Positions 1 through 64,000 of a DNA stretch of 64,000 nucleotides are shown one piece after another. Source of the stretch: Candidatus Methanophagaceae archaeon (GTDB lineage: Archaea > Halobacteriota > Syntropharchaeia > Alkanophagales > Methanospirareceae); contig PQXB01000001.1 of assembly GCA_003194425.1 (NCBI GenBank), positions 263,522 through 327,521 of the forward strand. The letters are read 5' to 3'. The notes beneath the pieces were generated by a model. That model worked only from the letters and a program-made list of their open reading frames with translations. It searched no databases and was not told the DNA's origin. The number at the start of each line of letters is the position of its first letter. The stretch's first letter is position 1. A program made the position numbers and the translations under genes.

Positions 1-911
1 AAATCGTCGGCGTTGCGGACTTGCGGGGCGTTGTCGTGGACGAGGACGGGCTGAGCGCGAAGACTTTGAGGAAACTCAGTGCAGGAGAGAGAGGAGTAGG
101 AAGTTGGAAAGAGGCAGCAGCGGAAGGACTGACGAGTTTGGACTTGATAAAAGAGGTGGAGCACGAGGTTGTGGTAGAGGCGACGCCGACGAATGTCGAG
201 ACAGGCGAGCCGGGTCTGACGCACATAATTTCAGCGTTGGAGGCGGGCAGGCACGTGGTGACCTCGAACAAGGGACCGTTGGCGTTGGAGTACCGAAGGC
301 TGACCGAACTCGCAGCGAGGCGGGGGAGGGAGTTGAGGTTTGAAGCCGCGGTGGGTGGTGCAATGCCGTTAATTTCGCTGGTAAGGCAGAACCTCGCGGG
401 CAACGGCGTAATTTCTTTGAGGGGCATTTTGAACGGCACCTGCAACTACATCCTGACACGAATGGCGGAGGAGGGGCTGCCCTACGAGCATGTTTTGAAG
501 GAGGCGAAGGAGCTTGGAATCGCCGAGACCGACCCTTCCAAAGATGTTGAGGGCACGGACACGGCGGTGAAACTGGTTATTCTCGCGAACTCGGTCTTTG
601 AGAGGAACGCGACTTACAAAGATGTGGCGGTGGCAGGAATCACGGAAATTACGACCGACGCGTTGCGGCTCGCGAGTGAAGCGGGGTTTGTGATAAAATT
701 AATCGGCGAGGTAAATAAGGAAGGTTTCTTGAGAGTTGCGCCGCGGTTAGTTCCGAAAGCCGACCCGCTGAATGTCGGCGGCACGCTGAACGTCGCAAAG
801 GTAAAGACCGATTTGGCTGGTGAGATTACGGTAATCGGAAAAGGCGCGGGTCCGATCGAGGCTGCGAGCGCCGTCCTCTCGGACATAATTTGGACCGCGA
901 AGCATTTTTGA
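1..911 (+). CDS. hom: Homoserine dehydrogenase, C-terminal part (5' end outside window)
   Basis: ORF 21..911 stays open to the window edge; motifs GTCNYIL and ETDPSKDVEGTD typical of homoserine dehydrogenase. Confidence 0.8.
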   Translation, partial: IVGVADLRGVVVDEDGLSAKTLRKLSAGERGVGSWKEAAAEGLTSLDLIKEVEHEVVVEATPTNVETGEPGLTHIISALEAGRHVVTSNKGPLALEYRRLTELAARRGRELRFEAAVGGAMPLISLVRQNLAGNGVISLRGILNGTCNYILTRMAEEGLPYEHVLKEAKELGIAETDPSKDVEGTDTAVKLVILANSVFERNATYKDVAVAGITEITTDALRLASEAGFVIKLIGEVNKEGFLRVAPRLVPKADPLNVGGTLNVAKVKTDLAGEITVIGKGAGPIEAASAVLSDIIWTAKHF

Positions 912-934
912 TCAAACTTTTAGAAAAAGTTTTA

Positions 935-1053
935 ATCCCGCCTCCCGGATTTGAACCGGGGATATCGCGGTCTCCGCGCGCGGTAATACGACCTTTTGGA
1001 GGAGGTCAAAGTCACACTACAGCCGCGCACTCTTCCAAACTGAGTTAAGGCGG
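935..1053 (-). tRNA. tRNA-Tyr (anticodon GUA) with ~45-nt intron 3' of the anticodon
   Basis: Hand-folded cloverleaf: acceptor CCCGCCT/AGGCGGG with C1-G72, D arm ACTC/GAGT, anticodon stem CGCGG/CCGCG, loop CUGUAG-intron-A, T arm CCCGG-TTCAAAT-CCGGG, discriminator A, no encoded CCA. Confidence 0.6.
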
Positions 1054-1087
1054 GATTTTATTCTCTGCTGAATATTTGCGATTTACA

Positions 1088-2515
1088 CTATATAAATACT
1101 ACCTCTACTCTCTCGCCTTCTTCTACAATCTCCTTCCCCTTCTCCACGAACACAAAACCGTCCGCTTTTGCGAGCGTAGAGATTGCCCCAGAGCCACTGA
1201 GAAAGGGGTAAGCGAGGAAATGCTCTTCTTGCTCTTCTTCTGATTCTGACTCCGCACGAGCGAGATTCACAAGCACATATTCATTCCGCCCGGGTTCAGA
1301 GAATATCCTGACCCCCGCCTTCGCTTTTACCCTCTTCCTCCTTTCCCTTCCCTCGCTCCCTCCCCGCCCCTCGCTCCCTTCGCCCGAGATTGCGCGTAGC
1401 AGGGGAGCGACGAAAAGATGAAAGGTAATCAGAGCCGAGGTAGGGTTGCCGGGCAGTCCAAACACGGGCTTTCCCTGAATTACGCCAAGAACAAACGGTT
1501 TTCCGGGTTTTATGTCAACGCCGTGCACGAGAATCTCGCCGAGCCCTTCGATCACCGCGGGCAGCACGTCGCCAACGCCCGCAGAAGTCCCGCCAGACAG
1601 AATTACGACCTCTGCACCTTTTGCGAGCGATTCCCGGATCTTCGCCGAGATCTCTCCCTCCTCGTCCCGCGCAATCCCGAGGGAGAAAGGGGCGCAGCCG
1701 TTTTCTCGCGCGGAATCGCAGAGCGTCTGCGCGTTAACATCGTAGATTTTTCCAGGCGCGAGGGAAAGGGCTTCCCCCGGCGCTACTAATTCGTTGCCCG
1801 TGGAAATAACCGCAACTCTCGGCTTTTTACGAACCAATACTTCTCTTACCCCGCAGGCAGCCAGCACGCCCGTCTCTCGCGGCGTTAGCAGTCGCCCCTT
1901 TTTTACGACCTTCTCCCCGCGTTTTATGTCCGAGCCCGCGGGCATAATATTTTCCGCAGGAGCAACGGGCTTGTAAATTCTCACTTTTTTCGATTTTTCA
2001 AACTCAAACGCGTTCTCGACCTTTACCACCGCGTTCGCCCCTCTCGGAATCGGCGCACCCGTAGCAATCCCCACGCAACTGCCCTCCTCTACGCCGCCGT
2101 ATTGCGACGCCGAAGGGAACTCGCCTGCTTTGAGGTAGCCCCGAACAACCAACGTAGCAGGCTTGCTTTCGTCGGCGTAAAAAGTGTCCGCGGCGAGAAC
2201 CGCGTAGCCGTCCATCGTAGCGCGGTCAAACGGCGGAATGTCCAGCGGCGAGAAAATATCACCCACAACGGTTCTACCAAGTGCTTCCTCAGTCCTTACT
2301 TTCTCGCCCTTTCCCCCTCCTGCCCCAACGTTTCCCCCCCCTACCCCAGCGCCAGCGGTGATTTTTTTCGCAAGCTCCGCGCTAAGGTCGCCGATTAGCC
2401 TTTTTACTTCTCCCTCCTCTGTTATTTCCAAGAATTGCTTCACTTTGCTTTTAAAAGGAAAACCTATAAAAACAAACAAGTCTATAAAATAAAAGGTGAG
2501 AACAACGGCAGACAA
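1088..2515 (-). CDS. moeA: Molybdopterin molybdenumtransferase MoeA
   Basis: Motifs PFDRATMDGYAV, GGTSAGVGD, KPGKP, GLPGNP; start codon uncertain (N-terminal 30 aa of the ORF look like AT-rich read-through); contains low-complexity inserts. Confidence 0.8.
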   Translation of the reverse strand: MSAVVLTFYFIDLFVFIGFPFKSKVKQFLEITEEGEVKRLIGDLSAELAKKITAGAGVGGGNVGAGGGKGEKVRTEEALGRTVVGDIFSPLDIPPFDRATMDGYAVLAADTFYADESKPATLVVRGYLKAGEFPSASQYGGVEEGSCVGIATGAPIPRGANAVVKVENAFEFEKSKKVRIYKPVAPAENIMPAGSDIKRGEKVVKKGRLLTPRETGVLAACGVREVLVRKKPRVAVISTGNELVAPGEALSLAPGKIYDVNAQTLCDSARENGCAPFSLGIARDEEGEISAKIRESLAKGAEVVILSGGTSAGVGDVLPAVIEGLGEILVHGVDIKPGKPFVLGVIQGKPVFGLPGNPTSALITFHLFVAPLLRAISGEGSEGRGGSEGRERRKRVKAKAGVRIFSEPGRNEYVLVNLARAESESEEEQEEHFLAYPFLSGSGAISTLAKADGFVFVEKGKEIVEEGERVEVVFI

Positions 2516-3065
2516 AAGCAGGGGAAATAGGGCAACTGCAACCGCGACTCACGGAACCGGAACGGTTGTGGCAGTGGGAACTGTGCTGGCAGGTGCAAGC
2601 ACGGGTCTTAATCTTGAGGGGATTTTTTATAACGGAGGGACGAAAATTGGGTATGTAGTTCATATTTTTATTGCACGAAGAAAAGTTAAAAAGCAGGAAA
2701 AAGTTAAAAAGCAGGATAAGATAAAAGAGATATTAAAGGAAGCGAAGATGTTAATGACAAACAAATATCATCACGCTCATCTGCATCATTGGTTGGATGG
2801 GAGCGCCGAAGAAGGAAGGAAAGAAGGAGTAAGTGAGGGGCGCTACAAAAATACCGCAAAAATATGAATAAAACAGGGAATAGAGAGATAGAGGATAGTA
2901 TAGAAGGGGGTATAAGAAGGTGAAAGGGAAGAGCGCGGAGAAAAGCAGGGAAAAAACGAGTGAAAGGGGAAAAGCAAGTAGAAATAGAGCAGAATACCGA
3001 AACCTTTTTATACATACTACCGAAAAGCATATATACCCCTTCAAAGAAATAGAAGGTATAAAAAA

Positions 3066-3089
3066 AATTAGGAGGTGAAAACAAAAAAA
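3066..3089 (+). promoter_or_regulatory. Conserved leader / Shine-Dalgarno element ATTAGGAGGTGAAAAC upstream of ATG
   Basis: Near-identical motif also precedes starts at 17473, 19890, 50921(-) and, as GGGGGTGA, 62916(-); complementary to the CCUCC 3' end of 16S rRNA. Confidence 0.5.
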
Positions 3090-3710
3090 ATGAAAACGAA
3101 GATTGGCAAAAAAAGTATAGGAATATTGATTGCAGCGATAATAGTTACTTCAGTCTTTGCAGCGATTGCGCCGACAATTGGTCAGGAAGGAGATGATGGG
3201 ATAGTAGAACCGGAATGGGCACCACCAGCACCGTGGGGACCGGGCTTAAATATTACAATAGCGACACCACCAGAAGATTCCTGCGTGCACGATACGATAA
3301 ACCTTACGTGGCTAAAGAATGGCACGACTACCCCGGCAGTTTTAAAGGATTATCTGTATGTAGCGCTCGTTGACTGTGGGTCGCCGTATTGTATGCACAC
3401 AATAGAAGAGAAAGTCTGCCTGCATGGTTGTACCTACTATGAGGTAGATCTCACAGATAATGATTGGCAGAAACACATAGACCAGTGCGAGGAGTTCTGT
3501 ATATATGTCTGGAATTCTTCTACCAGATTCGGACTACCTGACACCTCATACTTTAGGAACGGGACTACGCTTAGATATGACAAAGTAGAGCCGTGCATAG
3601 AAGCGGTCGATCCAATAGATGGCAGATGGGTTAACTGCACAGCGGATCTTGAGTTGAACGTTTCGGCATGTGACTGGAGTCATAATTCCGCAGTGGGAAT
3701 AGTAAAGTAA
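3090..3710 (+). CDS. Secreted cysteine-rich hypothetical protein
   Basis: ATG at 3090 sits 8 nt after AGGAGGTGA (ORF track starts at in-frame GTG 3075); N-terminal MKTKIGKK + hydrophobic signal peptide; many Cys. Confidence 0.5.
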   Translation: MKTKIGKKSIGILIAAIIVTSVFAAIAPTIGQEGDDGIVEPEWAPPAPWGPGLNITIATPPEDSCVHDTINLTWLKNGTTTPAVLKDYLYVALVDCGSPYCMHTIEEKVCLHGCTYYEVDLTDNDWQKHIDQCEEFCIYVWNSSTRFGLPDTSYFRNGTTLRYDKVEPCIEAVDPIDGRWVNCTADLELNVSACDWSHNSAVGIVK

Positions 3711-3799
3711 AGGAGAACAGAAAAAAAAGGACCATAAAAAATTTGGATAGAAGAGGAACAAAAACCTCTTCTATTTTTTTATTTTTTTTGAACGGAAAA

Positions 3800-4912
3800 A
3801 TGAAATCTGTTAGTGTTATTGCGATGATAATTTTTGCACTCGCCGTGGCAGTGGAAGTGGCAGCAGCAATTCCGCCCTCTCCAAAATACGAAGTATATCG
3901 CGGCGATGTCTTCGTTAACGGAACGCTTGCGCCAGACGGGACGAGAGTGTCAGTAAAAGTAGGTGCGCTCGACGAAGTGGAAGACAGCACAGAAAATGGA
4001 ACATATTGGATAGCAATTAAATCCTCGCAAGCGAGCCAAGGAGACATGGTAACGCTTAAAATATACGATGCAGTCGTGGAGACTGCCAAAATTGATAAAA
4101 ACGACTACATCTCTCAAAATTACATAAATTTATACCTTGAGGATTATTTAGTAAACGAATCCGCACAACCGGACGCTCTGCCCGAAACGACAACCGAGAG
4201 CAGGATATTAGTAAATTGGGCATTTTATTCCGGCTACGACTCAACAGGGGTGAAATGCTACGAGTTGTTAAGGAGATACGAAGATGAGAAAACATTTTCC
4301 TCGCTCGTTAAGACAAATAATACACGCTATTTTGACATTCTAAACGCTACTGGCGAATATTGCTACAGGCTCGTAACCTACGACTTCGTCGGCAACTCCA
4401 AAAATTCTACGCAGGATGTCTGCACAACCTTCGTCTCCAACAAGACCTTCACACTCAACGGCTTCGTGAAATACGAAAACGGGACAGGAGTCAGCAACGC
4501 AAACGTTACCCTTGAAAAATACTTCAATCCTGTAAATTCAACCACCACGACCGAGAAAGGCTACTACGAACTCGCAGCCTCTTGGAAGAGGTACAATTTA
4601 ACCGCGGCGAAAGGAGATGTTTTGGTCTGGGGGAGGGAAGGGAAAGGAGGAGCAAAGTACATTTCCTTCCTTAACAGTTCCGCCGTCGTAAATTTAGACG
4701 CAAACAAGACCGTGAATCTTACTTTGGTAGTGAAAGGGGATTTGGACGGGGACTGCGCGGTGGGAATTGCGGATGTTCGTGTGGTCGCGAGAATGCTAGT
4801 TGGAAGCGTCTCGGAAGACTTGAAAGCGGACTTTAACGGGAACGGTTGCGTGGATTTAGGGGACGCTGCGAAGTTGCTCGGGTTTGTTAAAGGTGGAGTG
4901 AGTAAGTTATAA
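3800..4912 (+). CDS. Secreted protein with C-terminal type-I dockerin-like domain
   Basis: Signal peptide MKSVSVIAMIIFALAVA; C-terminus GDLDGDCAVGIADVRVVARMLVG ... ADFNGNGCVDLGDAAKLLGFV matches the duplicated Ca-binding dockerin segment; ORF track starts at TTG 3743, ATG 3800 preferred. Confidence 0.65.
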   Translation: MKSVSVIAMIIFALAVAVEVAAAIPPSPKYEVYRGDVFVNGTLAPDGTRVSVKVGALDEVEDSTENGTYWIAIKSSQASQGDMVTLKIYDAVVETAKIDKNDYISQNYINLYLEDYLVNESAQPDALPETTTESRILVNWAFYSGYDSTGVKCYELLRRYEDEKTFSSLVKTNNTRYFDILNATGEYCYRLVTYDFVGNSKNSTQDVCTTFVSNKTFTLNGFVKYENGTGVSNANVTLEKYFNPVNSTTTTEKGYYELAASWKRYNLTAAKGDVLVWGREGKGGAKYISFLNSSAVVNLDANKTVNLTLVVKGDLDGDCAVGIADVRVVARMLVGSVSEDLKADFNGNGCVDLGDAAKLLGFVKGGVSKL

Positions 4913-4984
4913 GAGGTGAGTAAGTTATAAGAAACGAAATAAAAAGAATAAGAAGAATAAAGAATAGGAGAAGCACGAGAAAAA

Positions 4985-5422
4985 ATGGGGAAGAAGAAAA
5001 GAGCAAAAGTAAGAATAGGAATGCTAGTAGTAGCGGTAAGTGTAGTAGCGTTGTTTTCGGCATCGGCATTCGCACAGCCGCCGGGTCTGCCATTTGGAAA
5101 CGAGACGACAAACGAAACGGGATTGCCACCCATTCCAATTCCGCCGACACAGCCTCCTGAAAATGCGCCTCTTCCGTCGCCTTCGGTAACCGCAACACTG
5201 CCTGTCTCTGCACCTGCCACTCCAACTGCACCACCAACTGCACCACCAACTGCACCTCCAACTGCACCAACTACTCCTACCGTGACGGTAACAGCAGTAA
5301 CACCAAAACCGCAAGCCGAGACGCCAGGTTTTAGCGTTTCGGCGGTTGTTACAGCAGTGCTTGGTCTTGGGTTTGTGTTAGTGGGGCTTAAAAGGACGGG
5401 GCAAAGAAAGAAGAGCAAATAA
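4985..5422 (+). CDS. Small secreted Pro/Thr-rich protein with PGF-CTERM-like sorting signal
   Basis: Signal peptide, (PTAP)n linker, then PGF (5325..5333) + hydrophobic helix + KRTGQRKKSK tail. Confidence 0.6.
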   Translation: MGKKKRAKVRIGMLVVAVSVVALFSASAFAQPPGLPFGNETTNETGLPPIPIPPTQPPENAPLPSPSVTATLPVSAPATPTAPPTAPPTAPPTAPTTPTVTVTAVTPKPQAETPGFSVSAVVTAVLGLGFVLVGLKRTGQRKKSK

Positions 5423-7870
5423 ATGGAAAGGATAATTGGAATAGCAATTTTCGTTTTGCTAGTCGCAGGGGTAGGGGCAGCGAGCGCCGACACCTTCGTG
5501 CCAGGCGAGGTGATTGTTGGTTTCGAGCGGGCAACAGGAGTGCAGGCACAGGAATCGCTGATAAAAAGCTGCGGCGGGGCAGTAACAGACAGAGACACCA
5601 CGCTTGGCTGGGTGTTAGCGAAGGTAGAAGAGGGGAAAGAGCAGGAATTTATCGCGAACATTTCGGGAGAGCGGGGCGTGAGGTACGCGGAGCGGAACGG
5701 AGTTGTAAGAGCGCTTTACGTTCCTAACGACCCAAAATGGAGTGAGCAGTGGGGACTGGAGAGAATAAACGCGGACGACGCTTGGAAGGTCGAGAAAGGC
5801 AGCACGAGCGTTAAAATCGCGATCGTGGACACAGGCGTAGACTACAACCACGAAGACTTAAACGCGAACTACTTTAGCGGGGGCTACGACTGGGTTAACA
5901 ATGACAGCGACCCTTGGGACGACTCGGTAGGGCAGTACCACGGACACGGCACACACTGCGCTGGGATTGCAGCCGCGGAGATGGATAATTCTGCAGGAAT
6001 CGCCGGCGTCGCGCAAGTCGGAATTCTGGCTGAAAAAGTTATTAACGAGACTGGCTACGGCTCTTACTCGGACTTGGCTAGCGGAATTCAGCACGCCGCA
6101 GCGCAGGGTGCAAAAATAATAAGCCTGAGCGTTGGCGGGAGTTCGGCTTCGCCCACTCTAAAAAATGCCTGCAAGTACGCCTGGGACAAGGGCTGCCTCC
6201 TCGTTGCCGCTGCCGGGAACGACGACACAACCGAAGTCTGCTACCCTGCACGCTACGAGACTGTAGTCGCGGTCGGCGCGATAAATGAGGTGGGCGTTAA
6301 GTCGATTTACAGCAACTACGGACCTGATGTTGAGCTGGCAGCACCCGGCGACGACATTCTCTCGACCCTTCCGAACAACACTTACACCCGCAAATTTGGG
6401 ACTTCGGCGGCTACTCCTTTTGTCGCCGGTGTTGCAGGGTTAGTTTGGTCGCGGAGTCCCGAGCTGACGAACGAGGAGGTGCGGGAGCGGTTGCACAGGG
6501 TCAGCACAGACTACGACTGGGTTGAGTACGGTTTGGTGGACGCAGCGAGGGCGCTCTCCACAGCCGCGGGGTCAGACTACGCACGGGCGGGCTCGCTGAT
6601 TGTAACGATTGGAAAAAACGCAACGACGCAGGTTAGCGTCGGGAACGCGAAAAATATTACCGGCGTCTCGTTGAACCTTGAGTACGACGCCTCTAAACTC
6701 TCGGTTCAAAAAATAGCCGCGAACGAGACGACAAACCAATCTTCAAACGGCTCCTGCTACTGCTACAGCAACACAACCTCCGCAGGAGTCGCAAGAATCG
6801 TTTTCCTCACCGCAGAACCGCTCAACTCAACAACAAGCGAGACCCCGATTCTTGACATTGAATTCAAGGCAGTAGGGGGCGCAGACACTCGCTCTTACTT
6901 GAATTTGAGTAGCGTCGAGTTTGCGAACGCGGGCTACCTGCCTTTCGCACCTTCAAAAGTCTTCAACGGCACGGTAGAGGTGAAGTCCTCCCTTTACGGC
7001 GTGAACCTAACCGTAGAAGGAACGAAGTGTGCGTGGAATTTCACTGAGCCGAACGAGAACGCAACTTTCCTCCTTGCACTGCGCAACACGGGCGTCGTTG
7101 CTGACAACTACACGCTTGAGGTTGAGAGCCCAGAGGGGGCGGAGGTCGCTGCGTTGAACTCAACAGAAATAACAAACCTCGCACCAGAGGCGACCGCAAA
7201 AGTCCTGCTTCAAGTAACCTCCGCAGACGAGGGTACTTACACTGTAAATGTAACCGCGACCTCAGAATGCGACCTGGACATTTACGACCAAGTCACGACG
7301 AGGACGCTCGTAGCCACGAGATATAATTTGCAAACAAGCCTGCTCGAAGGCTGGAACCTGTTCGGAGTGCCGCTAAATGTGAGTGTCGAGGTCGGTGGCA
7401 GTGGCTGGAGTTTGCCCGCGGTCTTGGCTTCAATCGAGGGAAAATACGACTACCTCTCCTACTACAACACGAGCACTGGGAGAACAGATTTCTACGACCC
7501 GCTCAACACCGAATTCTCGACGCTAAAGACCCTGAAACCCGGAGCAGGCTACCTCGTCCACCTAACTGAAGAGGCACCTGTCTCGCTCGAGTTTGAGGGT
7601 GTGAAGTTAAGGGGGTTGGAAGTGCCGTTGGAGAGAGGTTGGAATATGTTCTCGGTTCCGTACGGCGTAGCGGATAAAACGCTACCCGCGGTTCTGAAAT
7701 CAATCGAGGGAAACTACGACTACATTTACTACTACAACGCGACCACAGGGGAAATGGACTACTACGACCCGCTTAATCCCGAACTTTCAACGCTGAAAAT
7801 TTTAGAACCCGGAGCTGGGTATTTAATACACATAATTAACAAAGTAACATATTTTCCGGCAATTAAATAA
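5423..7870 (+). CDS. Secreted subtilisin-like serine protease (S8) with internal cohesin-like domain and C-terminal tandem modules
   Basis: Catalytic triad motifs DTGVDYNHEDL, HGTHCAGIAAA, GTSAATPFVAG; cohesin-like segment ~6590..6990 (LEYDASKLSV, ARIVFLTAE, FNGTVEV); two ~75-aa C-terminal repeats. Confidence 0.85.
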   Translation: MERIIGIAIFVLLVAGVGAASADTFVPGEVIVGFERATGVQAQESLIKSCGGAVTDRDTTLGWVLAKVEEGKEQEFIANISGERGVRYAERNGVVRALYVPNDPKWSEQWGLERINADDAWKVEKGSTSVKIAIVDTGVDYNHEDLNANYFSGGYDWVNNDSDPWDDSVGQYHGHGTHCAGIAAAEMDNSAGIAGVAQVGILAEKVINETGYGSYSDLASGIQHAAAQGAKIISLSVGGSSASPTLKNACKYAWDKGCLLVAAAGNDDTTEVCYPARYETVVAVGAINEVGVKSIYSNYGPDVELAAPGDDILSTLPNNTYTRKFGTSAATPFVAGVAGLVWSRSPELTNEEVRERLHRVSTDYDWVEYGLVDAARALSTAAGSDYARAGSLIVTIGKNATTQVSVGNAKNITGVSLNLEYDASKLSVQKIAANETTNQSSNGSCYCYSNTTSAGVARIVFLTAEPLNSTTSETPILDIEFKAVGGADTRSYLNLSSVEFANAGYLPFAPSKVFNGTVEVKSSLYGVNLTVEGTKCAWNFTEPNENATFLLALRNTGVVADNYTLEVESPEGAEVAALNSTEITNLAPEATAKVLLQVTSADEGTYTVNVTATSECDLDIYDQVTTRTLVATRYNLQTSLLEGWNLFGVPLNVSVEVGGSGWSLPAVLASIEGKYDYLSYYNTSTGRTDFYDPLNTEFSTLKTLKPGAGYLVHLTEEAPVSLEFEGVKLRGLEVPLERGWNMFSVPYGVADKTLPAVLKSIEGNYDYIYYYNATTGEMDYYDPLNPELSTLKILEPGAGYLIHIINKVTYFPAIK

Positions 7871-7886
7871 AATAGGAGACAGAGAA

Positions 7887-10800
7887 ATGGGAGAAAAGGG
7901 AAGGAAGAGAGAGGGGGGAAAGTGGAAGAAGAGACGACTGATTGGAGTAGCGGCGGTGGGGGCGATATTAGTGACGACTTTTGCTTCGCAGGCTGTGTGC
8001 GCATCGGTGCCGTTGTTTAATGAGGCAATACTTAGAGGGTATGTTTTCGATACGCAGGGAAATCCAATACAAAGGGCATTAATTGAATGGCGAGATAGCG
8101 AGACTATGGAACTATTTGAACTTACAACCACAACCTACACAGGATATTATTCCACGCCACACTTGTTCAACGACGCGGGCGCCGTAAGATCCTTGATAAC
8201 CGCCGCAAAGACAGACTTCTCTACTAACTCAACAATAATAACGACCGAGCCTGCTTTTCCGCCTACATTTTACGAACTGAATTTTACATTGCTTGAAATA
8301 GCGGAAACAGGCAGCATAAACATAAACGAGATAATGTACAATCCAAGCACGGAGCAAGGAAGCGACACCGTGCTGGAGTGGATTGAACTGCGCAACGACG
8401 ACACAGCAGCAGTGAACCTAAACGGCTGGACGATTGCGACACCCGAAGTAGGAAAAATAACAGAAGAAATAATTCTGCAGCCGGGAGGTTACGCAGTGCT
8501 TGCGAGGAACAAGGACGCGTTTGAGGCCTACTACGGTGCCGGTGGCGAGTTGTCGTGCTCGGTGGTAGAAGTGGAAATGAGACTTGGAAATGCAGAGGAC
8601 ACGGTAGTCTTGAAAGACGGTGCAGGAACAGAAATCGACCGGGTGTCCTACAAGGACGACTGGGGTGCGGACGGTAACGGGAAAACACTGGAACTAATTG
8701 GAGCAGGCGGGGGCTGGCGAGAGAGCGTAGCAGACGACGGAACGCCTTGTGCAGAGAACAGCGTAGTTTTTATGAAGCCCGACCTGACGGTTACCGTTTC
8801 AGACGGCTCGCTTAACTGCGGCTTCCTCTTCGGGAACGAGAGCAACGAGGTCTGCGTAACTGTCGAGAACATCGGCACTGACAGGACAGACGCGTTCAAC
8901 CTCTCCTTCGATATGAACGGCTTCAGCACAGAAGAGCGAGTGGCTGGCGGGTTAGTGGCTGGCGGGAATGCAACAACGGTCTGCGTCGCCGACCCGACGC
9001 TGCGAAGTGCGGGCGATTCGGTGACCGTTCGCGTCGTCGCAGACTGCAACGGCGAAATTACTGAGTCGAACGAGACGAACAACGCAGCCAGCCTCACAAC
9101 AACAGTCGTGAACAACGGCTACAAAGGAAAACGATACACCGGCGGCGAGGACATCGCCAGTTGGAAGAAATTTGAACTCAACGGCGACCTGCTCTACTCT
9201 GTCGGCGACAGTTTCTATCTGAGTGCTTACACCTACAAGCACTGGACGGAGTACGCTGCAAACTGGACTGTGAGCGACCTGCAAGTTCCTGATACTGAAA
9301 CTGCGACCGTTAGAGAGGCGAGGTTGTACGTGCCTTACACCTGGGACAAGGCAGGTGTGATGCCCGACGAGGTGAGCCTGACCTTCAACGGCGTGACTCA
9401 AACGTTGGACGCACACTACACGGATGAGAAAATGCACGCTACCAGCTACCCCTACGGAATGCTGGTATACAATGTAACCGAAGATTTGGATACAAGCGCA
9501 AGCGGCAACACCGCAGTACTCACTAACTCTCACCTCGGTGGCGGAAATGTGTCAATTCGCGGAATGCTTCTCACGGTGATTTACGCAGACGAGAGCGAGC
9601 CACTGCGTGAGATATTTGTTAACGAGGAGTTTGACCTGCTCTACGGCGGGGCGTCAAAATGCACGACGCCCGAGGAGGCGACCGCTTACGCTCCTTTCGG
9701 AACTGCTGACACTGAAGATGTTCTTTCTGCCACGCTGGTAACAGTCGCTCCTGGTGCAGGACCGAGTGAGGGGGAGCTGACCTTTAACGGGCAGAAATGG
9801 ACGGACGTGTGGAGTTTTGCAGGCGCTACGCAAATAGGAATAGACAAGCGAGAAGTAACTTCGTTCTTGCAGGCGGCCGAGAACGAAGCGGGGTTCCAAA
9901 GCAGCGCCGACTACTTTGAACCGAGCAACGCAATTCTCGTTGTAGAACACATTGAGCGGGTAAACCTAAACATAAACGAGATAATGTACAATCCAAGCAA
10001 GGAGCAAGGAAGCGACACCGTGCTGGAGTGGCTTGAACTGCGCAACGACGACACAGCAGCAGTGAACCTAAACGGCTGGACGATTGCGACACCCGAAGTA
10101 GGAAAAATAACAGAAGAAATAATTCTGCAGCCTGGAGGTTACGCAGTGCTTGCGAGGAACAAGGACGCGTTTGAAAATTACTACGGTGCCGGTGGCGAGT
10201 TGTCGTGCTCGGTGGTAGAAGTGGAAATGAGACTTGGAAATGCAGAGGACACGGTAGTCTTGAAAGACGGTGCAGGAACAGAGATCGACCGGGTGTCCTA
10301 CAAGGACGACTGGGGTGCGGACGGTAACGGGAAAACACTGGAATGGAATGCGACAGGCTGGTTTGAGAGCGAAGTAGAGGGCGGAACGCCTTGTGCAGAG
10401 AACAGCGTAGTTTTTATGAAGCCCGACCTGACGGTTACCGTTTCAGACGGCTCGCTTAACTGCGGCTTCCTCTTCGGGAACGAGAGCAACGAGGTCTGCG
10501 TAACTGTCGAGAACATCGGCACTGACAGGACAGACGCGTTCAACCTCTCCTTCGATATGAACGGCTTCAGCACAGAAGAGCGAGTGGCTGGCGGGTTAGT
10601 GGCTGGCGGGAATGCAACAACGGTCTGCGTCGCCGACCCGACGCTGCGAAGTGCGGGCGATTCGGTGACCGTTCGCGTCGTCGCAGACTGCAACGGCGAA
10701 ATTACTGAGTCGAACGAGACGAACAACGCAGCCAGCCTCACAACAACAGTCGTGAACAACGGCTACAAAGGAAAACGATACACCGGCGGCGAGGACATCG

Positions 10801-13436
10801 CCAGTTGGAAGAAGTTTGAACTCAAAGGCAACTTGCTCTACTCGGTCGGCGACAGTTTTTACCTGAGTTCCTCCACGCAGAAGCACTGGGCGACCTACAC
10901 TGCCAACTGGACTACAGGAGACCTACCAGTTCCCGAGACTGCGACTGTTAGAGAGGCGAGGTTGTACGTGCCTTACACCTGGGACAAGGCAGGTGTGATG
11001 CCCGACGAGGTGAGCCTGACCTTCAACGGCGTTGCTCAAACACTGGATGCACACTACACAGACAGGAAAGGCTACGGCTCCTACGACTACCCTTACGGAG
11101 CGCTGGCTTACAATGTAACCTCGGGTTTTGACCTTGACGTAAGGAACACCGCAGTGCTAACGAACACACACCCCGGCGGTGGAAATGTGTCAATTCGCGG
11201 AATGCTTCTCACGGTGATTTACGCAGACGAGAGCGAGCCACTGCGGGAGATATTTGTTAACGAGGAGTTTGACCTGCTCTACGGCGGGGCGTCAAAATGC
11301 ACGACGCCCGAGGAGGCGACCGCTTACGCTCCTTTCGGAACTGCTAACACTGAAGATGTTTTCTCTGCCACGCTGATAACAGTCGCTCCTGGTGCAGGAC
11401 CGAGTGAGGGGGAGCTGACCTTCAACGGGCAGAAATGGACGGACGTGTGGAGTTTTGCAGGCGCTACGCAAATAGGAATAGATAAGCGAGAAGTAACTGC
11501 GTTCTTGCAGGCGGCCGAGAACGAAGCGGGGTTCCAAAGCAGCGCCGACTACTTTGAACCGAGCAACGCATTCCTCGTTGTAGAACACAAGAGGCCAGAC
11601 CTTGTCGTCAGAGGGATTAAAATAAACCCCAACGGCACTCGCGGCGAAGAGATTGTTAGGGTTTATGTAAATGAGAGCAACAACCTCACTGCAGTCGTGC
11701 AGAACAACGGAAATGCCGACGCAGGAGCGTTTGAGGTCTGCTTCGAGGTGGGTTCAGGCGTTGAGGTCGGCTGCGTAAACGTGGCTGGACTGCCTGCTGG
11801 GGCTAACGCAACGGTCAGCACCTTTTGGACGCCGTGTTGCGAAAACTACTCGGTTGAGCCCGGTTTCCCGGCACGCTCGCTTCCCACAACTGTAAATGTA
11901 ACTGCGGACTGCACTGAAAAAATACCCGAGTCAGACGAGGCGAACAACCTGCTCTCGAAGTTTATTCCCGCTGTTCAGCAGTACGCGGGCTACGATGTTT
12001 TAGGCGGGGTCGTTAACAACGGCTACAAGAGCAAGAACTTCGACTGCAACGCCACTGAAGAGCCGCTGACACTCTTCGAGCACGAGGAGGAGTTGCTCGG
12101 CGGCGGTCTCGCGTTAAATGTAAGCGGTGCGAAAATCAGTTCCTTCGATCCCGGCGAGACCAGCACAAGAACCCACCACATTGAAATTCCTGAAGGTGCA
12201 ACCGTGAAAACCGCGAGGCTCTACGTCTACTGGTACGACAAATGGGGTAACTACAAGCAGTACCCAACTGGGTGCTTGGCGGACCTCAGCGTGAATTTTG
12301 GTGGCACCGAGTTCGCACCCGCAAAGAAATACAACGACCAGAAGGGCTTCGGCTACTACCACAGCCCGAAAGGAACTTACACCTACAACGTGACCTCAAA
12401 GGTGCGAGAAGCCGGGTCTGGCGACTACACCGCAGTCGTCAAGAACACCGACCCCAAGAACAGCACGACCCTACTCGGCGAAATGCTACTCGTCGTCTAC
12501 GACGACCCAGCGAAGACAAACCTCACGCAAATTTGGGTGCTTGAGGGCAACGACTACTTAATGTCCGCAGACGAGACGCACAACAGCTACAACTACGGCG
12601 TCTCGCCAGAAGAGGCGACTGCAACCGTGAAATTACCCGGAAACCTCTCGACAGCGGCAGCGAATCTCAGTTCCGTCTGCTCTGCAACGCTAATTTCGGT
12701 CGTCGCGCAGGGAATGTCGCCTGGAGCAAACCTACTCTTCAACGGCGAAGTCGTTAAGACAGACGCTTGGAACACGGAGACCGAAGCCTACCCAAACAGC
12801 AAAATTAATTTGGAGTCGTTAGATGTGAAGCCCTACCTGACCTTAACCGCTTCAGGCAACAGAGGAAACAGCGTTGGCTTCCAAGACACTGGCACCGACG
12901 GTCTGCAGGCGAGCAACGCGATTCTTGTGGTGGAATATTCTGAGCAAGAGCCACTGCACCCCGCTGTTTCAATTTCCACCGACAAAACAGACTACACCCC
13001 TGGCGAGACAATGCAAATTACACTGAACTTGTCAAATCCAACGGGGACTGACCAAACGGTGTGGTTTGAGTGGTACTTTGGAATACCGGCTTACAGCTAC
13101 TGGCTGCCTTTTGTAGAGCCTTTGCCTTTAAATTTGCCCGCGGGTTGCGAGTACTCCTTCCCCTTTTCAATTTTGGTAGGCAACTGGGGCGAGACGGGAT
13201 TTGACGCAGTCTGGCTCGTGAACCTGTCAGACCCGGTAACGCACAAAATTATAAGTTCTGACACTGCCGAGTGGAGCTACGCCCCTGTTCCTCCTGCTAC
13301 TGCTGTTGCTACCGCTGCAGTTAGCAGCGAGCAAACGCGAAGCGTAGAGAACTTTGATGAGGAAATGTTAGGTTCAGGCAGAGAAATAGAAAAGAAGTTA
13401 AAGGCAAAATTAGAAAGTGAAACAGAAAAAAGATGA
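7887..13436 (+). CDS. Giant secreted protein (1849 aa): 2x [lamin-tail domain - CARDB-like - NNGY module], a third diverged module, and the shared C-terminal domain
   Basis: Signal peptide; LTD-like INEIMYNP...EWIELRN...NLNGWTI; CARDB-like ...ITESNETNN; C-terminal SISTDKTDYTPGETMQI...AEWSYA domain. Confidence 0.85.
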   Translation: MGEKGRKREGGKWKKRRLIGVAAVGAILVTTFASQAVCASVPLFNEAILRGYVFDTQGNPIQRALIEWRDSETMELFELTTTTYTGYYSTPHLFNDAGAVRSLITAAKTDFSTNSTIITTEPAFPPTFYELNFTLLEIAETGSININEIMYNPSTEQGSDTVLEWIELRNDDTAAVNLNGWTIATPEVGKITEEIILQPGGYAVLARNKDAFEAYYGAGGELSCSVVEVEMRLGNAEDTVVLKDGAGTEIDRVSYKDDWGADGNGKTLELIGAGGGWRESVADDGTPCAENSVVFMKPDLTVTVSDGSLNCGFLFGNESNEVCVTVENIGTDRTDAFNLSFDMNGFSTEERVAGGLVAGGNATTVCVADPTLRSAGDSVTVRVVADCNGEITESNETNNAASLTTTVVNNGYKGKRYTGGEDIASWKKFELNGDLLYSVGDSFYLSAYTYKHWTEYAANWTVSDLQVPDTETATVREARLYVPYTWDKAGVMPDEVSLTFNGVTQTLDAHYTDEKMHATSYPYGMLVYNVTEDLDTSASGNTAVLTNSHLGGGNVSIRGMLLTVIYADESEPLREIFVNEEFDLLYGGASKCTTPEEATAYAPFGTADTEDVLSATLVTVAPGAGPSEGELTFNGQKWTDVWSFAGATQIGIDKREVTSFLQAAENEAGFQSSADYFEPSNAILVVEHIERVNLNINEIMYNPSKEQGSDTVLEWLELRNDDTAAVNLNGWTIATPEVGKITEEIILQPGGYAVLARNKDAFENYYGAGGELSCSVVEVEMRLGNAEDTVVLKDGAGTEIDRVSYKDDWGADGNGKTLEWNATGWFESEVEGGTPCAENSVVFMKPDLTVTVSDGSLNCGFLFGNESNEVCVTVENIGTDRTDAFNLSFDMNGFSTEERVAGGLVAGGNATTVCVADPTLRSAGDSVTVRVVADCNGEITESNETNNAASLTTTVVNNGYKGKRYTGGEDIASWKKFELKGNLLYSVGDSFYLSSSTQKHWATYTANWTTGDLPVPETATVREARLYVPYTWDKAGVMPDEVSLTFNGVAQTLDAHYTDRKGYGSYDYPYGALAYNVTSGFDLDVRNTAVLTNTHPGGGNVSIRGMLLTVIYADESEPLREIFVNEEFDLLYGGASKCTTPEEATAYAPFGTANTEDVFSATLITVAPGAGPSEGELTFNGQKWTDVWSFAGATQIGIDKREVTAFLQAAENEAGFQSSADYFEPSNAFLVVEHKRPDLVVRGIKINPNGTRGEEIVRVYVNESNNLTAVVQNNGNADAGAFEVCFEVGSGVEVGCVNVAGLPAGANATVSTFWTPCCENYSVEPGFPARSLPTTVNVTADCTEKIPESDEANNLLSKFIPAVQQYAGYDVLGGVVNNGYKSKNFDCNATEEPLTLFEHEEELLGGGLALNVSGAKISSFDPGETSTRTHHIEIPEGATVKTARLYVYWYDKWGNYKQYPTGCLADLSVNFGGTEFAPAKKYNDQKGFGYYHSPKGTYTYNVTSKVREAGSGDYTAVVKNTDPKNSTTLLGEMLLVVYDDPAKTNLTQIWVLEGNDYLMSADETHNSYNYGVSPEEATATVKLPGNLSTAAANLSSVCSATLISVVAQGMSPGANLLFNGEVVKTDAWNTETEAYPNSKINLESLDVKPYLTLTASGNRGNSVGFQDTGTDGLQASNAILVVEYSEQEPLHPAVSISTDKTDYTPGETMQITLNLSNPTGTDQTVWFEWYFGIPAYSYWLPFVEPLPLNLPAGCEYSFPFSILVGNWGETGFDAVWLVNLSDPVTHKIISSDTAEWSYAPVPPATAVATAAVSSEQTRSVENFDEEMLGSGREIEKKLKAKLESETEKR
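8317..9952 (+). repeat. Intragenic tandem duplication, copy 1 (~1.64 kb)
   Basis: By eye about 95-97% identical to 9967..11592; mirrored by duplicated antisense shadow ORFs in the ORF track. Confidence 0.9.
9967..11592 (+). repeat. Intragenic tandem duplication, copy 2 (~1.63 kb)
   Basis: Direct repeat of 8317..9952 with a few substitutions and short indel blocks. Confidence 0.9.
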
Positions 13437-14986
13437 AAAGGAGGATTAAAATTTGCGGTGCGACGCTGCTGTTGGTCTTGGTAGTTTCGGCGTTTGCAGT
13501 GCCAAGCGGAGTGGCCGGAGTGGCAGCCCTTGAGAGACCGACTTACGGCGTTGAACTGACCGTAGACGGCGGCAACAAGACTGCGAACCAGTCCGTGCGG
13601 CTTGGTGAGAACGCGACCTACAACCTGAGCCTTACGAACGCAGGAAATGCCACAGACCGCTACACGCTGAACTTTTCGAACCCGAACAACGCGACAACCT
13701 GCGGGCTGCTGCTCGGTGCGGCGAGTCTCAAAAAGAACCTAACGACAGCAGTCTTGGTGCCCGGAGAGAGAGCGAATTTAACGCTCGTCGTCGGAAACTC
13801 GACCGAAGGAGTGTTCAAAGTGAACGTAACCGCTACCTCTGTGAACGACCCTGCAAATGCAACCGTTAACACAACGACTACGGTTGGGACAGCACCAACG
13901 AGCCCTTCACTCGTCTCCTACACCATTTCCAACCGCACAATAACGCCACCCCAAACCACAGAAATAGATGTTAGATTCTCGGAGCAGGTGGAAGCGTGGA
14001 TAAAAATCGAAGATTCCGAGAGAAATTTGGTGAACGAGTTGTACCACAGCCCTGCCGTGACCAACCCAAAACCTAAAATCTGGGACGCAACCTTCACAAA
14101 CGGAACACTCGTTGGAGACGGCGACTATTTTGTAAATGTTACTGGGACCTGCGCATGCAGCAGCATAGAATGCACCGTAACGAACGACACCGAAATTATC
14201 ACCGTTACCCTCCCGCCAGACACCGACACCACGCCACCCGCGGTAACAGACCCAACTGCAACGCCCGAGACGATTCTTGCCGACGGAGTCCAAACCTCGC
14301 TCTTGAGTGTGACTGTCAAAGATGAGACCGCGGTTGACACTGTCGTAGTGAACCTCTCGCAAATCGGCGGGTCGCCAGCACAGGTCTTGGAACTCATCAA
14401 CAGCACGCTCTTTCTCTACGGCACGACGACAAACGCGTCGGTGGGAACGCCACCCGGAACCTACAACCTAACAGTCTCTGCAACTGACATTTACGGGAAC
14501 TCTAACGCGTCGGTGAGCTTTCGGCTGACCGTTACCGAACCAAGACTCGCTGTTTCAATTTCCACCGACAAAACAGACTACGCCCCTGGCGAGACAATGC
14601 AAATCCAACTGAACTTGTCAAATCCCACGCCCGCCGACCAAATGCTGCTGTTTGCGTGGTACTTTGCGATCCCTGACTACAGCTACCAGACCGCCGTCGT
14701 AGCACCTACGCTTGTTATTTTACCAGCGGGCTGCGACTTTTCCTTCCTCCTTCCAATGCCTGTGGGCGACTGGGGTGCGACAGATTTCAACGCTACTTGG
14801 TCTGTTGAACTGCTCAACCCGCTGACCTACAGCGTCGTAGACGACGACACTGCCGAGTGGCGTTACACGGCTGTGCGTGCGGCGGCAGGAGCGGAAATTG
14901 CAGGAGAAGAGGCGGCAGCAGCAGAGAAAATCGGTGCGGAAATAAAGAGAGAGCTAAACAAAGAGGGAGGGGTGCTACCTTTTTAA
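13433..14986 (+). CDS. Secreted protein with Ig-like (CARDB/NEW3-type) region and the shared C-terminal domain
   Basis: Signal peptide MKRRIKICGATLLLVLVVSAFA; C-terminal SISTDKTDYAPGETMQIQLNLSNPT...AEWRYTA then charged tail; start overlaps stop of the upstream gene (ATGA). Confidence 0.8.
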   Translation: MKRRIKICGATLLLVLVVSAFAVPSGVAGVAALERPTYGVELTVDGGNKTANQSVRLGENATYNLSLTNAGNATDRYTLNFSNPNNATTCGLLLGAASLKKNLTTAVLVPGERANLTLVVGNSTEGVFKVNVTATSVNDPANATVNTTTTVGTAPTSPSLVSYTISNRTITPPQTTEIDVRFSEQVEAWIKIEDSERNLVNELYHSPAVTNPKPKIWDATFTNGTLVGDGDYFVNVTGTCACSSIECTVTNDTEIITVTLPPDTDTTPPAVTDPTATPETILADGVQTSLLSVTVKDETAVDTVVVNLSQIGGSPAQVLELINSTLFLYGTTTNASVGTPPGTYNLTVSATDIYGNSNASVSFRLTVTEPRLAVSISTDKTDYAPGETMQIQLNLSNPTPADQMLLFAWYFAIPDYSYQTAVVAPTLVILPAGCDFSFLLPMPVGDWGATDFNATWSVELLNPLTYSVVDDDTAEWRYTAVRAAAGAEIAGEEAAAAEKIGAEIKRELNKEGGVLPF

Positions 14987-15009
14987 CCTCCTCTTTTTTC
15001 TTTATTTTT

Positions 15010-16401
15010 ATGACACGGAAAAGAAGCGGAAGTGCAGTTCTTCTCGTCACAGCACTCCTTATTTTCGCTTTTATTTCTCTAACTTTAATTCTAACTCTAA
15101 CTCCCAGCGTTAGCGCTGCGGAAAGTCTAACTCCCAGCGTTAGCGCTGCGGAAAGCGCTGCGGAAAGCGAGACCGAAAATAAATTTTGCATCACGAAAAT
15201 CAGCCCCAGGAATATACAGCCCGCAGACATTTCCACAGTGAGCGTAACGATAAAAAATATCGGCTCGCATTCCGCATTTCACGTCGCGACCGAGGTTGAG
15301 ACGGCTAAGATGCTTGCGGGCGAGACGGGCGAAACGGGTGAGACAACGCCTGTAAAGGTCGTAGGAAGGGCGAAGAAGAGCGTAGGGACGACTTCTCTGA
15401 ACTCGCTTGGTTGCGACCGAGAAGCAACAGTCAAGTACGACTTTTATGTCGAGAAGGACGCAGAAGCGAGCACCTACAACATTCCGCTGAAAGTTCTCTG
15501 GCGGGAGAAGCCCGAGGAGGTGGGGAGAGAGGGGTGGAGAGGAAGAGAAGGAGAAGAGAACGAGGTGCGAAGCGAGACATTGTATTTTGGGGTCAGAGTG
15601 CTTGGGCAGTCGAGAGCGGCGGAAATTGATGTTGTCAATGTTACAACCGCTCCTGCTGGTGCAGGAATTAAGCCTGGCGCGGAGGCGACCCTAAAAATCA
15701 AACTCAAAAATATCGGCGGTTTGACGGTTAGCAGGCTTAAGGTAAGGCTGACTGCAGAAGAGCCGTTCACACCGCTTGATTCCGACTTAGAGCAGTACCT
15801 AACAGACCTAAAGCCAAACGAGACGAGGACAGCGTATTTTAATCTCTCGGTGGACAGAGAAGCCGCGAGTTCGTGCTACGAACTACCGCTCGTCTTGGAG
15901 TACGAGGACGAGTTCGGCAGTCACGAAAAGAACACCTCGGTCGGCGTTTCCGTGAAAGGCAGCCCGAGAGTTCTTATTCAGGAAATTATTCTCGAGCCCA
16001 GCAAATTGAGTAGTGGCACCGAAGGGCTGCTTATGATTCGGCTGATAAACACAGGCACGGAGAGTGCAGAGGACACGAAAATAAGAATCGCAGGAGCAGA
16101 AGGGATTTTAACCGAAGGGCACCAGTTCATCGGCGAAATCGCACCCGACGAATCGGAAACCGCAACCTTCGGCGTCTCGGTTGCTGAAGAAGAAGTTGAG
16201 ACAGGAAAACACGGTCTGACGATAAAAATCGCCTACGAGGACGAGTTCGGAACGAGCTGCCCTGCAAACTCCAAAATCTACGAAATAACCGTCTTTGAGT
16301 CCGAGCCGTTCTTGCCGACGAAATATGTTTACGCTTTGGCGGGCGTTGCAGCGGCGGCGGTGGTAGGTTACCTTTTACTAGTAGTGAGGCTCAAAAAATG
16401 A
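15010..16401 (+). CDS. Cell-surface protein with N-terminal signal peptide and C-terminal transmembrane anchor
   Basis: ATG 15010 preferred over ORF-track start 14857 (which overlaps the upstream gene); C-terminus YALAGVAAAAVVGYLLLVVRLKK; short tandem repeats near N-terminus. Confidence 0.65.
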   Translation: MTRKRSGSAVLLVTALLIFAFISLTLILTLTPSVSAAESLTPSVSAAESAAESETENKFCITKISPRNIQPADISTVSVTIKNIGSHSAFHVATEVETAKMLAGETGETGETTPVKVVGRAKKSVGTTSLNSLGCDREATVKYDFYVEKDAEASTYNIPLKVLWREKPEEVGREGWRGREGEENEVRSETLYFGVRVLGQSRAAEIDVVNVTTAPAGAGIKPGAEATLKIKLKNIGGLTVSRLKVRLTAEEPFTPLDSDLEQYLTDLKPNETRTAYFNLSVDREAASSCYELPLVLEYEDEFGSHEKNTSVGVSVKGSPRVLIQEIILEPSKLSSGTEGLLMIRLINTGTESAEDTKIRIAGAEGILTEGHQFIGEIAPDESETATFGVSVAEEEVETGKHGLTIKIAYEDEFGTSCPANSKIYEITVFESEPFLPTKYVYALAGVAAAAVVGYLLLVVRLKK

Positions 16402-17255
16402 GGAGAACGCAAAAAAAAGGAACGGGGAGACAGGTTTTTTTGTTGGTTTTGTTTCTGTGCTATTTTCTGCTCTTGACTCCTTACATTGTGCACACGAACC
16501 TGAACGAAGTTGGAGGAGGGGTTGTCGAGGACTTGAAGACCGTCCCAGTTCCGTCTCTTCCTGCAGACATTCAGGACCTTGTCTTTGACTTTGGCGGGGA
16601 CGAAAGCGACTGCACGGTTCTTTTGCTGGAAAACAGCGTCTCGGGCGAGAGAACAGCCGTTGTAACCGTCCAAGACTGCGAAATCCAAAAGGGCGCGGTG
16701 GTGAAGGTTACAGACAAAATAATCGAGTGGTTCGTGGACTGGCACGCCTACCAGTCCTGCAGCGGCTTTGACTTTGGCGAGAAGTTTGGAGTCCTTGTTG
16801 TCGGCGAGGTCGCAGAGGTTAGTGCAGCAGAGTCGGGCGTTGAAAAGGTTCTTTCCTCCCGCCCCCTCGGCAGTCCCCTCTTCACGCTTTCAAAGGCGTC
16901 TTTTCTCTTTGCTCCGCTGCTGCTCGTAGTTTGCCTTAGTCTCGGCACCAGAAACCGCTTTTACCTCTGGAACTTCGCTGCGGTCTTGGCTCTCTACTCT
17001 TTTGAAGTCTTTCTGCTCAACACCGCAGGGAGCGTGCTGCACGAGGTTGCGCTAGCGGGAGCAAGAGCTGGGGTAGGGGCAGAGGGAGGAGGAGTGGGTG
17101 CAGCAGAGGGTTGGAAATATTTTGGCTACTTGTTTGTGCTGTTAGTCCCCTTCACCGTTCTTTTCGCACGCTACGAGGAGAGCGAAGAGGGGCAGAGGAG
17201 ACTAAAAAAGTTTTACGCGGGGCTGCTTGAGTTAGTTGATCGTTTGTTTCAGTGA
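16398..17255 (+). CDS. Hypothetical membrane protein
   Basis: ATG overlaps stop of the upstream gene (translational coupling); several hydrophobic segments. Confidence 0.5.
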   Translation: MRRTQKKGTGRQVFLLVLFLCYFLLLTPYIVHTNLNEVGGGVVEDLKTVPVPSLPADIQDLVFDFGGDESDCTVLLLENSVSGERTAVVTVQDCEIQKGAVVKVTDKIIEWFVDWHAYQSCSGFDFGEKFGVLVVGEVAEVSAAESGVEKVLSSRPLGSPLFTLSKASFLFAPLLLVVCLSLGTRNRFYLWNFAAVLALYSFEVFLLNTAGSVLHEVALAGARAGVGAEGGGVGAAEGWKYFGYLFVLLVPFTVLFARYEESEEGQRRLKKFYAGLLELVDRLFQ

Positions 17256-17472
17256 AACTACTTAAAGACGTAAAAGAAACTTTTAATGAAGGAGAAAAAG
17301 CAGAGAAAGAAAAATGTCAGGCTCGTCTGTTTCAAGTTGGATGAGAGCGTCTGGGGGGAACGCCGTGGGAAAAATAGAAATAAGAGAGGAAAACCGAAGC
17401 GGAGAGGAAAGACGCTTTACAAGTAAAAACCCTCTAAAGTCAAAAAAAAATTAGGAGGTGAAAAAAGAAAAA

Positions 17473-19188
17473 ATGAAAACCAAAAGACTACTAAGCCTTT
17501 TAATAGTTTTTACAGTGGTGCTGAGTGTAAGCGTGAGTGCAGGAACGGTCTCGGCAGCGACGCCGAACGACGGGCCAGGTTCGAGCACGAGCAGCGGTGC
17601 GTTTTCTGGAGCAGAGGTGTTGGGTTTGCCGAGGAGTTTCACGCTCGAGGACAGCTTTGGCTACACTTGGGATTTGGACATCGTTTTTGGATGCGTGCTG
17701 TACGGCACAAAGACCTCGAGCATTGGGACCTACCCAGCGTACGGGTACGTATTCGGGAACGAGATGGTTCTGTGGGCTGACAACCCCGGTTCTCCCTACT
17801 CGGACAGCTTTGCCTACACCGGAATGTGGAACTACAAAACAATGAAATTCGACGGAAAATGGGTCGGCTACCCAAAAGGGTCAGGCAATGTCTCAATGTG
17901 GTTTGCTAAGAGTGCGGTAGGCGAAGGAGAAGAAAAGACCTGGACGAGCGAGAATGTAGAAGAAGGACCTGACGCGGCGGCAAGTGCAGGCACAGAGACA
18001 GCGGTTGCACAACAAGCGGTTGCACAACAAAACCTCGATGCTGCGCCGAGCACTGAAGGTAGCGCTAGTGCTAGTGCGACATTCTTGATTGACGGAGAGA
18101 ACGCGGAAGAAGAGATTAGCGGTCTGTTTAGTCGCGGTGCGATTTGCCTCGAAGACAGCTTTAGCTACACCTGGGATTTGGACATCCTCTACGGCTGCAT
18201 CTTGTACGGCACAAAGACCTCGGGTATTGGAACTCATCCCGCGTACGGCTTCGTATTCGGCGACGAAATGTTCCTCTGGGCTGACAATCCTGGTGGGGAA
18301 TATTCAGACAGCTTCGTCTACACCGGGAAGTGGAACGCCGCGGTAACGCTCTTCAACGGAACCTGGATTAACTATCCGATGGGGTCTTCAGGCACGGTCG
18401 AAGTGTGGCCCTGCGGTGGTGGACCAACTGAGACAGAGTACTACGCCGTAATCGCGGGCGAGGGTTACGGTTGTAGTTACGCCGACAGCGACGCCTACGA
18501 TATGTACGGACTTCTTACGAGCGAGTTCAACAACAACTGGAAGAAGGAGAACGTCAGGCTGTTAGTGAGCACCGCGGACGGGACGAAACACGACTGCACA
18601 CGGACAAAGATTCGGAACGGGATTTCGTGGATGGCGAGCGAAGCGGACGAGGACGATGTTAGCCTCTTCTTCTACGCGGGGCACGGCGGTTACCAGACGG
18701 ATGTGACACCACTCGACGAAAGCGACGGCAACGACGAATACATTTGCCCCGAGGGCGGGAACATTCTTGACGACGAACTCAACAACTGGTTGTCTGCGGT
18801 GCCTGGGTACAAGCTGGTCGCACTCGACTCCTGCTTCAGCGGCGGGTTCATTAAAGCCGACGGAGCAGAGGTTAGGAGCGTGCCGGGACTGCCGAGAATT
18901 GACCGAACCGACGGTTTCAGAGAAGACCTCTGCAAGAAGGGGTTCAACGTGCACACCGCCTGCGACGAGGACGAGAGTGCCTACGGCTACGCAGCACTGA
19001 ACAACGGCGTCTTCACTTACTACCTCGTGCAGGGTCTTTACGGACCCGCAGACTCGGACAGCGACGGAGACATAGACTCGTTTGAAGCACACACCTACAC
19101 AAGACCAAAAGTAATTTCGTACACTGGCGGCGACCAGAACCCCTGGCGCTGCGCTGGCACAACTGACCCGCTGATTTGGGTGCTGTAA
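17473..19188 (+). CDS. Secreted caspase-domain (C14 / metacaspase-like, clan CD) cysteine peptidase with two N-terminal tandem domains
   Basis: ATG 17473 after AGGAGGTGA; signal peptide; His motif FYAGHGG and Cys motif LDSCFSGG; ~100-aa domain repeated twice (FTLEDSFGYTWDLDI... / ICLEDSFSYTWDLDI...). Confidence 0.7.
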   Translation: MKTKRLLSLLIVFTVVLSVSVSAGTVSAATPNDGPGSSTSSGAFSGAEVLGLPRSFTLEDSFGYTWDLDIVFGCVLYGTKTSSIGTYPAYGYVFGNEMVLWADNPGSPYSDSFAYTGMWNYKTMKFDGKWVGYPKGSGNVSMWFAKSAVGEGEEKTWTSENVEEGPDAAASAGTETAVAQQAVAQQNLDAAPSTEGSASASATFLIDGENAEEEISGLFSRGAICLEDSFSYTWDLDILYGCILYGTKTSGIGTHPAYGFVFGDEMFLWADNPGGEYSDSFVYTGKWNAAVTLFNGTWINYPMGSSGTVEVWPCGGGPTETEYYAVIAGEGYGCSYADSDAYDMYGLLTSEFNNNWKKENVRLLVSTADGTKHDCTRTKIRNGISWMASEADEDDVSLFFYAGHGGYQTDVTPLDESDGNDEYICPEGGNILDDELNNWLSAVPGYKLVALDSCFSGGFIKADGAEVRSVPGLPRIDRTDGFREDLCKKGFNVHTACDEDESAYGYAALNNGVFTYYLVQGLYGPADSDSDGDIDSFEAHTYTRPKVISYTGGDQNPWRCAGTTDPLIWVL

Positions 19189-19239
19189 GGCAAGAGAGTA
19201 GAACAGCAGAGAAGAGTAGAAAGGACTGTAAAAAAGAAG

Positions 19240-19290
19240 CCCGGCGTTTTTAGTTTTACTGCGCCGCGCCGGGTGGTTATTTTTTTTTGT
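19240..19290. terminator. Hairpin plus T-tract between convergent genes
   Basis: CCCGGCG...CGCCGGG inverted repeat followed by an oligo-T run. Confidence 0.35.
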
Positions 19291-19783
19291 ATTTTTGGTT
19301 TTTGTATTTTTGGTATTTTTGGATTAGAATTATTGCCGCGGTTAGGGCAGCAACTGACAAAACCGAGATTAAAACGACCTTTTTAAACTTTGTTTTAGAC
19401 TCTTCCGACGGCGGTGAGGGAATTGGGTAGGCTACTTCTACTCCCTCTGCTCCTCCTGCTCCTCTCGGGACGGCGCTGGACAAAATGCGCCCGCTCTCTT
19501 TAGCTACCCAGACTCGCACGTTCGGGTACTGCAGCCCCCGCTCCAACTGCTCGTTCGTCCACCAGTCAACCGCCCAGCAGGGAGTTGAGTTGAAGGACTC
19601 TTCGGAGACGACCGAGAAGGCGTCGGGGTGCTTTGAGAGGAGGGCAGCAGCCTCGGCAGTACTCTTCGAAATCTCCTCTGCTTCGCTCTCGGTTACCGCT
19701 GCAGCCGAGACAACTGCAACAGCGGTCGCCGCTAAGAAAATAAGGGCGAGGCACAAGACTATTTTCTCTCTTCTTTTCGGCAT
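19277..19783 (-). CDS. Hypothetical small membrane-anchored protein
   Basis: N-terminal and C-terminal hydrophobic segments, lysine-rich tail KYQKYKNQKYKKK; sits between two protease genes. Confidence 0.5.
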   Translation of the reverse strand: MPKRREKIVLCLALIFLAATAVAVVSAAAVTESEAEEISKSTAEAAALLSKHPDAFSVVSEESFNSTPCWAVDWWTNEQLERGLQYPNVRVWVAKESGRILSSAVPRGAGGAEGVEVAYPIPSPPSEESKTKFKKVVLISVLSVAALTAAIILIQKYQKYKNQKYKKK

Positions 19784-19889
19784 AATTTTTGTAACCCTTT
19801 TTATAAAGAAGGTTCTTGCTTAAAAATATAGTTAAAGCAAAAGGCAAAACAAAAGGCAAAATAAATGCATTAGGAGGTGAAAACCAAAA

Positions 19890-21893
19890 ATGAAAACAAA
19901 ACAAGATGAGAAAAATAAATCAAAAGCGAAGACAAAGACAAAGGCGATTTACGCGGTGCTACTGCTGGTAGTTTTGGCGCTCGGAGTTTTAGTCGCAGTG
20001 CCAAGCGGTGCGGCAGCAGAAGAGCAGACAGCAGAAGAAAAAACGATTGCGGAGTTGCAGCAAGAGATTTACGAGCAGGGCTACAACTACACGGTCGCCG
20101 AGAACAGGATTACGAGACTTCCGGCAGAAGAGAGAGCGGCAGTCTGCGGCTACAAACCGCTGAAAGCACCCGAAGATCCTGTTCCAGACGAAAATATCAG
20201 GTTCGTTGCTGACGCACCGAGCAGTCAAGGAGCGAAAACAGAAGCAGAGGCAGAAGTCAGGGCGCCAAGTTCTTACGACGCGATGGCACTCGGATTTGTG
20301 ACGCCTGTAAAAGACCAGAGTTATCCTATTCCGTGTGGCAGTTGCTGGATCTTCGGAGCGACCGCGGAATTCGAGTCTGATGTCGCGATCGGCGAAGGAA
20401 CGCTGCTTGACTTCGCGGAGCAGGAGGTCGGGGACTGCAACATTTGGTCAAGCGTCGGCGGCTACGACTTCTGCGACGGCGGGAACGCGTTTATGACCAC
20501 TAACTTCTTTACCAAGCACGGCGCAGCGGACGAAGCCTGCCACCCCTACGCAGCGACACCGCAGACCTGCCAAGACTGCCCTATTCTAAAGAAAGTGGAC
20601 AACTGGCGGATGATTACGGGCAGCAGCGGGGAAAGCCAAATAACGACAATCAAGAACGCGATTCTGAACTACGGACCTGTCTACTCAACAATCTACGCAA
20701 ACGCAGGATTCAAGGCTTACAACAGCGGCGTCTACGAGTACTGGGAAGCAAACGAGACGAACCACGCGATAGAAATTATCGGCTGGGACGACTCGAAAGT
20801 GCACTCGCACGGAACCGGAGCGTGGCTGATAAAGAACAGTTGGGGAACAGATTGGGGAACAGCGGGACCGTACCCGGGCTGCGCCTGGGTAGCGTACGGA
20901 GCAGCAAACCTCGGGGACTACACGAGTGCAGTCACAGGCTACAACGACTTCAACACGGACGACGAGATTTTCTACCACGACGAGTGCGGCTGGATGGGGT
21001 GGTGCACGGGTTACGACACGCCAACAGCCTACGGAGCGGTGCGTTTCACGCCAACGCAGGACACGACACTGACCGCGGTTGACTTCTGGGCTGTTGACCC
21101 AGGAATGCAGTACGAGATAAAAATATTCGACACCCGAAATGCAGTAGGCAGCGGAAAATACACCTTCAGCAGCCAACTCGGCATTACTCAAACAGTAACC
21201 ACAAACGAGCCGGGCTACTACTCCGTGCCACTCACGACAACAGTGCCACTAACAGCAGGCGACGACTTCATCGTGCAGGTGAAAGCAACGACTACGACCG
21301 GCTGGGGCTACCCAGCACCGATCGACTACTGCACTGACTCAGACCTGAACTGGGCGGGAATTGCAACCTCTTCAGGCGAGAGTTACGTGAGCCCTGACGG
21401 GACGGAGTTTGAGAAATACGGCACCGGCGGGAAAGACCTCGGAATAAGAGCCAGAGCAGAGCGAGAAGCCCCGGAAGAACCAGAAATCAGCGTAGAGACA
21501 GACAAGTTCGAGTACTGCCTCGGCGAGACGATGGAAATTAAAATAGCAGTCTCAAACCCGACGAGCAGCCCAGTAACTTTGAAATGGTTCTTTGGGTCGC
21601 CCACGCTGGGAGTTTGGCTGCCGATGTACGTAGGCTCGCTGCCTGCAGGCTACGCGAACACTTTTGTAGTGCCGCTGCCCGTCGAGAAGTGGAGCGAGAC
21701 GCCGTTCAGTGCGGTCTGGTACGTGGACTTGCAGGACCCGGAAACAGGAAAAGAGTTAGCAGCGGACTGTGCGTGCTGGTCGTACGCCTACCCGTACTGC
21801 CCGAAGTGTGAGTCAGAGCCAAAGCTAACGCAGCCTTTAGAAAAAATAGCAGCAGGAAGAGAAATAGGAGAACAAATAAAAGGCTCTGCGTAA
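19890..21893 (+). CDS. Secreted papain-like cysteine protease (C1) with the shared C-terminal domain
   Basis: Cys motif CGSCWIFGA, His motif NHAIEIIGWDD, KNSWGTDWG; signal peptide; C-terminal ETDKFEYCLGETMEI...CWSYAYPY. Confidence 0.85.
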   Translation: MKTKQDEKNKSKAKTKTKAIYAVLLLVVLALGVLVAVPSGAAAEEQTAEEKTIAELQQEIYEQGYNYTVAENRITRLPAEERAAVCGYKPLKAPEDPVPDENIRFVADAPSSQGAKTEAEAEVRAPSSYDAMALGFVTPVKDQSYPIPCGSCWIFGATAEFESDVAIGEGTLLDFAEQEVGDCNIWSSVGGYDFCDGGNAFMTTNFFTKHGAADEACHPYAATPQTCQDCPILKKVDNWRMITGSSGESQITTIKNAILNYGPVYSTIYANAGFKAYNSGVYEYWEANETNHAIEIIGWDDSKVHSHGTGAWLIKNSWGTDWGTAGPYPGCAWVAYGAANLGDYTSAVTGYNDFNTDDEIFYHDECGWMGWCTGYDTPTAYGAVRFTPTQDTTLTAVDFWAVDPGMQYEIKIFDTRNAVGSGKYTFSSQLGITQTVTTNEPGYYSVPLTTTVPLTAGDDFIVQVKATTTTGWGYPAPIDYCTDSDLNWAGIATSSGESYVSPDGTEFEKYGTGGKDLGIRARAEREAPEEPEISVETDKFEYCLGETMEIKIAVSNPTSSPVTLKWFFGSPTLGVWLPMYVGSLPAGYANTFVVPLPVEKWSETPFSAVWYVDLQDPETGKELAADCACWSYAYPYCPKCESEPKLTQPLEKIAAGREIGEQIKGSA

Positions 21894-21949
21894 CGCGCAG
21901 GCGTGCAGGCGTGCGTAGCCTTGACAAAGAAACGGACTATAAAAAGTTT

Positions 21950-21985
21950 GGGGGGTTTCATTTTCCCCCTGTTTTTATTTTTTAT
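21950..21985. terminator. Hairpin plus T-tract downstream of the papain-like protease gene
   Basis: GGGGGG...CCCCC inverted repeat followed by T-rich run. Confidence 0.3.
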
Positions 21986-22032
21986 AAGAACTTCAGATTA
22001 GAAAAACAAGAAGAACTGCAGGAGAGATAAAA

Positions 22033-22905
22033 ATGACGAAAGAGGTAGAACAGGAGAAGAGGAGAATTTTGGTGACGCTTACGCCGTCGGAATCGAAGCG
22101 GCTAATTGCGAAAGGCGTGAAGAATTTGGAAGTGGTGCAGCGAGCGTTGAAGGACGGAACGGTCGTAGTCGGGCTGGGGACTACAAACGCGTTTGTGGCA
22201 GAGGAGATTTTGAGAGGGTTAGGCGAAGAGGCGAAAATAGAAATAGAGAAGCAGCGGTACGCAGCGGGCGTCGTAACAGCAAGAGGCACCTGCATCGTCG
22301 CGAAAGCAGAGCGAGAGCGAGATCTGATAATAAAAAAGGGCAGGGTCAGTGAAATAAGCAAAGGAGACAGGGGCGAAGAAATAAAGAACGCGGTAGAAGA
22401 GTTGTCCGCTGGCGATGTTTTTATAAAAGGTGCGAACGCGCTGGACGCAAGCGGAACCGCAGGCGTGCTCCTGGCTCACCCCACAGGCGGCACAATCGGC
22501 TCTGCGTTGGGAACGGTACTCGCACGGGGCGTTAATTTTGTCATTCCTGTTGGCATTGAGAAGACGATTCCTTTTCCTGTTGCAGAGGCTGCGAAGCGGG
22601 TTGGAATCGAACGGTTCTACAAGTCGGCGGCAAGTGGCGGCGGTAGCGGCGTGCCCGTTGGGTTAATGCCTGTGCACGGGAAGGTGGTTACCGAGGTGGA
22701 GGCACTCAAGATTTTGGGGGCAGAGGACGCTTTCCCGTTCGCAGCGGGCGGAGTGGACGGCGGCGAGGGGTCGGTCGTCCTTTGTGCCGAGAGCGGTGAA
22801 GAGAATGCGGAGAAGTTGGAGGCGTTGGCAGCGCTCGTAGCAGAAATAAAAGGTGAACCGCCCGTGAAATTAGAGGGAGTCGCGGTGGACTGCGGTCTGC
22901 AGTAG
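22033..22905 (+). CDS. Conserved hypothetical protein
   Basis: Clean 290-aa ORF with ATG and plausible globular composition; no family recognised. Confidence 0.5.
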   Translation: MTKEVEQEKRRILVTLTPSESKRLIAKGVKNLEVVQRALKDGTVVVGLGTTNAFVAEEILRGLGEEAKIEIEKQRYAAGVVTARGTCIVAKAERERDLIIKKGRVSEISKGDRGEEIKNAVEELSAGDVFIKGANALDASGTAGVLLAHPTGGTIGSALGTVLARGVNFVIPVGIEKTIPFPVAEAAKRVGIERFYKSAASGGGSGVPVGLMPVHGKVVTEVEALKILGAEDAFPFAAGGVDGGEGSVVLCAESGEENAEKLEALAALVAEIKGEPPVKLEGVAVDCGLQ

Positions 22906-22923
22906 AGGAGGAAAGAGGCGAAG

Positions 22924-23502
22924 GTGAAAGAAGAAAAGACGATTGAGAGCAGGCAGATTTACGGGGGGAGAAGACTTACCCTGCGGGTTGACACCGTCTC
23001 GTTGCCGAACGGCGAGACAAGAAGGCGAGAAATTGTCTCGCATCCGGGTGCGGCGGCTGTCGTTGCTTTGGTGGGCGGCGAGGGCGAGGACGAGGGCGAG
23101 GGCAAGGACGAGGGCGAGGACAAGAGCGAGGGAAGGGAGGAGGCGAAAGTGCTGTTAGTGGAGCAGTACCGAAAGGCGGTTGAGAGCAGCACTTTGGAGA
23201 TTCCCGCAGGCACGCTTGAGGAGGGCGAGTCGGCGCAGGAGTGTGCTGAGCGGGAACTGGTTGAGGAGACGGGTTTTCGTGCAGGGAAAATGGAGAGGTT
23301 GGTGGAATTTTATCCGTCGCCGGGTTTTAGCAGCGAGCTAATCTCGATCTTCAAAGCCACAGGGCTGAAGCAGGTTTCTGGGGTGGAAGCAGAGCTGTCG
23401 GTAAAGTTTGAGGGGGTGAAGGAGTTGTTGGCGAAGGTGAGGAGGGGGGAGCTAAAAGACGGCAAGACAATTGTTGGGGTTCTGAGCGTTTTATGCGAGT
23501 GA
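22924..23502 (+). CDS. NUDIX hydrolase (ADP-ribose pyrophosphatase-like)
   Basis: Nudix box GTLEEGESAQECAERELVEETGF; GTG start; acidic low-complexity insert. Confidence 0.75.
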   Translation: MKEEKTIESRQIYGGRRLTLRVDTVSLPNGETRRREIVSHPGAAAVVALVGGEGEDEGEGKDEGEDKSEGREEAKVLLVEQYRKAVESSTLEIPAGTLEEGESAQECAERELVEETGFRAGKMERLVEFYPSPGFSSELISIFKATGLKQVSGVEAELSVKFEGVKELLAKVRRGELKDGKTIVGVLSVLCE

Positions 23503-24728
23503 GGGTCGTAGTGGTGGGCTGCGGGTTTGGTGGCGTGGAGGTCGCAGGCGAGCTGCGAAAACGGGCGGCGGCACGAGGAAAGAGGAAGGAACTTGAACTC
23601 GAGGTTTTGATGCTTGATCGTAGAGCGAGGTTTGAGTACTTGGCGGCACTTCCCGAGATTTTAAGCGGGAAAGTTACGGGGGGGGAGATCTCCGCCGACT
23701 TAAGCAGATTCGCAGCGAAAATAGGTGCGGAATTCGTGAACGAGGAGGTTGTAAATATTAATTTTGCGGCGAAGACGGTAGAGACAAAGGGAAAAAGAGC
23801 AGAAGCAGGAGAAGGAGTAGGAGAGGGAGTAGGAGAGGGAGTAGGAGAAGGAGTGGGAAGACAAATTCCCTACGACTTTCTCGTGCTCTCCGTCGGTGCA
23901 GAGCAGACATTTTTCGGAATTCCGGGGGCAGAAGAGCGGTCGCACTCGGTTAACTCCTTGAAGGGCGCGGTAGAGACGAAGAACGCACTCGACCGTCTCA
24001 AACTCAAAGGCTCAAAGAAAGTCCGCGTGGTGGTCGTGGGTGCGGGGCTGACCGGGGTTGAGGTTGCAGGAGAGTTGGTCGATTATTTTGAGGGAGTGGC
24101 TGCGGAGATTTTTCTCGTAGAGGCGGCACCGAGAATTCTGCCTGCTTTTCCCTCCGCGAATCTCGCCAGGCGTGTAGCGAAATTCCTGTCTGGCAGGGGT
24201 GTTGAAATACTGACAGGAGAGGAGGCGCAAGAAGTAAGCGAGAAGGAAGTAACCTTTAGAGACGGGTCTAAACGCCACTACGACCTGCTCCTTTGGACGG
24301 CGGGGGTAAAGCCGAACCGCCTGCTTGAGCGTCTCGAACTTCAAAAGGAGAAGGGCTGGCTGAAGGTGGATTCTTGTCTTCGCGTGGCAGGTGGCAGGGT
24401 GAAAAATGTTTTTGCGGTTGGGGACGCGGTGTGGTTCGAGAGAGGTGGTCTTCGTTCAGGTCAGAATGTAGAAGAAGCAGAGAGGCAGGGCAGAGTCGCA
24501 GCCGCGAATATTGTAAGAGCAGTAAGAGGAAGAGGAAAAGGTGGAAGAAAAGGAGGAGGCGAAAAATTGAAGCCCTACAAGCCAAAGAACACGACGCAGA
24601 ACCCGCGAGCGTTTATTTCGCTTGGCGGCGACAAAGCAGTGATTTTTTTTCGCGGGCTGGCATTCGGGGTCGTTGCCTACCGGTTGAAGAAGTTCGTTGA
24701 GCGGCGGTATTTGAGGAGATTTAAGTAG
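23493..24728 (+). CDS. FAD/NAD(P)-dependent pyridine-nucleotide-disulfide-type oxidoreductase (NADH dehydrogenase-like)
   Basis: Two Rossmann motifs VVVVGCGFGGVE and VVVVGAGLTGVE; (GEGV)4 insert. Confidence 0.7.
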   Translation: MRVRVVVVGCGFGGVEVAGELRKRAAARGKRKELELEVLMLDRRARFEYLAALPEILSGKVTGGEISADLSRFAAKIGAEFVNEEVVNINFAAKTVETKGKRAEAGEGVGEGVGEGVGEGVGRQIPYDFLVLSVGAEQTFFGIPGAEERSHSVNSLKGAVETKNALDRLKLKGSKKVRVVVVGAGLTGVEVAGELVDYFEGVAAEIFLVEAAPRILPAFPSANLARRVAKFLSGRGVEILTGEEAQEVSEKEVTFRDGSKRHYDLLLWTAGVKPNRLLERLELQKEKGWLKVDSCLRVAGGRVKNVFAVGDAVWFERGGLRSGQNVEEAERQGRVAAANIVRAVRGRGKGGRKGGGEKLKPYKPKNTTQNPRAFISLGGDKAVIFFRGLAFGVVAYRLKKFVERRYLRRFK

Positions 24729-24753
24729 CACCTTATTTTTTTAAATATTATTT

Positions 24754-26214
24754 ATGCCGTCTAATTCTAACCAAACGTTTGCGAGAGTGGTTGTAGTTGC
24801 TGCGGTCTGCGTCTTTAGCACGCAATTTGGCGTTACTGTGGTCGCGCCACTGCTCGGCGGGTGGGTGGCGGCGTCAGAAACACCGTTCCTCGTGGCAGCG
24901 TTGATTTTCTCGGCTTTTACACTCGTTAGCGCACCGCTTGGAGTTCCGGGCGGCGTTCTTTCAGACAGGCTCGGGCGGAAACCGCTGGTCGTGGCAGGGC
25001 TGCTGCTTTACGCTGCGGCGTCGGTTCTCTTTCCGTTTTCGGACGACCCTTACGACTGGATTTTTGTGCGGGCGCTGCAGGGAGCGGGTGCGGGCTTGTT
25101 CTTCCCTGCGGTTAGTGCTCTGCTTGCGGAGGTTACGAGCCAGGACCACGAGGAACGAGGAGAGGAACGAGGAGGAGAGCAGGGAGAGGAGCGGGGGCGT
25201 GCGTTCAGCGTGTACAACATCGGGCTGGGCGTTGGTTTAGCAGCGGGACCGATTTCAGGCGGGCTTTTATTTGAGGCGTTCGGGATTTTCGTGCCGTTTC
25301 TGTTCTGCGTTGGGTTTGCGGTTCTGAGTGCGGTCTTGGTGGCGGTCTTGGTGCAGGAGCCGAGAGAGAGGTCAGAGCGGAGGAGGGGCGGCGGGTTGGC
25401 GTTGGGGTTGGCGTTAGGCGAGCGGGAGAGGCGGGCGTTGGGGACTGCTTGCGTGGTGATTTTTTTTGGAATCGGAGTTGCAGCGATTATGGAATCGCTG
25501 TTCTCTCCGTTTGCTACAAACGAACTGAGGCTCTCTACAGGCGTCGTCGGAGCGGTTCTTTCCGCGATGCTCGGTGTGTTTGCAACGCTCCAACTCGGCT
25601 TCAGCCGACTGATGCAGAAGGTTGGGGAGGTGGGGATTTCTGCTTTTGGGCTTTTTCTGTGTGCCGTTGGTCTGCTTATGCTTTACTTCGTAACCAGCGT
25701 TCCCAGCGTTCTGGGGCTGCTCTTGGTGAGTGCTGTTCTTGGTGCGGGTCTGGGTGCGGTCTCGCTCGGAACGCTGACGCTGGCGTCAGACGCGGTGGGA
25801 GCAGGCGGCGGAGTTCGCGGAGTAGGGGAGGAGAGAGGAAAAGGGGAGGAGAGAGGAGTAGGAGAGGAGAAAGGAGAAAGGGAGGAGAGAGGAAAAAGGG
25901 AGGAAAGAGGAGAAAGGGAGGAAAGAGGAGCAGGAGAGGAGAGAGGAGAAAGGGAGGAGAGAGGAGTAGGAGGAGGAAAAGTGATGGGAATTTACTACAC
26001 TGCGTTTTACGCAGGTCTTGGTGGCGTTCCGCTTGTCTGCGGGGTTTTTTCAGATATTTTAGGTGCGAGGCGGCTGTTCTTGGGCTACGCGGTGCTGCTC
26101 TTTGTCTTAGCGTTTGCAGTGTGGCAGGGCAGAGTGTTACGGAGGGGCAAGACACCGGCACCGTTTAACACAGAGGTTGCAAATAAAACACAAGAAGAAA
26201 AATTATGTTTGTAG
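24754..26214 (+). CDS. MFS transporter
   Basis: Multiple TM segments; MFS loop motif LSDRLGRKP; long Gly/Glu/Arg repeat insert. Confidence 0.7.
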   Translation: MPSNSNQTFARVVVVAAVCVFSTQFGVTVVAPLLGGWVAASETPFLVAALIFSAFTLVSAPLGVPGGVLSDRLGRKPLVVAGLLLYAAASVLFPFSDDPYDWIFVRALQGAGAGLFFPAVSALLAEVTSQDHEERGEERGGEQGEERGRAFSVYNIGLGVGLAAGPISGGLLFEAFGIFVPFLFCVGFAVLSAVLVAVLVQEPRERSERRRGGGLALGLALGERERRALGTACVVIFFGIGVAAIMESLFSPFATNELRLSTGVVGAVLSAMLGVFATLQLGFSRLMQKVGEVGISAFGLFLCAVGLLMLYFVTSVPSVLGLLLVSAVLGAGLGAVSLGTLTLASDAVGAGGGVRGVGEERGKGEERGVGEEKGEREERGKREERGEREERGAGEERGEREERGVGGGKVMGIYYTAFYAGLGGVPLVCGVFSDILGARRLFLGYAVLLFVLAFAVWQGRVLRRGKTPAPFNTEVANKTQEEKLCL

Positions 26215-27218
26215 GTGTAGACCACGGGACCAGTGGAATCCGTTTTGCGGGGCTAAAGAAGGAAAGAAGAAAAAGAGGAGTAGGAGAAGCGGAGGTCTGT
26301 GAGTTGTCGCGGGAGAGGGCGGCGGAGCTGAGCGGCGAGGAGATTTTAAGCGAGGTGGAGGGGGAGCTGAAGATTGAAAGAGACGGGATAAATTTGCTTG
26401 CACTGACCTACTCGATGGGAGACGGCTTCTCCAAGATAAAAAGCGTTGAGAAGGTGCCGAACAGGGGTGTGAGGAGCGGAGAAGGAGCAGGTGCAAGAGT
26501 CGGCGGCGGGACAAAGGTCTTTGACGCCCTGAAGGACGCAGGCGTTCCTGCGATTTTGATTCCGGGCATTCACGCTGGGAGCGAGAAGTTGGACCGCAGA
26601 ATGAAGTTCTTCTCGCACGGGGCGAGTCCCGAGAAAGTCGGCGTTGCGTACCACCTTTACAAGAAAGGCTTTGAGAACTTCATTTTTTCAGACATTAGTT
26701 CTAACACCGTTACGGTGGCGGTCGCGAGCGGGGTGGTAGTGGGGGCGGTGGACGCTTGCTTGGGCGCTCCTGGGTTGTTTCAGGGTCCGCTTGACCTTCA
26801 GCTGTTGCGGGAGATTGAGAGTGGGCGGGTAAGCGCGAACGAAGCGTTCTCAAACGCCGGCGTCCTGCGTAAGAGGTGGGTGGGCGGAGTAAGGGGCGGA
26901 GTAAGGGGCGGAGTAAGGAAAGAGGGAGAGGAGGAGTTGGTGCTCGACGCTCTCGCTTTGTTTGCGGCGATGGAAATCTCGGCGATGCAGGTTCTTATGC
27001 GAGATTGCGGCGTGGGTGTAGAAGCGTCTCGTGTTTTCCTTACAGGCTCGGTGGGTGAAAAGGAGGAGGTGAAGCGGAGGATCGAGAGGCTCTTGGACAG
27101 CGGCGACGGCGAGACCGAGACTTTAACGAGGTGGAGTGCGGCAGTAGGGTGTGCGGAGATTGCAAAGGATGTTTTTTACGGCGAGAGGGAGATATTGGGG
27201 ATCGAAGTGGAGTTGTGA
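26205..27218 (+). CDS. Hypothetical ASKHA-type ATPase-like protein (BadF/BadG/BcrA/BcrD-like N-terminus)
   Basis: N-terminal VGVDHGTSGIRFA phosphate-1-like motif; function not assignable. Confidence 0.45.
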   Translation: MFVGVDHGTSGIRFAGLKKERRKRGVGEAEVCELSRERAAELSGEEILSEVEGELKIERDGINLLALTYSMGDGFSKIKSVEKVPNRGVRSGEGAGARVGGGTKVFDALKDAGVPAILIPGIHAGSEKLDRRMKFFSHGASPEKVGVAYHLYKKGFENFIFSDISSNTVTVAVASGVVVGAVDACLGAPGLFQGPLDLQLLREIESGRVSANEAFSNAGVLRKRWVGGVRGGVRGGVRKEGEEELVLDALALFAAMEISAMQVLMRDCGVGVEASRVFLTGSVGEKEEVKRRIERLLDSGDGETETLTRWSAAVGCAEIAKDVFYGEREILGIEVEL

Positions 27219-27255
27219 GTGTTCCTAAGATGGTTATTGTGGGGGAGAAGCCGTT

Positions 27256-27690
27256 GTGAAAAAAGAGGACGCAAATAAAGCTTTATGGGACTATTATAAA
27301 ATATTGTCAGAACAATGCATACATGTAGGAACACAATTACATCGGAGTCTTTCTTTGAGTATCATGTGTATGATGTTATTTTTAACATTTACAGGGCTTT
27401 TGATAACTCAAAAGGTAAATTTTTCTTTTAATTTAGTTACTATAGGAATAGCTATTATCGACTTTGTAATTTTTTTGTTTTTCATTTCATCTGTTGGTTA
27501 TTATCTTCACCTACGAATTCATCTGCACAATATTTTTGGTACTGTTATGAAGATGGAAGAATTACAACGCGATATCCTTTTCGATAAAGTAAGTGAAGAT
27601 GAATTAGAAATGAGATTTGAAGGGGTTTATCCTTTTTTAAATGCCTCTAGATATAAAACAAAATGGAAAATTTTGTTTAGGAGATGGTAA
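27256..27690 (+). CDS. Hypothetical small membrane protein (AT-rich island)
   Basis: GTG start, hydrophobic segments, base composition markedly lower in GC than flanks. Confidence 0.4.
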   Translation: MKKEDANKALWDYYKILSEQCIHVGTQLHRSLSLSIMCMMLFLTFTGLLITQKVNFSFNLVTIGIAIIDFVIFLFFISSVGYYLHLRIHLHNIFGTVMKMEELQRDILFDKVSEDELEMRFEGVYPFLNASRYKTKWKILFRRW

Positions 27691-27933
27691 ATGGCGTAAT
27701 GATACAAAAATTAGTAAATATTCTTTTATTTAAAAGAAAGGAAATATTAAAAAGGTGGTTGAAAATGAAAGGCGCTAAAAAAGTTCATTTCCCTGTTCTC
27801 GTGGAGAGGGATGAAAATGGTTTTTTGTGGTTGAATGTCCTTTTCTTCAAGGGTGCTACATACAGGGCAAAACGCTGGACCAGGCGTTGAAAAACAGAAC
27901 ATGCATGAAGAGAAGAAAAAGAGCAAAAGAATA

Positions 27934-29370
27934 ATGGAACTAAACCGATTGTACTACGGCGACAACTTAACGATTCTCCGAAGATACTTTCCTGACGAGT
28001 CGGTAGACCTGATTTATTTAGACCCGCCGTTCAACTCCAACGCCTCTTACAACATCCTTTTTAAAGAGCCGGGGACAGGCGGCGAGCAGTCAGCCGCGCA
28101 AATTACCGCCTTCGACGACACTTGGCACTGGACAAGCGAGAGCGAGCAGACGTTCCAAGAGATTGTTAAGACCGCTCCTGCGACGGTTGTTAATTTAATG
28201 ACCGCGTTGAAGGACGCTATTCACAGAAACGACCTGCTGGCTTACCTCACGATGATGTGCATTCGGCTTCTTGAGTTGAAGCGAGTTTTGAAGCAGACTG
28301 GCTCTCTTTATTTGCACTGCGACCCGACCGCGAGTCATTACTTGAAGATCCTTCTAGACGCTATCTTTGGAAAGGAGAATTTCAGGAATGAAATAATTTG
28401 GAGTTATCGAAGATGGCCAGCAAAGCAGGAAAATTTTCAGAGGATGCACGACACGATTTTGCGTTACTCAAAAACAGAGAAAGTCATTTGGAACCAACTT
28501 TTTGAACCACTCGCAAAATCGACTTTAAAAGCGGATGGCGGAAATAAAATTCTTAATGTTTTTGATCCAGATACAGGAAAACGGATTCGTGGTAAAAAAA
28601 CGGGCGAAAAATCTCTGGGCGCACCGTTGCGAGATGTGTGGGAAATTTCAGTAATCGCACCAACTGCCAAAGAGCGTGTTGGCTACCGAACGCAGAAGCC
28701 CGAAGCCCTCCTTGAACGCATCATAAAAGCGTCCTCAAACGAGGGCGACGTGGTCTTAGACCCGTTCTGCGGCTGCGGGACTGCAGTAGCAGTTGCCGAG
28801 AGACTCGGTCGCCGCTGGATTGGAATTGACATCACGCATCTCGCTATCAATTTAATAAAAGGGAGATTAAAAGACAATTTCCCAGAGATTGCGTTTTCGG
28901 TCGTCGGCGAGCCAGTAGATTTAGCAGGTGCCGAAGCGTTAGCAAGACAGAACCGCTACCAATTTCAGTGGTGGGCACTCTCGCTAGTCGACGCCAGACC
29001 GTTCGGCGATAAAAAGAAAGGTGCTGACACTGGAATCGACGGCTTCTACTACTTCAACGACGGCGGGACGACAAAGAAGGCGGTCGTCTCTGTTAAGAGC
29101 GGGAAAGTAGGCGTAAGCCAAATCCGAGAGCTAAACGCGGTCGTAGAACGCGAAAAGGCGGAAATGGGCTTCTTCTTGACTCTAAAAACTCCAACAGCAG
29201 CAATGAAAGAAGCAGCCACTGGTGAAGGCTTTTATTTAGATTCCTTCGGGAATAAATATCCGAAGCTGCAACTCTTTACAATTGAAGAACTTCTTAACAA
29301 TAAAAGTCCAGACACGCCGCAAAAAGTCGGTCTCTTTGAATCTTACCGAGCAAAAAAATCAAAAGGATAA
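27934..29370 (+). CDS. DNA methyltransferase (N4/N6 beta-class) with C-terminal Mrr-like PD-(D/E)xK-fold domain
   Basis: Motif IV DPPFNS, motif I DPFCGCGTAV; C-terminal GADTGIDG...VSVKSGK...LFTIEELL; ORF is open from 27835, ATG 27934 (MELNRLYYGDN) preferred. Confidence 0.75.
   Translation: MELNRLYYGDNLTILRRYFPDESVDLIYLDPPFNSNASYNILFKEPGTGGEQSAAQITAFDDTWHWTSESEQTFQEIVKTAPATVVNLMTALKDAIHRNDLLAYLTMMCIRLLELKRVLKQTGSLYLHCDPTASHYLKILLDAIFGKENFRNEIIWSYRRWPAKQENFQRMHDTILRYSKTEKVIWNQLFEPLAKSTLKADGGNKILNVFDPDTGKRIRGKKTGEKSLGAPLRDVWEISVIAPTAKERVGYRTQKPEALLERIIKASSNEGDVVLDPFCGCGTAVAVAERLGRRWIGIDITHLAINLIKGRLKDNFPEIAFSVVGEPVDLAGAEALARQNRYQFQWWALSLVDARPFGDKKKGADTGIDGFYYFNDGGTTKKAVVSVKSGKVGVSQIRELNAVVEREKAEMGFFLTLKTPTAAMKEAATGEGFYLDSFGNKYPKLQLFTIEELLNNKSPDTPQKVGLFESYRAKKSKG
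28951..29355 (+). repeat. Direct repeat copy A (~0.4 kb) flanking pyrF
   Basis: About 90% identical to 30121..30525 with several perfectly identical blocks of 43-64 nt. Confidence 0.85.
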
Positions 29371-29398
29371 AGGCAGAATAAGTTAATGAGGAAAAAGG

Positions 29399-30106
29399 AT
29401 GTTTGAAAATCTGCCGGGGATAATTCCCTCATTGGATGTTGAGATTGGAGAGGCGAGAAGGGTAGTAGAAGAGATCAAGGATTTGAGGCGGGAGATTTGC
29501 GGATTGAAAATAGGCTCGCTCCTTGCTTGGAAATATGGGTTGCAGAGGGTGGTGGAGGAGATGAAAAAAACATCTGATTTCAAATTCCCGATAATTTTTG
29601 ACGCACAGAAGGCAGGAACAGACATTCCAGAAATGACACGGAAACAGGTGAAAGTCGTTGCTGACGCTGGCGTAGACGCGTTTATCGCGGCTCCGCAAGG
29701 CGCTGGCTCGGCGACGCTTGCTGCTTTTGTGGACGCCTGCCTTGAACACGAAATAATTCCAATCGTGGTCGTAGAGATGACGCACCAGGATTTTGACGCT
29801 TTTCTGTCGGGCGACGCTTCGGAGAAGATTTTGGAAGACGCGTTGGAGCGGGGTGTTGAGGACTTTGTGGCTCCTGCCAACAAGCCCGAGCGTTTGAAGT
29901 TTTATAAAAATTTTGCTGAAGAGAAGAAGAAAGGGATAAAAATATTCTCGCCTGGGGTGGGTCCTCAGGGCGGCGGTCCCGATTCGGCTGTTGCGGCGGG
30001 TGCGGATTTTGTGATCGTTGGCAGAGCGATTTACGAGGCGGAAAATCCGCGAAGAGAAGTGATTCGGATTTACGAGAAGATTAAGAAGGTTAAGAAGGCG
30101 GTGTAA
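29399..30106 (+). CDS. pyrF: Orotidine 5'-phosphate decarboxylase
   Basis: Size and motifs (PSLDVE, DAQKAGTDIP, GVGPQGG) consistent with archaeal-type OMP decarboxylase. Confidence 0.65.
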   Translation: MFENLPGIIPSLDVEIGEARRVVEEIKDLRREICGLKIGSLLAWKYGLQRVVEEMKKTSDFKFPIIFDAQKAGTDIPEMTRKQVKVVADAGVDAFIAAPQGAGSATLAAFVDACLEHEIIPIVVVEMTHQDFDAFLSGDASEKILEDALERGVEDFVAPANKPERLKFYKNFAEEKKKGIKIFSPGVGPQGGGPDSAVAAGADFVIVGRAIYEAENPRREVIRIYEKIKKVKKAV

Positions 30107-30109
30107 AAA

Positions 30110-30565
30110 ATGGAACTAAACAGACAGAACCGCTACCAATTTCAGTGGTGGGCACTCTCGCTAGTCGACGCACGACCGTTCGGCGATAAAAAGAAAGGTG
30201 CTGACACTGGAATCGACGGCTATTTCTTCTTTAACGACGCTGGCGAGACAAAGAAGGCAGTGGTGCAGGTTAAGAGCGGTAAAGTCGGAGTCAGCCAAAT
30301 CCGCGAACTAATCCAAGTCGTAGCGAGAGAGAAAGCGAAAATGGGCTTCTTCTTGACTCTAAAAACTCCAACAGCAGCAATGACCGAAGCAGCCACAGGC
30401 GAGGGATTTTATTCTGATTCCTTCGGTAATAAATATCCAAAGCTCCAAATCTTTACGATTGAAGAACTTCTTAACAATAAAAGTCCAGACACGCCGCAAA
30501 AAGTCGGTCTCTTTGAATCTTTCCGAAATACCAAAAGGAGAAAGAATAAAAGAAACAAAAAATGA
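30110..30565 (+). CDS. Standalone Mrr-like restriction-endonuclease-domain protein (paralog of the methyltransferase C-terminus)
   Basis: Begins with the same first four codons as the methyltransferase (MELN) then the Mrr-like domain; carries QVK where the fused copy has SVK. Confidence 0.55.
   Translation: MELNRQNRYQFQWWALSLVDARPFGDKKKGADTGIDGYFFFNDAGETKKAVVQVKSGKVGVSQIRELIQVVAREKAKMGFFLTLKTPTAAMTEAATGEGFYSDSFGNKYPKLQIFTIEELLNNKSPDTPQKVGLFESFRNTKRRKNKRNKK
30121..30525 (+). repeat. Direct repeat copy B (~0.4 kb) flanking pyrF
   Basis: See copy A. Confidence 0.85.
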
Positions 30566-31719
30566 AAAAGCCGATATTTGACGATGTTGGGAGTTACCCA
30601 CTGCCCGAGGGAACGACGAAGGAGTGGCTGAAAGAAGCCTTCTCCAGTGCTGCTACCAATTCCCAACTCTACGAAATAATAAGAGAAGCGATGTGGCAGA
30701 AGATAAACGCGGGCGTTGAAGTCCCGAACTACCCGCAGTTTCAAAATATGATTTCGCAGTTCAGCGAGCCGATTTTGGACGACAGCCGCACAGAAGCACC
30801 GCTGCTCGTAAAAGAAGAAGAGGCGAGGCTGGTCGAGCTGGACGCTTTAGAGGGGCTGGCTGCGGAGTACAGGGAAGAGCGAGGGGGAGGAAGAGGAAGC
30901 GGAGAGGGAGGAAGAGGGAGCGGAGAGGGAGGAAGAGGGAGCGGAGAGGGAGGTGGGGAAGGGGAGAAATTGAAAATCAGAATTTGCGTTACCGGCCCTG
31001 TAGAGTTGTACTACAGCCTCTTTCCACCGCCGGTTTACACAGACGTCCTCTCAAACATTGCGAAATCAGTGGGCAGGTTCGTAAAGCACGCGGTGGAAGG
31101 AGCGAGGAAAGGAGCGAAGAAGAGGAATTACGAGGTGAGTTGCGTCTCAATTGACGAGCCGAGCATTGGGTTAGACCCTCGCATTGAGGTAAAGGAAGAC
31201 GAGGAGAGCGTAGTCACCGCACTCGAACTCGCCACCGAGTACGCGTCTCGAACCGCGGGCGTTGACACGCAAATTCACCTGCACTCGCCGATTTTTTACG
31301 AGACCGTTTGTCAGGTGGAGGGGATAAAAGTGATTGGGCTGGAGTCTGCGGCTAACCCGTCCCTCCTTGCTCTAATTGACAAAAAAGAACTCGAGCAGCA
31401 CGACAAGTTCCTCCGCATCGGCGTCGCGAGAACTGACATCTTCAGAATGGCTGCCGAGTACGACGAGAGGCACAACACGAACTCCTTCGGGAAAAGCGGG
31501 AAGGAGAGAAGGATTTTGGAGGCAGTGGTTAACGAGTACAACAGCCCTGCCCTCGTAAAAAAGCGGTTGGAGAAAGCGTCTACGATTTTCGGCGAGCGGG
31601 TGCTGTACGCTGGTCCTGACTGCGGACTTGGGGCGTTTCCCAGTCAGGAGTTGGCGTCTTTGGTCTTGAAGAACACTTCTCTTGGGCTGCGGGGGCTGCG
31701 GGAGCGGGATTTTCGGTGA
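30562..31719 (+). CDS. MetE-like (cobalamin-independent methionine synthase family) protein
   Basis: C-terminal AGPDCGL motif and overall resemblance to the MetE catalytic domain; contains (GGRGSGE)3 insert. Confidence 0.45.
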   Translation: MKKPIFDDVGSYPLPEGTTKEWLKEAFSSAATNSQLYEIIREAMWQKINAGVEVPNYPQFQNMISQFSEPILDDSRTEAPLLVKEEEARLVELDALEGLAAEYREERGGGRGSGEGGRGSGEGGRGSGEGGGEGEKLKIRICVTGPVELYYSLFPPPVYTDVLSNIAKSVGRFVKHAVEGARKGAKKRNYEVSCVSIDEPSIGLDPRIEVKEDEESVVTALELATEYASRTAGVDTQIHLHSPIFYETVCQVEGIKVIGLESAANPSLLALIDKKELEQHDKFLRIGVARTDIFRMAAEYDERHNTNSFGKSGKERRILEAVVNEYNSPALVKKRLEKASTIFGERVLYAGPDCGLGAFPSQELASLVLKNTSLGLRGLRERDFR

Positions 31720-31739
31720 AATTCTAAAATTCTAAAATT

Positions 31740-32504
31740 CTAAACCCTCCAGAGCAGCGGCATAAGCAAAAAGAGGACGACATTTGTCATGCCGTGTGAA
31801 ATGCTGACGCCGATGATCGAGCCTGTGAACTCCTTTATGTAGGCGTAGAAGCAGCCGATTAGGAAGACGAAGACCACATCGAGTGGCGACAAGTTTCCAA
31901 TGTGCATTACAGCGAAAAGGGTCGTGGTAAAAAGAATTCCTGTGTGCCGAGCGGGACTGAAATATTTAGTGGCGTTGTGTTGAATAATTCCCCTAAAAAG
32001 AAGTTCCTCGATGAACCCGGTGCAGACCATAAAAATCACAACCGGAGCAAAAAGCGACCTGAAGGAGAGCTCCTCTAACAGCGGACCGGGCTCCAAAATT
32101 AAATACTCAACAACTCCAAAAGGAACGCCTGTAAAACTTATTGCAAGTTGCGAGGGGATTTGCCGCAGTTTGAGCACGAGACCAACATCCTTTTCGTTTA
32201 AGTGCTGAGAGAAGATCAAAATTGCAGAAGCGAAAAAAAGCGGGATGCTCAGTAAAAAAAACCACTGCACAAAATGAAAAAGGTAAAGAGGGGCGTAAAG
32301 AGTAAGTATTCTGATTAGGGGAACGAGCGCGAGAGAAGTGAGGAGGTGCGAGCTATTTTTGTCTGTGGGGTACGAAAATGCTGCGTGTCCGAGGAGGGTA
32401 AAGAGAAGGAGACCGTGGCAAAAGAGCCCCCAATCTGATTTGAGTAGAGCTGTAATTCCCTCGGCAGCGGTGATGAGAAAGAGGTAAATAAATTCTTTTT
32501 TCAC
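31740..32504 (-). CDS. CPBP-family (CAAX protease-like) intramembrane metalloprotease
   Basis: Multi-TM protein with EELLFRG and FAVMHIGN motifs; start overlaps stop of the upstream gene. Confidence 0.7.
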   Translation of the reverse strand: MKKEFIYLFLITAAEGITALLKSDWGLFCHGLLLFTLLGHAAFSYPTDKNSSHLLTSLALVPLIRILTLYAPLYLFHFVQWFFLLSIPLFFASAILIFSQHLNEKDVGLVLKLRQIPSQLAISFTGVPFGVVEYLILEPGPLLEELSFRSLFAPVVIFMVCTGFIEELLFRGIIQHNATKYFSPARHTGILFTTTLFAVMHIGNLSPLDVVFVFLIGCFYAYIKEFTGSIIGVSISHGMTNVVLFLLMPLLWRV

Positions 32505-33373
32505 TCAACTTCTCCTTCCTTTCTCCTTCTCCTAACAAACGGAAAAATAATATAGCCAACTGGCGCCAAGACCAGAACCGCAATTACCGCGGAGCCCAGA
32601 ACTCCGTGCTCACTGACCAACATCTCGGCGACCATTTTCTCCTTCGGCTTCACCTCAAACATCTCGGGGAAAGAGTCCGCAGCGAGTTTTTTCACCGGCT
32701 CTAAAACCGCCTGGGGCGACCCGCTTAAACTTAAAGGTGCTAACGCGGAGACCCGAACCATTGTCACCTCCTTTGGCAGCGACATTCGCTCGTCCTTCAC
32801 AAAGTAGTACAACACAACCCTCCTTTCTGTTATTTCGCCGTCCTCGCCGCGTTTTACCACTACCAGCTTCTTTGCACTCAACTCGCCCCGAAACAGAAGC
32901 CCCTCCTTCTCCGACCGCCACGGTCCTTTAGCCCACGAGGCGTTGGCGACCGGAATCTTGACCTTCCCCTCTTCCTCTATTTCGTAGCCCAACGCGGGGT
33001 AGCAGACCACGGGCGGGTGGAACGAGGACAGGTTCGAGCCTTGAACGATGACGAAAAAGACAGGGCTTGAGTAGTTGGGCGACCGGTAAGCACGAGAGAG
33101 GACAAGGTCAGCACCCAGAGTCTGTTTCACTCCTGACCAGTCGTAGCTTGTGCTGTGCCACTCGCCGATTTTCTGCGGGAAATTTTTCATCTGCTCGGGG
33201 TCAGCGAAGTCGAGTTTTGTCTTGACAAAAATCCCCGTGCCCGAAGAGCTTTGAATCTGCGTGTCAATCAGAGAGAGACCGCTGGGCGAAATCATTCCGG
33301 GCGTTGAGAGCAGCGGAGTTAAGACGCAGACCAACGCGATTATTCCGACGGTCGTCCGAAACGTTTGTCTCAT
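32501..33373 (-). CDS. EpsI-like exosortase/archaeosortase-associated protein (tentative)
   Basis: N-terminal TM, central FHPPVVCYPALGYE motif resembling EpsI-family proteins, C-terminal TM with RRRRK. Confidence 0.45.
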   Translation of the reverse strand: MRQTFRTTVGIIALVCVLTPLLSTPGMISPSGLSLIDTQIQSSSGTGIFVKTKLDFADPEQMKNFPQKIGEWHSTSYDWSGVKQTLGADLVLSRAYRSPNYSSPVFFVIVQGSNLSSFHPPVVCYPALGYEIEEEGKVKIPVANASWAKGPWRSEKEGLLFRGELSAKKLVVVKRGEDGEITERRVVLYYFVKDERMSLPKEVTMVRVSALAPLSLSGSPQAVLEPVKKLAADSFPEMFEVKPKEKMVAEMLVSEHGVLGSAVIAVLVLAPVGYIIFPFVRRRRKEGEVE

Positions 33374-33415
33374 TCTCTCATTCTTATCTTTATTATGATA
33401 TTTATTACCTCCTTC

Positions 33416-34252
33416 TTAAAGGGGTCTTAACTTTAACCTTAACTTCAACTTAAAAACCCCCGCAGCCGCGAGAATCAGCACCAACGCGACCAAAAAGAAA
33501 AGGACGCTTGAGCAGTCGTGAGCAAAGCCAACCGCAACCTCCACTCCGAACCAAGTGCCGATGAGGAGTGTTACGAAGAGCCGAAGTATGTTTGACGCCA
33601 GTGCAAACGGAACAACGAGGGCTAACAGCGAAATCCGAGCAAGCAGGCGTCCGCTTCCGAGCAAGTACGCAACGACCGCGGTGAGCGCGAAGAGCGGCAT
33701 AATTCGGTTTAAGCCACTGCACGCCGGTGCGATCCAGTAAGTGTTTCCTGCGAGTGTAACGCAGTTCCCGGAGGTTGAGGTGGGCGTTCCCAAGACCCCA
33801 AAAATCGCAGAGACCGCAGAGGCAGAGAGGTTCTGAAGCGGTACTTCTAAAGCTTCAAAAGCCTGGAACGGAATCGCGGTCGCGAGAAGGAAGACTGGAA
33901 AGAGAAGGGGCTTCGCCCTCTTTCCCAAGAAGACTAACGAAAATCCAGCCAAGACCGGCAAGAGCGAGAAGGCAAGCAGTGTCGGCAAGTGCAGGACAGT
34001 GCCGAGAAGGTAAAGAGAAAACCCGAAGCAGAGCAAGCAGAGCGGCAGGAAAAGCCAGTCTTCCGGCTCGGCACGATAAATTTCCTTCCGCTTGAGCCAA
34101 ACAAGAAACGCTCCCGCGGGCAGCAGCAGAAGACCGTGGCTGTAGTACGGGTCGTCGAGCCAAGCACGGAACAGCCAGCGCACGACTTCGTGGTAAAGAC
34201 CGGCTACGAGCAGTGCTGAGCAGAGCAGAACGAGGGTTTCAGTTCTCTTCAT
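33416..34252 (-). CDS. Archaeosortase/exosortase-family transpeptidase
   Basis: Polytopic membrane protein with conserved IAPACSG (Cys), NILRLF (Arg) and FAHD (His) motifs. Confidence 0.75.
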   Translation of the reverse strand: MKRTETLVLLCSALLVAGLYHEVVRWLFRAWLDDPYYSHGLLLLPAGAFLVWLKRKEIYRAEPEDWLFLPLCLLCFGFSLYLLGTVLHLPTLLAFSLLPVLAGFSLVFLGKRAKPLLFPVFLLATAIPFQAFEALEVPLQNLSASAVSAIFGVLGTPTSTSGNCVTLAGNTYWIAPACSGLNRIMPLFALTAVVAYLLGSGRLLARISLLALVVPFALASNILRLFVTLLIGTWFGVEVAVGFAHDCSSVLFFLVALVLILAAAGVFKLKLRLKLRPL

Positions 34253-34428
34253 TTATCATTTTGCTGCCTCTCTCCTCTGCCTGCTACGGCGTCCTTCAGT
34301 GCCTCCGCCATCTCGCCGTCCTCCACTACAAGCGCCCCTCGGTAACCGCAGTCCCGGCACTCGTAAATCTCGCCAAGCCAAGGCAGGTAGTTCAAGTTAT
34401 TAGAACCGCACTTTGGACAAAATTTCAT
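34249..34428 (-). CDS. Small zinc-ribbon protein
   Basis: MKFCPKCGSN...YECRDCGY; start taken at internal ATG so as not to overlap tpiA; ATGA overlap with archaeosortase start. Confidence 0.5.
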   Translation of the reverse strand: MKFCPKCGSNNLNYLPWLGEIYECRDCGYRGALVVEDGEMAEALKDAVAGRGERQQNDK

Positions 34429-34430
34429 CT

Positions 34431-35162
34431 CTACAACCCCCGCATCAAGTCCAGCAGCGCCGCCCGCGGGTTCTCCGCCTTCACCACCCCAGAAGCCAGC
34501 AAGACGCCGTCTGCACCCAGTTCTAACGCTGCACGCACGTCCTCGCCGTTCGTAACGCCCGCACCGCAGAGTACGAGGCACTTTTCGTGCACCCGCTTCA
34601 CCGCTTTTACCGTCTCCTCCACAATTCCGGGGTCCACCTTCGAGACCGCCCGTCCGCTGCCGATCAACTCCGGCGGCTCAACCGCAACCGCGTAGGGCTT
34701 CAATTCCGCAACCGCCCTGCTCACCGCGGTGTTGTTCGTGCAGACGATGGTCAAGAGCCCCAGCCGCGCCGCCTTCTGCACTAAAAAATCAATCTCCGAA
34801 ATCTTCAGCCGACGCTCGGAGTGGTTCACGAGCGTCCCCACAGCTCCCGCCTCTTTTACAGACTCCAGAGTTACGGAGCCGGTGTGGCTGCCCGGTTCCA
34901 CCGCGTCGGCGTGCTGTGCAAAGCAGGGAATGCTCACCACCGACGCAATCAGCCCAAGCTCGGCTTGCTGCGGGCAAATAACAACGCTCACCCCTTTCTC
35001 AACCGCCACCTCCTCGCAAATCTCGGCAAGTTCAAAACCCCGCTCCCCCACCGACTCCGCGTACGCCTTCTCGTTCAAGACCACCACCGGCGTCTCTATT
35101 TCTACCCGCTTTCCTGCTCCTGAACCTATTTTCATTCTTTCCTTCTCCAACACCATTTCCAT
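34431..35162 (-). CDS. tpiA: Triosephosphate isomerase (archaeal type)
   Basis: Archaeal TIM-like sequence (PVVVLNEKAY..., ...VNHSERR..., CGAGV). Confidence 0.8.
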   Translation of the reverse strand: MEMVLEKERMKIGSGAGKRVEIETPVVVLNEKAYAESVGERGFELAEICEEVAVEKGVSVVICPQQAELGLIASVVSIPCFAQHADAVEPGSHTGSVTLESVKEAGAVGTLVNHSERRLKISEIDFLVQKAARLGLLTIVCTNNTAVSRAVAELKPYAVAVEPPELIGSGRAVSKVDPGIVEETVKAVKRVHEKCLVLCGAGVTNGEDVRAALELGADGVLLASGVVKAENPRAALLDLMRGL

Positions 35163-35163
35163 T

Positions 35164-35895
35164 TTACAAAATCCCCTCTAAATCCTCTACTCCCCCTACC
35201 AAAAAAGTAGGCTCACAATTCCAATTTTCTCGGAGTTCCTCCGCCTTTCCCCCTCTAAAGATAAAAACCGAGTCAATTCCTGCCCTCTTGGCTGCTAAAA
35301 TCCCGACAGGACTGTCGTCCACCAAGACCGCACTCTCCCGCCCCCGCTCGCTGCTCAGCCCCAACTCGCTCAAGACCCGATTTATGTAGAACGGGCTCGG
35401 CTTCCGCTTTGCGAGGCTCGCCAACTCGCTCTGCCTGCCGTACCAAATCTTGAAGTAAGGCGTCAAGCCGAAATGCTCCAACGCGTAGTCCACGCACTCC
35501 TGCTGCGAGTCGCTAACTACAGCGAGCCAAGCCGCATTTTGGCTGAGATATTTTATCACCGCCTCCGACCCCTTGCAGAGCGTTATTTCGCCACGCTGAA
35601 TCGCATTTATCTTCGCTTCAATCACATCCTGCTCACGCCGCGCCCAAAACTCCTCGCAGTCCAGCCCGAACCGGTTGCAAAACCCTCTCACTTCTCTCAC
35701 TCCCACCTCCCCCTCGGAATGCAGGGGAGCGAGGAAAAGGTCGTCTATTTCTTTAATTGTGAGCGTTATTCCGTAGTGCCTCAAAGTCTTCTTGAACGCC
35801 TCGTAAGCCCACTCGTAAGGGGTTTCGCCCACGCCACGCGAGTCCAGAAATGTCCCGTCCATATCAAAAATGACGACCTTGTATTTTTTTCGCAT
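35164..35895 (-). CDS. HAD-superfamily hydrolase
   Basis: N-terminal VVIFDMDGT motif. Confidence 0.7.
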   Translation of the reverse strand: MRKKYKVVIFDMDGTFLDSRGVGETPYEWAYEAFKKTLRHYGITLTIKEIDDLFLAPLHSEGEVGVREVRGFCNRFGLDCEEFWARREQDVIEAKINAIQRGEITLCKGSEAVIKYLSQNAAWLAVVSDSQQECVDYALEHFGLTPYFKIWYGRQSELASLAKRKPSPFYINRVLSELGLSSERGRESAVLVDDSPVGILAAKRAGIDSVFIFRGGKAEELRENWNCEPTFLVGGVEDLEGIL

Positions 35896-35941
35896 CGTTT
35901 TAATTACAAATGCAAGTTATAAATAAAGTGGTGAGAAGAGG

Positions 35942-36361
35942 ATGAGCGTTGTAACGAAGGAACTGCACCTTGAGACGAGGGGCGAGGTAGAAATTCTCGA
36001 CCTCACCGAGAAGGTGAACCGCAAGTTGAGCGAATCTGGGATTGAAGACGGCGTCGTGACGATTTTCGTGCCCGGCTCAACCGCGGCGGTGACCACGATT
36101 GAGTACGAGCCGGGTCTGCTGCTGGACTTGCCGAACGCGTTGGAGCGGCTCTTTCCCAAGCGGATCGGCTACGAGCACGAACTCAGGTGGCACGACGGGA
36201 ACGGGCATTCACACGTGCGAGCCGCGTTTCTCGGTCCCTCGCTGACGGTGCCTTTTCGGGGCGGGAAAATGTTGTTGGGGACTTGGCAGCAGGTCGTGTT
36301 CGTCGAGCTGGACAACAAGCGAAGGTCGAGAAGGGTAATTCTGCAGGTCGTGGGCGACTAA
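35942..36361 (+). CDS. YjbQ-family protein (secondary thiamine-phosphate synthase-like, UPF0047)
   Basis: Length and motifs (ITIFVPGSTAAVTTIEYEPGL, HSHVRAA) typical of YjbQ. Confidence 0.7.
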   Translation: MSVVTKELHLETRGEVEILDLTEKVNRKLSESGIEDGVVTIFVPGSTAAVTTIEYEPGLLLDLPNALERLFPKRIGYEHELRWHDGNGHSHVRAAFLGPSLTVPFRGGKMLLGTWQQVVFVELDNKRRSRRVILQVVGD

Positions 36362-36390
36362 GTGTGCAGACTAAGTGGGTTAATTAAAGG

Positions 36391-37878
36391 ATGGACAGGC
36401 GGATTGTTTGCGGCAGCGTCGGGAGCATCTTAAAATATCTCGGTATTTTAATGCTCGTCCCGCTTGGAGTGGCGGTTTGGTACGGGGAGGAGACGCTGCC
36501 GTTTCTGATTTCACTCGCTGCAACCACCTCGTTTGGAGTGGTTTTAGAGCGGCTCGGGGCGACGGAGGGGGTGATAAAAAGGAGAGAGGGTTTTGCGATT
36601 GTCGCGTTGGGCTGGCTCGCAGTTGCAGCCTTCGGCGCCCTGCCCTTCCTCTTTTCGTCTGAGTTGGGGGCAGGGGCAGGGGCAGGAGCAGGGGCAGGGG
36701 CAGGAGTAGGGGAAGAGTTAGGAGTGAGGGCAGTGGACGCTTTCTTTGAGTCAATGTCTGGCTTTACGACTACAGGAGCGACGGTGCTTCGGAATTTAGA
36801 GCAGGTAGACCGCAGCGTTCTTCTGTGGCGTAGTTTTACGCAGTGGATTGGCGGAATGGGTGTCATTCTGCTTTTTATTGCGATTCTTCCGACTTTTGGC
36901 GTCGCAGGCAGTCAGCTCTTTGACCGCGAGTTCCCGGGTCCGATGGCAGAGCGGATTCGACCGCGGGTTCAAATGACCGCCCGAATGCTGTGGTCGATTT
37001 ACCTGATTTTGACAGTCGCCGAGATTCTTGCTCTCCTCTTTGCAGCGAAGATGCCGTTGTACGACGCTCTCTGCACCGCGTTCTGCACGATGCCTACAGG
37101 GGGGTTCTCACCGCACCCGGAAAGCGTCGGCGGCTACCTCAACCCTGCCGCGGAGTTAATTGTCGTGGTCTTTATGTTTCTCGCGGGGATGAATTTCGTC
37201 CTGCACTACGCTTTGCTAAGGAATCCGCGACGCGTTCTCGAGAACAAGGAATTTCAGGTCTACTGCCTGCTGCTCGCGACTGCGGTCCTCTTAATTGCCG
37301 CGGATTTGGCTCTGCACGAGTTTGAGATTCAGGAGGCATTTCGCTACGGCGGGTTTCAGGCGGTCTCTTTTATGACGACTACAGGGTTCGTGACTGCGGA
37401 TTTTGAGGCTTGGGGAGGCTTGTCCAAGACCGTTCTCTTCGCTCTGATGTTTGTCGGCGGGTGCGGCGGCTCAACAGGCGGAAGCATAAAAGTCGTCCGA
37501 GTTTTTGTTCTGCTAAAAATCGTGAAGCAGCGGATTCGACACATTCTCTACCCGCACGCTATTTTTGTTTTGAAGACAGGGGACAAGCCGGTTTCGGAGG
37601 AGATTCTGCAGGGAATTAGCGCCTTTTTTATCTGCTACATTTTTATCTTCGCACTCGGCTCGGTTGCGATGGCTGCGGTGGGCTTGGACTTGGTTAGTGC
37701 AGCGTCTTCGGTAGCCGCGACGCTTGGAAATGTCGGACCGGGGTTTGGTCTCGTCTCCGTCGACTACGCTGCGGTTCCCGTGCTGGGAAAGCTCGTCCTG
37801 TCTTTTTGTATGTGGGCGGGCAGGCTGGAGCTCTTTACGGTCTTGGTTCTGCTGACGCCTGCGTTTTGGCGGGGCTGA
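36391..37878 (+). CDS. trkH: TrkH/KtrB-family potassium transporter
   Basis: Multi-TM protein with repeated MPT-type pore segments (GFTTTGAT, TTTGF); (GA)n insert. Confidence 0.75.
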   Translation: MDRRIVCGSVGSILKYLGILMLVPLGVAVWYGEETLPFLISLAATTSFGVVLERLGATEGVIKRREGFAIVALGWLAVAAFGALPFLFSSELGAGAGAGAGAGAGVGEELGVRAVDAFFESMSGFTTTGATVLRNLEQVDRSVLLWRSFTQWIGGMGVILLFIAILPTFGVAGSQLFDREFPGPMAERIRPRVQMTARMLWSIYLILTVAEILALLFAAKMPLYDALCTAFCTMPTGGFSPHPESVGGYLNPAAELIVVVFMFLAGMNFVLHYALLRNPRRVLENKEFQVYCLLLATAVLLIAADLALHEFEIQEAFRYGGFQAVSFMTTTGFVTADFEAWGGLSKTVLFALMFVGGCGGSTGGSIKVVRVFVLLKIVKQRIRHILYPHAIFVLKTGDKPVSEEILQGISAFFICYIFIFALGSVAMAAVGLDLVSAASSVAATLGNVGPGFGLVSVDYAAVPVLGKLVLSFCMWAGRLELFTVLVLLTPAFWRG

Positions 37879-37896
37879 GAAAAGGAGGGGAAAAGA

Positions 37897-37985
37897 GGCG
37901 GCTGGGAGGTTGGGAGGGGGTTTGGAGGTTTAGCGGTTGGGGGTTTGGAGGTTTAGCGGTTGGGGGTTTGGAGGTTTAGCGGTTT
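37897..37985. repeat. Intergenic tandem repeat, 23-nt unit, about 3.5 copies
   Basis: TTTGGAGGTTTAGCGGTTGGGGG repeated head-to-tail between convergent trkH and MTAP genes. Confidence 0.85.
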
Positions 37986-37993
37986 GTTTAGAT

Positions 37994-38770
37994 TTAGAGA
38001 AGGAGAAGACACGCAAGCACCTTCTCCAAGTCCGCCCTGATTTTTGACGCTGCCTCAACGATTTTCTCGTAGTCTAACTCTTCGTCAGAATCAGAAATGC
38101 CGTGTGCGTAGTTGTCTACGGTACTCAAGTTCGCGTACTCAAGCCCCAGTTCCCTCGCAAGCGTCGCCTCCGACGCCATATTCATTCCAACGATGTCTGC
38201 GTAATTTTTTATAAAATTTATCTCTGCCCGCGTCTCGAGCCGCGGTCCGCTCGTCTGGAAATAAACACCACTCTCAACGAGCTCAATGTTTAAATTTAAA
38301 CCTCTTACCACTTTTATTAGTGCGACCCTCAAATCCTCCGACAACCCGGGCGTAATGTGAACAAGTTGGTCGTCGTAGAACGAGGGCGTGCCGCAGAGAT
38401 TTATGTAGTCGTGGGGAACGACAAACGACTGCGGTTTTATGCCGAGTTTTAAACTGCCGACTGAGGTAACGCCGATGATTTTGCGAACCCCGAGTTGCTT
38501 GAACGCTGCGATGTTAGCTCTGTAATTTATCTTGTGCGGCGGGATGTTCTTCGCTCTTCCGTGCCGCGGGAGGAAGTAGAAAGAGTCCTCAGCCTTGGCT
38601 TTAGAACTAAACAAGAGGTAAGCAGTGCCGTACTTCGTCTTAACCTCTCTCGGCTCTGCACTCGCACCCTCAACTGCACCCTCAACTGCACCCTCAACTG
38701 CACCTTCAACTGCACCCTCAAGCAGTTTCGTTCCGAACAGACTCGTCCCGCCGATGATTCCGAGCGACAT
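37994..38770 (-). CDS. mtnP: S-methyl-5'-thioadenosine phosphorylase / purine nucleoside phosphorylase
   Basis: MTAP-like N-terminus SLGIIGGTSL and overall family resemblance; (EGAV)5 insert. Confidence 0.75.
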   Translation of the reverse strand: MSLGIIGGTSLFGTKLLEGAVEGAVEGAVEGAVEGASAEPREVKTKYGTAYLLFSSKAKAEDSFYFLPRHGRAKNIPPHKINYRANIAAFKQLGVRKIIGVTSVGSLKLGIKPQSFVVPHDYINLCGTPSFYDDQLVHITPGLSEDLRVALIKVVRGLNLNIELVESGVYFQTSGPRLETRAEINFIKNYADIVGMNMASEATLARELGLEYANLSTVDNYAHGISDSDEELDYEKIVEAASKIRADLEKVLACLLLL

Positions 38771-38854
38771 TTTATTTTACTAAAAGATTTGTTCGGTTAT
38801 CAAATTTAAAAATCAAATCTGCAGAAATAAGGTTGCAGAAACAAGGAAGGACAA

Positions 38855-40339
38855 ATGATAACAGCAACAGAGGTCGTAGCAGGGGTAAAAAGCGGAAATA
38901 TCTCGTGTGAGGAGTTAGTGTGGCGGATTTACGAGCGGATTGAGCGGAGCGAGTTAAACTGTTTTATCACGCTGAACAAAGCCGCTGCACTTGCAGAAGC
39001 ACGAGAGGAGGACAAGCGAAGGAGGAAGAACGAGAGGGAGTACGAGAAGGAGAACGGGCGAAAGAAACTACTTGGCGTGCCCGTAGCGGTGAAAGACAGC
39101 ATTTCAACGCAGGGAATTCAGACCACCTGCGCGTCAAAAATTCTTACGGGCTACGTTCCGCCTTACGACGCTACGGTGGTGGAGGCGTTGAAGCGCGAGG
39201 GTGCGATAATTTTAGGAAAGACAAATATGGACGAGTTCTGCATGGGAACTTCAACGGAGACGAGTTTTTACGGACCGACGAAGAACCCGCACGACCTCAG
39301 CAGAGTGCCAGGAGGCTCTTCAGGCGGCAGTGCCGCCGCGGTCTCGCCGGCAGCGGGCGAGGCTGTTCTTGCTCTCGGCTCTGACACTGGTGGCTCGATT
39401 CGCTGCCCCGCCTCGTTCTGCGGCGTCGTCGGGCTGAAGCCAACTTACGGGCTCGTCTCGCGCTACGGGCTAATTGCCTACGCAAACTCACTCGAGCAAA
39501 TCGGACCGCTGGCGTCGAACGTGTCGGACGCCGCGCTGCTCCTTGAGGTGCTGGCGGTGAAGGACGAGCGGGACAGCACAAATTTTTCTTTAGAAAAGAA
39601 AAACAACAGGGAAAAGGAGGGGGTAAAGGGAATGAAAATCGGAGTTCCGAGGGAGTTTCTTGAGGGTGAAGGTGTCTCACCGGAGGTTAAGAAGGCGGTG
39701 TGGAACGCGGTGCAGCGGTTCGAGGAGTTGGGCGCCGAGTGCGAGGAGGTGAGCCTGCCGAACCTGAACCTGAAGCACGCACTCGCGGCGTACTACATAA
39801 TCGCGGTCTCAGAGGCGTCCTCGAACCTTGCGAGGTTCGACGGGCTGCGTTACGGGCTTAGAACCGGGAAGGACGAGGACTGGCACACGACCTTCTCGCG
39901 GATTCGCGGCGAGGGGTTCGGCGAGGAAGTGAAGCGTCGGATTATTCTCGGCACTTACGCCCTCTCCGCAGGCTACTACGGGAAATATTACTTGAAGGCT
40001 TTGAAGGTGCGGACGCTGGTAAAGAACGAGTTTGAGGTGGCGTTGAAGCGGTACGACTTGTTAGCGACGCCGACGATGCCTTTTGTCGCGTTTCGGCTTG
40101 GCGAGCGGATAAAAGACCCGCTCTCGCTCTACCTCGCGGATGTTAACACGGTGCCTGTAAATTTGGCGGGCGTTCCTTCGCTCTCTCTCCCCTGCGAGTC
40201 TTCGGGTGCGGGTGCAGGTGTGGGTGCGGGTGCGGGTGCGGGGAAGTTGCCGATTGGTTTGCAGCTCGTTGGCGGGCATTTTGAGGAGTGGAAGATTTTG
40301 AGGGCGGGGTTGGCTTTTGAGCAGGCGACCACTCTTTAG
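38855..40339 (+). CDS. gatA: Glutamyl-tRNA(Gln) amidotransferase subunit A
   Basis: Amidase signature GGSSGGSAAAV...GSDTGGSIR; (GAGAGV)n insert near C-terminus. Confidence 0.85.
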   Translation: MITATEVVAGVKSGNISCEELVWRIYERIERSELNCFITLNKAAALAEAREEDKRRRKNEREYEKENGRKKLLGVPVAVKDSISTQGIQTTCASKILTGYVPPYDATVVEALKREGAIILGKTNMDEFCMGTSTETSFYGPTKNPHDLSRVPGGSSGGSAAAVSPAAGEAVLALGSDTGGSIRCPASFCGVVGLKPTYGLVSRYGLIAYANSLEQIGPLASNVSDAALLLEVLAVKDERDSTNFSLEKKNNREKEGVKGMKIGVPREFLEGEGVSPEVKKAVWNAVQRFEELGAECEEVSLPNLNLKHALAAYYIIAVSEASSNLARFDGLRYGLRTGKDEDWHTTFSRIRGEGFGEEVKRRIILGTYALSAGYYGKYYLKALKVRTLVKNEFEVALKRYDLLATPTMPFVAFRLGERIKDPLSLYLADVNTVPVNLAGVPSLSLPCESSGAGAGVGAGAGAGKLPIGLQLVGGHFEEWKILRAGLAFEQATTL

Positions 40340-40388
40340 AAAAGACTTGCAAAAAAACCTTTATTTATCAAAATTCAATTTACCTTTC

Positions 40389-40678
40389 GGGGAGAGAGGA
40401 AGGGCAGCTGCCGGCCAACCTTTAAAAAAGCGTTTTTCTTGAAGGGCAGGCTGAGGAAAGTCCCCCCACCGAAAAAGCACGAACGTTGAGAGGGCGTAAG
40501 GCGAGAGTCTTGGCTCTGGGATAGAAACGAACCGTGCCACACAAAAGCGATGATTCCGTGAGGAAGAGGTCGTGTGGTTCTGCGGATGGAACGACCAACC
40601 TCGTGGGTGCAAGCCTCAAGAGAAGGTGCAAAGATGAATGCTGCCGAAACAGAAGGGGGCTTACTCTCCTCACTCCCC
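40389..40678 (+). ncRNA. rnpB: RNase P RNA
   Basis: ORF-free region carrying GAGGAAAGUCC (CR-I), AGAUGAAUG and ACAGAAGGGGGCUUAC (CR-IV/V); 5' GGGGAGAGAGG can pair with 3' CCUCACUCCCC (P1). Confidence 0.8.
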
Positions 40679-40930
40679 AAACTTTTTGAAAAGTTTGATC
40701 AAAACTAAAACTCCTCAAACTTTATCCTAACGCTTTTTTCTGAATTAAAATGCGAAGCCGTCTCTAAAATTGATAGATCATAAGTTCCAAAGCTGGCATT
40801 TAGAGTTGCCTCTTCTGTTTTTATAGACAAACCTTCTCTAATAACTTCAAAGACCGAACCACTCATAAGAGCAAAAATAATCGGTGTTGCGAAGTTTTTC
40901 GTGGCAGCAGCGCAATTAAAAATTAAAAAA

Positions 40931-41824
40931 ATGGCAGGAACAAAAAGAATAAGAGTAGGCGTAGTCGGCTGCGGTGCAATCGGGAGTGAAATCTGCAAGG
41001 CGATTGACGGCTCGAAATTGGAATCAGAGTTGGAGTTGCGGTTTCTGGTAGACAACCACCCTGAGAGAATCGAGAGGCTCTGTGAAAGTCTGAAGAGGAA
41101 GCCTGAAATAATAAAATACGACAGCACGGGGCTGGAGGAGATTTTAGAGGCGGTGGATTTGGTGGTCGAGTGTGCGTCGCAGGCTGCAGTTCGCGAGTTC
41201 GTGGTGCCGGCGTTGAGACAGGGTAAAGACGCAATGATTTTGAGCGTTGGTGCGCTGCTCTGCGAACCGGGTCTTTTTGAGGAGGTTGAAAGGCTGTCAG
41301 GGACAAAAGGGTGCAAGGTGTACATTCCCTCGGGTGCAGTGGCGGGAGTAGACGGGCTGAAATCGGCTGCGGGTCTTGGTGACACTGGTGGTGGTGGCGA
41401 CGGCGGGAGCGGGGTTCGGTCGGTGGAACTGACGACGAGGAAGCCGCCTCGGGGGTTTGAGGGGAACAAATATGTAAAGCAGCAGGGAATAAATTTGGCT
41501 TCGATAAAACAGGGGAAGCGGGCAGAGACGCTCTTCGAGGGCTCAGCGAGAGAAGCGGTTCGGCATTTTCCAGAGAATGTGAATGTGGCAGCGTCGCTGA
41601 GCCTTGCCGGTCTTGGTCCGGAGGCGACGCGGGTGCGGATTGTCGCGGACCCGTCTGCAGTGAGGAACGTGCACGAGGTTGAGGTGCTGGGAGAGTTTGG
41701 CAGGCTGTTTGTTCGGGTTGAGAATGTCCCGTCTCGAGCGAACCCGAAGACGAGTTTTTTGGCTGCTCTCTCCGCGATTGCAACACTGCGGGGCATTTTG
41801 TCTCCTCTGCGGGTCGGGACGTAG
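40931..41824 (+). CDS. nadX: L-aspartate dehydrogenase
   Basis: N-terminal RIRVGVVGCGAIG Rossmann motif and C-terminal ANPKTSFLAALSA; ATG 40931 preferred over ORF-track start 40901. Confidence 0.7.
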   Translation: MAGTKRIRVGVVGCGAIGSEICKAIDGSKLESELELRFLVDNHPERIERLCESLKRKPEIIKYDSTGLEEILEAVDLVVECASQAAVREFVVPALRQGKDAMILSVGALLCEPGLFEEVERLSGTKGCKVYIPSGAVAGVDGLKSAAGLGDTGGGGDGGSGVRSVELTTRKPPRGFEGNKYVKQQGINLASIKQGKRAETLFEGSAREAVRHFPENVNVAASLSLAGLGPEATRVRIVADPSAVRNVHEVEVLGEFGRLFVRVENVPSRANPKTSFLAALSAIATLRGILSPLRVGT

Positions 41825-41900
41825 AACAGGTAGTCGTAACCTTCTCCGCCTGTGTGCTTGTGTTAAATCTGAGCAAACTGGAGACGCAATAAAAAAAAAC

Positions 41901-41928
41901 GTGGGTGGGTTTTTTTCTCCCACCCGCC
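41901..41928. terminator. Hairpin with T-tract between convergent genes
   Basis: GTGGGTGGG-TTTTTTTCT-CCCACCCGC. Confidence 0.35.
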
Positions 41929-41971
41929 ACACACTGTTCTTTCTTTTGGTTCTGTTAGTGCTGTGTTTGAC

Positions 41972-42388
41972 TCACTTCCAGAATCCGCAGCCACTTCCGC
42001 CCCAGCGTCCGCCGCGGACGCCCCAGTTGTCGCAGACCCCGTCGCCGTCCTCGTCCACAAATCCCGGGCAGTCCTGCCAGGAGAGGTTGTAGTTGGCGAA
42101 CAACTGCTGTCTGAACTCCAGCGCTTCCTGTCTCTGCTTCTCTCTGAACTCCTGCAGCTCTTGAACCGCCTCTTCTCTCTGCTCCTCTGTTAACTGGTTC
42201 ATCAAACACCAGCACCCCGAAGGCTGAGAAGGCGAGGCGCCGGGACCACCGGGACCACCGGGACCGCCGGGACCACCGGGACCGCCGGGACCACCGGGAC
42301 CGCGGGCACTCACTACGCTGCCGACCGCTGTCGCTACCACTGCCAGAACAAATATTCCAGCAACCAATTTCGTCTTCTTTCTGTCCAT
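41972..42388 (-). CDS. Small secreted protein with (GPG)n repeat and Cys-rich C-terminus
   Basis: Signal peptide, GPGGPGGPGGPGGPG, acidic helix, Cys-containing tail. Confidence 0.45.
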   Translation of the reverse strand: MDRKKTKLVAGIFVLAVVATAVGSVVSARGPGGPGGPGGPGGPGGPGGPGASPSQPSGCWCLMNQLTEEQREEAVQELQEFREKQRQEALEFRQQLFANYNLSWQDCPGFVDEDGDGVCDNWGVRGGRWGGSGCGFWK

Positions 42389-42503
42389 TTTTCTGTGGGA
42401 GTAGGAAGGCTCTAATCCTCCTTAAGCCTTTCGTTTCGCCCGGATTAGACCTAAATTAGACCTAAATCACACCCAAATTTCTTCCAAATCTCACCCTCTC
42501 AAA

Positions 42504-42812
42504 TCATTCCCGACTTATGTAGAGCAGCACCAACAACGCCACAAACTCAAACAGATCCGGCAAGACCGCAAACAGCCCCAACGCGTACATCCGACGGTAA
42601 CCGCAGGCGTACGGCAGAAACGGGTTTGAGGTGACCGCGTGCATAATTAGGAGAACAATGAACGCAATCAGCCCCAACGCGAACTTCGATTTTATCTGCC
42701 CGTAGCTCCTCGCGTAAATGAAAAGCAAGCACAACAGCAGAACAAGGTTTCCAAGCGTCACCACAGCCTTGAGATTTACGAGCCACAAGTCCTGCACAAC
42801 CGCTGCCTGCAT
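42504..42812 (-). CDS. Hypothetical small membrane protein
   Basis: Three hydrophobic segments; immediately downstream of the ArsR-like regulator gene. Confidence 0.5.
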   Translation of the reverse strand: MQAAVVQDLWLVNLKAVVTLGNLVLLLCLLFIYARSYGQIKSKFALGLIAFIVLLIMHAVTSNPFLPYACGYRRMYALGLFAVLPDLFEFVALLVLLYISRE

Positions 42813-42814
42813 TT

Positions 42815-43195
42815 TTATCCCCTTTTCCCTTTCGCTCCTTCTTTTATTTCCCCTTCACTTTTTTCACTCTTAACTTTAAACTTATTCCAAATTCTCTCCA
42901 AAAACTCCGCAAAGACTTCGTACTCCGCTTCCGCGTAAGAAGACAAGAAATACACAGTGCCGTACCGCCTCTCCAACCTCTCCTGGCTGTCGCCTACGGA
43001 GTCAATTATTTTGTTCTCTTGCAGGATTTTGAGGTGGTGCCGCACGGTCTTGTAGTCCAGCCCCAGCAGCTCGGTCAGTTGGTTGGCGTTGTAGGGTCGC
43101 TCCTTCAGTGCTCGAATTATGCGAGCGCGGTTCGTTCCTCCTTTCGTGCCGACGAGCAGCCACCAAATCACTCGTTGCAGGGACATTCTCAACAA
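42815..43195 (-). CDS. ArsR-family winged-helix transcriptional regulator
   Basis: HTH region RARIIRALKERPYNANQLTELLGLDYKTVRHHLKIL. Confidence 0.7.
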   Translation of the reverse strand: MLRMSLQRVIWWLLVGTKGGTNRARIIRALKERPYNANQLTELLGLDYKTVRHHLKILQENKIIDSVGDSQERLERRYGTVYFLSSYAEAEYEVFAEFLERIWNKFKVKSEKSEGEIKEGAKGKRG

Positions 43196-43223
43196 TTTTA
43201 ATAAGAACCGCCAAAGTTATTTT

Positions 43224-44036
43224 ATGAAAGCCGTAGAATTCTCGCCAGTCTCGGAGAGTCAAATTACGAGGGCGATCGTCTCGGAGTTTGCGATCGAATT
43301 TGAGGAGTACGCGGAGAGTGAGGTAGTCGTAGTTGGCGGCGGTCCGTCGGGTTTAATGGCAGCGAAAGAGCTGGCGACCCGCGGCGTGAAGGTGCTGCTC
43401 GTCGAGCGGAACAACTACTTGGGCGGAGGATTCTGGCTCGGCGGGTTTCTGATGAACAAACTCACGGTCAGGTCGCCTGCAGAGAGCGTCCTCGACGAAC
43501 TCGGCGTGCCTTACAAGGAGTGGAGCGGGAAGCAGAGTAGAGGGAAGCAGAGGAGCGGGCTCTTCGTCGCGGACGCAGCGCACGCGTGCTCGAAGTTAAT
43601 TGCTGCGACTTGCGACGCGGGTGCGAAAATATTAAATATGACGGCTCTGGACGATGTAGTTCTGCACGGCGGGAAGGTGAGCGGAGTAGTGGTGAATTGG
43701 ACTGCGGTCTCGTCGTTGCCGCGGGAAATCGCTTGTGTTGATCCTGTTTCGCTTGAATCTCAGGTCGTGATTGACGCAACCGGGCACGACGCGGTGGTGG
43801 TCAGGAAATTGGAGGAGCGGGGGCTGGTAAAAACAGAAGGGCAGGGAGCGATGTGGGTCGAGCGGTCCGAGAATTTAGTGGTTGAGAAGACTTCGGAGTT
43901 CTTTCCGGGGCTCGTCGTTACCGGAATGGTGGTCTCCGCTGCTTACGGGCTTCCGAGAATGGGTCCTACTTTTGGCGCGATGCTCGTCTCGGGGCAGAAG
44001 GCGGCGGAGGTTGCGGCTGAGAAATTAAGGCTGTGA
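43224..44036 (+). CDS. thi4: Thiazole biosynthesis enzyme Thi4-family protein
   Basis: VVVVGGGPSGL FAD motif and family resemblance; ATG 43224 chosen to avoid overlap with the ArsR gene. Confidence 0.75.
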   Translation: MKAVEFSPVSESQITRAIVSEFAIEFEEYAESEVVVVGGGPSGLMAAKELATRGVKVLLVERNNYLGGGFWLGGFLMNKLTVRSPAESVLDELGVPYKEWSGKQSRGKQRSGLFVADAAHACSKLIAATCDAGAKILNMTALDDVVLHGGKVSGVVVNWTAVSSLPREIACVDPVSLESQVVIDATGHDAVVVRKLEERGLVKTEGQGAMWVERSENLVVEKTSEFFPGLVVTGMVVSAAYGLPRMGPTFGAMLVSGQKAAEVAAEKLRL

Positions 44037-44060
44037 AAGTTGTGAGAATATTGGGTCGCA

Positions 44061-45002
44061 ATGAACACCGCGATTTATCTGGTCAAAGCAGTAATTCTCA
44101 TCACCGCAGGCGTTACGATTGCGAACCTCGTGCTCGAAAGCAGTCTGATGAGGCGGCTGTCGGTTCTAATAACGCCGTTTTGCCGTGCTTCCAACCTGCC
44201 GAAAGAATGCGTCTTCTCGCTTGTTGCAGCGTTTTTTAACCCCACCGCGGGCAAGTCGGCACTCGCGGGTTTTTACCGAAACGGAAGGATTAGCGAGACG
44301 GAGACGACGCTAACGGCGGTGATGAGCACTTTTCCGATTGTCGTCGGCGAATCGCTGTTCAGGGTGCAGGCGCCAATCGCACTCGTACTTTTGGGTCCCT
44401 TCGTAGGCGGTATTTACATCTTCCTCAATCTCTTCTCCTCCTTTCTCCAGTCCTTCGCCGCCTTTCTCTACTCCAAATCCCACTTCCCTGCTCAACCCGA
44501 AGCCAAAAAAAAAGCCGAAATCGAAGCAGGAGCAGAAGCCGAAGTCGAACCCAAGAGCGAAAGAATGCGGAGGGCATTGAAAAAATCTTTTGGCTCGCTG
44601 AAAAAGGTAATTCCGATAACGGTGGTCGCTTTTTTAGTCGTAGACCTGCTCTTCAGGTCCGAAATCATAAACTACATCGGGCTTCTCTTCGACCCTGCTT
44701 TGAGAGTCCTGGGTCTGCCCGGCGAGAGCGTAACAGTGCTAATTGCGGATTTAGCACATTTCTCTGCGGGCTACGCCACTGTCGCTGCTCTGCTGGCTAA
44801 CGGGGTGGTGACCGCGAAACAAGCCGTCTTGACGCTGCTTGTTGGCAGTCTCTTAATCATAACGCTAATTTATTTAAAATTCAGCCTCTCAATGTATATT
44901 TCGCTGTTTGGACGACTCGGCGTCAAGATAAGCGTCGTAAATTACCTCTCCAGTCTGCTTTCGAAAGTCGTCGTGATTCTTTTGGTTCTAATATTGATGT
45001 GA
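44061..45002 (+). CDS. Hypothetical polytopic membrane protein
   Basis: Multiple TM segments; no family assigned. Confidence 0.5.
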   Translation: MNTAIYLVKAVILITAGVTIANLVLESSLMRRLSVLITPFCRASNLPKECVFSLVAAFFNPTAGKSALAGFYRNGRISETETTLTAVMSTFPIVVGESLFRVQAPIALVLLGPFVGGIYIFLNLFSSFLQSFAAFLYSKSHFPAQPEAKKKAEIEAGAEAEVEPKSERMRRALKKSFGSLKKVIPITVVAFLVVDLLFRSEIINYIGLLFDPALRVLGLPGESVTVLIADLAHFSAGYATVAALLANGVVTAKQAVLTLLVGSLLIITLIYLKFSLSMYISLFGRLGVKISVVNYLSSLLSKVVVILLVLILM

Positions 45003-45014
45003 TTTTAACGAATT

Positions 45015-45902
45015 ATGAGCGAGCGTCAGGAGCGTCGGGAGCGTCGGGAGCGTCGTCCAGTCGGAGAAGTGTGTGTGCTGAAAATCGGCGGTAGCGTGCT
45101 GACCGAGAAGGGCACGGCTGATAAGGGCACGGAGAAGAGAGCCCGCAAGAGCGAGATAAAACGAATCGCTGAGGAAATCGCACTTGCACTCTCTTGCCAC
45201 GAGCAGAGAGGAAAGGGTCTGGTTCTTGTGCACGGTGCGGGGTCGTACGGGCACCCGCAGGCGAAGCGGTATTTGGCGAGCCGCGACCCGAGAGACGCTT
45301 TAGTCACGCACGAGTCTGCGAAAGAACTGAACAGAATGGTTGTGGGTTCTTTGGTGCAGGCGGGGCTGAAAGCGGTCCCAATTCACCCTCTGAGCGGGGT
45401 CGTCTCGAAGAGGGGGGCAAAGGGGAGGGAACTAAAATATAAAATAAAAGAGCAGATAAAAATGGCGTTAAAAATGCGAATTATTCCCGTCCTGCACGGC
45501 GACATTATTTTTGACGAGGAGCAGGGGTTTCGGATTTTGAGCGGCGACCAGGTGGTAGTGTACGCAGCGAAAGAGGTGGCGAAGGAGTTCGGAGCGAGGG
45601 CGGTAAAGGTCGGCGTGGGCAGCGATGTCGACGGCGTTCTGAGTGGGGGAAGGGAAGGGGAAGGAGAAGTGGTGAGAGAGTTAACGCCTGCCGACGCGGA
45701 GAGGGAGAGGAAAAGAAAGAGCATAAAAGGGTCGGGGCATTTGGATGTGACTGGGGGGATGAGAGAGAAGGTTCGTCTGTTGGCAAAACTCGCGGACGAG
45801 AGTAAGATTCCGTCTCTGCTTTTCAATGCCGCGAGAGAAAGGAATGTTTATAAATTTCTGACCGACGACGAGACCCTGCTCGGCACGGAAATAATTAAAT
45901 AA
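45015..45902 (+). CDS. Isopentenyl phosphate kinase (amino-acid-kinase fold)
   Basis: VLKIGGSVLT and VHGAGSYGHPQA motifs; (ERR)n repeat at N-terminus. Confidence 0.7.
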   Translation: MSERQERRERRERRPVGEVCVLKIGGSVLTEKGTADKGTEKRARKSEIKRIAEEIALALSCHEQRGKGLVLVHGAGSYGHPQAKRYLASRDPRDALVTHESAKELNRMVVGSLVQAGLKAVPIHPLSGVVSKRGAKGRELKYKIKEQIKMALKMRIIPVLHGDIIFDEEQGFRILSGDQVVVYAAKEVAKEFGARAVKVGVGSDVDGVLSGGREGEGEVVRELTPADAERERKRKSIKGSGHLDVTGGMREKVRLLAKLADESKIPSLLFNAARERNVYKFLTDDETLLGTEIIK

Positions 45903-45923
45903 GAGTGACAAAAAAAGAATTCA

Positions 45924-46742
45924 ATGCGTAAATTCAAACTTAGATCTAGATTAAAGATTCCCGAAACACACCCCAGGTACGCGTCGTTAATGCGGCGGGA
46001 AAAACTCGTTGCAGGCGTAGAAGCAGGAATAACGAGCAGACAGGGCTTAATCGCACACGGACGGGGCGAGGCGTTTGACTACTTAATCGGCGAGCGGAGT
46101 TTGGACTCGGCGAGGAGAGCGACGGAGGCTGCGGCGTCGTTGTTGCTTGCTGCGAAGAAGCCGGTGGTTTCTGTTAACGGGAATGTTGCGGCGCTGGCGG
46201 CTGCGGAGGTTGTAGAGCTGGGCGGGTTGTTGAACGCACCGTTGGAGGTGAACCTCTTTTACAGGACCGAGGAGAGAGTGAGGCGAATAAAAACGCTGTT
46301 AGAGAGGGAAGGGGCTGAAAGAGTGCTTGGTCTCAGAGCAGACGCGAGAATACCTGAAATCGAGCACGAGCGTGCGAAGACCGACCGCGAGGGGATTTAC
46401 AGCGCGGACGTGGTTCTCGTCCCTCTGGAGGACGGAGACAGGTGCGAGGAACTTGTCAAGATGGGAAAGAAGGTCGTTGCGATCGACTTGAACCCTTTTT
46501 CGAGAACTTCCCAGCAGGCGACGGTGAGCATCGTGGACGACCTGGAACGGGCGTTGAAAAATCTCATAAATCTCATCTCCGCGGTTAAAGAGCAGAAGAG
46601 GAGCGGGGAGAGTGCTGCGGACCTGCTGGGTGCGGTGCTGCGAGGTTACGACAACAAAGCCAACCTGAGAGAAGCGGTTAAGGAAATCGTGAAGAGGCTG
46701 AAAGAAGATGCAGAAGGAGTACAAGCAGTGCCTGGTTCTTAG
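45924..46742 (+). CDS. 4-phosphopantoate--beta-alanine ligase (archaeal phosphopantothenate synthetase), tentative
   Basis: Resemblance to archaeal PPS family (HPRYASL..., GLIAHGRGEAFDYLIGE). Confidence 0.5.
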   Translation: MRKFKLRSRLKIPETHPRYASLMRREKLVAGVEAGITSRQGLIAHGRGEAFDYLIGERSLDSARRATEAAASLLLAAKKPVVSVNGNVAALAAAEVVELGGLLNAPLEVNLFYRTEERVRRIKTLLEREGAERVLGLRADARIPEIEHERAKTDREGIYSADVVLVPLEDGDRCEELVKMGKKVVAIDLNPFSRTSQQATVSIVDDLERALKNLINLISAVKEQKRSGESAADLLGAVLRGYDNKANLREAVKEIVKRLKEDAEGVQAVPGS

Positions 46743-47058
46743 AGCGGATTTAAGGCTGTCAAAGGGAAAGACGGCGGTGCAAGCCGCTCACGCCTCGGTT
46801 CTGTCTTACAACCTTGCTACGACTCGCGAGAGACGGAAGTGGAAGGAGCAGGGGCAGAAGAAGGTCGTGCTAAAGGTTAGCGGTCTTGAGGAGATTTACA
46901 GACTGCGGGACGAAGCCGTGCGGCTGGGGCTGCCGTCTGCTGTTGTAGAGGACGCGGGGCTGACCGAGGTCCCGCCGGGAACGGTGACTGCAGTTGGAAT
47001 CGGTCCTGCGAGTGCCGAGGAAATCGACAAGGTTACGAAGGATTTGGAGTTGCTGTGA
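46708..47058 (+). CDS. pth2: Peptidyl-tRNA hydrolase, archaeal type
   Basis: About 115 aa, CLVLRADLRLSKGK...AAHAS...GLTEVPPGTVTAVGIGP. Confidence 0.8.
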   Translation: MQKEYKQCLVLRADLRLSKGKTAVQAAHASVLSYNLATTRERRKWKEQGQKKVVLKVSGLEEIYRLRDEAVRLGLPSAVVEDAGLTEVPPGTVTAVGIGPASAEEIDKVTKDLELL

Positions 47059-47094
47059 AATTCATAAAAAATAAAAAAAGAGGGAGAAGAAAAT

Positions 47095-50000
47095 TCACTC
47101 CCTCTTCCTCATCGCTACTGCAAGCACAGCGCTCAAAACTCCGACCAAATAAAGCAGTCCTACAGCACTGAACTCCGGCACTGGCACTGGTGGCGGCGCT
47201 GCTGGTGGCGCACCCGGACCACCAGGGTCAACGATTTTTCCGTCTCCAACAGTCTTGTCCCCTCTCTTACCTTCAACAACTTTCCGTCGTACATAAATTT
47301 GTACCAGTGGTCCGTTGGGTTGCTTAGTGTGGGTCCGTATTTCCAGTATTCCGAGCCTGCAGGCAGGTCACCAGGCAGTTCGATCGTGACCTTCACTGTT
47401 TCTCCTACTGCAAGCCCGGCTATGTTGAATTTGAAGAACCCGTGCTTGAAGACGAGGTTCGGCTTTCCTGCTTTCTCTGTTGGCTCTGCAACCGCCACAA
47501 GATCCTCAAACCCTCCTGCGCTGGTCTTAAACTTTGCAGTTCCCGTGCCTGTGTTTGTGTCTACCGAAGCCTCTGTTGGTGGTAGTGGTTTTGTTGTTCC
47601 TCCAAAGCCAAGCAGTGTTCCTGTGTACTCGCTCTCTTGCAAATTCGCCCAGACGTAGTTCTCGGCGGTGTTAACGCCAGTGTTGCTGCACCTGTGCCAC
47701 GCTCCGTCTGTGTTGTTGTAGTAGTAAAATCCCATCGTGCTCTCGTCCTTTCCCGCTACCTCTGCGTCCGTGTAGTGCATCTCAACGTAAATCGGCCAGC
47801 TCACGTTCTCTTTGTCGCTGACTGCGACGTCAACGAATTTCTCAAGCATCTCTGCAGGCTTCTCTGCTTCCGGGTGCGGGTTCTCCTCGTAGTACGCCAC
47901 GGTCGCCGTAACTTCTCCTGTTGTCGTAATTTCTACGGTTGTGCCCGATTCTGACGGACCCTCTACTGTCTCGGTCTCTCCTGCTGGAATCGTCTCGTTC
48001 TCGGTTGAGGTCGTTTTTGTGATTGTGAAGACCGCGTCGCTCGTGTCCTCACCCGTGTTTCCTTCAACGTCCCGTGCCTCCACTTTTACGAGACTCTTGT
48101 TTGAGGTTGCAGCAGGGTTCGGCACTGTCCACGAATATTTTCCGTCGTTCGGCTCGTTCGTCGCGATTTCTGTCCAAGTGCCTGGGTTTCCGTTGTTCGT
48201 TGAGTACGAGATGTTTATCGGGTTCGCTGCCAAGTTGTGCGTTCCTTTCGCCACGCTCCATTTTATGTCGTAGACCGAGTCGCCGGGAATCTCCTCGCCT
48301 CCGTCTGGCTGCGTTACTGTCGGTGCTGGCGGCACTTCTGGAACTGTTCCAAGCGGAGCGAAGACGCAGAACTCGGTGATGTTTGCGTAAACGTAGTTTT
48401 CAGCCGTGTTCACGCCGTTTACTCCCGAGCCGTCCGCCAGCTCCCAGTCCGCGGTGGTTTCGTTGTACTTGTAAATTCTGAGTGTCGCTTCGTCAACGCC
48501 GCCCAAGTCGCCCTCCTCGTAACTCACGTTCAAGAAAATCCACGAGTCCCCGGTCACGTTCGTTGCGTTCACGAACTTACTGATGTTTGCCTTTCCTGCA
48601 GGGTCTGGCGGTGCAGTTCCCGTTTCCACGCCTTTCACCCCCACTCCGTTCTCGTAGTTGAACGAGACGGTTGTCGAGTAGCTGCGAAGGGCGAGGTTTT
48701 TTACGGTGTTGTTCTGCGAGCGGTTGCCTGAGTAGAAGCTGTAGTTGGTGTTGTTTGCGGCGGTGTTGTCAGTCAGCGTGTTGTTGGAATTCCCTACCTC
48801 TTCCCAGTCAGGGAACATGCAAATCAGTGCGAATCCTTTGTCGGTGTTGTTGCAGGCTCGGTTCTCCGAGAGCGTGTTGTAGTCGCAGGCGTCGTTGAGC
48901 AGAATTCCGACCTTGTTCGCTTCTGCGGTGTTGTTTGTTACGGCGTTGTGCGAGGCGTTGTGGTCAAGGAAAATCCCGACGCCCTCGCCCGTGTTTTCAC
49001 GCACGCAGTTGTCTTTTATCGTGTTGTGCGTGCAGTTCATTCCCAGGTAAATTCCGTTGTCGGCGTTGGAGCAGACGGTGTTGTTGTTTAGGTCGTTGTA
49101 GTGGCACTCGTCCCAGACTAAAAGTGCTGCCCACAAGCCAGTGTTTTGGCTAATGTTGTTGTAGCTGAGCGTGTTGTTGCTTGAAGAGAAGAGTTCGATT
49201 CCGTGCGCGTTGTTCTTGTTTGCGGTGTTGTTTGTGAGGTTGTTGTCGACCGAAGATTCAAGGTAAATTCCGCAGTTGGTGTTGTTCGAGGCGTTGTTGT
49301 TCGCGACGGTGCAGTTGTCCTCGAAGATTAAAGCGATTCCGTCGCCGAAGTTGTCGGTTGCGGTGTTGTCCGAGATTGTGTTGAAGCTCTCGCCACAACC
49401 CATAACTTGTATTCCTCCGTCCCAATTTTCTGTTGCGGTGTTTTCTGTAATTTTGTTGTTGCTCGAGTCAGACACTTGGACGCCCTGTTCTGAATTACCT
49501 TTTGCCTCGTTCCCGCTTACCTCGTTGTTGTCTGAGCCCAGCAAATTAACGCCAGAAGCCGGCTGCGGCATTATCGCAGACGTAACACCAGCCCAACTAC
49601 CAGCCCAACTACCAGCCCAAAGACCACCAACCCTTTCAACAACATCTCCGTTGTCGTTGCAAATATTGTCGGTGACGCTGTTCTCGAACGAGCCGAACAG
49701 ACTAATGCCAGACCCCCAGTTGCTCGAGGCGTTGTTGTTCGCGACGGTGCAGTTGTCCTCGTTTATCAAAGTTATTCCATCGCCGAAGTTGTTGGTTGCG
49801 TTGTTGTTGGAGATGTTGTTGTGGCTCGAAAGTAGCACCTCTTCAACCTCAACGCAAATTCCTGACCCTCCGCTGCCTGGATACATTCCTGTCTCTGACG
49901 CGGTGTTTTCTACGATCTCGTTGTGGCTCGAGGACTGCACATAAATTCCGTAACCGCACTCTATGGCGTTCCTCAGCACTGTGTTTCCTGTAACTTGGTT

Positions 50001-50921
50001 GTAGTCTGAAGAGTTTTGCAGCCAAATGCCGTGGTAGTAATTTCCAGTTACAATGTTGTCCGCGATTTTGTTGTAGGTTGAGGGGTCGAGGTGAATTCCC
50101 GGTCCGTTGCTCGATGCGTTGTTTCCTGTAATCCTGTTGTTGTGTGAGTCCTCCAGGAAAATGCCTCCAGAGTCCCAGCCCCAGTTCTCAATTGCGTCGT
50201 TGCCCGAGATTTCGTTGTCGTTGGAATTCTGAAGGTGGATTCCGCTCTCGCCGTTGTTGTTCGCGGTGTTGCCTGTGATCGTGTTATTGTTTGAAGACTC
50301 CAGGCAGATGCCGCAGTAGTTTCCGGTCAGGGTGTTGCCGAGAATTGTGTTGTTGTTGGTGTTGGCGAGGAAAATGCCGTCGAAGTTCGTTGAGATGTTG
50401 TTGTAGGAGAAGTTGCAGTGACTACCCGCTCCCTCGTGGGAAATCCCTGCTGCGTCGTCAGTCGCTCCTGTAATTGAGAGTCCCGTGAGGTTCACGAAGT
50501 TTGCGGTTACGTTGAAGACGTGGCTTGTTTCTACCGCTGCGTTAACAATGCAGTTCGCAGTGCCGTTCTCGGACCGAATTGTTAGTCGCTGCTTGTTTAC
50601 GACCACGTTCTCGTTGTAGGAGCCGTCCTTGACGCAGACGGTCTCGCCTTCGGCTGCGTTGTCCTCCGCGGCTTGAATTGGCGTGCCGCTGCCGTTAAAC
50701 ACGCTGCTGTGTCGCCACCAGCCTGTCTCGTTCACGCAAATGTCCCCGCAGGTACAGGGCAATGCACTCGCTACTCCCGCGGTTGCAAAAAGGGCAAGGG
50801 TAAAAAACAAACCCGCCAGCCCCGCCGCGGTTAAAACTCTCGTTCCTGCTCTGTTTTGAGTTGTGCTTTTTGATTTTGTTTTATTTTCGGTTTTTGATTT
50901 TGCTTTCTCTTTTGTGTTCAT
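47095..50921 (-). CDS. Cell-surface protein with parallel beta-helix repeats and C-terminal PEF-CTERM-like sorting signal (reached only through an apparent frameshift)
   Basis: Signal peptide after AGGAGGTGA leader; many NNTITGN-type beta-helix repeats; main ORF stops at 47160 but an adjacent frame encodes ...PVPVPEFSAVGLLYLVGVLSAVLAVAMRKRE ending 47095. Confidence 0.7.
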
Positions 50922-51256
50922 TTTTTATTTCACCTCCTAATTTTTTACTTCGCGGGGAACCGTCTCTTCGCGGGGAACCGTCTTCTTGAGTTTAACTTGT
51001 GTTTGGTTTGACTTGTTGCTTTCTTTTTCTTCTCCCCCTCTTCGCTTCGCCTGCGCGATTTTTTCTCTCCTGCTAACTCACTTGACTTCTCACTTGTTCC
51101 CTTTTACCCTATTTTTATTACTTCCATAAATACCTTCTTACCAAATCAAACACGAGTATAAAAAAGTTTCTAAATTTTCGCCCTCGCCGCTGCCTGCCCT
51201 CGCGAAAACACTGCACTCGTGGTGTGTCTCGGTTACTTTTACGCCGCGCGCTCTTC

Positions 51257-52066
51257 CTACAAAAAGTTCTCTCTTATTTCACCCGCTTTCTCAATCCCGA
51301 GCTCGACCATTTCAAGCACCTCGTCCTCCTTCAGCCCACCGCTCCCGCTCTTCTGCATTCCTGACAGGCTGCCGTCCGCGTTTGAAATTACCGTTAACTT
51401 TGTCGTGGCTGCGTTCTCCTCGTTAACATTCGGGTCTACCAAAATCTTCCCCTCGATTTTCGCTGTCGTTACCGCTACTGGCGTCTCCCGAATCGGCAGT
51501 CTGCTGCTCTCTCGCCCTTCCTCTTCTTCCCCTTCTCCTGCAGGAGCGGGCAAGCCCCACTTCTCGAAGGGTATTCTGGCGTTCAGAAGGGCAGAAATCG
51601 CACCCAACGCAGCCGCGTCCACCAAGTTCCCGCCGTTGTCCAAAATATGAATGTCGATAAAAACAATCCAGACCTTCTCGCCTTCTTCAATGCAGAGTCT
51701 CTCCAAGTCAATCGCTTCCGAGCCACGAATCCCGCGGTCCACTACCCTCGCCAACTGCACGCTGTCTTCCCTCGGCGGTCCCGACTCAAACTCGGGCGAC
51801 GCCAGCGGAACAAGCTCCGCGTTCGTTATTATTACACCCTTGTTTGGCGTGTCTGGAAACGGCGCACCAACATCGAGCTTCACGCCAACTAAAACATCAG
51901 AATCCCCGATTTTCACCCTCGCCGACCCCTCTGCTCTCTCCGCTACTCCTCGCTCCACGCTTATTTCCCGAAACTCGCGAAATCCCCTGCCGTCTTCTCT
52001 CTTCCCGCTTGCTACTAAATTAGCCACATAATTCTGCTTTATTTCATCCATAATCTCAAGTCCCAT
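51257..52066 (-). CDS. rrp42: Exosome complex component Rrp42
   Basis: RNase PH-like fold; last gene of the rrp4-rrp41-rrp42 order; start taken at internal ATG overlapping rrp41 by 11 nt. Confidence 0.75.
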
Positions 52067-52850
52067 TTTTATTCCCCCCTTTTTCGCTTTTACTACCGCT
52101 GTTGCTGCTGCTGAATCGCTCAATTAACGCTGCTCGCTGCAACTCGTAAATCTGACGGCACGCGCCCATCGCGAGTTTCAGCCCACGCCCAAACTCCTCG
52201 GCAGTCAGGTGACCGTCCATTTGGAGCAGTGTAATCGTGTTCGTCCTCGCGACCATCGCGATCGGCATATCCGCCTCGCCGTGGTTGTCTTCTGTCCCAT
52301 TCAAATCCAAGACCACCTGCCCGTCTATTTTGCCAACCGCGACCGAAGAGACCAAATCTTTCATCGGAATCCCCGCGTCCGCGAGTGCGACCGACGCTGC
52401 GTTTATCCCCGCTGTCCTCGTCCCCGCGTCGGACTGCAGAATCTCGACATAAACTTCTATCGCAGCCTTCGGGTAGAACTCCCGCATAATTACAGGCTCA
52501 AACGCCTCTCTGCTCACTTTTGAGACCTCTACGCTCCTCCGGTCCGGTCCAGGTCGTTTCCTGTCGTCCACCGAGAACGGTGCCATATTGTAGCGGAACT
52601 TTACCACCGCCATCTTCGCGTCTTGAGCGTGCCTCGGGTGCATTTCCTTCGGACCGTAGACCGCAGCAATCACCTTGTTCTCGCCCAACTCAAAGTAGCA
52701 CGACCCGTCCGCCCGTTTTAAGACGCCAACTTCAATTTTTATCGGTCTGAGCTCTTCAAAACCCCGACCGTCCAACCTCTTCCCGTCTTTTATGAGTTCT
52801 CTTTTTTCTACCGCTTCCTCTTCCTTTTCTCTTTCTTCGTTCATTTTCAC
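52056..52850 (-). CDS. rrp41: Exosome complex exonuclease Rrp41
   Basis: [43 protein letters not shown]. Confidence 0.8.
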
Positions 52851-52860
52851 TTCTCTAATT

Positions 52861-53739
52861 TCATTTATTCCCTCTAAAAGGCTCTAAAAAATCCGCTATT
52901 CTGTCGGTTAAACCCGCGGTGTGTGCCTCGCTCACGATTTTTGAAATCACCTCTGACACGAGGTTCATATTTTCTTCACTCCCTTTTATCCAAATGCGTC
53001 CGTTCTCCGCGATGAAAATAGAGCAGTTGCACTTCTCCTTCAGCATCCTAACCATCGAACCGCTCCTGCCGATGACGCGTGGCACTTTAGTGTGTGAAAT
53101 TTCCAACAACCTCCCGCCACCGCTGCCACCTCCACTCCCGCGTCCAATCTTGAAATCCTCTTCTAACGCCAAATCCACCCGCATTAGCGCATCTACTTTC
53201 GCTACCTTCGCCACGATTAAATCGTCTAAATCTAAATATTTCTTCATATCGCCAAATTCGATCCGCTCCTCCCTCGCCCCTCGCCCTCTCGCTGCACTTT
53301 CTCTCGTCCCGCTCCCTCTCGCTGCACTTTCTCTCGTCCCGCTCCCTCTCGCTGCACTTTCTCTCGTCCCGCTCCCTCTCGCTGCACTCACTCTCATCCC
53401 GCTCCCTCTTGCCCCTCCTTCTCTTCTGCCCCTTCCTCTAGCGTTAGAACCAGCACCTCTCCCAGCACCTGCAAATTCAGAGCTGTGCAGCCGAGCCTCG
53501 TAAGGAGAGGCAATGTCAACAATCCAATACGGAAAAGAAATCTCAACCACTTTTCCTATTACAACATCCCCCTGCGTCGGCACGTACTTCCCTGAAAGTG
53601 CCATCACTTTTATCTCGCCTTTCTCGTTCAGCACGCCGTACCGCGACGCGTAGACCTTACCGTCCTCAACGTAAGTCCCCTCGCCTGCACGACCCGTCTC
53701 TTCGGAGAGCAAATCCCCAGGAACTGCGATTTTGTACAT
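52861..53739 (-). CDS. rrp4: Exosome complex RNA-binding protein Rrp4 (S1 + KH)
   Basis: N-terminal [12 protein letters not shown]1 and KH regions; start at internal ATG 53739; contains 4 x 10-aa repeat. Confidence 0.75.
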
Positions 53740-53825
53740 TTGTGAATAAAAATTAATCGCACAGCAATAAATAAGCCTTTCGTAATTCCGCTCCACCTTT
53801 TCGTTTGCAGAAAATTCATCCAACC

Positions 53826-56222
53826 TCATCCAACCAATTCTTCGTACTCACTGCACAGCACCTCCTTCAAACGCTCTGCCGTCTTTTTTCCCACACGCTC
53901 AACCTCCCTCAGCTCCTCCTCCGACGCCGTTACCAGCCGTTCGACCGTCTTGAACCGCCTCAGCAAGTTCCTCGCGGTCACGACGCCGACATTTGACAAC
54001 GCGGAGACGAGGAACTCCTGCTGCTCTTTCAACGACGCCGAGGGCTTCTTTCCGTGCGGGTTCACCTCTGTCTTCGTTCCGTTCGCGTTCGGCTGCTGCT
54101 CTCGCTTTGCGATTAGGTAAATTAGCGACGCCGTGTCTAGTTCGTCGCGGGTCTGCAGCACGGGAACCGAGAAGTCAAGAGCGATCGCAGCCAGCACGCC
54201 CCGCACCGCGTTTGGGTGCACACGCCGCTGCCCCTCCTGTCCCTGCCCGTAAACCGACCCCCTACCCTCGAGAACGAGCAGTGGTTTCTCGTACTCGCTT
54301 CGCAGCCGCCGAACCTGCTCCAGCAAGTTCCTGCGACCGTTCACGAGCGAGTCCAGAAAATCTGCAGTGGTCTTACGCTCGATGCAGACCTTCTCTGAGA
54401 CGACGTAGTCGCCGACGCCCAAATTCTGCAGTTCTAACACCGCACCCGCCTTCTCCAAGAACCTCGGCACGCCCGACTTCGTCTCTCGTGAGTCTACGAC
54501 GACGGTTACTTTTTGCTCCGCTGCCTCGTCGTCATTTTTTAAGTCAGTAATTTTGCGTTGCTGCTCGCTCCTTTCTTCCCTCGCCTCTTCAACCGTCGGC
54601 GTCGCCCCGTTTCTCATTTCGTTAATCCGCTTCCGCATTTCACGCTCCTTGTTCCTACTGACCCAGTAGTAAGCCTCGTCCCTCGTCCCTTTTGCAATTA
54701 GCACGACCACCCGCCCTATTTTTTTGCGAGCGGTTCTTCCTTTCCGCTGAATGCTTCTTATCGCGGACGGAATCGGCTCGTAAAACAGAACGAGGTCGGT
54801 CGCGGGAATGTCAAGCCCTTCCTCCGCCACTGAGGTAGCGACCAAAACATTGAAGACGCCGTCTTTGAACTTCTTTATTATTTCTACCTGCTCCCGCTGC
54901 TTCAGTCCCTTGTCCTCTGGCTTTGACGCCTGCCCAATGAATTTGACCGCTCTTATTCCTTCTTTTTCTGAACCCTGCTCCTGCAAACTCCGCCCCTGCA
55001 AACTCCGCCCCTGCAAAGCAGAGAAAACCATCTCCGCAGTGTCGCGGTAGTTGGTAAAGACGATTATTCTCGTCTCGGGGTTAGCACGAACCTCGTTCCG
55101 CAGAATGTCGAGGAGGACGCCGAGTTTTGGGTGCTCACCCTCGTAAGAGGCAGCCGCGAACACAGCCTCCACGAACTTGTGGTCCTTTAGCAGCCGCTTT
55201 GCAGCCTTGCTGCCCTGCTTCGAGACTGCCTCTGCTCGGAGCCGGTCAAAATACCGCCGCAGTGCGAAGATGCCCTGCGTCTCCACCAACTCAACCGCGT
55301 GCTTTATTTTTAGCACCTCCGCCTGCAGCGAGAGGGCTTGGTAGAGGCTCGGCTGCCTCTGTCTCGCCAGTTGCGTCTCTATTTTCCCCCGTAACTCCAG
55401 GAGTTCGGTCTTTGAAATCTCTCTCCCCACCCGCCCGCTCTTCTTCCGCAGCAGGAAGCCGAGTTTCTGAAGTCTGCGAACCCGCTCCTCCAAGACCTCC
55501 TCTAACACCCGCTTCTGCCTCTGCATCTCCGCAGGGACCTCAACGCTCCGCCACTCCAACTCCTTTCTGAAGATGTAAGGGGCGACGTCGCGGTCGTGTT
55601 CAGTCCTGCTCTCCACCCTCGAGATGCCGAGTGCGGTGCAGATTTCCAGAATCTTCTTCTTGTCGCTGCCCGGAGAAGCGGTCATTCCCAAGACTAACGG
55701 CTCTCTCCCCTGCTCCGCCGTCTGCTCTGCGTACTTCTCCGCGATGTAAACGTACGAGTAGTTCCCGACCGCCCGGTGGCACTCGTCAAAAATCAGGAGT
55801 GCAACTCCGCCGAGGTCAATTCTGCCGCTCAAAAGGTCGTTCTCAATTATCTGCGGCGTTGAGACGACTACGCTCGCGGACCGCCACTGCTCCTCTCGTT
55901 TTGCCGGTGCTATCGTGCCCGTGAAGGTCTGAATTAGCGAACCGTCAAGTCTCAGCACCGCCTTTAAGAACGCGGAATGCTGCTCGACCAGTGGTCTCGT
56001 GGGAGCGAGAAAAAGAATTTTTCCGTTCGCCTGCCGTTCCAGCCGTTCAACCAGAACCAAAAGAGCAACGGTCGTCTTACCCAAGCCCGTCGGCAGAACG
56101 AGCATCAAAGATTCCTTCTTCGCGGCTTCCGCGATCGCGGTTTGGTACTCCCTCCGCTCTACTACCCCCTCTTTCAAGAGCGGGTGCGAGACGAACTGCG
56201 GGGCGAACTTTGGTGCGTTCAT
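53826..56222 (-). CDS. hef: Hef helicase-nuclease (SF2 helicase + ERCC4 nuclease)
   Basis: Walker A LPTGLGKT, DECH, helicase C motifs; C-terminal ERCC4 (VVVDSRE...GDYVV...ERKTTADF). Confidence 0.85.
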   Translation of the reverse strand: MNAPKFAPQFVSHPLLKEGVVERREYQTAIAEAAKKESLMLVLPTGLGKTTVALLVLVERLERQANGKILFLAPTRPLVEQHSAFLKAVLRLDGSLIQTFTGTIAPAKREEQWRSASVVVSTPQIIENDLLSGRIDLGGVALLIFDECHRAVGNYSYVYIAEKYAEQTAEQGREPLVLGMTASPGSDKKKILEICTALGISRVESRTEHDRDVAPYIFRKELEWRSVEVPAEMQRQKRVLEEVLEERVRRLQKLGFLLRKKSGRVGREISKTELLELRGKIETQLARQRQPSLYQALSLQAEVLKIKHAVELVETQGIFALRRYFDRLRAEAVSKQGSKAAKRLLKDHKFVEAVFAAASYEGEHPKLGVLLDILRNEVRANPETRIIVFTNYRDTAEMVFSALQGRSLQGRSLQEQGSEKEGIRAVKFIGQASKPEDKGLKQREQVEIIKKFKDGVFNVLVATSVAEEGLDIPATDLVLFYEPIPSAIRSIQRKGRTARKKIGRVVVLIAKGTRDEAYYWVSRNKEREMRKRINEMRNGATPTVEEAREERSEQQRKITDLKNDDEAAEQKVTVVVDSRETKSGVPRFLEKAGAVLELQNLGVGDYVVSEKVCIERKTTADFLDSLVNGRRNLLEQVRRLRSEYEKPLLVLEGRGSVYGQGQEGQRRVHPNAVRGVLAAIALDFSVPVLQTRDELDTASLIYLIAKREQQPNANGTKTEVNPHGKKPSASLKEQQEFLVSALSNVGVVTARNLLRRFKTVERLVTASEEELREVERVGKKTAERLKEVLCSEYEELVG

Positions 56223-56306
56223 CGGTGAAAATAGAAAAGATTTTATAGTTATTTTGCATAAAAAGAGAAAACAGAAAGAAACGGCGTGAGAGCGAGATGA
56301 GAAGAG

Positions 56307-57563
56307 ATGAAAATGAAAGACAAAGGGAACATTCTGGATTTGGAGGCTGAAGTGATTTACAACGGGCTGTGCTGCTACTGCGGGACTTGCGGTGCGTTCT
56401 GCAAGGAGTACATTTCATTCGAGCAGGAGCGACCCGTGACGAGGAAGAAGTGTTACGAGATTCACGGTGCGTGCTACGATTTCTGCCCCCGGACTTTCTT
56501 CGCTCCTTTTGAGGTAGAGCGGGCGGTCTTCGGCGCCGTGCGGCGCGACAACCTGCTGGGCTACTACGCAACCGAAGAAGACATTTTTACGGCACGAGCG
56601 ACTGACGAAACGGTGAGAGCGCGGGGGCAGGACGGCGGCGTTGTCTCGGCGCTGCTCGGCTTCCTGCTTGAGCGCGGGGAGTTGGACGCGGCGGTCGTTT
56701 CGAAGAAGTCTGAAGAAGGAGAGGGAGAAGGAGAGGGAGAAGGAACTGGTGAAGGAACTGGTGAAGGAACTGGTGAAGGAACTGGTGAAGGAGCGGGGGT
56801 GTGGGAAGCCGAGCCGTTCGTTGCGACGACCAAAGAGGAGGTGCTGGCAGGAGCGGGCTCGAAGTACACGCAGTGCCCTTCGGTCTTGGGCGTTGGCGAC
56901 GCTCTCGAACGGGGGTACAAGAAGGTCGCACTCGTTGGGCTGCCGTGCCACATTCAAGGAATGCGGAAGGTTCAACTCTCGCGGGGGTTTGATGTCGGGG
57001 CGGAGCGGGTGAAGTTGTGCGTCGGGCTCTTCTGCACCGAGACTTTAGAAATGCCGCGGCTCAAGGCGAAGTTGGCGGAGTTGGGCACGAGAATAGAAGA
57101 GGTCGAAAAGTTCAACATAAAAAAAGGCAAATTCATCGTGCAGACGCAGGAGGGGAAAGAGTTAAAGACGCCGATAAAAAAGCTGCGGGACTGCGTGCGC
57201 GAGGCGTGCGACTACTGCTACGATTTTGCCGCGGAGTTCGCTGACCTCTCGGTCGGTTCAATCGGCTCCGAACTCGGCTGGTCTACTGTGATTGTGAGAA
57301 GCGAGCCGGGGCGGGAAGCGGTGAAGCAGGCGGAAGAAGCGGGCATTTTGGAAACCGCAAGGCTCTCCGAGGAGCAGTTAGAGGCAGTGCGGGGCTTGGC
57401 GTCGTTCAAGAAGCAGGGGAACTTGAAGAGCATTTACGAGAAGGCGGAGCGGGTTAGAATAATGAATCTTGAGGTGGAGCCGGAGAGGTTGGGGAAGTTT
57501 TTTGGTGTAGGTGGAGAGAAAAAAGAGAAGAAAGAAAAGAGGGGTGAAAGAAAATGGCGGTAG
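56307..57563 (+). CDS. Coenzyme F420 hydrogenase/dehydrogenase beta-subunit-family protein
   Basis: N-terminal Cys cluster [11 protein letters not shown] and FrhB-like body; (EG/TGEG)n insert. Confidence 0.65.
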
Positions 57564-58954
57564 ATGTTTCGGCACGAGAATACAGGACGATAAGAGAAGC
57601 AGCGGGTCCGTTAATCGTTGTAGGCGATGTAGAAGGCGTTTCGTACGGCGAGGTAGTGAAGATTGTGACGCCCGATGGGGAAGAGAAGACGGGGCAGGTC
57701 TTGGAAGCGAGCAAAGGGCTGGCGGTAGTTCAGGTCTTTGAGGGCACCAGCGGAATTGACACTGCGAGGACGAGGGTGCGGTTTACGGGCGAAACAATGC
57801 GAATTAGCGTCTCGCAGGAAATGGTTGGGCGGTTCTTTGACGGGCTGGGCAGGCCGATTGACGGCGGACCTGAGGTAATTCCAGAAGACCGGCTCTCAGT
57901 CATCGGCGCTGCAATAAACCCGACTGCACGCGACTACCCCCGCGAGTTCATTCAGACCGGCATCTCCACGATTGACGGAATGAACACGCTCGTTCGTGGT
58001 CAGAAGCTGCCGATATTTTCAGGGGCAGGAATGCCGCACAACGCCCTCGCTGCTCAAATCGCAAGGCAGGCGAAGGTGCTGACTACAAGCGAGCCGTTCT
58101 CGGTCGTCTTTGGCGCGATGGGAATAACGCACGAGGAGGCGTCGTTTTTTATGCGTGACTTCGAGCGGACGGGTGCGATCGAGCGGATTGTGGCGTTTGT
58201 CAACCTCGCGGACGACCCTGCGATTGAGCGTGTGATAACGCCGCGAATGGCACTGACGACCGCGGAGTTCCTTGCTTACGAGTACGATATGCACATTCTC
58301 GTTATTCTCACTGATATGACGAACTACTGTGAATCGTTACGGGAGATCTCGGCGGCACGAGAGGAGGTGCCGGGCAGGAGGGGCTACCCCGGCTATATGT
58401 ACACGGACTTGTCGATGAACTACGAGCGGGCGGGTCGGATAAAAGGACGCAAAGGCACGATTACGCAAATTCCAATTTTGAGTATGCCCGACGACGACAT
58501 CACGCACCCAATTCCTGACCTCACAGGCTACATCACTGAGGGGCAGTTCGTCCTCTCCCGCGACCTGCACAGGCGTGGGATTTTTCCCCCTGTTGATGTT
58601 TTGCCGTCGCTCTCGCGGTTGATGGACGAGGGAATCGGACCGGGCAGGACGCGGGAAGACCACGCCGGCGTCTCGAACCAACTTTATTCCGGCTACGCGG
58701 AGGGACGAGATATGCGGGACTTGGTCGCGGTCGTCGGAGAGGAGGCACTGACGAGCAGAGACCGGAGCTACTTGGAGTTCGCAGACGAGTTCGAGAAGCG
58801 GTTCGTTACGCAGGGCAGGAACGAAGAGAGGAGCATTGAGGAGACGCTGGGGCTTGGCTGGGATTTGCTGGCGACGCTGCCCGAGGGCGAGCTGAAGCGG
58901 ATTGACGAGGAGATAATAAAAAAGTACCACCCGAAATATAGGGTAGGGGTTTAA
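57554..58954 (+). CDS. atpB: A/V-type ATP synthase subunit B
   Basis: Strong similarity to the non-catalytic B subunit; start overlaps the frhB-like gene by 10 nt. Confidence 0.85.
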
Positions 58955-59076
58955 AGCCAGTGGGGGTTTAAAGCCAAAACCCCATAAATTCTTTAAATAC
59001 ACGCCTTTTATCACACAAATATCAACATCCAAACTCGCACCCGCGTACCCCTTAACAAACCACGCAGTCTCGTCTT

Positions 59077-60153
59077 TTACACCCTCGCGGTCCTCTCGCG
59101 CACCGCAGCCACAATTATCGGCAACGCGATCGTGGCGTCGCAGTAAACCGTAACCGCCCGCGCGTTCGCACCGACCTTGCCCCACGACTTCGCTTCGTCC
59201 AGCGTCGCACCGCTTAATCCCCCGTTCTCCGGCGTCTCGGTGGTTATTTGAATCGCGTAGTCAAAGCCCTCTCGCTCTCTCTCTCGCTCTTGCTCCTCAC
59301 CTCCGTCTCTCCCCTGCACCCGCGGCGGTGCGACCAGCGCGGTCTGGAAAATAAAGTTCTTAGGCACGCCGCCGCCGAGAATTAGCACCCCTGTCCGTTT
59401 CGCCTCGCAGAAAATATCCACCAACTCCTTCATATCCTCGAACGCGTCCACTCGTAAATTGCTCGTCTGCTTGTAAATCCAAGCGTGAAGTCCGATCATA
59501 GAATCCGCAATCGCAGGGCAGAACACGGGCACCCCGCTCTCCGCTGCACTTCGTAAAATAGAATCCGGGTCCGAGAGGCTCTCTCCAATCGCTCTTGTCA
59601 GTTCCCTAATGCTGTACCGCTTCTCCCTCTCCTTCTTCTCCACCCTCTTCTCCCTCTCCTCTCTCTCCGCCCTCTTCTGACCGAGTTTTTCAAAAACGCC
59701 CCTCAAAAAATCCTCCAACCTCGCAAACGCCTCGTCACGCACAATTACATCGTAGATTCTGTCGCTCCCTTCGCCTCGCAGCCACACGTCGTCCACCGCT
59801 GCACCTGGGTCTGCGCCGCCTACGGCTTCGCCTACGATTTTGTAGTGCCGCTCGCCGAGTGCTTCCAGAATGTCGTGCACGAGGTTTGCGCCCGTCGTTA
59901 CCACCACATCCACGAGCCGCTCCCGAATCATCTCTGCCAGCACGGTTCGCATTCCCGCAGGAACTAACGCACCAGCAACACCCAGGAACTTTGTCGTCTT
60001 TTCGCCCTCTCCCCTCTGCAGCATTTCCTCGTAAATGTCCACCGCCTCCGCCAACCTGCCGGCTCCGAAGGCACAGCCGCCCAAACCTCTCACAAGCTCG
60101 TCTACGCTCGTCTTCTTCCCGATTTTCACGCCCTGCACTTCCTTTAGCCGCAT
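59077..60153 (-). CDS. dys: Deoxyhypusine synthase
   Basis: Family resemblance (VPAGMR, VVVTTGANLVHD); Glu/Arg repeat inserts. Confidence 0.7.
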   Translation of the reverse strand: MRLKEVQGVKIGKKTSVDELVRGLGGCAFGAGRLAEAVDIYEEMLQRGEGEKTTKFLGVAGALVPAGMRTVLAEMIRERLVDVVVTTGANLVHDILEALGERHYKIVGEAVGGADPGAAVDDVWLRGEGSDRIYDVIVRDEAFARLEDFLRGVFEKLGQKRAEREEREKRVEKKEREKRYSIRELTRAIGESLSDPDSILRSAAESGVPVFCPAIADSMIGLHAWIYKQTSNLRVDAFEDMKELVDIFCEAKRTGVLILGGGVPKNFIFQTALVAPPRVQGRDGGEEQEREREREGFDYAIQITTETPENGGLSGATLDEAKSWGKVGANARAVTVYCDATIALPIIVAAVRERTARV

Positions 60154-60200
60154 TCCCTATTGCTCTGTTTTTATTTTAGCAATTTATAAACAGATGTAAA

Positions 60201-61175
60201 ATGAGCATTACATTCAAGGAACTTGCAAAGAAAGTGCTAAAAGAAGAAAAGAAGCCCCTTACAGCAGAAAAAATCTGGGAAATCGCAAGACAAAAGAGAT
60301 ATGACAAACTTGGAAATTTCAAAGGCAAAACTCCTTGGAGATCAATTGGAGCGAGAATTTATGTAGACATTAGAGATAACAAGCAGTCTCCCTTTGTTAA
60401 AATAGATTCCAAACCGAGAAAGTTTTTCCTGCGAGAATTAACAAGCAAAGAAGATTTGAGAAAAATAGAAGAAGGGGCGAACGTAGAAGTAGAAAGACCA
60501 GTAGAAGTAGAACCTACCGAAACAAAATATTCAGAAAAGGATTTACACCCCTTCTTAACATATTTTGCTTATGCCTACCTTGGAGTGCACACAAAGACAA
60601 TAAGTCACGAAAAATCGAGCAAGAAAAGTTACGCACAATGGTTGCATCCCGATTTGGTAGGTGTCTATTTCCCAATTGGCGAATGGAAAGACGAGGTTAT
60701 AGATTTTGCTAAGGAAGTAGGCACTAAACTTATCAGGGTGTACTCTTTTGAGATGAAAAAAGAGTTGACTTTTTCAAACCTGCGAGAGTCCTTCTTTCAA
60801 ACTGTTTCTAACTCATCTTGGGCAAATGAGGGGTATCTTGTTGCTGCAAAAATATCTCAAGACGATGATTTTCTATCCGAAGTGAAGCGGCTGTCTGCTT
60901 CATTTGGGATAGGAATAATAAAAATTGATTTAGAAGATCCGGATTCATCAGAAGTTCTATTTCCTGCAAGATTCAAGAGCGAATTGGATTGGGAGACCAT
61001 CAATAAACTGAGTACGGGAAATCGTGATTTTAGGGAGTTCATAAAAAGGATAAAGATTGACATTTCCAGTAAAGAGGTGAGAAAAGAGAAATATGACAAG
61101 GTCTATGAAACAGAAAAATTAAAGGAGGATCTCAAGAATATTAAAGGAGGATCTCAAGAATTCTCGATTTATTAA
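60201..61175 (+). CDS. HARE-HTH domain protein with C-terminal PD-(D/E)xK nuclease-like region
   Basis: N-terminus ITFKELAKKVLKEEKKPLTAEKIWEIA...GKTPWRSIGARIYVD is HARE-HTH-like; downstream hPDLVGV ... FEMKK fits PD-(D/E)xK; AT-rich gene next to tRNA-Pro. Confidence 0.55.
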   Translation: MSITFKELAKKVLKEEKKPLTAEKIWEIARQKRYDKLGNFKGKTPWRSIGARIYVDIRDNKQSPFVKIDSKPRKFFLRELTSKEDLRKIEEGANVEVERPVEVEPTETKYSEKDLHPFLTYFAYAYLGVHTKTISHEKSSKKSYAQWLHPDLVGVYFPIGEWKDEVIDFAKEVGTKLIRVYSFEMKKELTFSNLRESFFQTVSNSSWANEGYLVAAKISQDDDFLSEVKRLSASFGIGIIKIDLEDPDSSEVLFPARFKSELDWETINKLSTGNRDFREFIKRIKIDISSKEVRKEKYDKVYETEKLKEDLKNIKGGSQEFSIY

Positions 61176-61219
61176 ATTTTATAAACGCTTTATAAACGAG
61201 AAAAACAAAACAGAGGGTA

Positions 61220-61292
61220 GGGGCTGTAAGGTAGCCAGGCATCCTCCCAGCTCGGGGAGCTGGTAACCGGAGTTCAAATCTCCGCAGCCCCA
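61220..61292 (+). tRNA. tRNA-Pro (anticodon GGG)
   Basis: Acceptor GGGGCTG/CAGCCCC, anticodon arm CCAGC-UCGGGGA-GCTGG, T arm CGGAG-TTCAAAT-CTCCG; position 33 is C (unusual). Confidence 0.7.
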
Positions 61293-61410
61293 TTTTTTTT
61301 AGTCCGAAGCACTAAATTCCAAATAAAATCAAAAAGGCAAAAAAATAAAAAGAGGAGTAGTGCCTCTCCTCCTCTGCCCGATTTCTGCTCTGCTCTACTC
61401 TTACCCTTAC

Positions 61411-62916
61411 CTACCTCATTCTTTCAACCACTCTCTTCAAATTCTCCTCTAGTCCTGCTCCTGTTTCTGCTCCTGCTCCTGTTGCTGCTGGCACTGCTCC
61501 TGCTTCTCCTTTCCAGTACGGCACGTAAGCCCACCACAAAGCGTCGCACTCGAAGACCTCGCCTCCTGCTGCGGCGTCCGAGAGCTGCACGTAGAACAAA
61601 TTCCCGAACGGCTCGGCACCCCAGTTCGGAATCCCGAAACTGAACTCAAGGCTCTCGCTGTACTCCGCGGCGACCGACTTGGTCAGCACAGGCACGCAGA
61701 CGCTGTACTCCGGCACTACCCAGAACCACTGGAATTCCAAACTGCAGTTCGTCGGGTTCGCAACGCTCACTGCAACTTCCATTTTGTCCCCGATTCTGTA
61801 CTCTGTCTTGTCGGTCGCAACGGAAACGCTCGGCTCGCCGATTTCAAACGAGACCGTCGGCTCCGGGTCGGCGTGTTTGCGAATAAAAATCCAGTTTGCA
61901 AAACCTTCAATTTCCCCTGGGTGCCAAGCATCTGTGTTAAACTCAACAATGGGTGCAAATTTTGAATCACTGTCTTTTTGAATATCGTAGTCTTTGCTCA
62001 AAATATGGTGGTGCTCGTGGAATCCCTCCAAGTGACTTGCATAGATTACTGTTTTTAATCGGTTGGGCTGAGTGAAATTAAAGCTGTATCCTGGATTATT
62101 GTCTCTATCTATATAAATATTGCTCCCTTTTTTCAGTTTAATAAGATAGGGCTTTTCGCTTTCGTATTCCAGACCGTATGCGAACACAGCCGTGAATTCT
62201 GTGTCTGTGTCTGTTAAGCTGCCGTTACCGAATAGCACACCCACTCCAAAGTTTTTATTCCACCAGTCCATCGGCATTTTCATCTCTGCTTCTACGACCA
62301 ATGGGAACTTGGTGTCAAAACTGATATTTTTTGGTTTTAAAACGAAACTACCTTGAGTAGGTCTGTACGCTCTCAACCATCCATCGTCCAGAGAGAAATT
62401 TATCTCTGCGGGGTAATAGAAATCGATGCAGTCATCGCGATCCCATGAAAAACCTTGCCAATTGTTTAGTGAAGAAGGACTGCTGAAATTGTCGAAGAAC
62501 TCGAAGACCGCGTTACCTTTGCTCTCGCTCGCTGCTGCGGGGTTGCCCCAGCGCATTTTCAAAAAGACGCTCTCGCCCGCGGGCAGAACCGGCACGCGCA
62601 CCCAAACCGCCCCTCGCTTCTCCACGCCGTCAAACTCCTCAAGCCAGTAGTTCAACTCCTGCCCTGCGAACGAAAATCGGAGGTCGCCCCCGTCGGTCTT
62701 CGCTTCGGTCGGGAAGTTCTCGCCCGACAAATTCACGAGAATCGGGTACTCGTGAAGCGTCGTTCCAGAGTTCTCGGAGACGCGGAGGGTCGTTGAGAAA
62801 GCCCAGTCGCCGCTGCCGAGCGGGGTCGCTGCCGCTGCTGCGGAGGTCGCTGCTAACACTACTGCCGTTGTCAAAAAAGCAATTGCCAGCACTTTTCTGC
62901 TTGTTTTTGTAGTCAT
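61411..62916 (-). CDS. Secreted DUF2341-like / lectin-like protein with the shared C-terminal domain
   Basis: ATG 62916 after GGGGGTGA; signal peptide; DUF2341-like DGGDLRFSFAGQELNYWLEEF...VWVRVP; C-terminal SVATDKTEYRIGDKMEV...WWAYVPYW. Confidence 0.7.
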   Translation of the reverse strand: MTTKTSRKVLAIAFLTTAVVLAATSAAAAATPLGSGDWAFSTTLRVSENSGTTLHEYPILVNLSGENFPTEAKTDGGDLRFSFAGQELNYWLEEFDGVEKRGAVWVRVPVLPAGESVFLKMRWGNPAAASESKGNAVFEFFDNFSSPSSLNNWQGFSWDRDDCIDFYYPAEINFSLDDGWLRAYRPTQGSFVLKPKNISFDTKFPLVVEAEMKMPMDWWNKNFGVGVLFGNGSLTDTDTEFTAVFAYGLEYESEKPYLIKLKKGSNIYIDRDNNPGYSFNFTQPNRLKTVIYASHLEGFHEHHHILSKDYDIQKDSDSKFAPIVEFNTDAWHPGEIEGFANWIFIRKHADPEPTVSFEIGEPSVSVATDKTEYRIGDKMEVAVSVANPTNCSLEFQWFWVVPEYSVCVPVLTKSVAAEYSESLEFSFGIPNWGAEPFGNLFYVQLSDAAAGGEVFECDALWWAYVPYWKGEAGAVPAATGAGAETGAGLEENLKRVVERMR

Positions 62917-63031
62917 TTTTTTTTCGTCACCCCCTAATTTTTTCTTCCCCCTTGTTTTCTTCTCGCCTGAAGATAAGAGGAAGATAAGAGGAGCGTGACA
63001 AAGTTTTGTTATCTTTTCGTATTTTTTCATC

Positions 63032-63406
63032 ATGTTTAACATAAATATAATTTGTTTTGTCTCTTTAAATACTTACCTCGTTTTTATCTCTAAAAATACA
63101 AGAAAATTGAATGCGAGGAGAAGTAGAGAGAAGAGGGAAAGGAATGAGAGAAAGTTTTCTTATTGGGCGGAGTTGGAAGGAGGGGGGAGGAGATATTGGT
63201 ACGAGGTCGTCGGGAGATTTGGGTTTAGAGCCCGTTATGTCAAAGAGGTTGATGAACGAGAAGAAACAATCAAATTTTACCAAGAAATATACGATGACAA
63301 AGGCGATTTAGTGGAGGTTCACGAGAAGTTTCCGAGAGATTTGGGGCATCGGCGGTTAAGAAGAAAAACAGAAGGAACAGAAGAAAATGGTGAGGAAAAT
63401 CACTAA
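63032..63406 (+). CDS. Hypothetical protein (AT-rich region; start uncertain)
   Basis: Open reading frame only; non-ATG start. Confidence 0.25.
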   Translation: MFNINIICFVSLNTYLVFISKNTRKLNARRSREKRERNERKFSYWAELEGGGRRYWYEVVGRFGFRARYVKEVDEREETIKFYQEIYDDKGDLVEVHEKFPRDLGHRRLRRKTEGTEENGEENH

Positions 63407-63662
63407 GCAGGATGTAGCGAGAAAAATATCGTCTTATCTCAACCGTACGATCACGCTTGAGCAGATGGTTGATTGGGCGGAGGAGATGATCTGCGAAGCC
63501 GAATATGAGGAGGGGGATTTTGAGTTGATAAAGGAGGTCTTGAGTCGTTTGGGGCTTGCGGATGTCAAGGAGTTCGGGCTGTCCTGGGACGACTGCTACA
63601 ATTTCCTCTCACGATTGGGCTACCAAGTCAGAGTTTTTTTGTTTTACAAAACAGATAAAAAA
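63387..63662 (+). CDS. Hypothetical small protein (3' end uncertain; ORF reads through tRNA-Thr to 63785)
   Basis: Plausible globular N-terminal 90 aa; the C-terminal part of the ORF is antisense to the tRNA and probably not coding. Confidence 0.25.
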
Positions 63663-63734
63663 AGCCCTGGGCGGGACTCGAACCCGCGCTCTCCACCTTA
63701 CCAAGGTGGCGCATTTCCACTATGCTACCAAGGC
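63663..63734 (-). tRNA. tRNA-Thr (anticodon GGU)
   Basis: Acceptor GCCTTGG/CCAGGGC, D arm GCAT/ATGC, anticodon arm CCACC-UUGGUAA-GGTGG, T arm GCGGG-TTCGAGT-CCCGC. Confidence 0.8.
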
Positions 63735-63860
63735 ACCAATTTTTTCACTTTTTTATTTTTGTGTTTATTTTATTTTTGTGCTTAACTTTATATAGAACCG
63801 CAAATATACAAAAATAAAAAGTAAAGAAAAAACAAGGAAAAAACAAGGAGAAGAAAAGAA

Positions 63861-64000
63861 ATGGCACAATTAGGCGGAACGCCGGTATTGATATTGAAGG
63901 AAGGCAGTGAGCGGACGAGAGGAAAGGACGCACAGAGCAGGAACATTCTCGCAGCGAAGACGATCGCGGCTGCGGTGAAGTCTACGCTTGGACCGAAGGG
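63861..64000 (+). CDS. ths: Thermosome (group II chaperonin) subunit, N-terminal part (3' end outside window)
   Basis: [47 protein letters not shown]. Confidence 0.8.

Follow-up and report, generated by a model that had tools for sequence, protein, structure and literature searches.

An acquired HrgA/COG2958-family gene, encoding a predicted restriction-like nuclease, in the deoxyhypusine synthase/tRNA-Pro spacer of an ANME-1 archaeon

[quoted passage not shown] Under the name DUF511/HrgA, its members were predicted to combine a winged helix with a canonical PD-(D/E)XK domain (Laganeckas et al. 2011, PMC3045609), and DUF511 (PF04373) was later equated with COG2958 and listed in the PD-(D/E)XK superfamily (Steczkiewicz et al. 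2012, PMC3424549), the only mention of COG2958 that we found in the searchable literature. The adjacent methylase, HpyIIIM, is inactive in many H. pylori hrgA strains and no methylase is positionally conserved with DUF511/HrgA genes, so the function of the family was left undefined in that work (PMC3045609); in the searchable literature no HrgA/COG2958 member turned up with biochemical or phage-challenge data. A related domain arrangement is found in the REase-HARE-HTH fusions that lie downstream of Dnd genes or are backup effectors in BREX loci, where HARE-HTH has been proposed to discriminate modified DNA (PMC10853773, PMC12839542), and the binding of HARE-HTH to modified DNA is likewise given as a prediction in PMC11037411.

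In the present work we analysed a gene of this kind in a 64,000-nucleotide stretch of ANME-1 DNA, which we call the window (Table 1). An earlier note, made from the sequence letters alone, had marked the range 60170-61292, which comprises the gene, a short upstream spacer and the tRNA, as an AT-rich nuclease-like gene ending 45 bp before tRNA-Pro. The adjacency is real, although the gap between the end of the stop codon (61175) and the start of the tRNA (61220) is 44 nt; the tRNA was the sole match in an Rfam scan of 59800-61500. The 324-aa reading frame and the two motifs on which the note had relied are present as described, with LHPDLVGV at residues 148-155 and FEMKK at residues 183-187. 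The note's reading of the gene holds for the most part; a point missed there is that the gene is a member of a named, already described family (HrgA/DUF511/COG2958).

Table 1. Positions of the HrgA-like gene, its predicted domains and the features at its borders (window coordinates)
Feature	Position	Strand	Basis or remark
CDS, HrgA/COG2958-family protein	60201..61175	+	ORF list; 324 aa, stop codon included
HARE-HTH winged-helix domain, aa 4-74	60210..60422	+	PF05066, E=4e-17
PD-(D/E)xK nuclease core (predicted), ~aa 108-260	60522..60980	+	alignment and AlphaFold2 model
C-terminal helical region, ~aa 261-315, conserved	60981..61145	+	invariant residues; helices in model
22-bp tandem duplication, gene 3' end	61115..61158	+	two copies, 95% identical
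Inferred inserted segment, 986 bp, essentially bare ORF	60192..61177	+	borders uncertain by ~10-20 bp
TTTATAAAC, left copy	60183..60191	+	overlaps palindromic TATA-like element of the DS/tRNA spacer
TTTATAAAC, two right copies	61178-61186, 61189-61197	+	second copy 22 nt upstream of tRNA-Pro
tRNA-Pro(GGG), conserved neighbour, outside acquired DNA	61220-61292	+	ARAGORN; Rfam tRNA, 50.7 bits

Judged by its sequence, the protein is an ordinary member of the HrgA/COG2958/former DUF511 family and is not new. A homology search returned more than 5600 homologues, nearly all of them full-length proteins of about 309 aa with 60-85% identity, whose matches cover at least 92% of the query and several of which bear the name 'COG2958 family protein' or 'HTH domain-containing protein'. 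Their archaeal sources are Methanophagaceae, Heimdallarchaeota and other Euryarchaeota, their bacterial ones Thermosipho, Bacillus smithii, Anoxybacillus and Chloroflexi. When the full library was searched (E<=1e-30), the hits fell into 441 clusters at 50% identity, with hardly any departing from this length. Plasmids carry the family too: tblastn matched 30 plasmid records at 34-56% identity, with E values from 3e-104 (the nearest, HTH-domain proteins) to about 1e-29, and many of the matched CDSs are annotated 'HrgA protein', some 'COG2958 family protein'. The Pfam search of the protein matched HARE-HTH only, and neither PF04373 (DUF511), an entry that may no longer be in Pfam-A, nor the NCBIfam models matched; because direct sequence similarity is strong, this was not counted against membership. 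At E<=10 there was no match either to the defence-protein models of PADLOC-DB 2.0 or in a sequence search of the PDB.

The HARE-HTH-like N-terminus proposed in the earlier note was confirmed, PF05066 scoring 62.8 bits against a cut-off of 25.9. For the remainder of the protein we relied on an alignment of 32 homologues (mean column identity 67%, 68 invariant columns) and on an AlphaFold2 model built from it (mean pLDDT 84.4, pTM 0.67). The order of elements in the model, alpha-beta-beta-beta-alpha-beta, is that of the restriction-endonuclease core, with E112 just ahead of helix 1, D151 (60651-60653) at the start of strand 2 (residues 152-156) and E184 (60750-60752) and K186 (60756-60758) within strand 3 (residues 179-189). 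The fold that the note had suspected is therefore the one that structure prediction returned, with the catalytic residues on the canonical strands. These residues are invariant among the 32 homologues, along with H116, the H149-P150 pair that precedes D151, Q200 and S203-N-S-S-W207, and the predicted nuclease domain has its catalytic residues E112, D151, E184 and K186 intact. The C-terminal helical region is conserved as well, with D263, W264, T266, N268, K269, N274, D287, E292, Y298 and D299 invariant and with helices at 264-273, 275-290 and 304-315 modelled at a pLDDT of about 90 or more.

We read the gene as an acquired single-gene insertion encoding a HrgA/COG2958 protein that would serve as a stand-alone, restriction-like defence endonuclease against incoming DNA, and we give this reading a probability of roughly 55%. 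In such a protein the N-terminal HARE-HTH domain would bind DNA and select the target, which could be DNA with a foreign base modification in the manner of Type IV systems, and the C-terminal PD-(D/E)xK domain would cut the DNA so selected. The 'type IV-like' label of the note agrees with what has been predicted in print for HARE-HTH+REase proteins (PMC10853773, PMC12839542).

The 3' end of the ANME-1 copy has been remodelled by a 22-bp tandem duplication, with copies AAAATTAAAGGAGGATCTCAAG and AATATTAAAGGAGGATCTCAAG, which shifts the frame and yields a new tail ending in ...NIKGGSQEFSIY and a new stop codon, TAA at 61173-61175. Relative to the closest homologue the original stop codon has been lost, and the homologues end about 15 aa earlier. 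The remodelled tail is modelled at a pLDDT below 50, and with this altered 3' end full activity of the ANME-1 copy is not certain. When the duplication is removed, the frame appears, by hand translation only, to run on into the tRNA gene.

Horizontal acquisition of the nuclease gene, as the earlier note had proposed, is well supported by the comparison with related genomes. The gene is AT-rich, as described there: its GC content of 0.369 lies about 3.7 sd below the window mean of 0.525 (sd 0.042, 975-bp windows) and is the minimum of the window, equalled only by one further segment at about 27.1 kb, and its GC3 is 0.35, where the two flanking genes reach 0.69. Across the family, 55 of 63 loci show a higher AT content in the nuclease gene than in the DNA flanking it. 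The deoxyhypusine synthase (DS) encoded next to the gene in the window shares 63-72% identity with the DS of Methanophagales (ANME-1) genomes. The same locus was compared in the 29 closest genome loci (L009-L037). The tRNA-Pro(GGG) is in the locus in 22 of the 29; in the 20 loci detailed it lies 25-317 bp upstream of DS and is divergent from it in 18. By tblastn none of the 29 loci has a homologue of the nuclease gene. About 20 Methanophagales genomes thus have the locus but not the gene, homologues of the gene at 60-85% identity are in bacteria and archaea, and the gene, far from being syntenic and typical in GC among relatives, is absent there. Since the relatives have DS and tRNA-Pro adjacent without it, the gene is best seen as an insertion into the spacer between them. 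A metagenome contig (L001) that is 99% identical to the window also has the nuclease gene, but represents the same population and so is uninformative on presence or absence.

The extent of the acquired DNA could be narrowed down further. The closest homologue (L090) matches the window at the DNA level (86%) only over 60199-61138, that is, over the ORF. In silico deletion of 60192-61197 leaves a spacer of 60 bp, a length close to that in five relatives (60-62 bp), and the reconstructed spacer, which contains ...GCAATTTATAAACGAGAAAAAC..., is collinear with theirs, running from the DS start through a TTTATAA element and some 22 nt rich in A to the tRNA. We propose that the gene would have entered this 60-bp divergent DS/tRNA-Pro promoter spacer without a tRNA-directed integrase. 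Because a TATA-like 9-mer stands on both sides of the insert, both resident genes would have kept a promoter element.

These observations bear on the idea that the protein is a housekeeping one, either a cellular nuclease for DNA repair or recombination or a DNA-binding regulator. The gene is missing from the same locus in every one of the 29 closest relatives, it is compositionally foreign and it is patchily distributed across the domains of life, which makes a housekeeping role highly improbable, and the invariant catalytic residues argue in addition against a pure regulator.

The earlier note had also regarded tRNA-Pro as an integration hotspot, and the gene could accordingly be the remnant of a tRNA-Pro-targeted integrative element that has decayed to the nuclease gene alone. 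The closeness of the gene to the tRNA is in keeping with this, as are an integrase gene that follows the homologue at locus L091 and the DNA 3' of the tRNA, which differs between strains. However, the gene lies upstream of the tRNA 5' end, on the same strand and within the promoter spacer, and the foreign DNA consists of the ORF only. The attachment-site repeat that the note had proposed to look for was not seen, each 31-nt half of the tRNA occurring once in the 64 kb at <=3 mismatches, and no integrase is encoded in the last 10 kb of the window or within 10 kb on either side in L001; the nearby genes in the window are DS, a gene for a DUF2341 protein and two small ORFs without a Pfam match. 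The hotspot view does not agree with this arrangement, and a decayed tRNA-targeted element is barely credible as the source of the gene.

Some other features of the window and its sister contig may be recorded here. The DUF2341-domain gene (61411-63042, minus strand) lies just 3' of tRNA-Pro, and a 1.25-kb difference between the window (61809-63058) and L001 (about 10493-10496) falls within it, L001 retaining only a truncated remnant of 124 aa. A 132-aa ORF (63387-63785, plus strand) crosses tRNA-Thr(GGT) (63663-63734, minus strand), and its C-terminal part is probably non-coding, though L001 has the same 132-aa gene call. Low-complexity charged inserts were seen in housekeeping proteins, namely a FrhB-like protein (56700-56850) and DS (59617-59679); the DS insert consists of ER/EK-rich runs from 9-bp periodic repeats, and the DS match is anywhere from about 940 to 1450 nt long in the Methanophagales relatives. 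A further AT-rich stretch, at 2350-3900 (GC about 0.41), surrounds a 211-aa ORF (3075-3710) whose product is apparently secreted; a 389-aa ORF (3743-4912) is also found there.

The borders of the insert are marked by copies of the 9-mer TTTATAAAC, which occurs four times in the 64 kb against 0.33 expected, three of the four copies bracketing the ORF in the same orientation. By analogy with archaeal promoter geometry, the copy at 61189-61197 is likely to be the TATA box of tRNA-Pro, and in relatives a TTTATAA stands about as far ahead of the tRNA. The flanking copies may reflect a target duplication, recombination at microhomology or plainly the TATA boxes of each gene. When flanking direct repeats were compared between 71 family loci and 265 control genes, the longest shared word averaged 7.25 nt against 6.95 nt (p=0.04), a marginal difference. 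As there is no clear family-wide flanking repeat, we do not read the TTTATAAAC copies as a signature of transposition.

The same copies invite the suggestion that the protein is a selfish, homing-like nuclease that cuts AT-rich sites such as TTTATAAAC, the repair of the break then copying the gene into it. Such behaviour would explain an insertion limited to a bare ORF without mobile-element genes, the 9-mers on its flanks, the replacement of hpyIIIR by recombination and the wide transfer of a gene AT-richer than its hosts across domains. Nevertheless, the family-wide comparison gave no flanking-repeat signal, the insertion contexts are mutually unrelated, the gene does not reside in introns or inteins, and the 9-mer resembles an archaeal TATA box that relatives have at the same place. 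The defence-island contexts described below also fit defence better, and homing-like behaviour seems quite unlikely. In a bolder form the whole HrgA/COG2958 family would be a self-moving, free-standing homing-type element that passes between the bacterial and archaeal domains and lands in promoter spacers while the adjoining genes stay active, or, more mildly, an uncatalogued cross-domain single-gene defence system; this we hold to be very unlikely.

The family is under purifying selection, with dN/dS of 0.07-0.15 between the window's gene and its closest homologues and with synonymous sites saturated beyond the two closest homologues compared. The low dN/dS and the saturation mean that the high conservation of the family reflects constraint and not only recent spread. 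Identity of 60-70% across domains of life at saturated synonymous sites is unusual for an arms-race defence gene. Carriage by viruses was considered and rejected, since no homologue was found in 50,697 phage records and a single contig, with a homologue of 39% identity, in the 2.9 million of IMG/VR.

For the neighbours of the family elsewhere, 581 ORFs taken from 86 family loci were clustered all against all. No conserved partner gene emerged among the 86 loci, the largest neighbour cluster being present in 6 of them. In prokaryotes generally, well below 1% of genes encode DNA methylases. In a set of 147 flanking ORFs the leading Pfam families were Eco57I (6), ResIII (5), N6_Mtase (4), N6_N4_Mtase (3) and HSDR_N (3), followed by D12 methylase, EcoEI_R_C and SWI2_SNF2 (2 each), and the PADLOC models most often matched by neighbours were those of type II and IIG methyltransferases. 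Methylases thus represent roughly 8-10% of neighbours, a strong enrichment when measured by that general figure, the only yardstick applied. Defence-rich neighbourhoods include that of the closest homologue, whose gene comes after GmrSD and Shedu genes, and that of the L173 homologue, which adjoins HEPN-ApeA and a type ISP enzyme. The L093 homologue stands beside a methylase, the Thermosipho copy is ahead of a PLD-SNF2 helicase and an Eco57I-like methylase, the Clostridium butyricum copy is ahead of two methylases and a restriction enzyme, and in Vibrio parahaemolyticus pVPS43 the hrgA homologue (4794-5729) lies between hsdS and hsdR in a type I operon. pVPS43 is a conjugative plasmid, on which this operon adjoins an integrase and a SIR2-family gene. 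Most homologue loci are without recognisable defence neighbours, and some other copies of the family sit among housekeeping genes. No defence island was seen around the nuclease gene of the window, whose neighbours are housekeeping genes, and no DNA methyltransferase gene is adjacent to it.

Such surroundings raise the possibility that the protein is an auxiliary or backup effector that needs a neighbouring type I, ISP or IIG restriction-modification, Dnd or BREX system, the partner marking self DNA or activating the nuclease. On this view the copy in ANME-1 would be orphaned, and might use a host methylase such as the fusion encoded at 27835-29370. Methyltransferase and restriction-subunit families head the neighbour list, hrgA is found inside a type I operon and beside methylases at four of the loci just named (C. 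butyricum, Thermosipho, L093 and L173), and the position of H. pylori hrgA beside hpyIIIM, together with the Dnd- and BREX-associated HARE-HTH+REase genes, points the same way (PMC3045609, PMC10853773, PMC12839542), as does the presence of a DNA methylase in the window, about 31 kb away. On the other hand, no neighbour family is common to more than 6 of the 86 loci, many copies, the ANME-1 one included, lie among housekeeping genes, and the partner methylases belong to different classes whereas the nuclease itself is highly conserved; the frequent inactivity of HpyIIIM in hrgA strains (PMC3045609) counts against it too. Dependence on a partner system is therefore a possible account, though not a likely one, and we continue to favour a nuclease that would act on its own.

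The methylase in question is a 511-aa protein (27835-29370, plus strand) in which an N6_N4 DNA methyltransferase (E=3e-48) is joined to a C-terminal Mrr_cat/NA-iREase1-like domain. It is preceded by a 144-aa ORF for a membrane-protein-like product without a Pfam match, and the AT-rich stretch at about 27000-28100 has a GC content of 0.37, matching the low value of the HrgA-like gene. This fusion could on that basis be another modification or restriction gene to have been acquired, and its presence suggests that the host DNA is methylated.

For the window itself the finding has small weight, as it adds one more copy to a family already described by sequence analysis. For ANME-1 biology it offers a clean, datable acquisition of a single gene. 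The HrgA/COG2958 family is worth experiment: it is common, unusually conserved for a mobile gene, absent from PADLOC-DB 2.0 and recurrent beside restriction-modification, GmrSD, Shedu and HEPN genes. It also supplies the 'RE' in the name of the HARE-HTH domain, and the substrate of HrgA would test the long-standing prediction that this domain reads modified DNA, a question that extends to the eukaryotic ASXL and HB1 proteins.

Comparison with known systems sets the protein apart from several other nucleases. The small XisH-like, AF1548-like and SPO1766-like PD-(D/E)xK proteins (2okf, 1y88, 3dnx) share only 11-13% identity with it and have neither a HARE-HTH domain nor the conserved C-terminal helical region. 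Type IV reader-nuclease fusions, such as DpnI and the wH-fusion endonucleases (PMC11037411), MspJI/AspBHI and the SRA-HNH enzyme TagI, differ in the reader, which here is HARE-HTH, and these enzymes show no sequence similarity to the ANME-1 protein, which had no PDB sequence match. The HARE-HTH+REase proteins of Dnd and BREX loci, as far as the account of Aravind and Iyer (2012) is relayed in PMC10853773 and PMC12839542, combine the same domains and are predicted to work in the same way, as a reader coupled to a PD-(D/E)xK cutter; the likeness described is one of domain layout, and neither L001 nor the examined parts of the window showed Dnd or BREX genes. Within its own family, the ANME-1 copy departs from early descriptions, which called the family bacterial, in having an archaeal host, from H. 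pylori hrgA in standing alone between housekeeping genes and not beside a methylase, and from other HrgA proteins in its C-terminal tail remodelled by duplication. It otherwise resembles HrgA/DUF511/COG2958 proteins of the H. pylori type, which are of about 310 aa, begin with a HARE-HTH winged helix and carry at the C-terminus a PD-(D/E)xK domain with all three motifs, and which are sporadic, horizontally moved and tied to no fixed methylase partner (PMC3045609).
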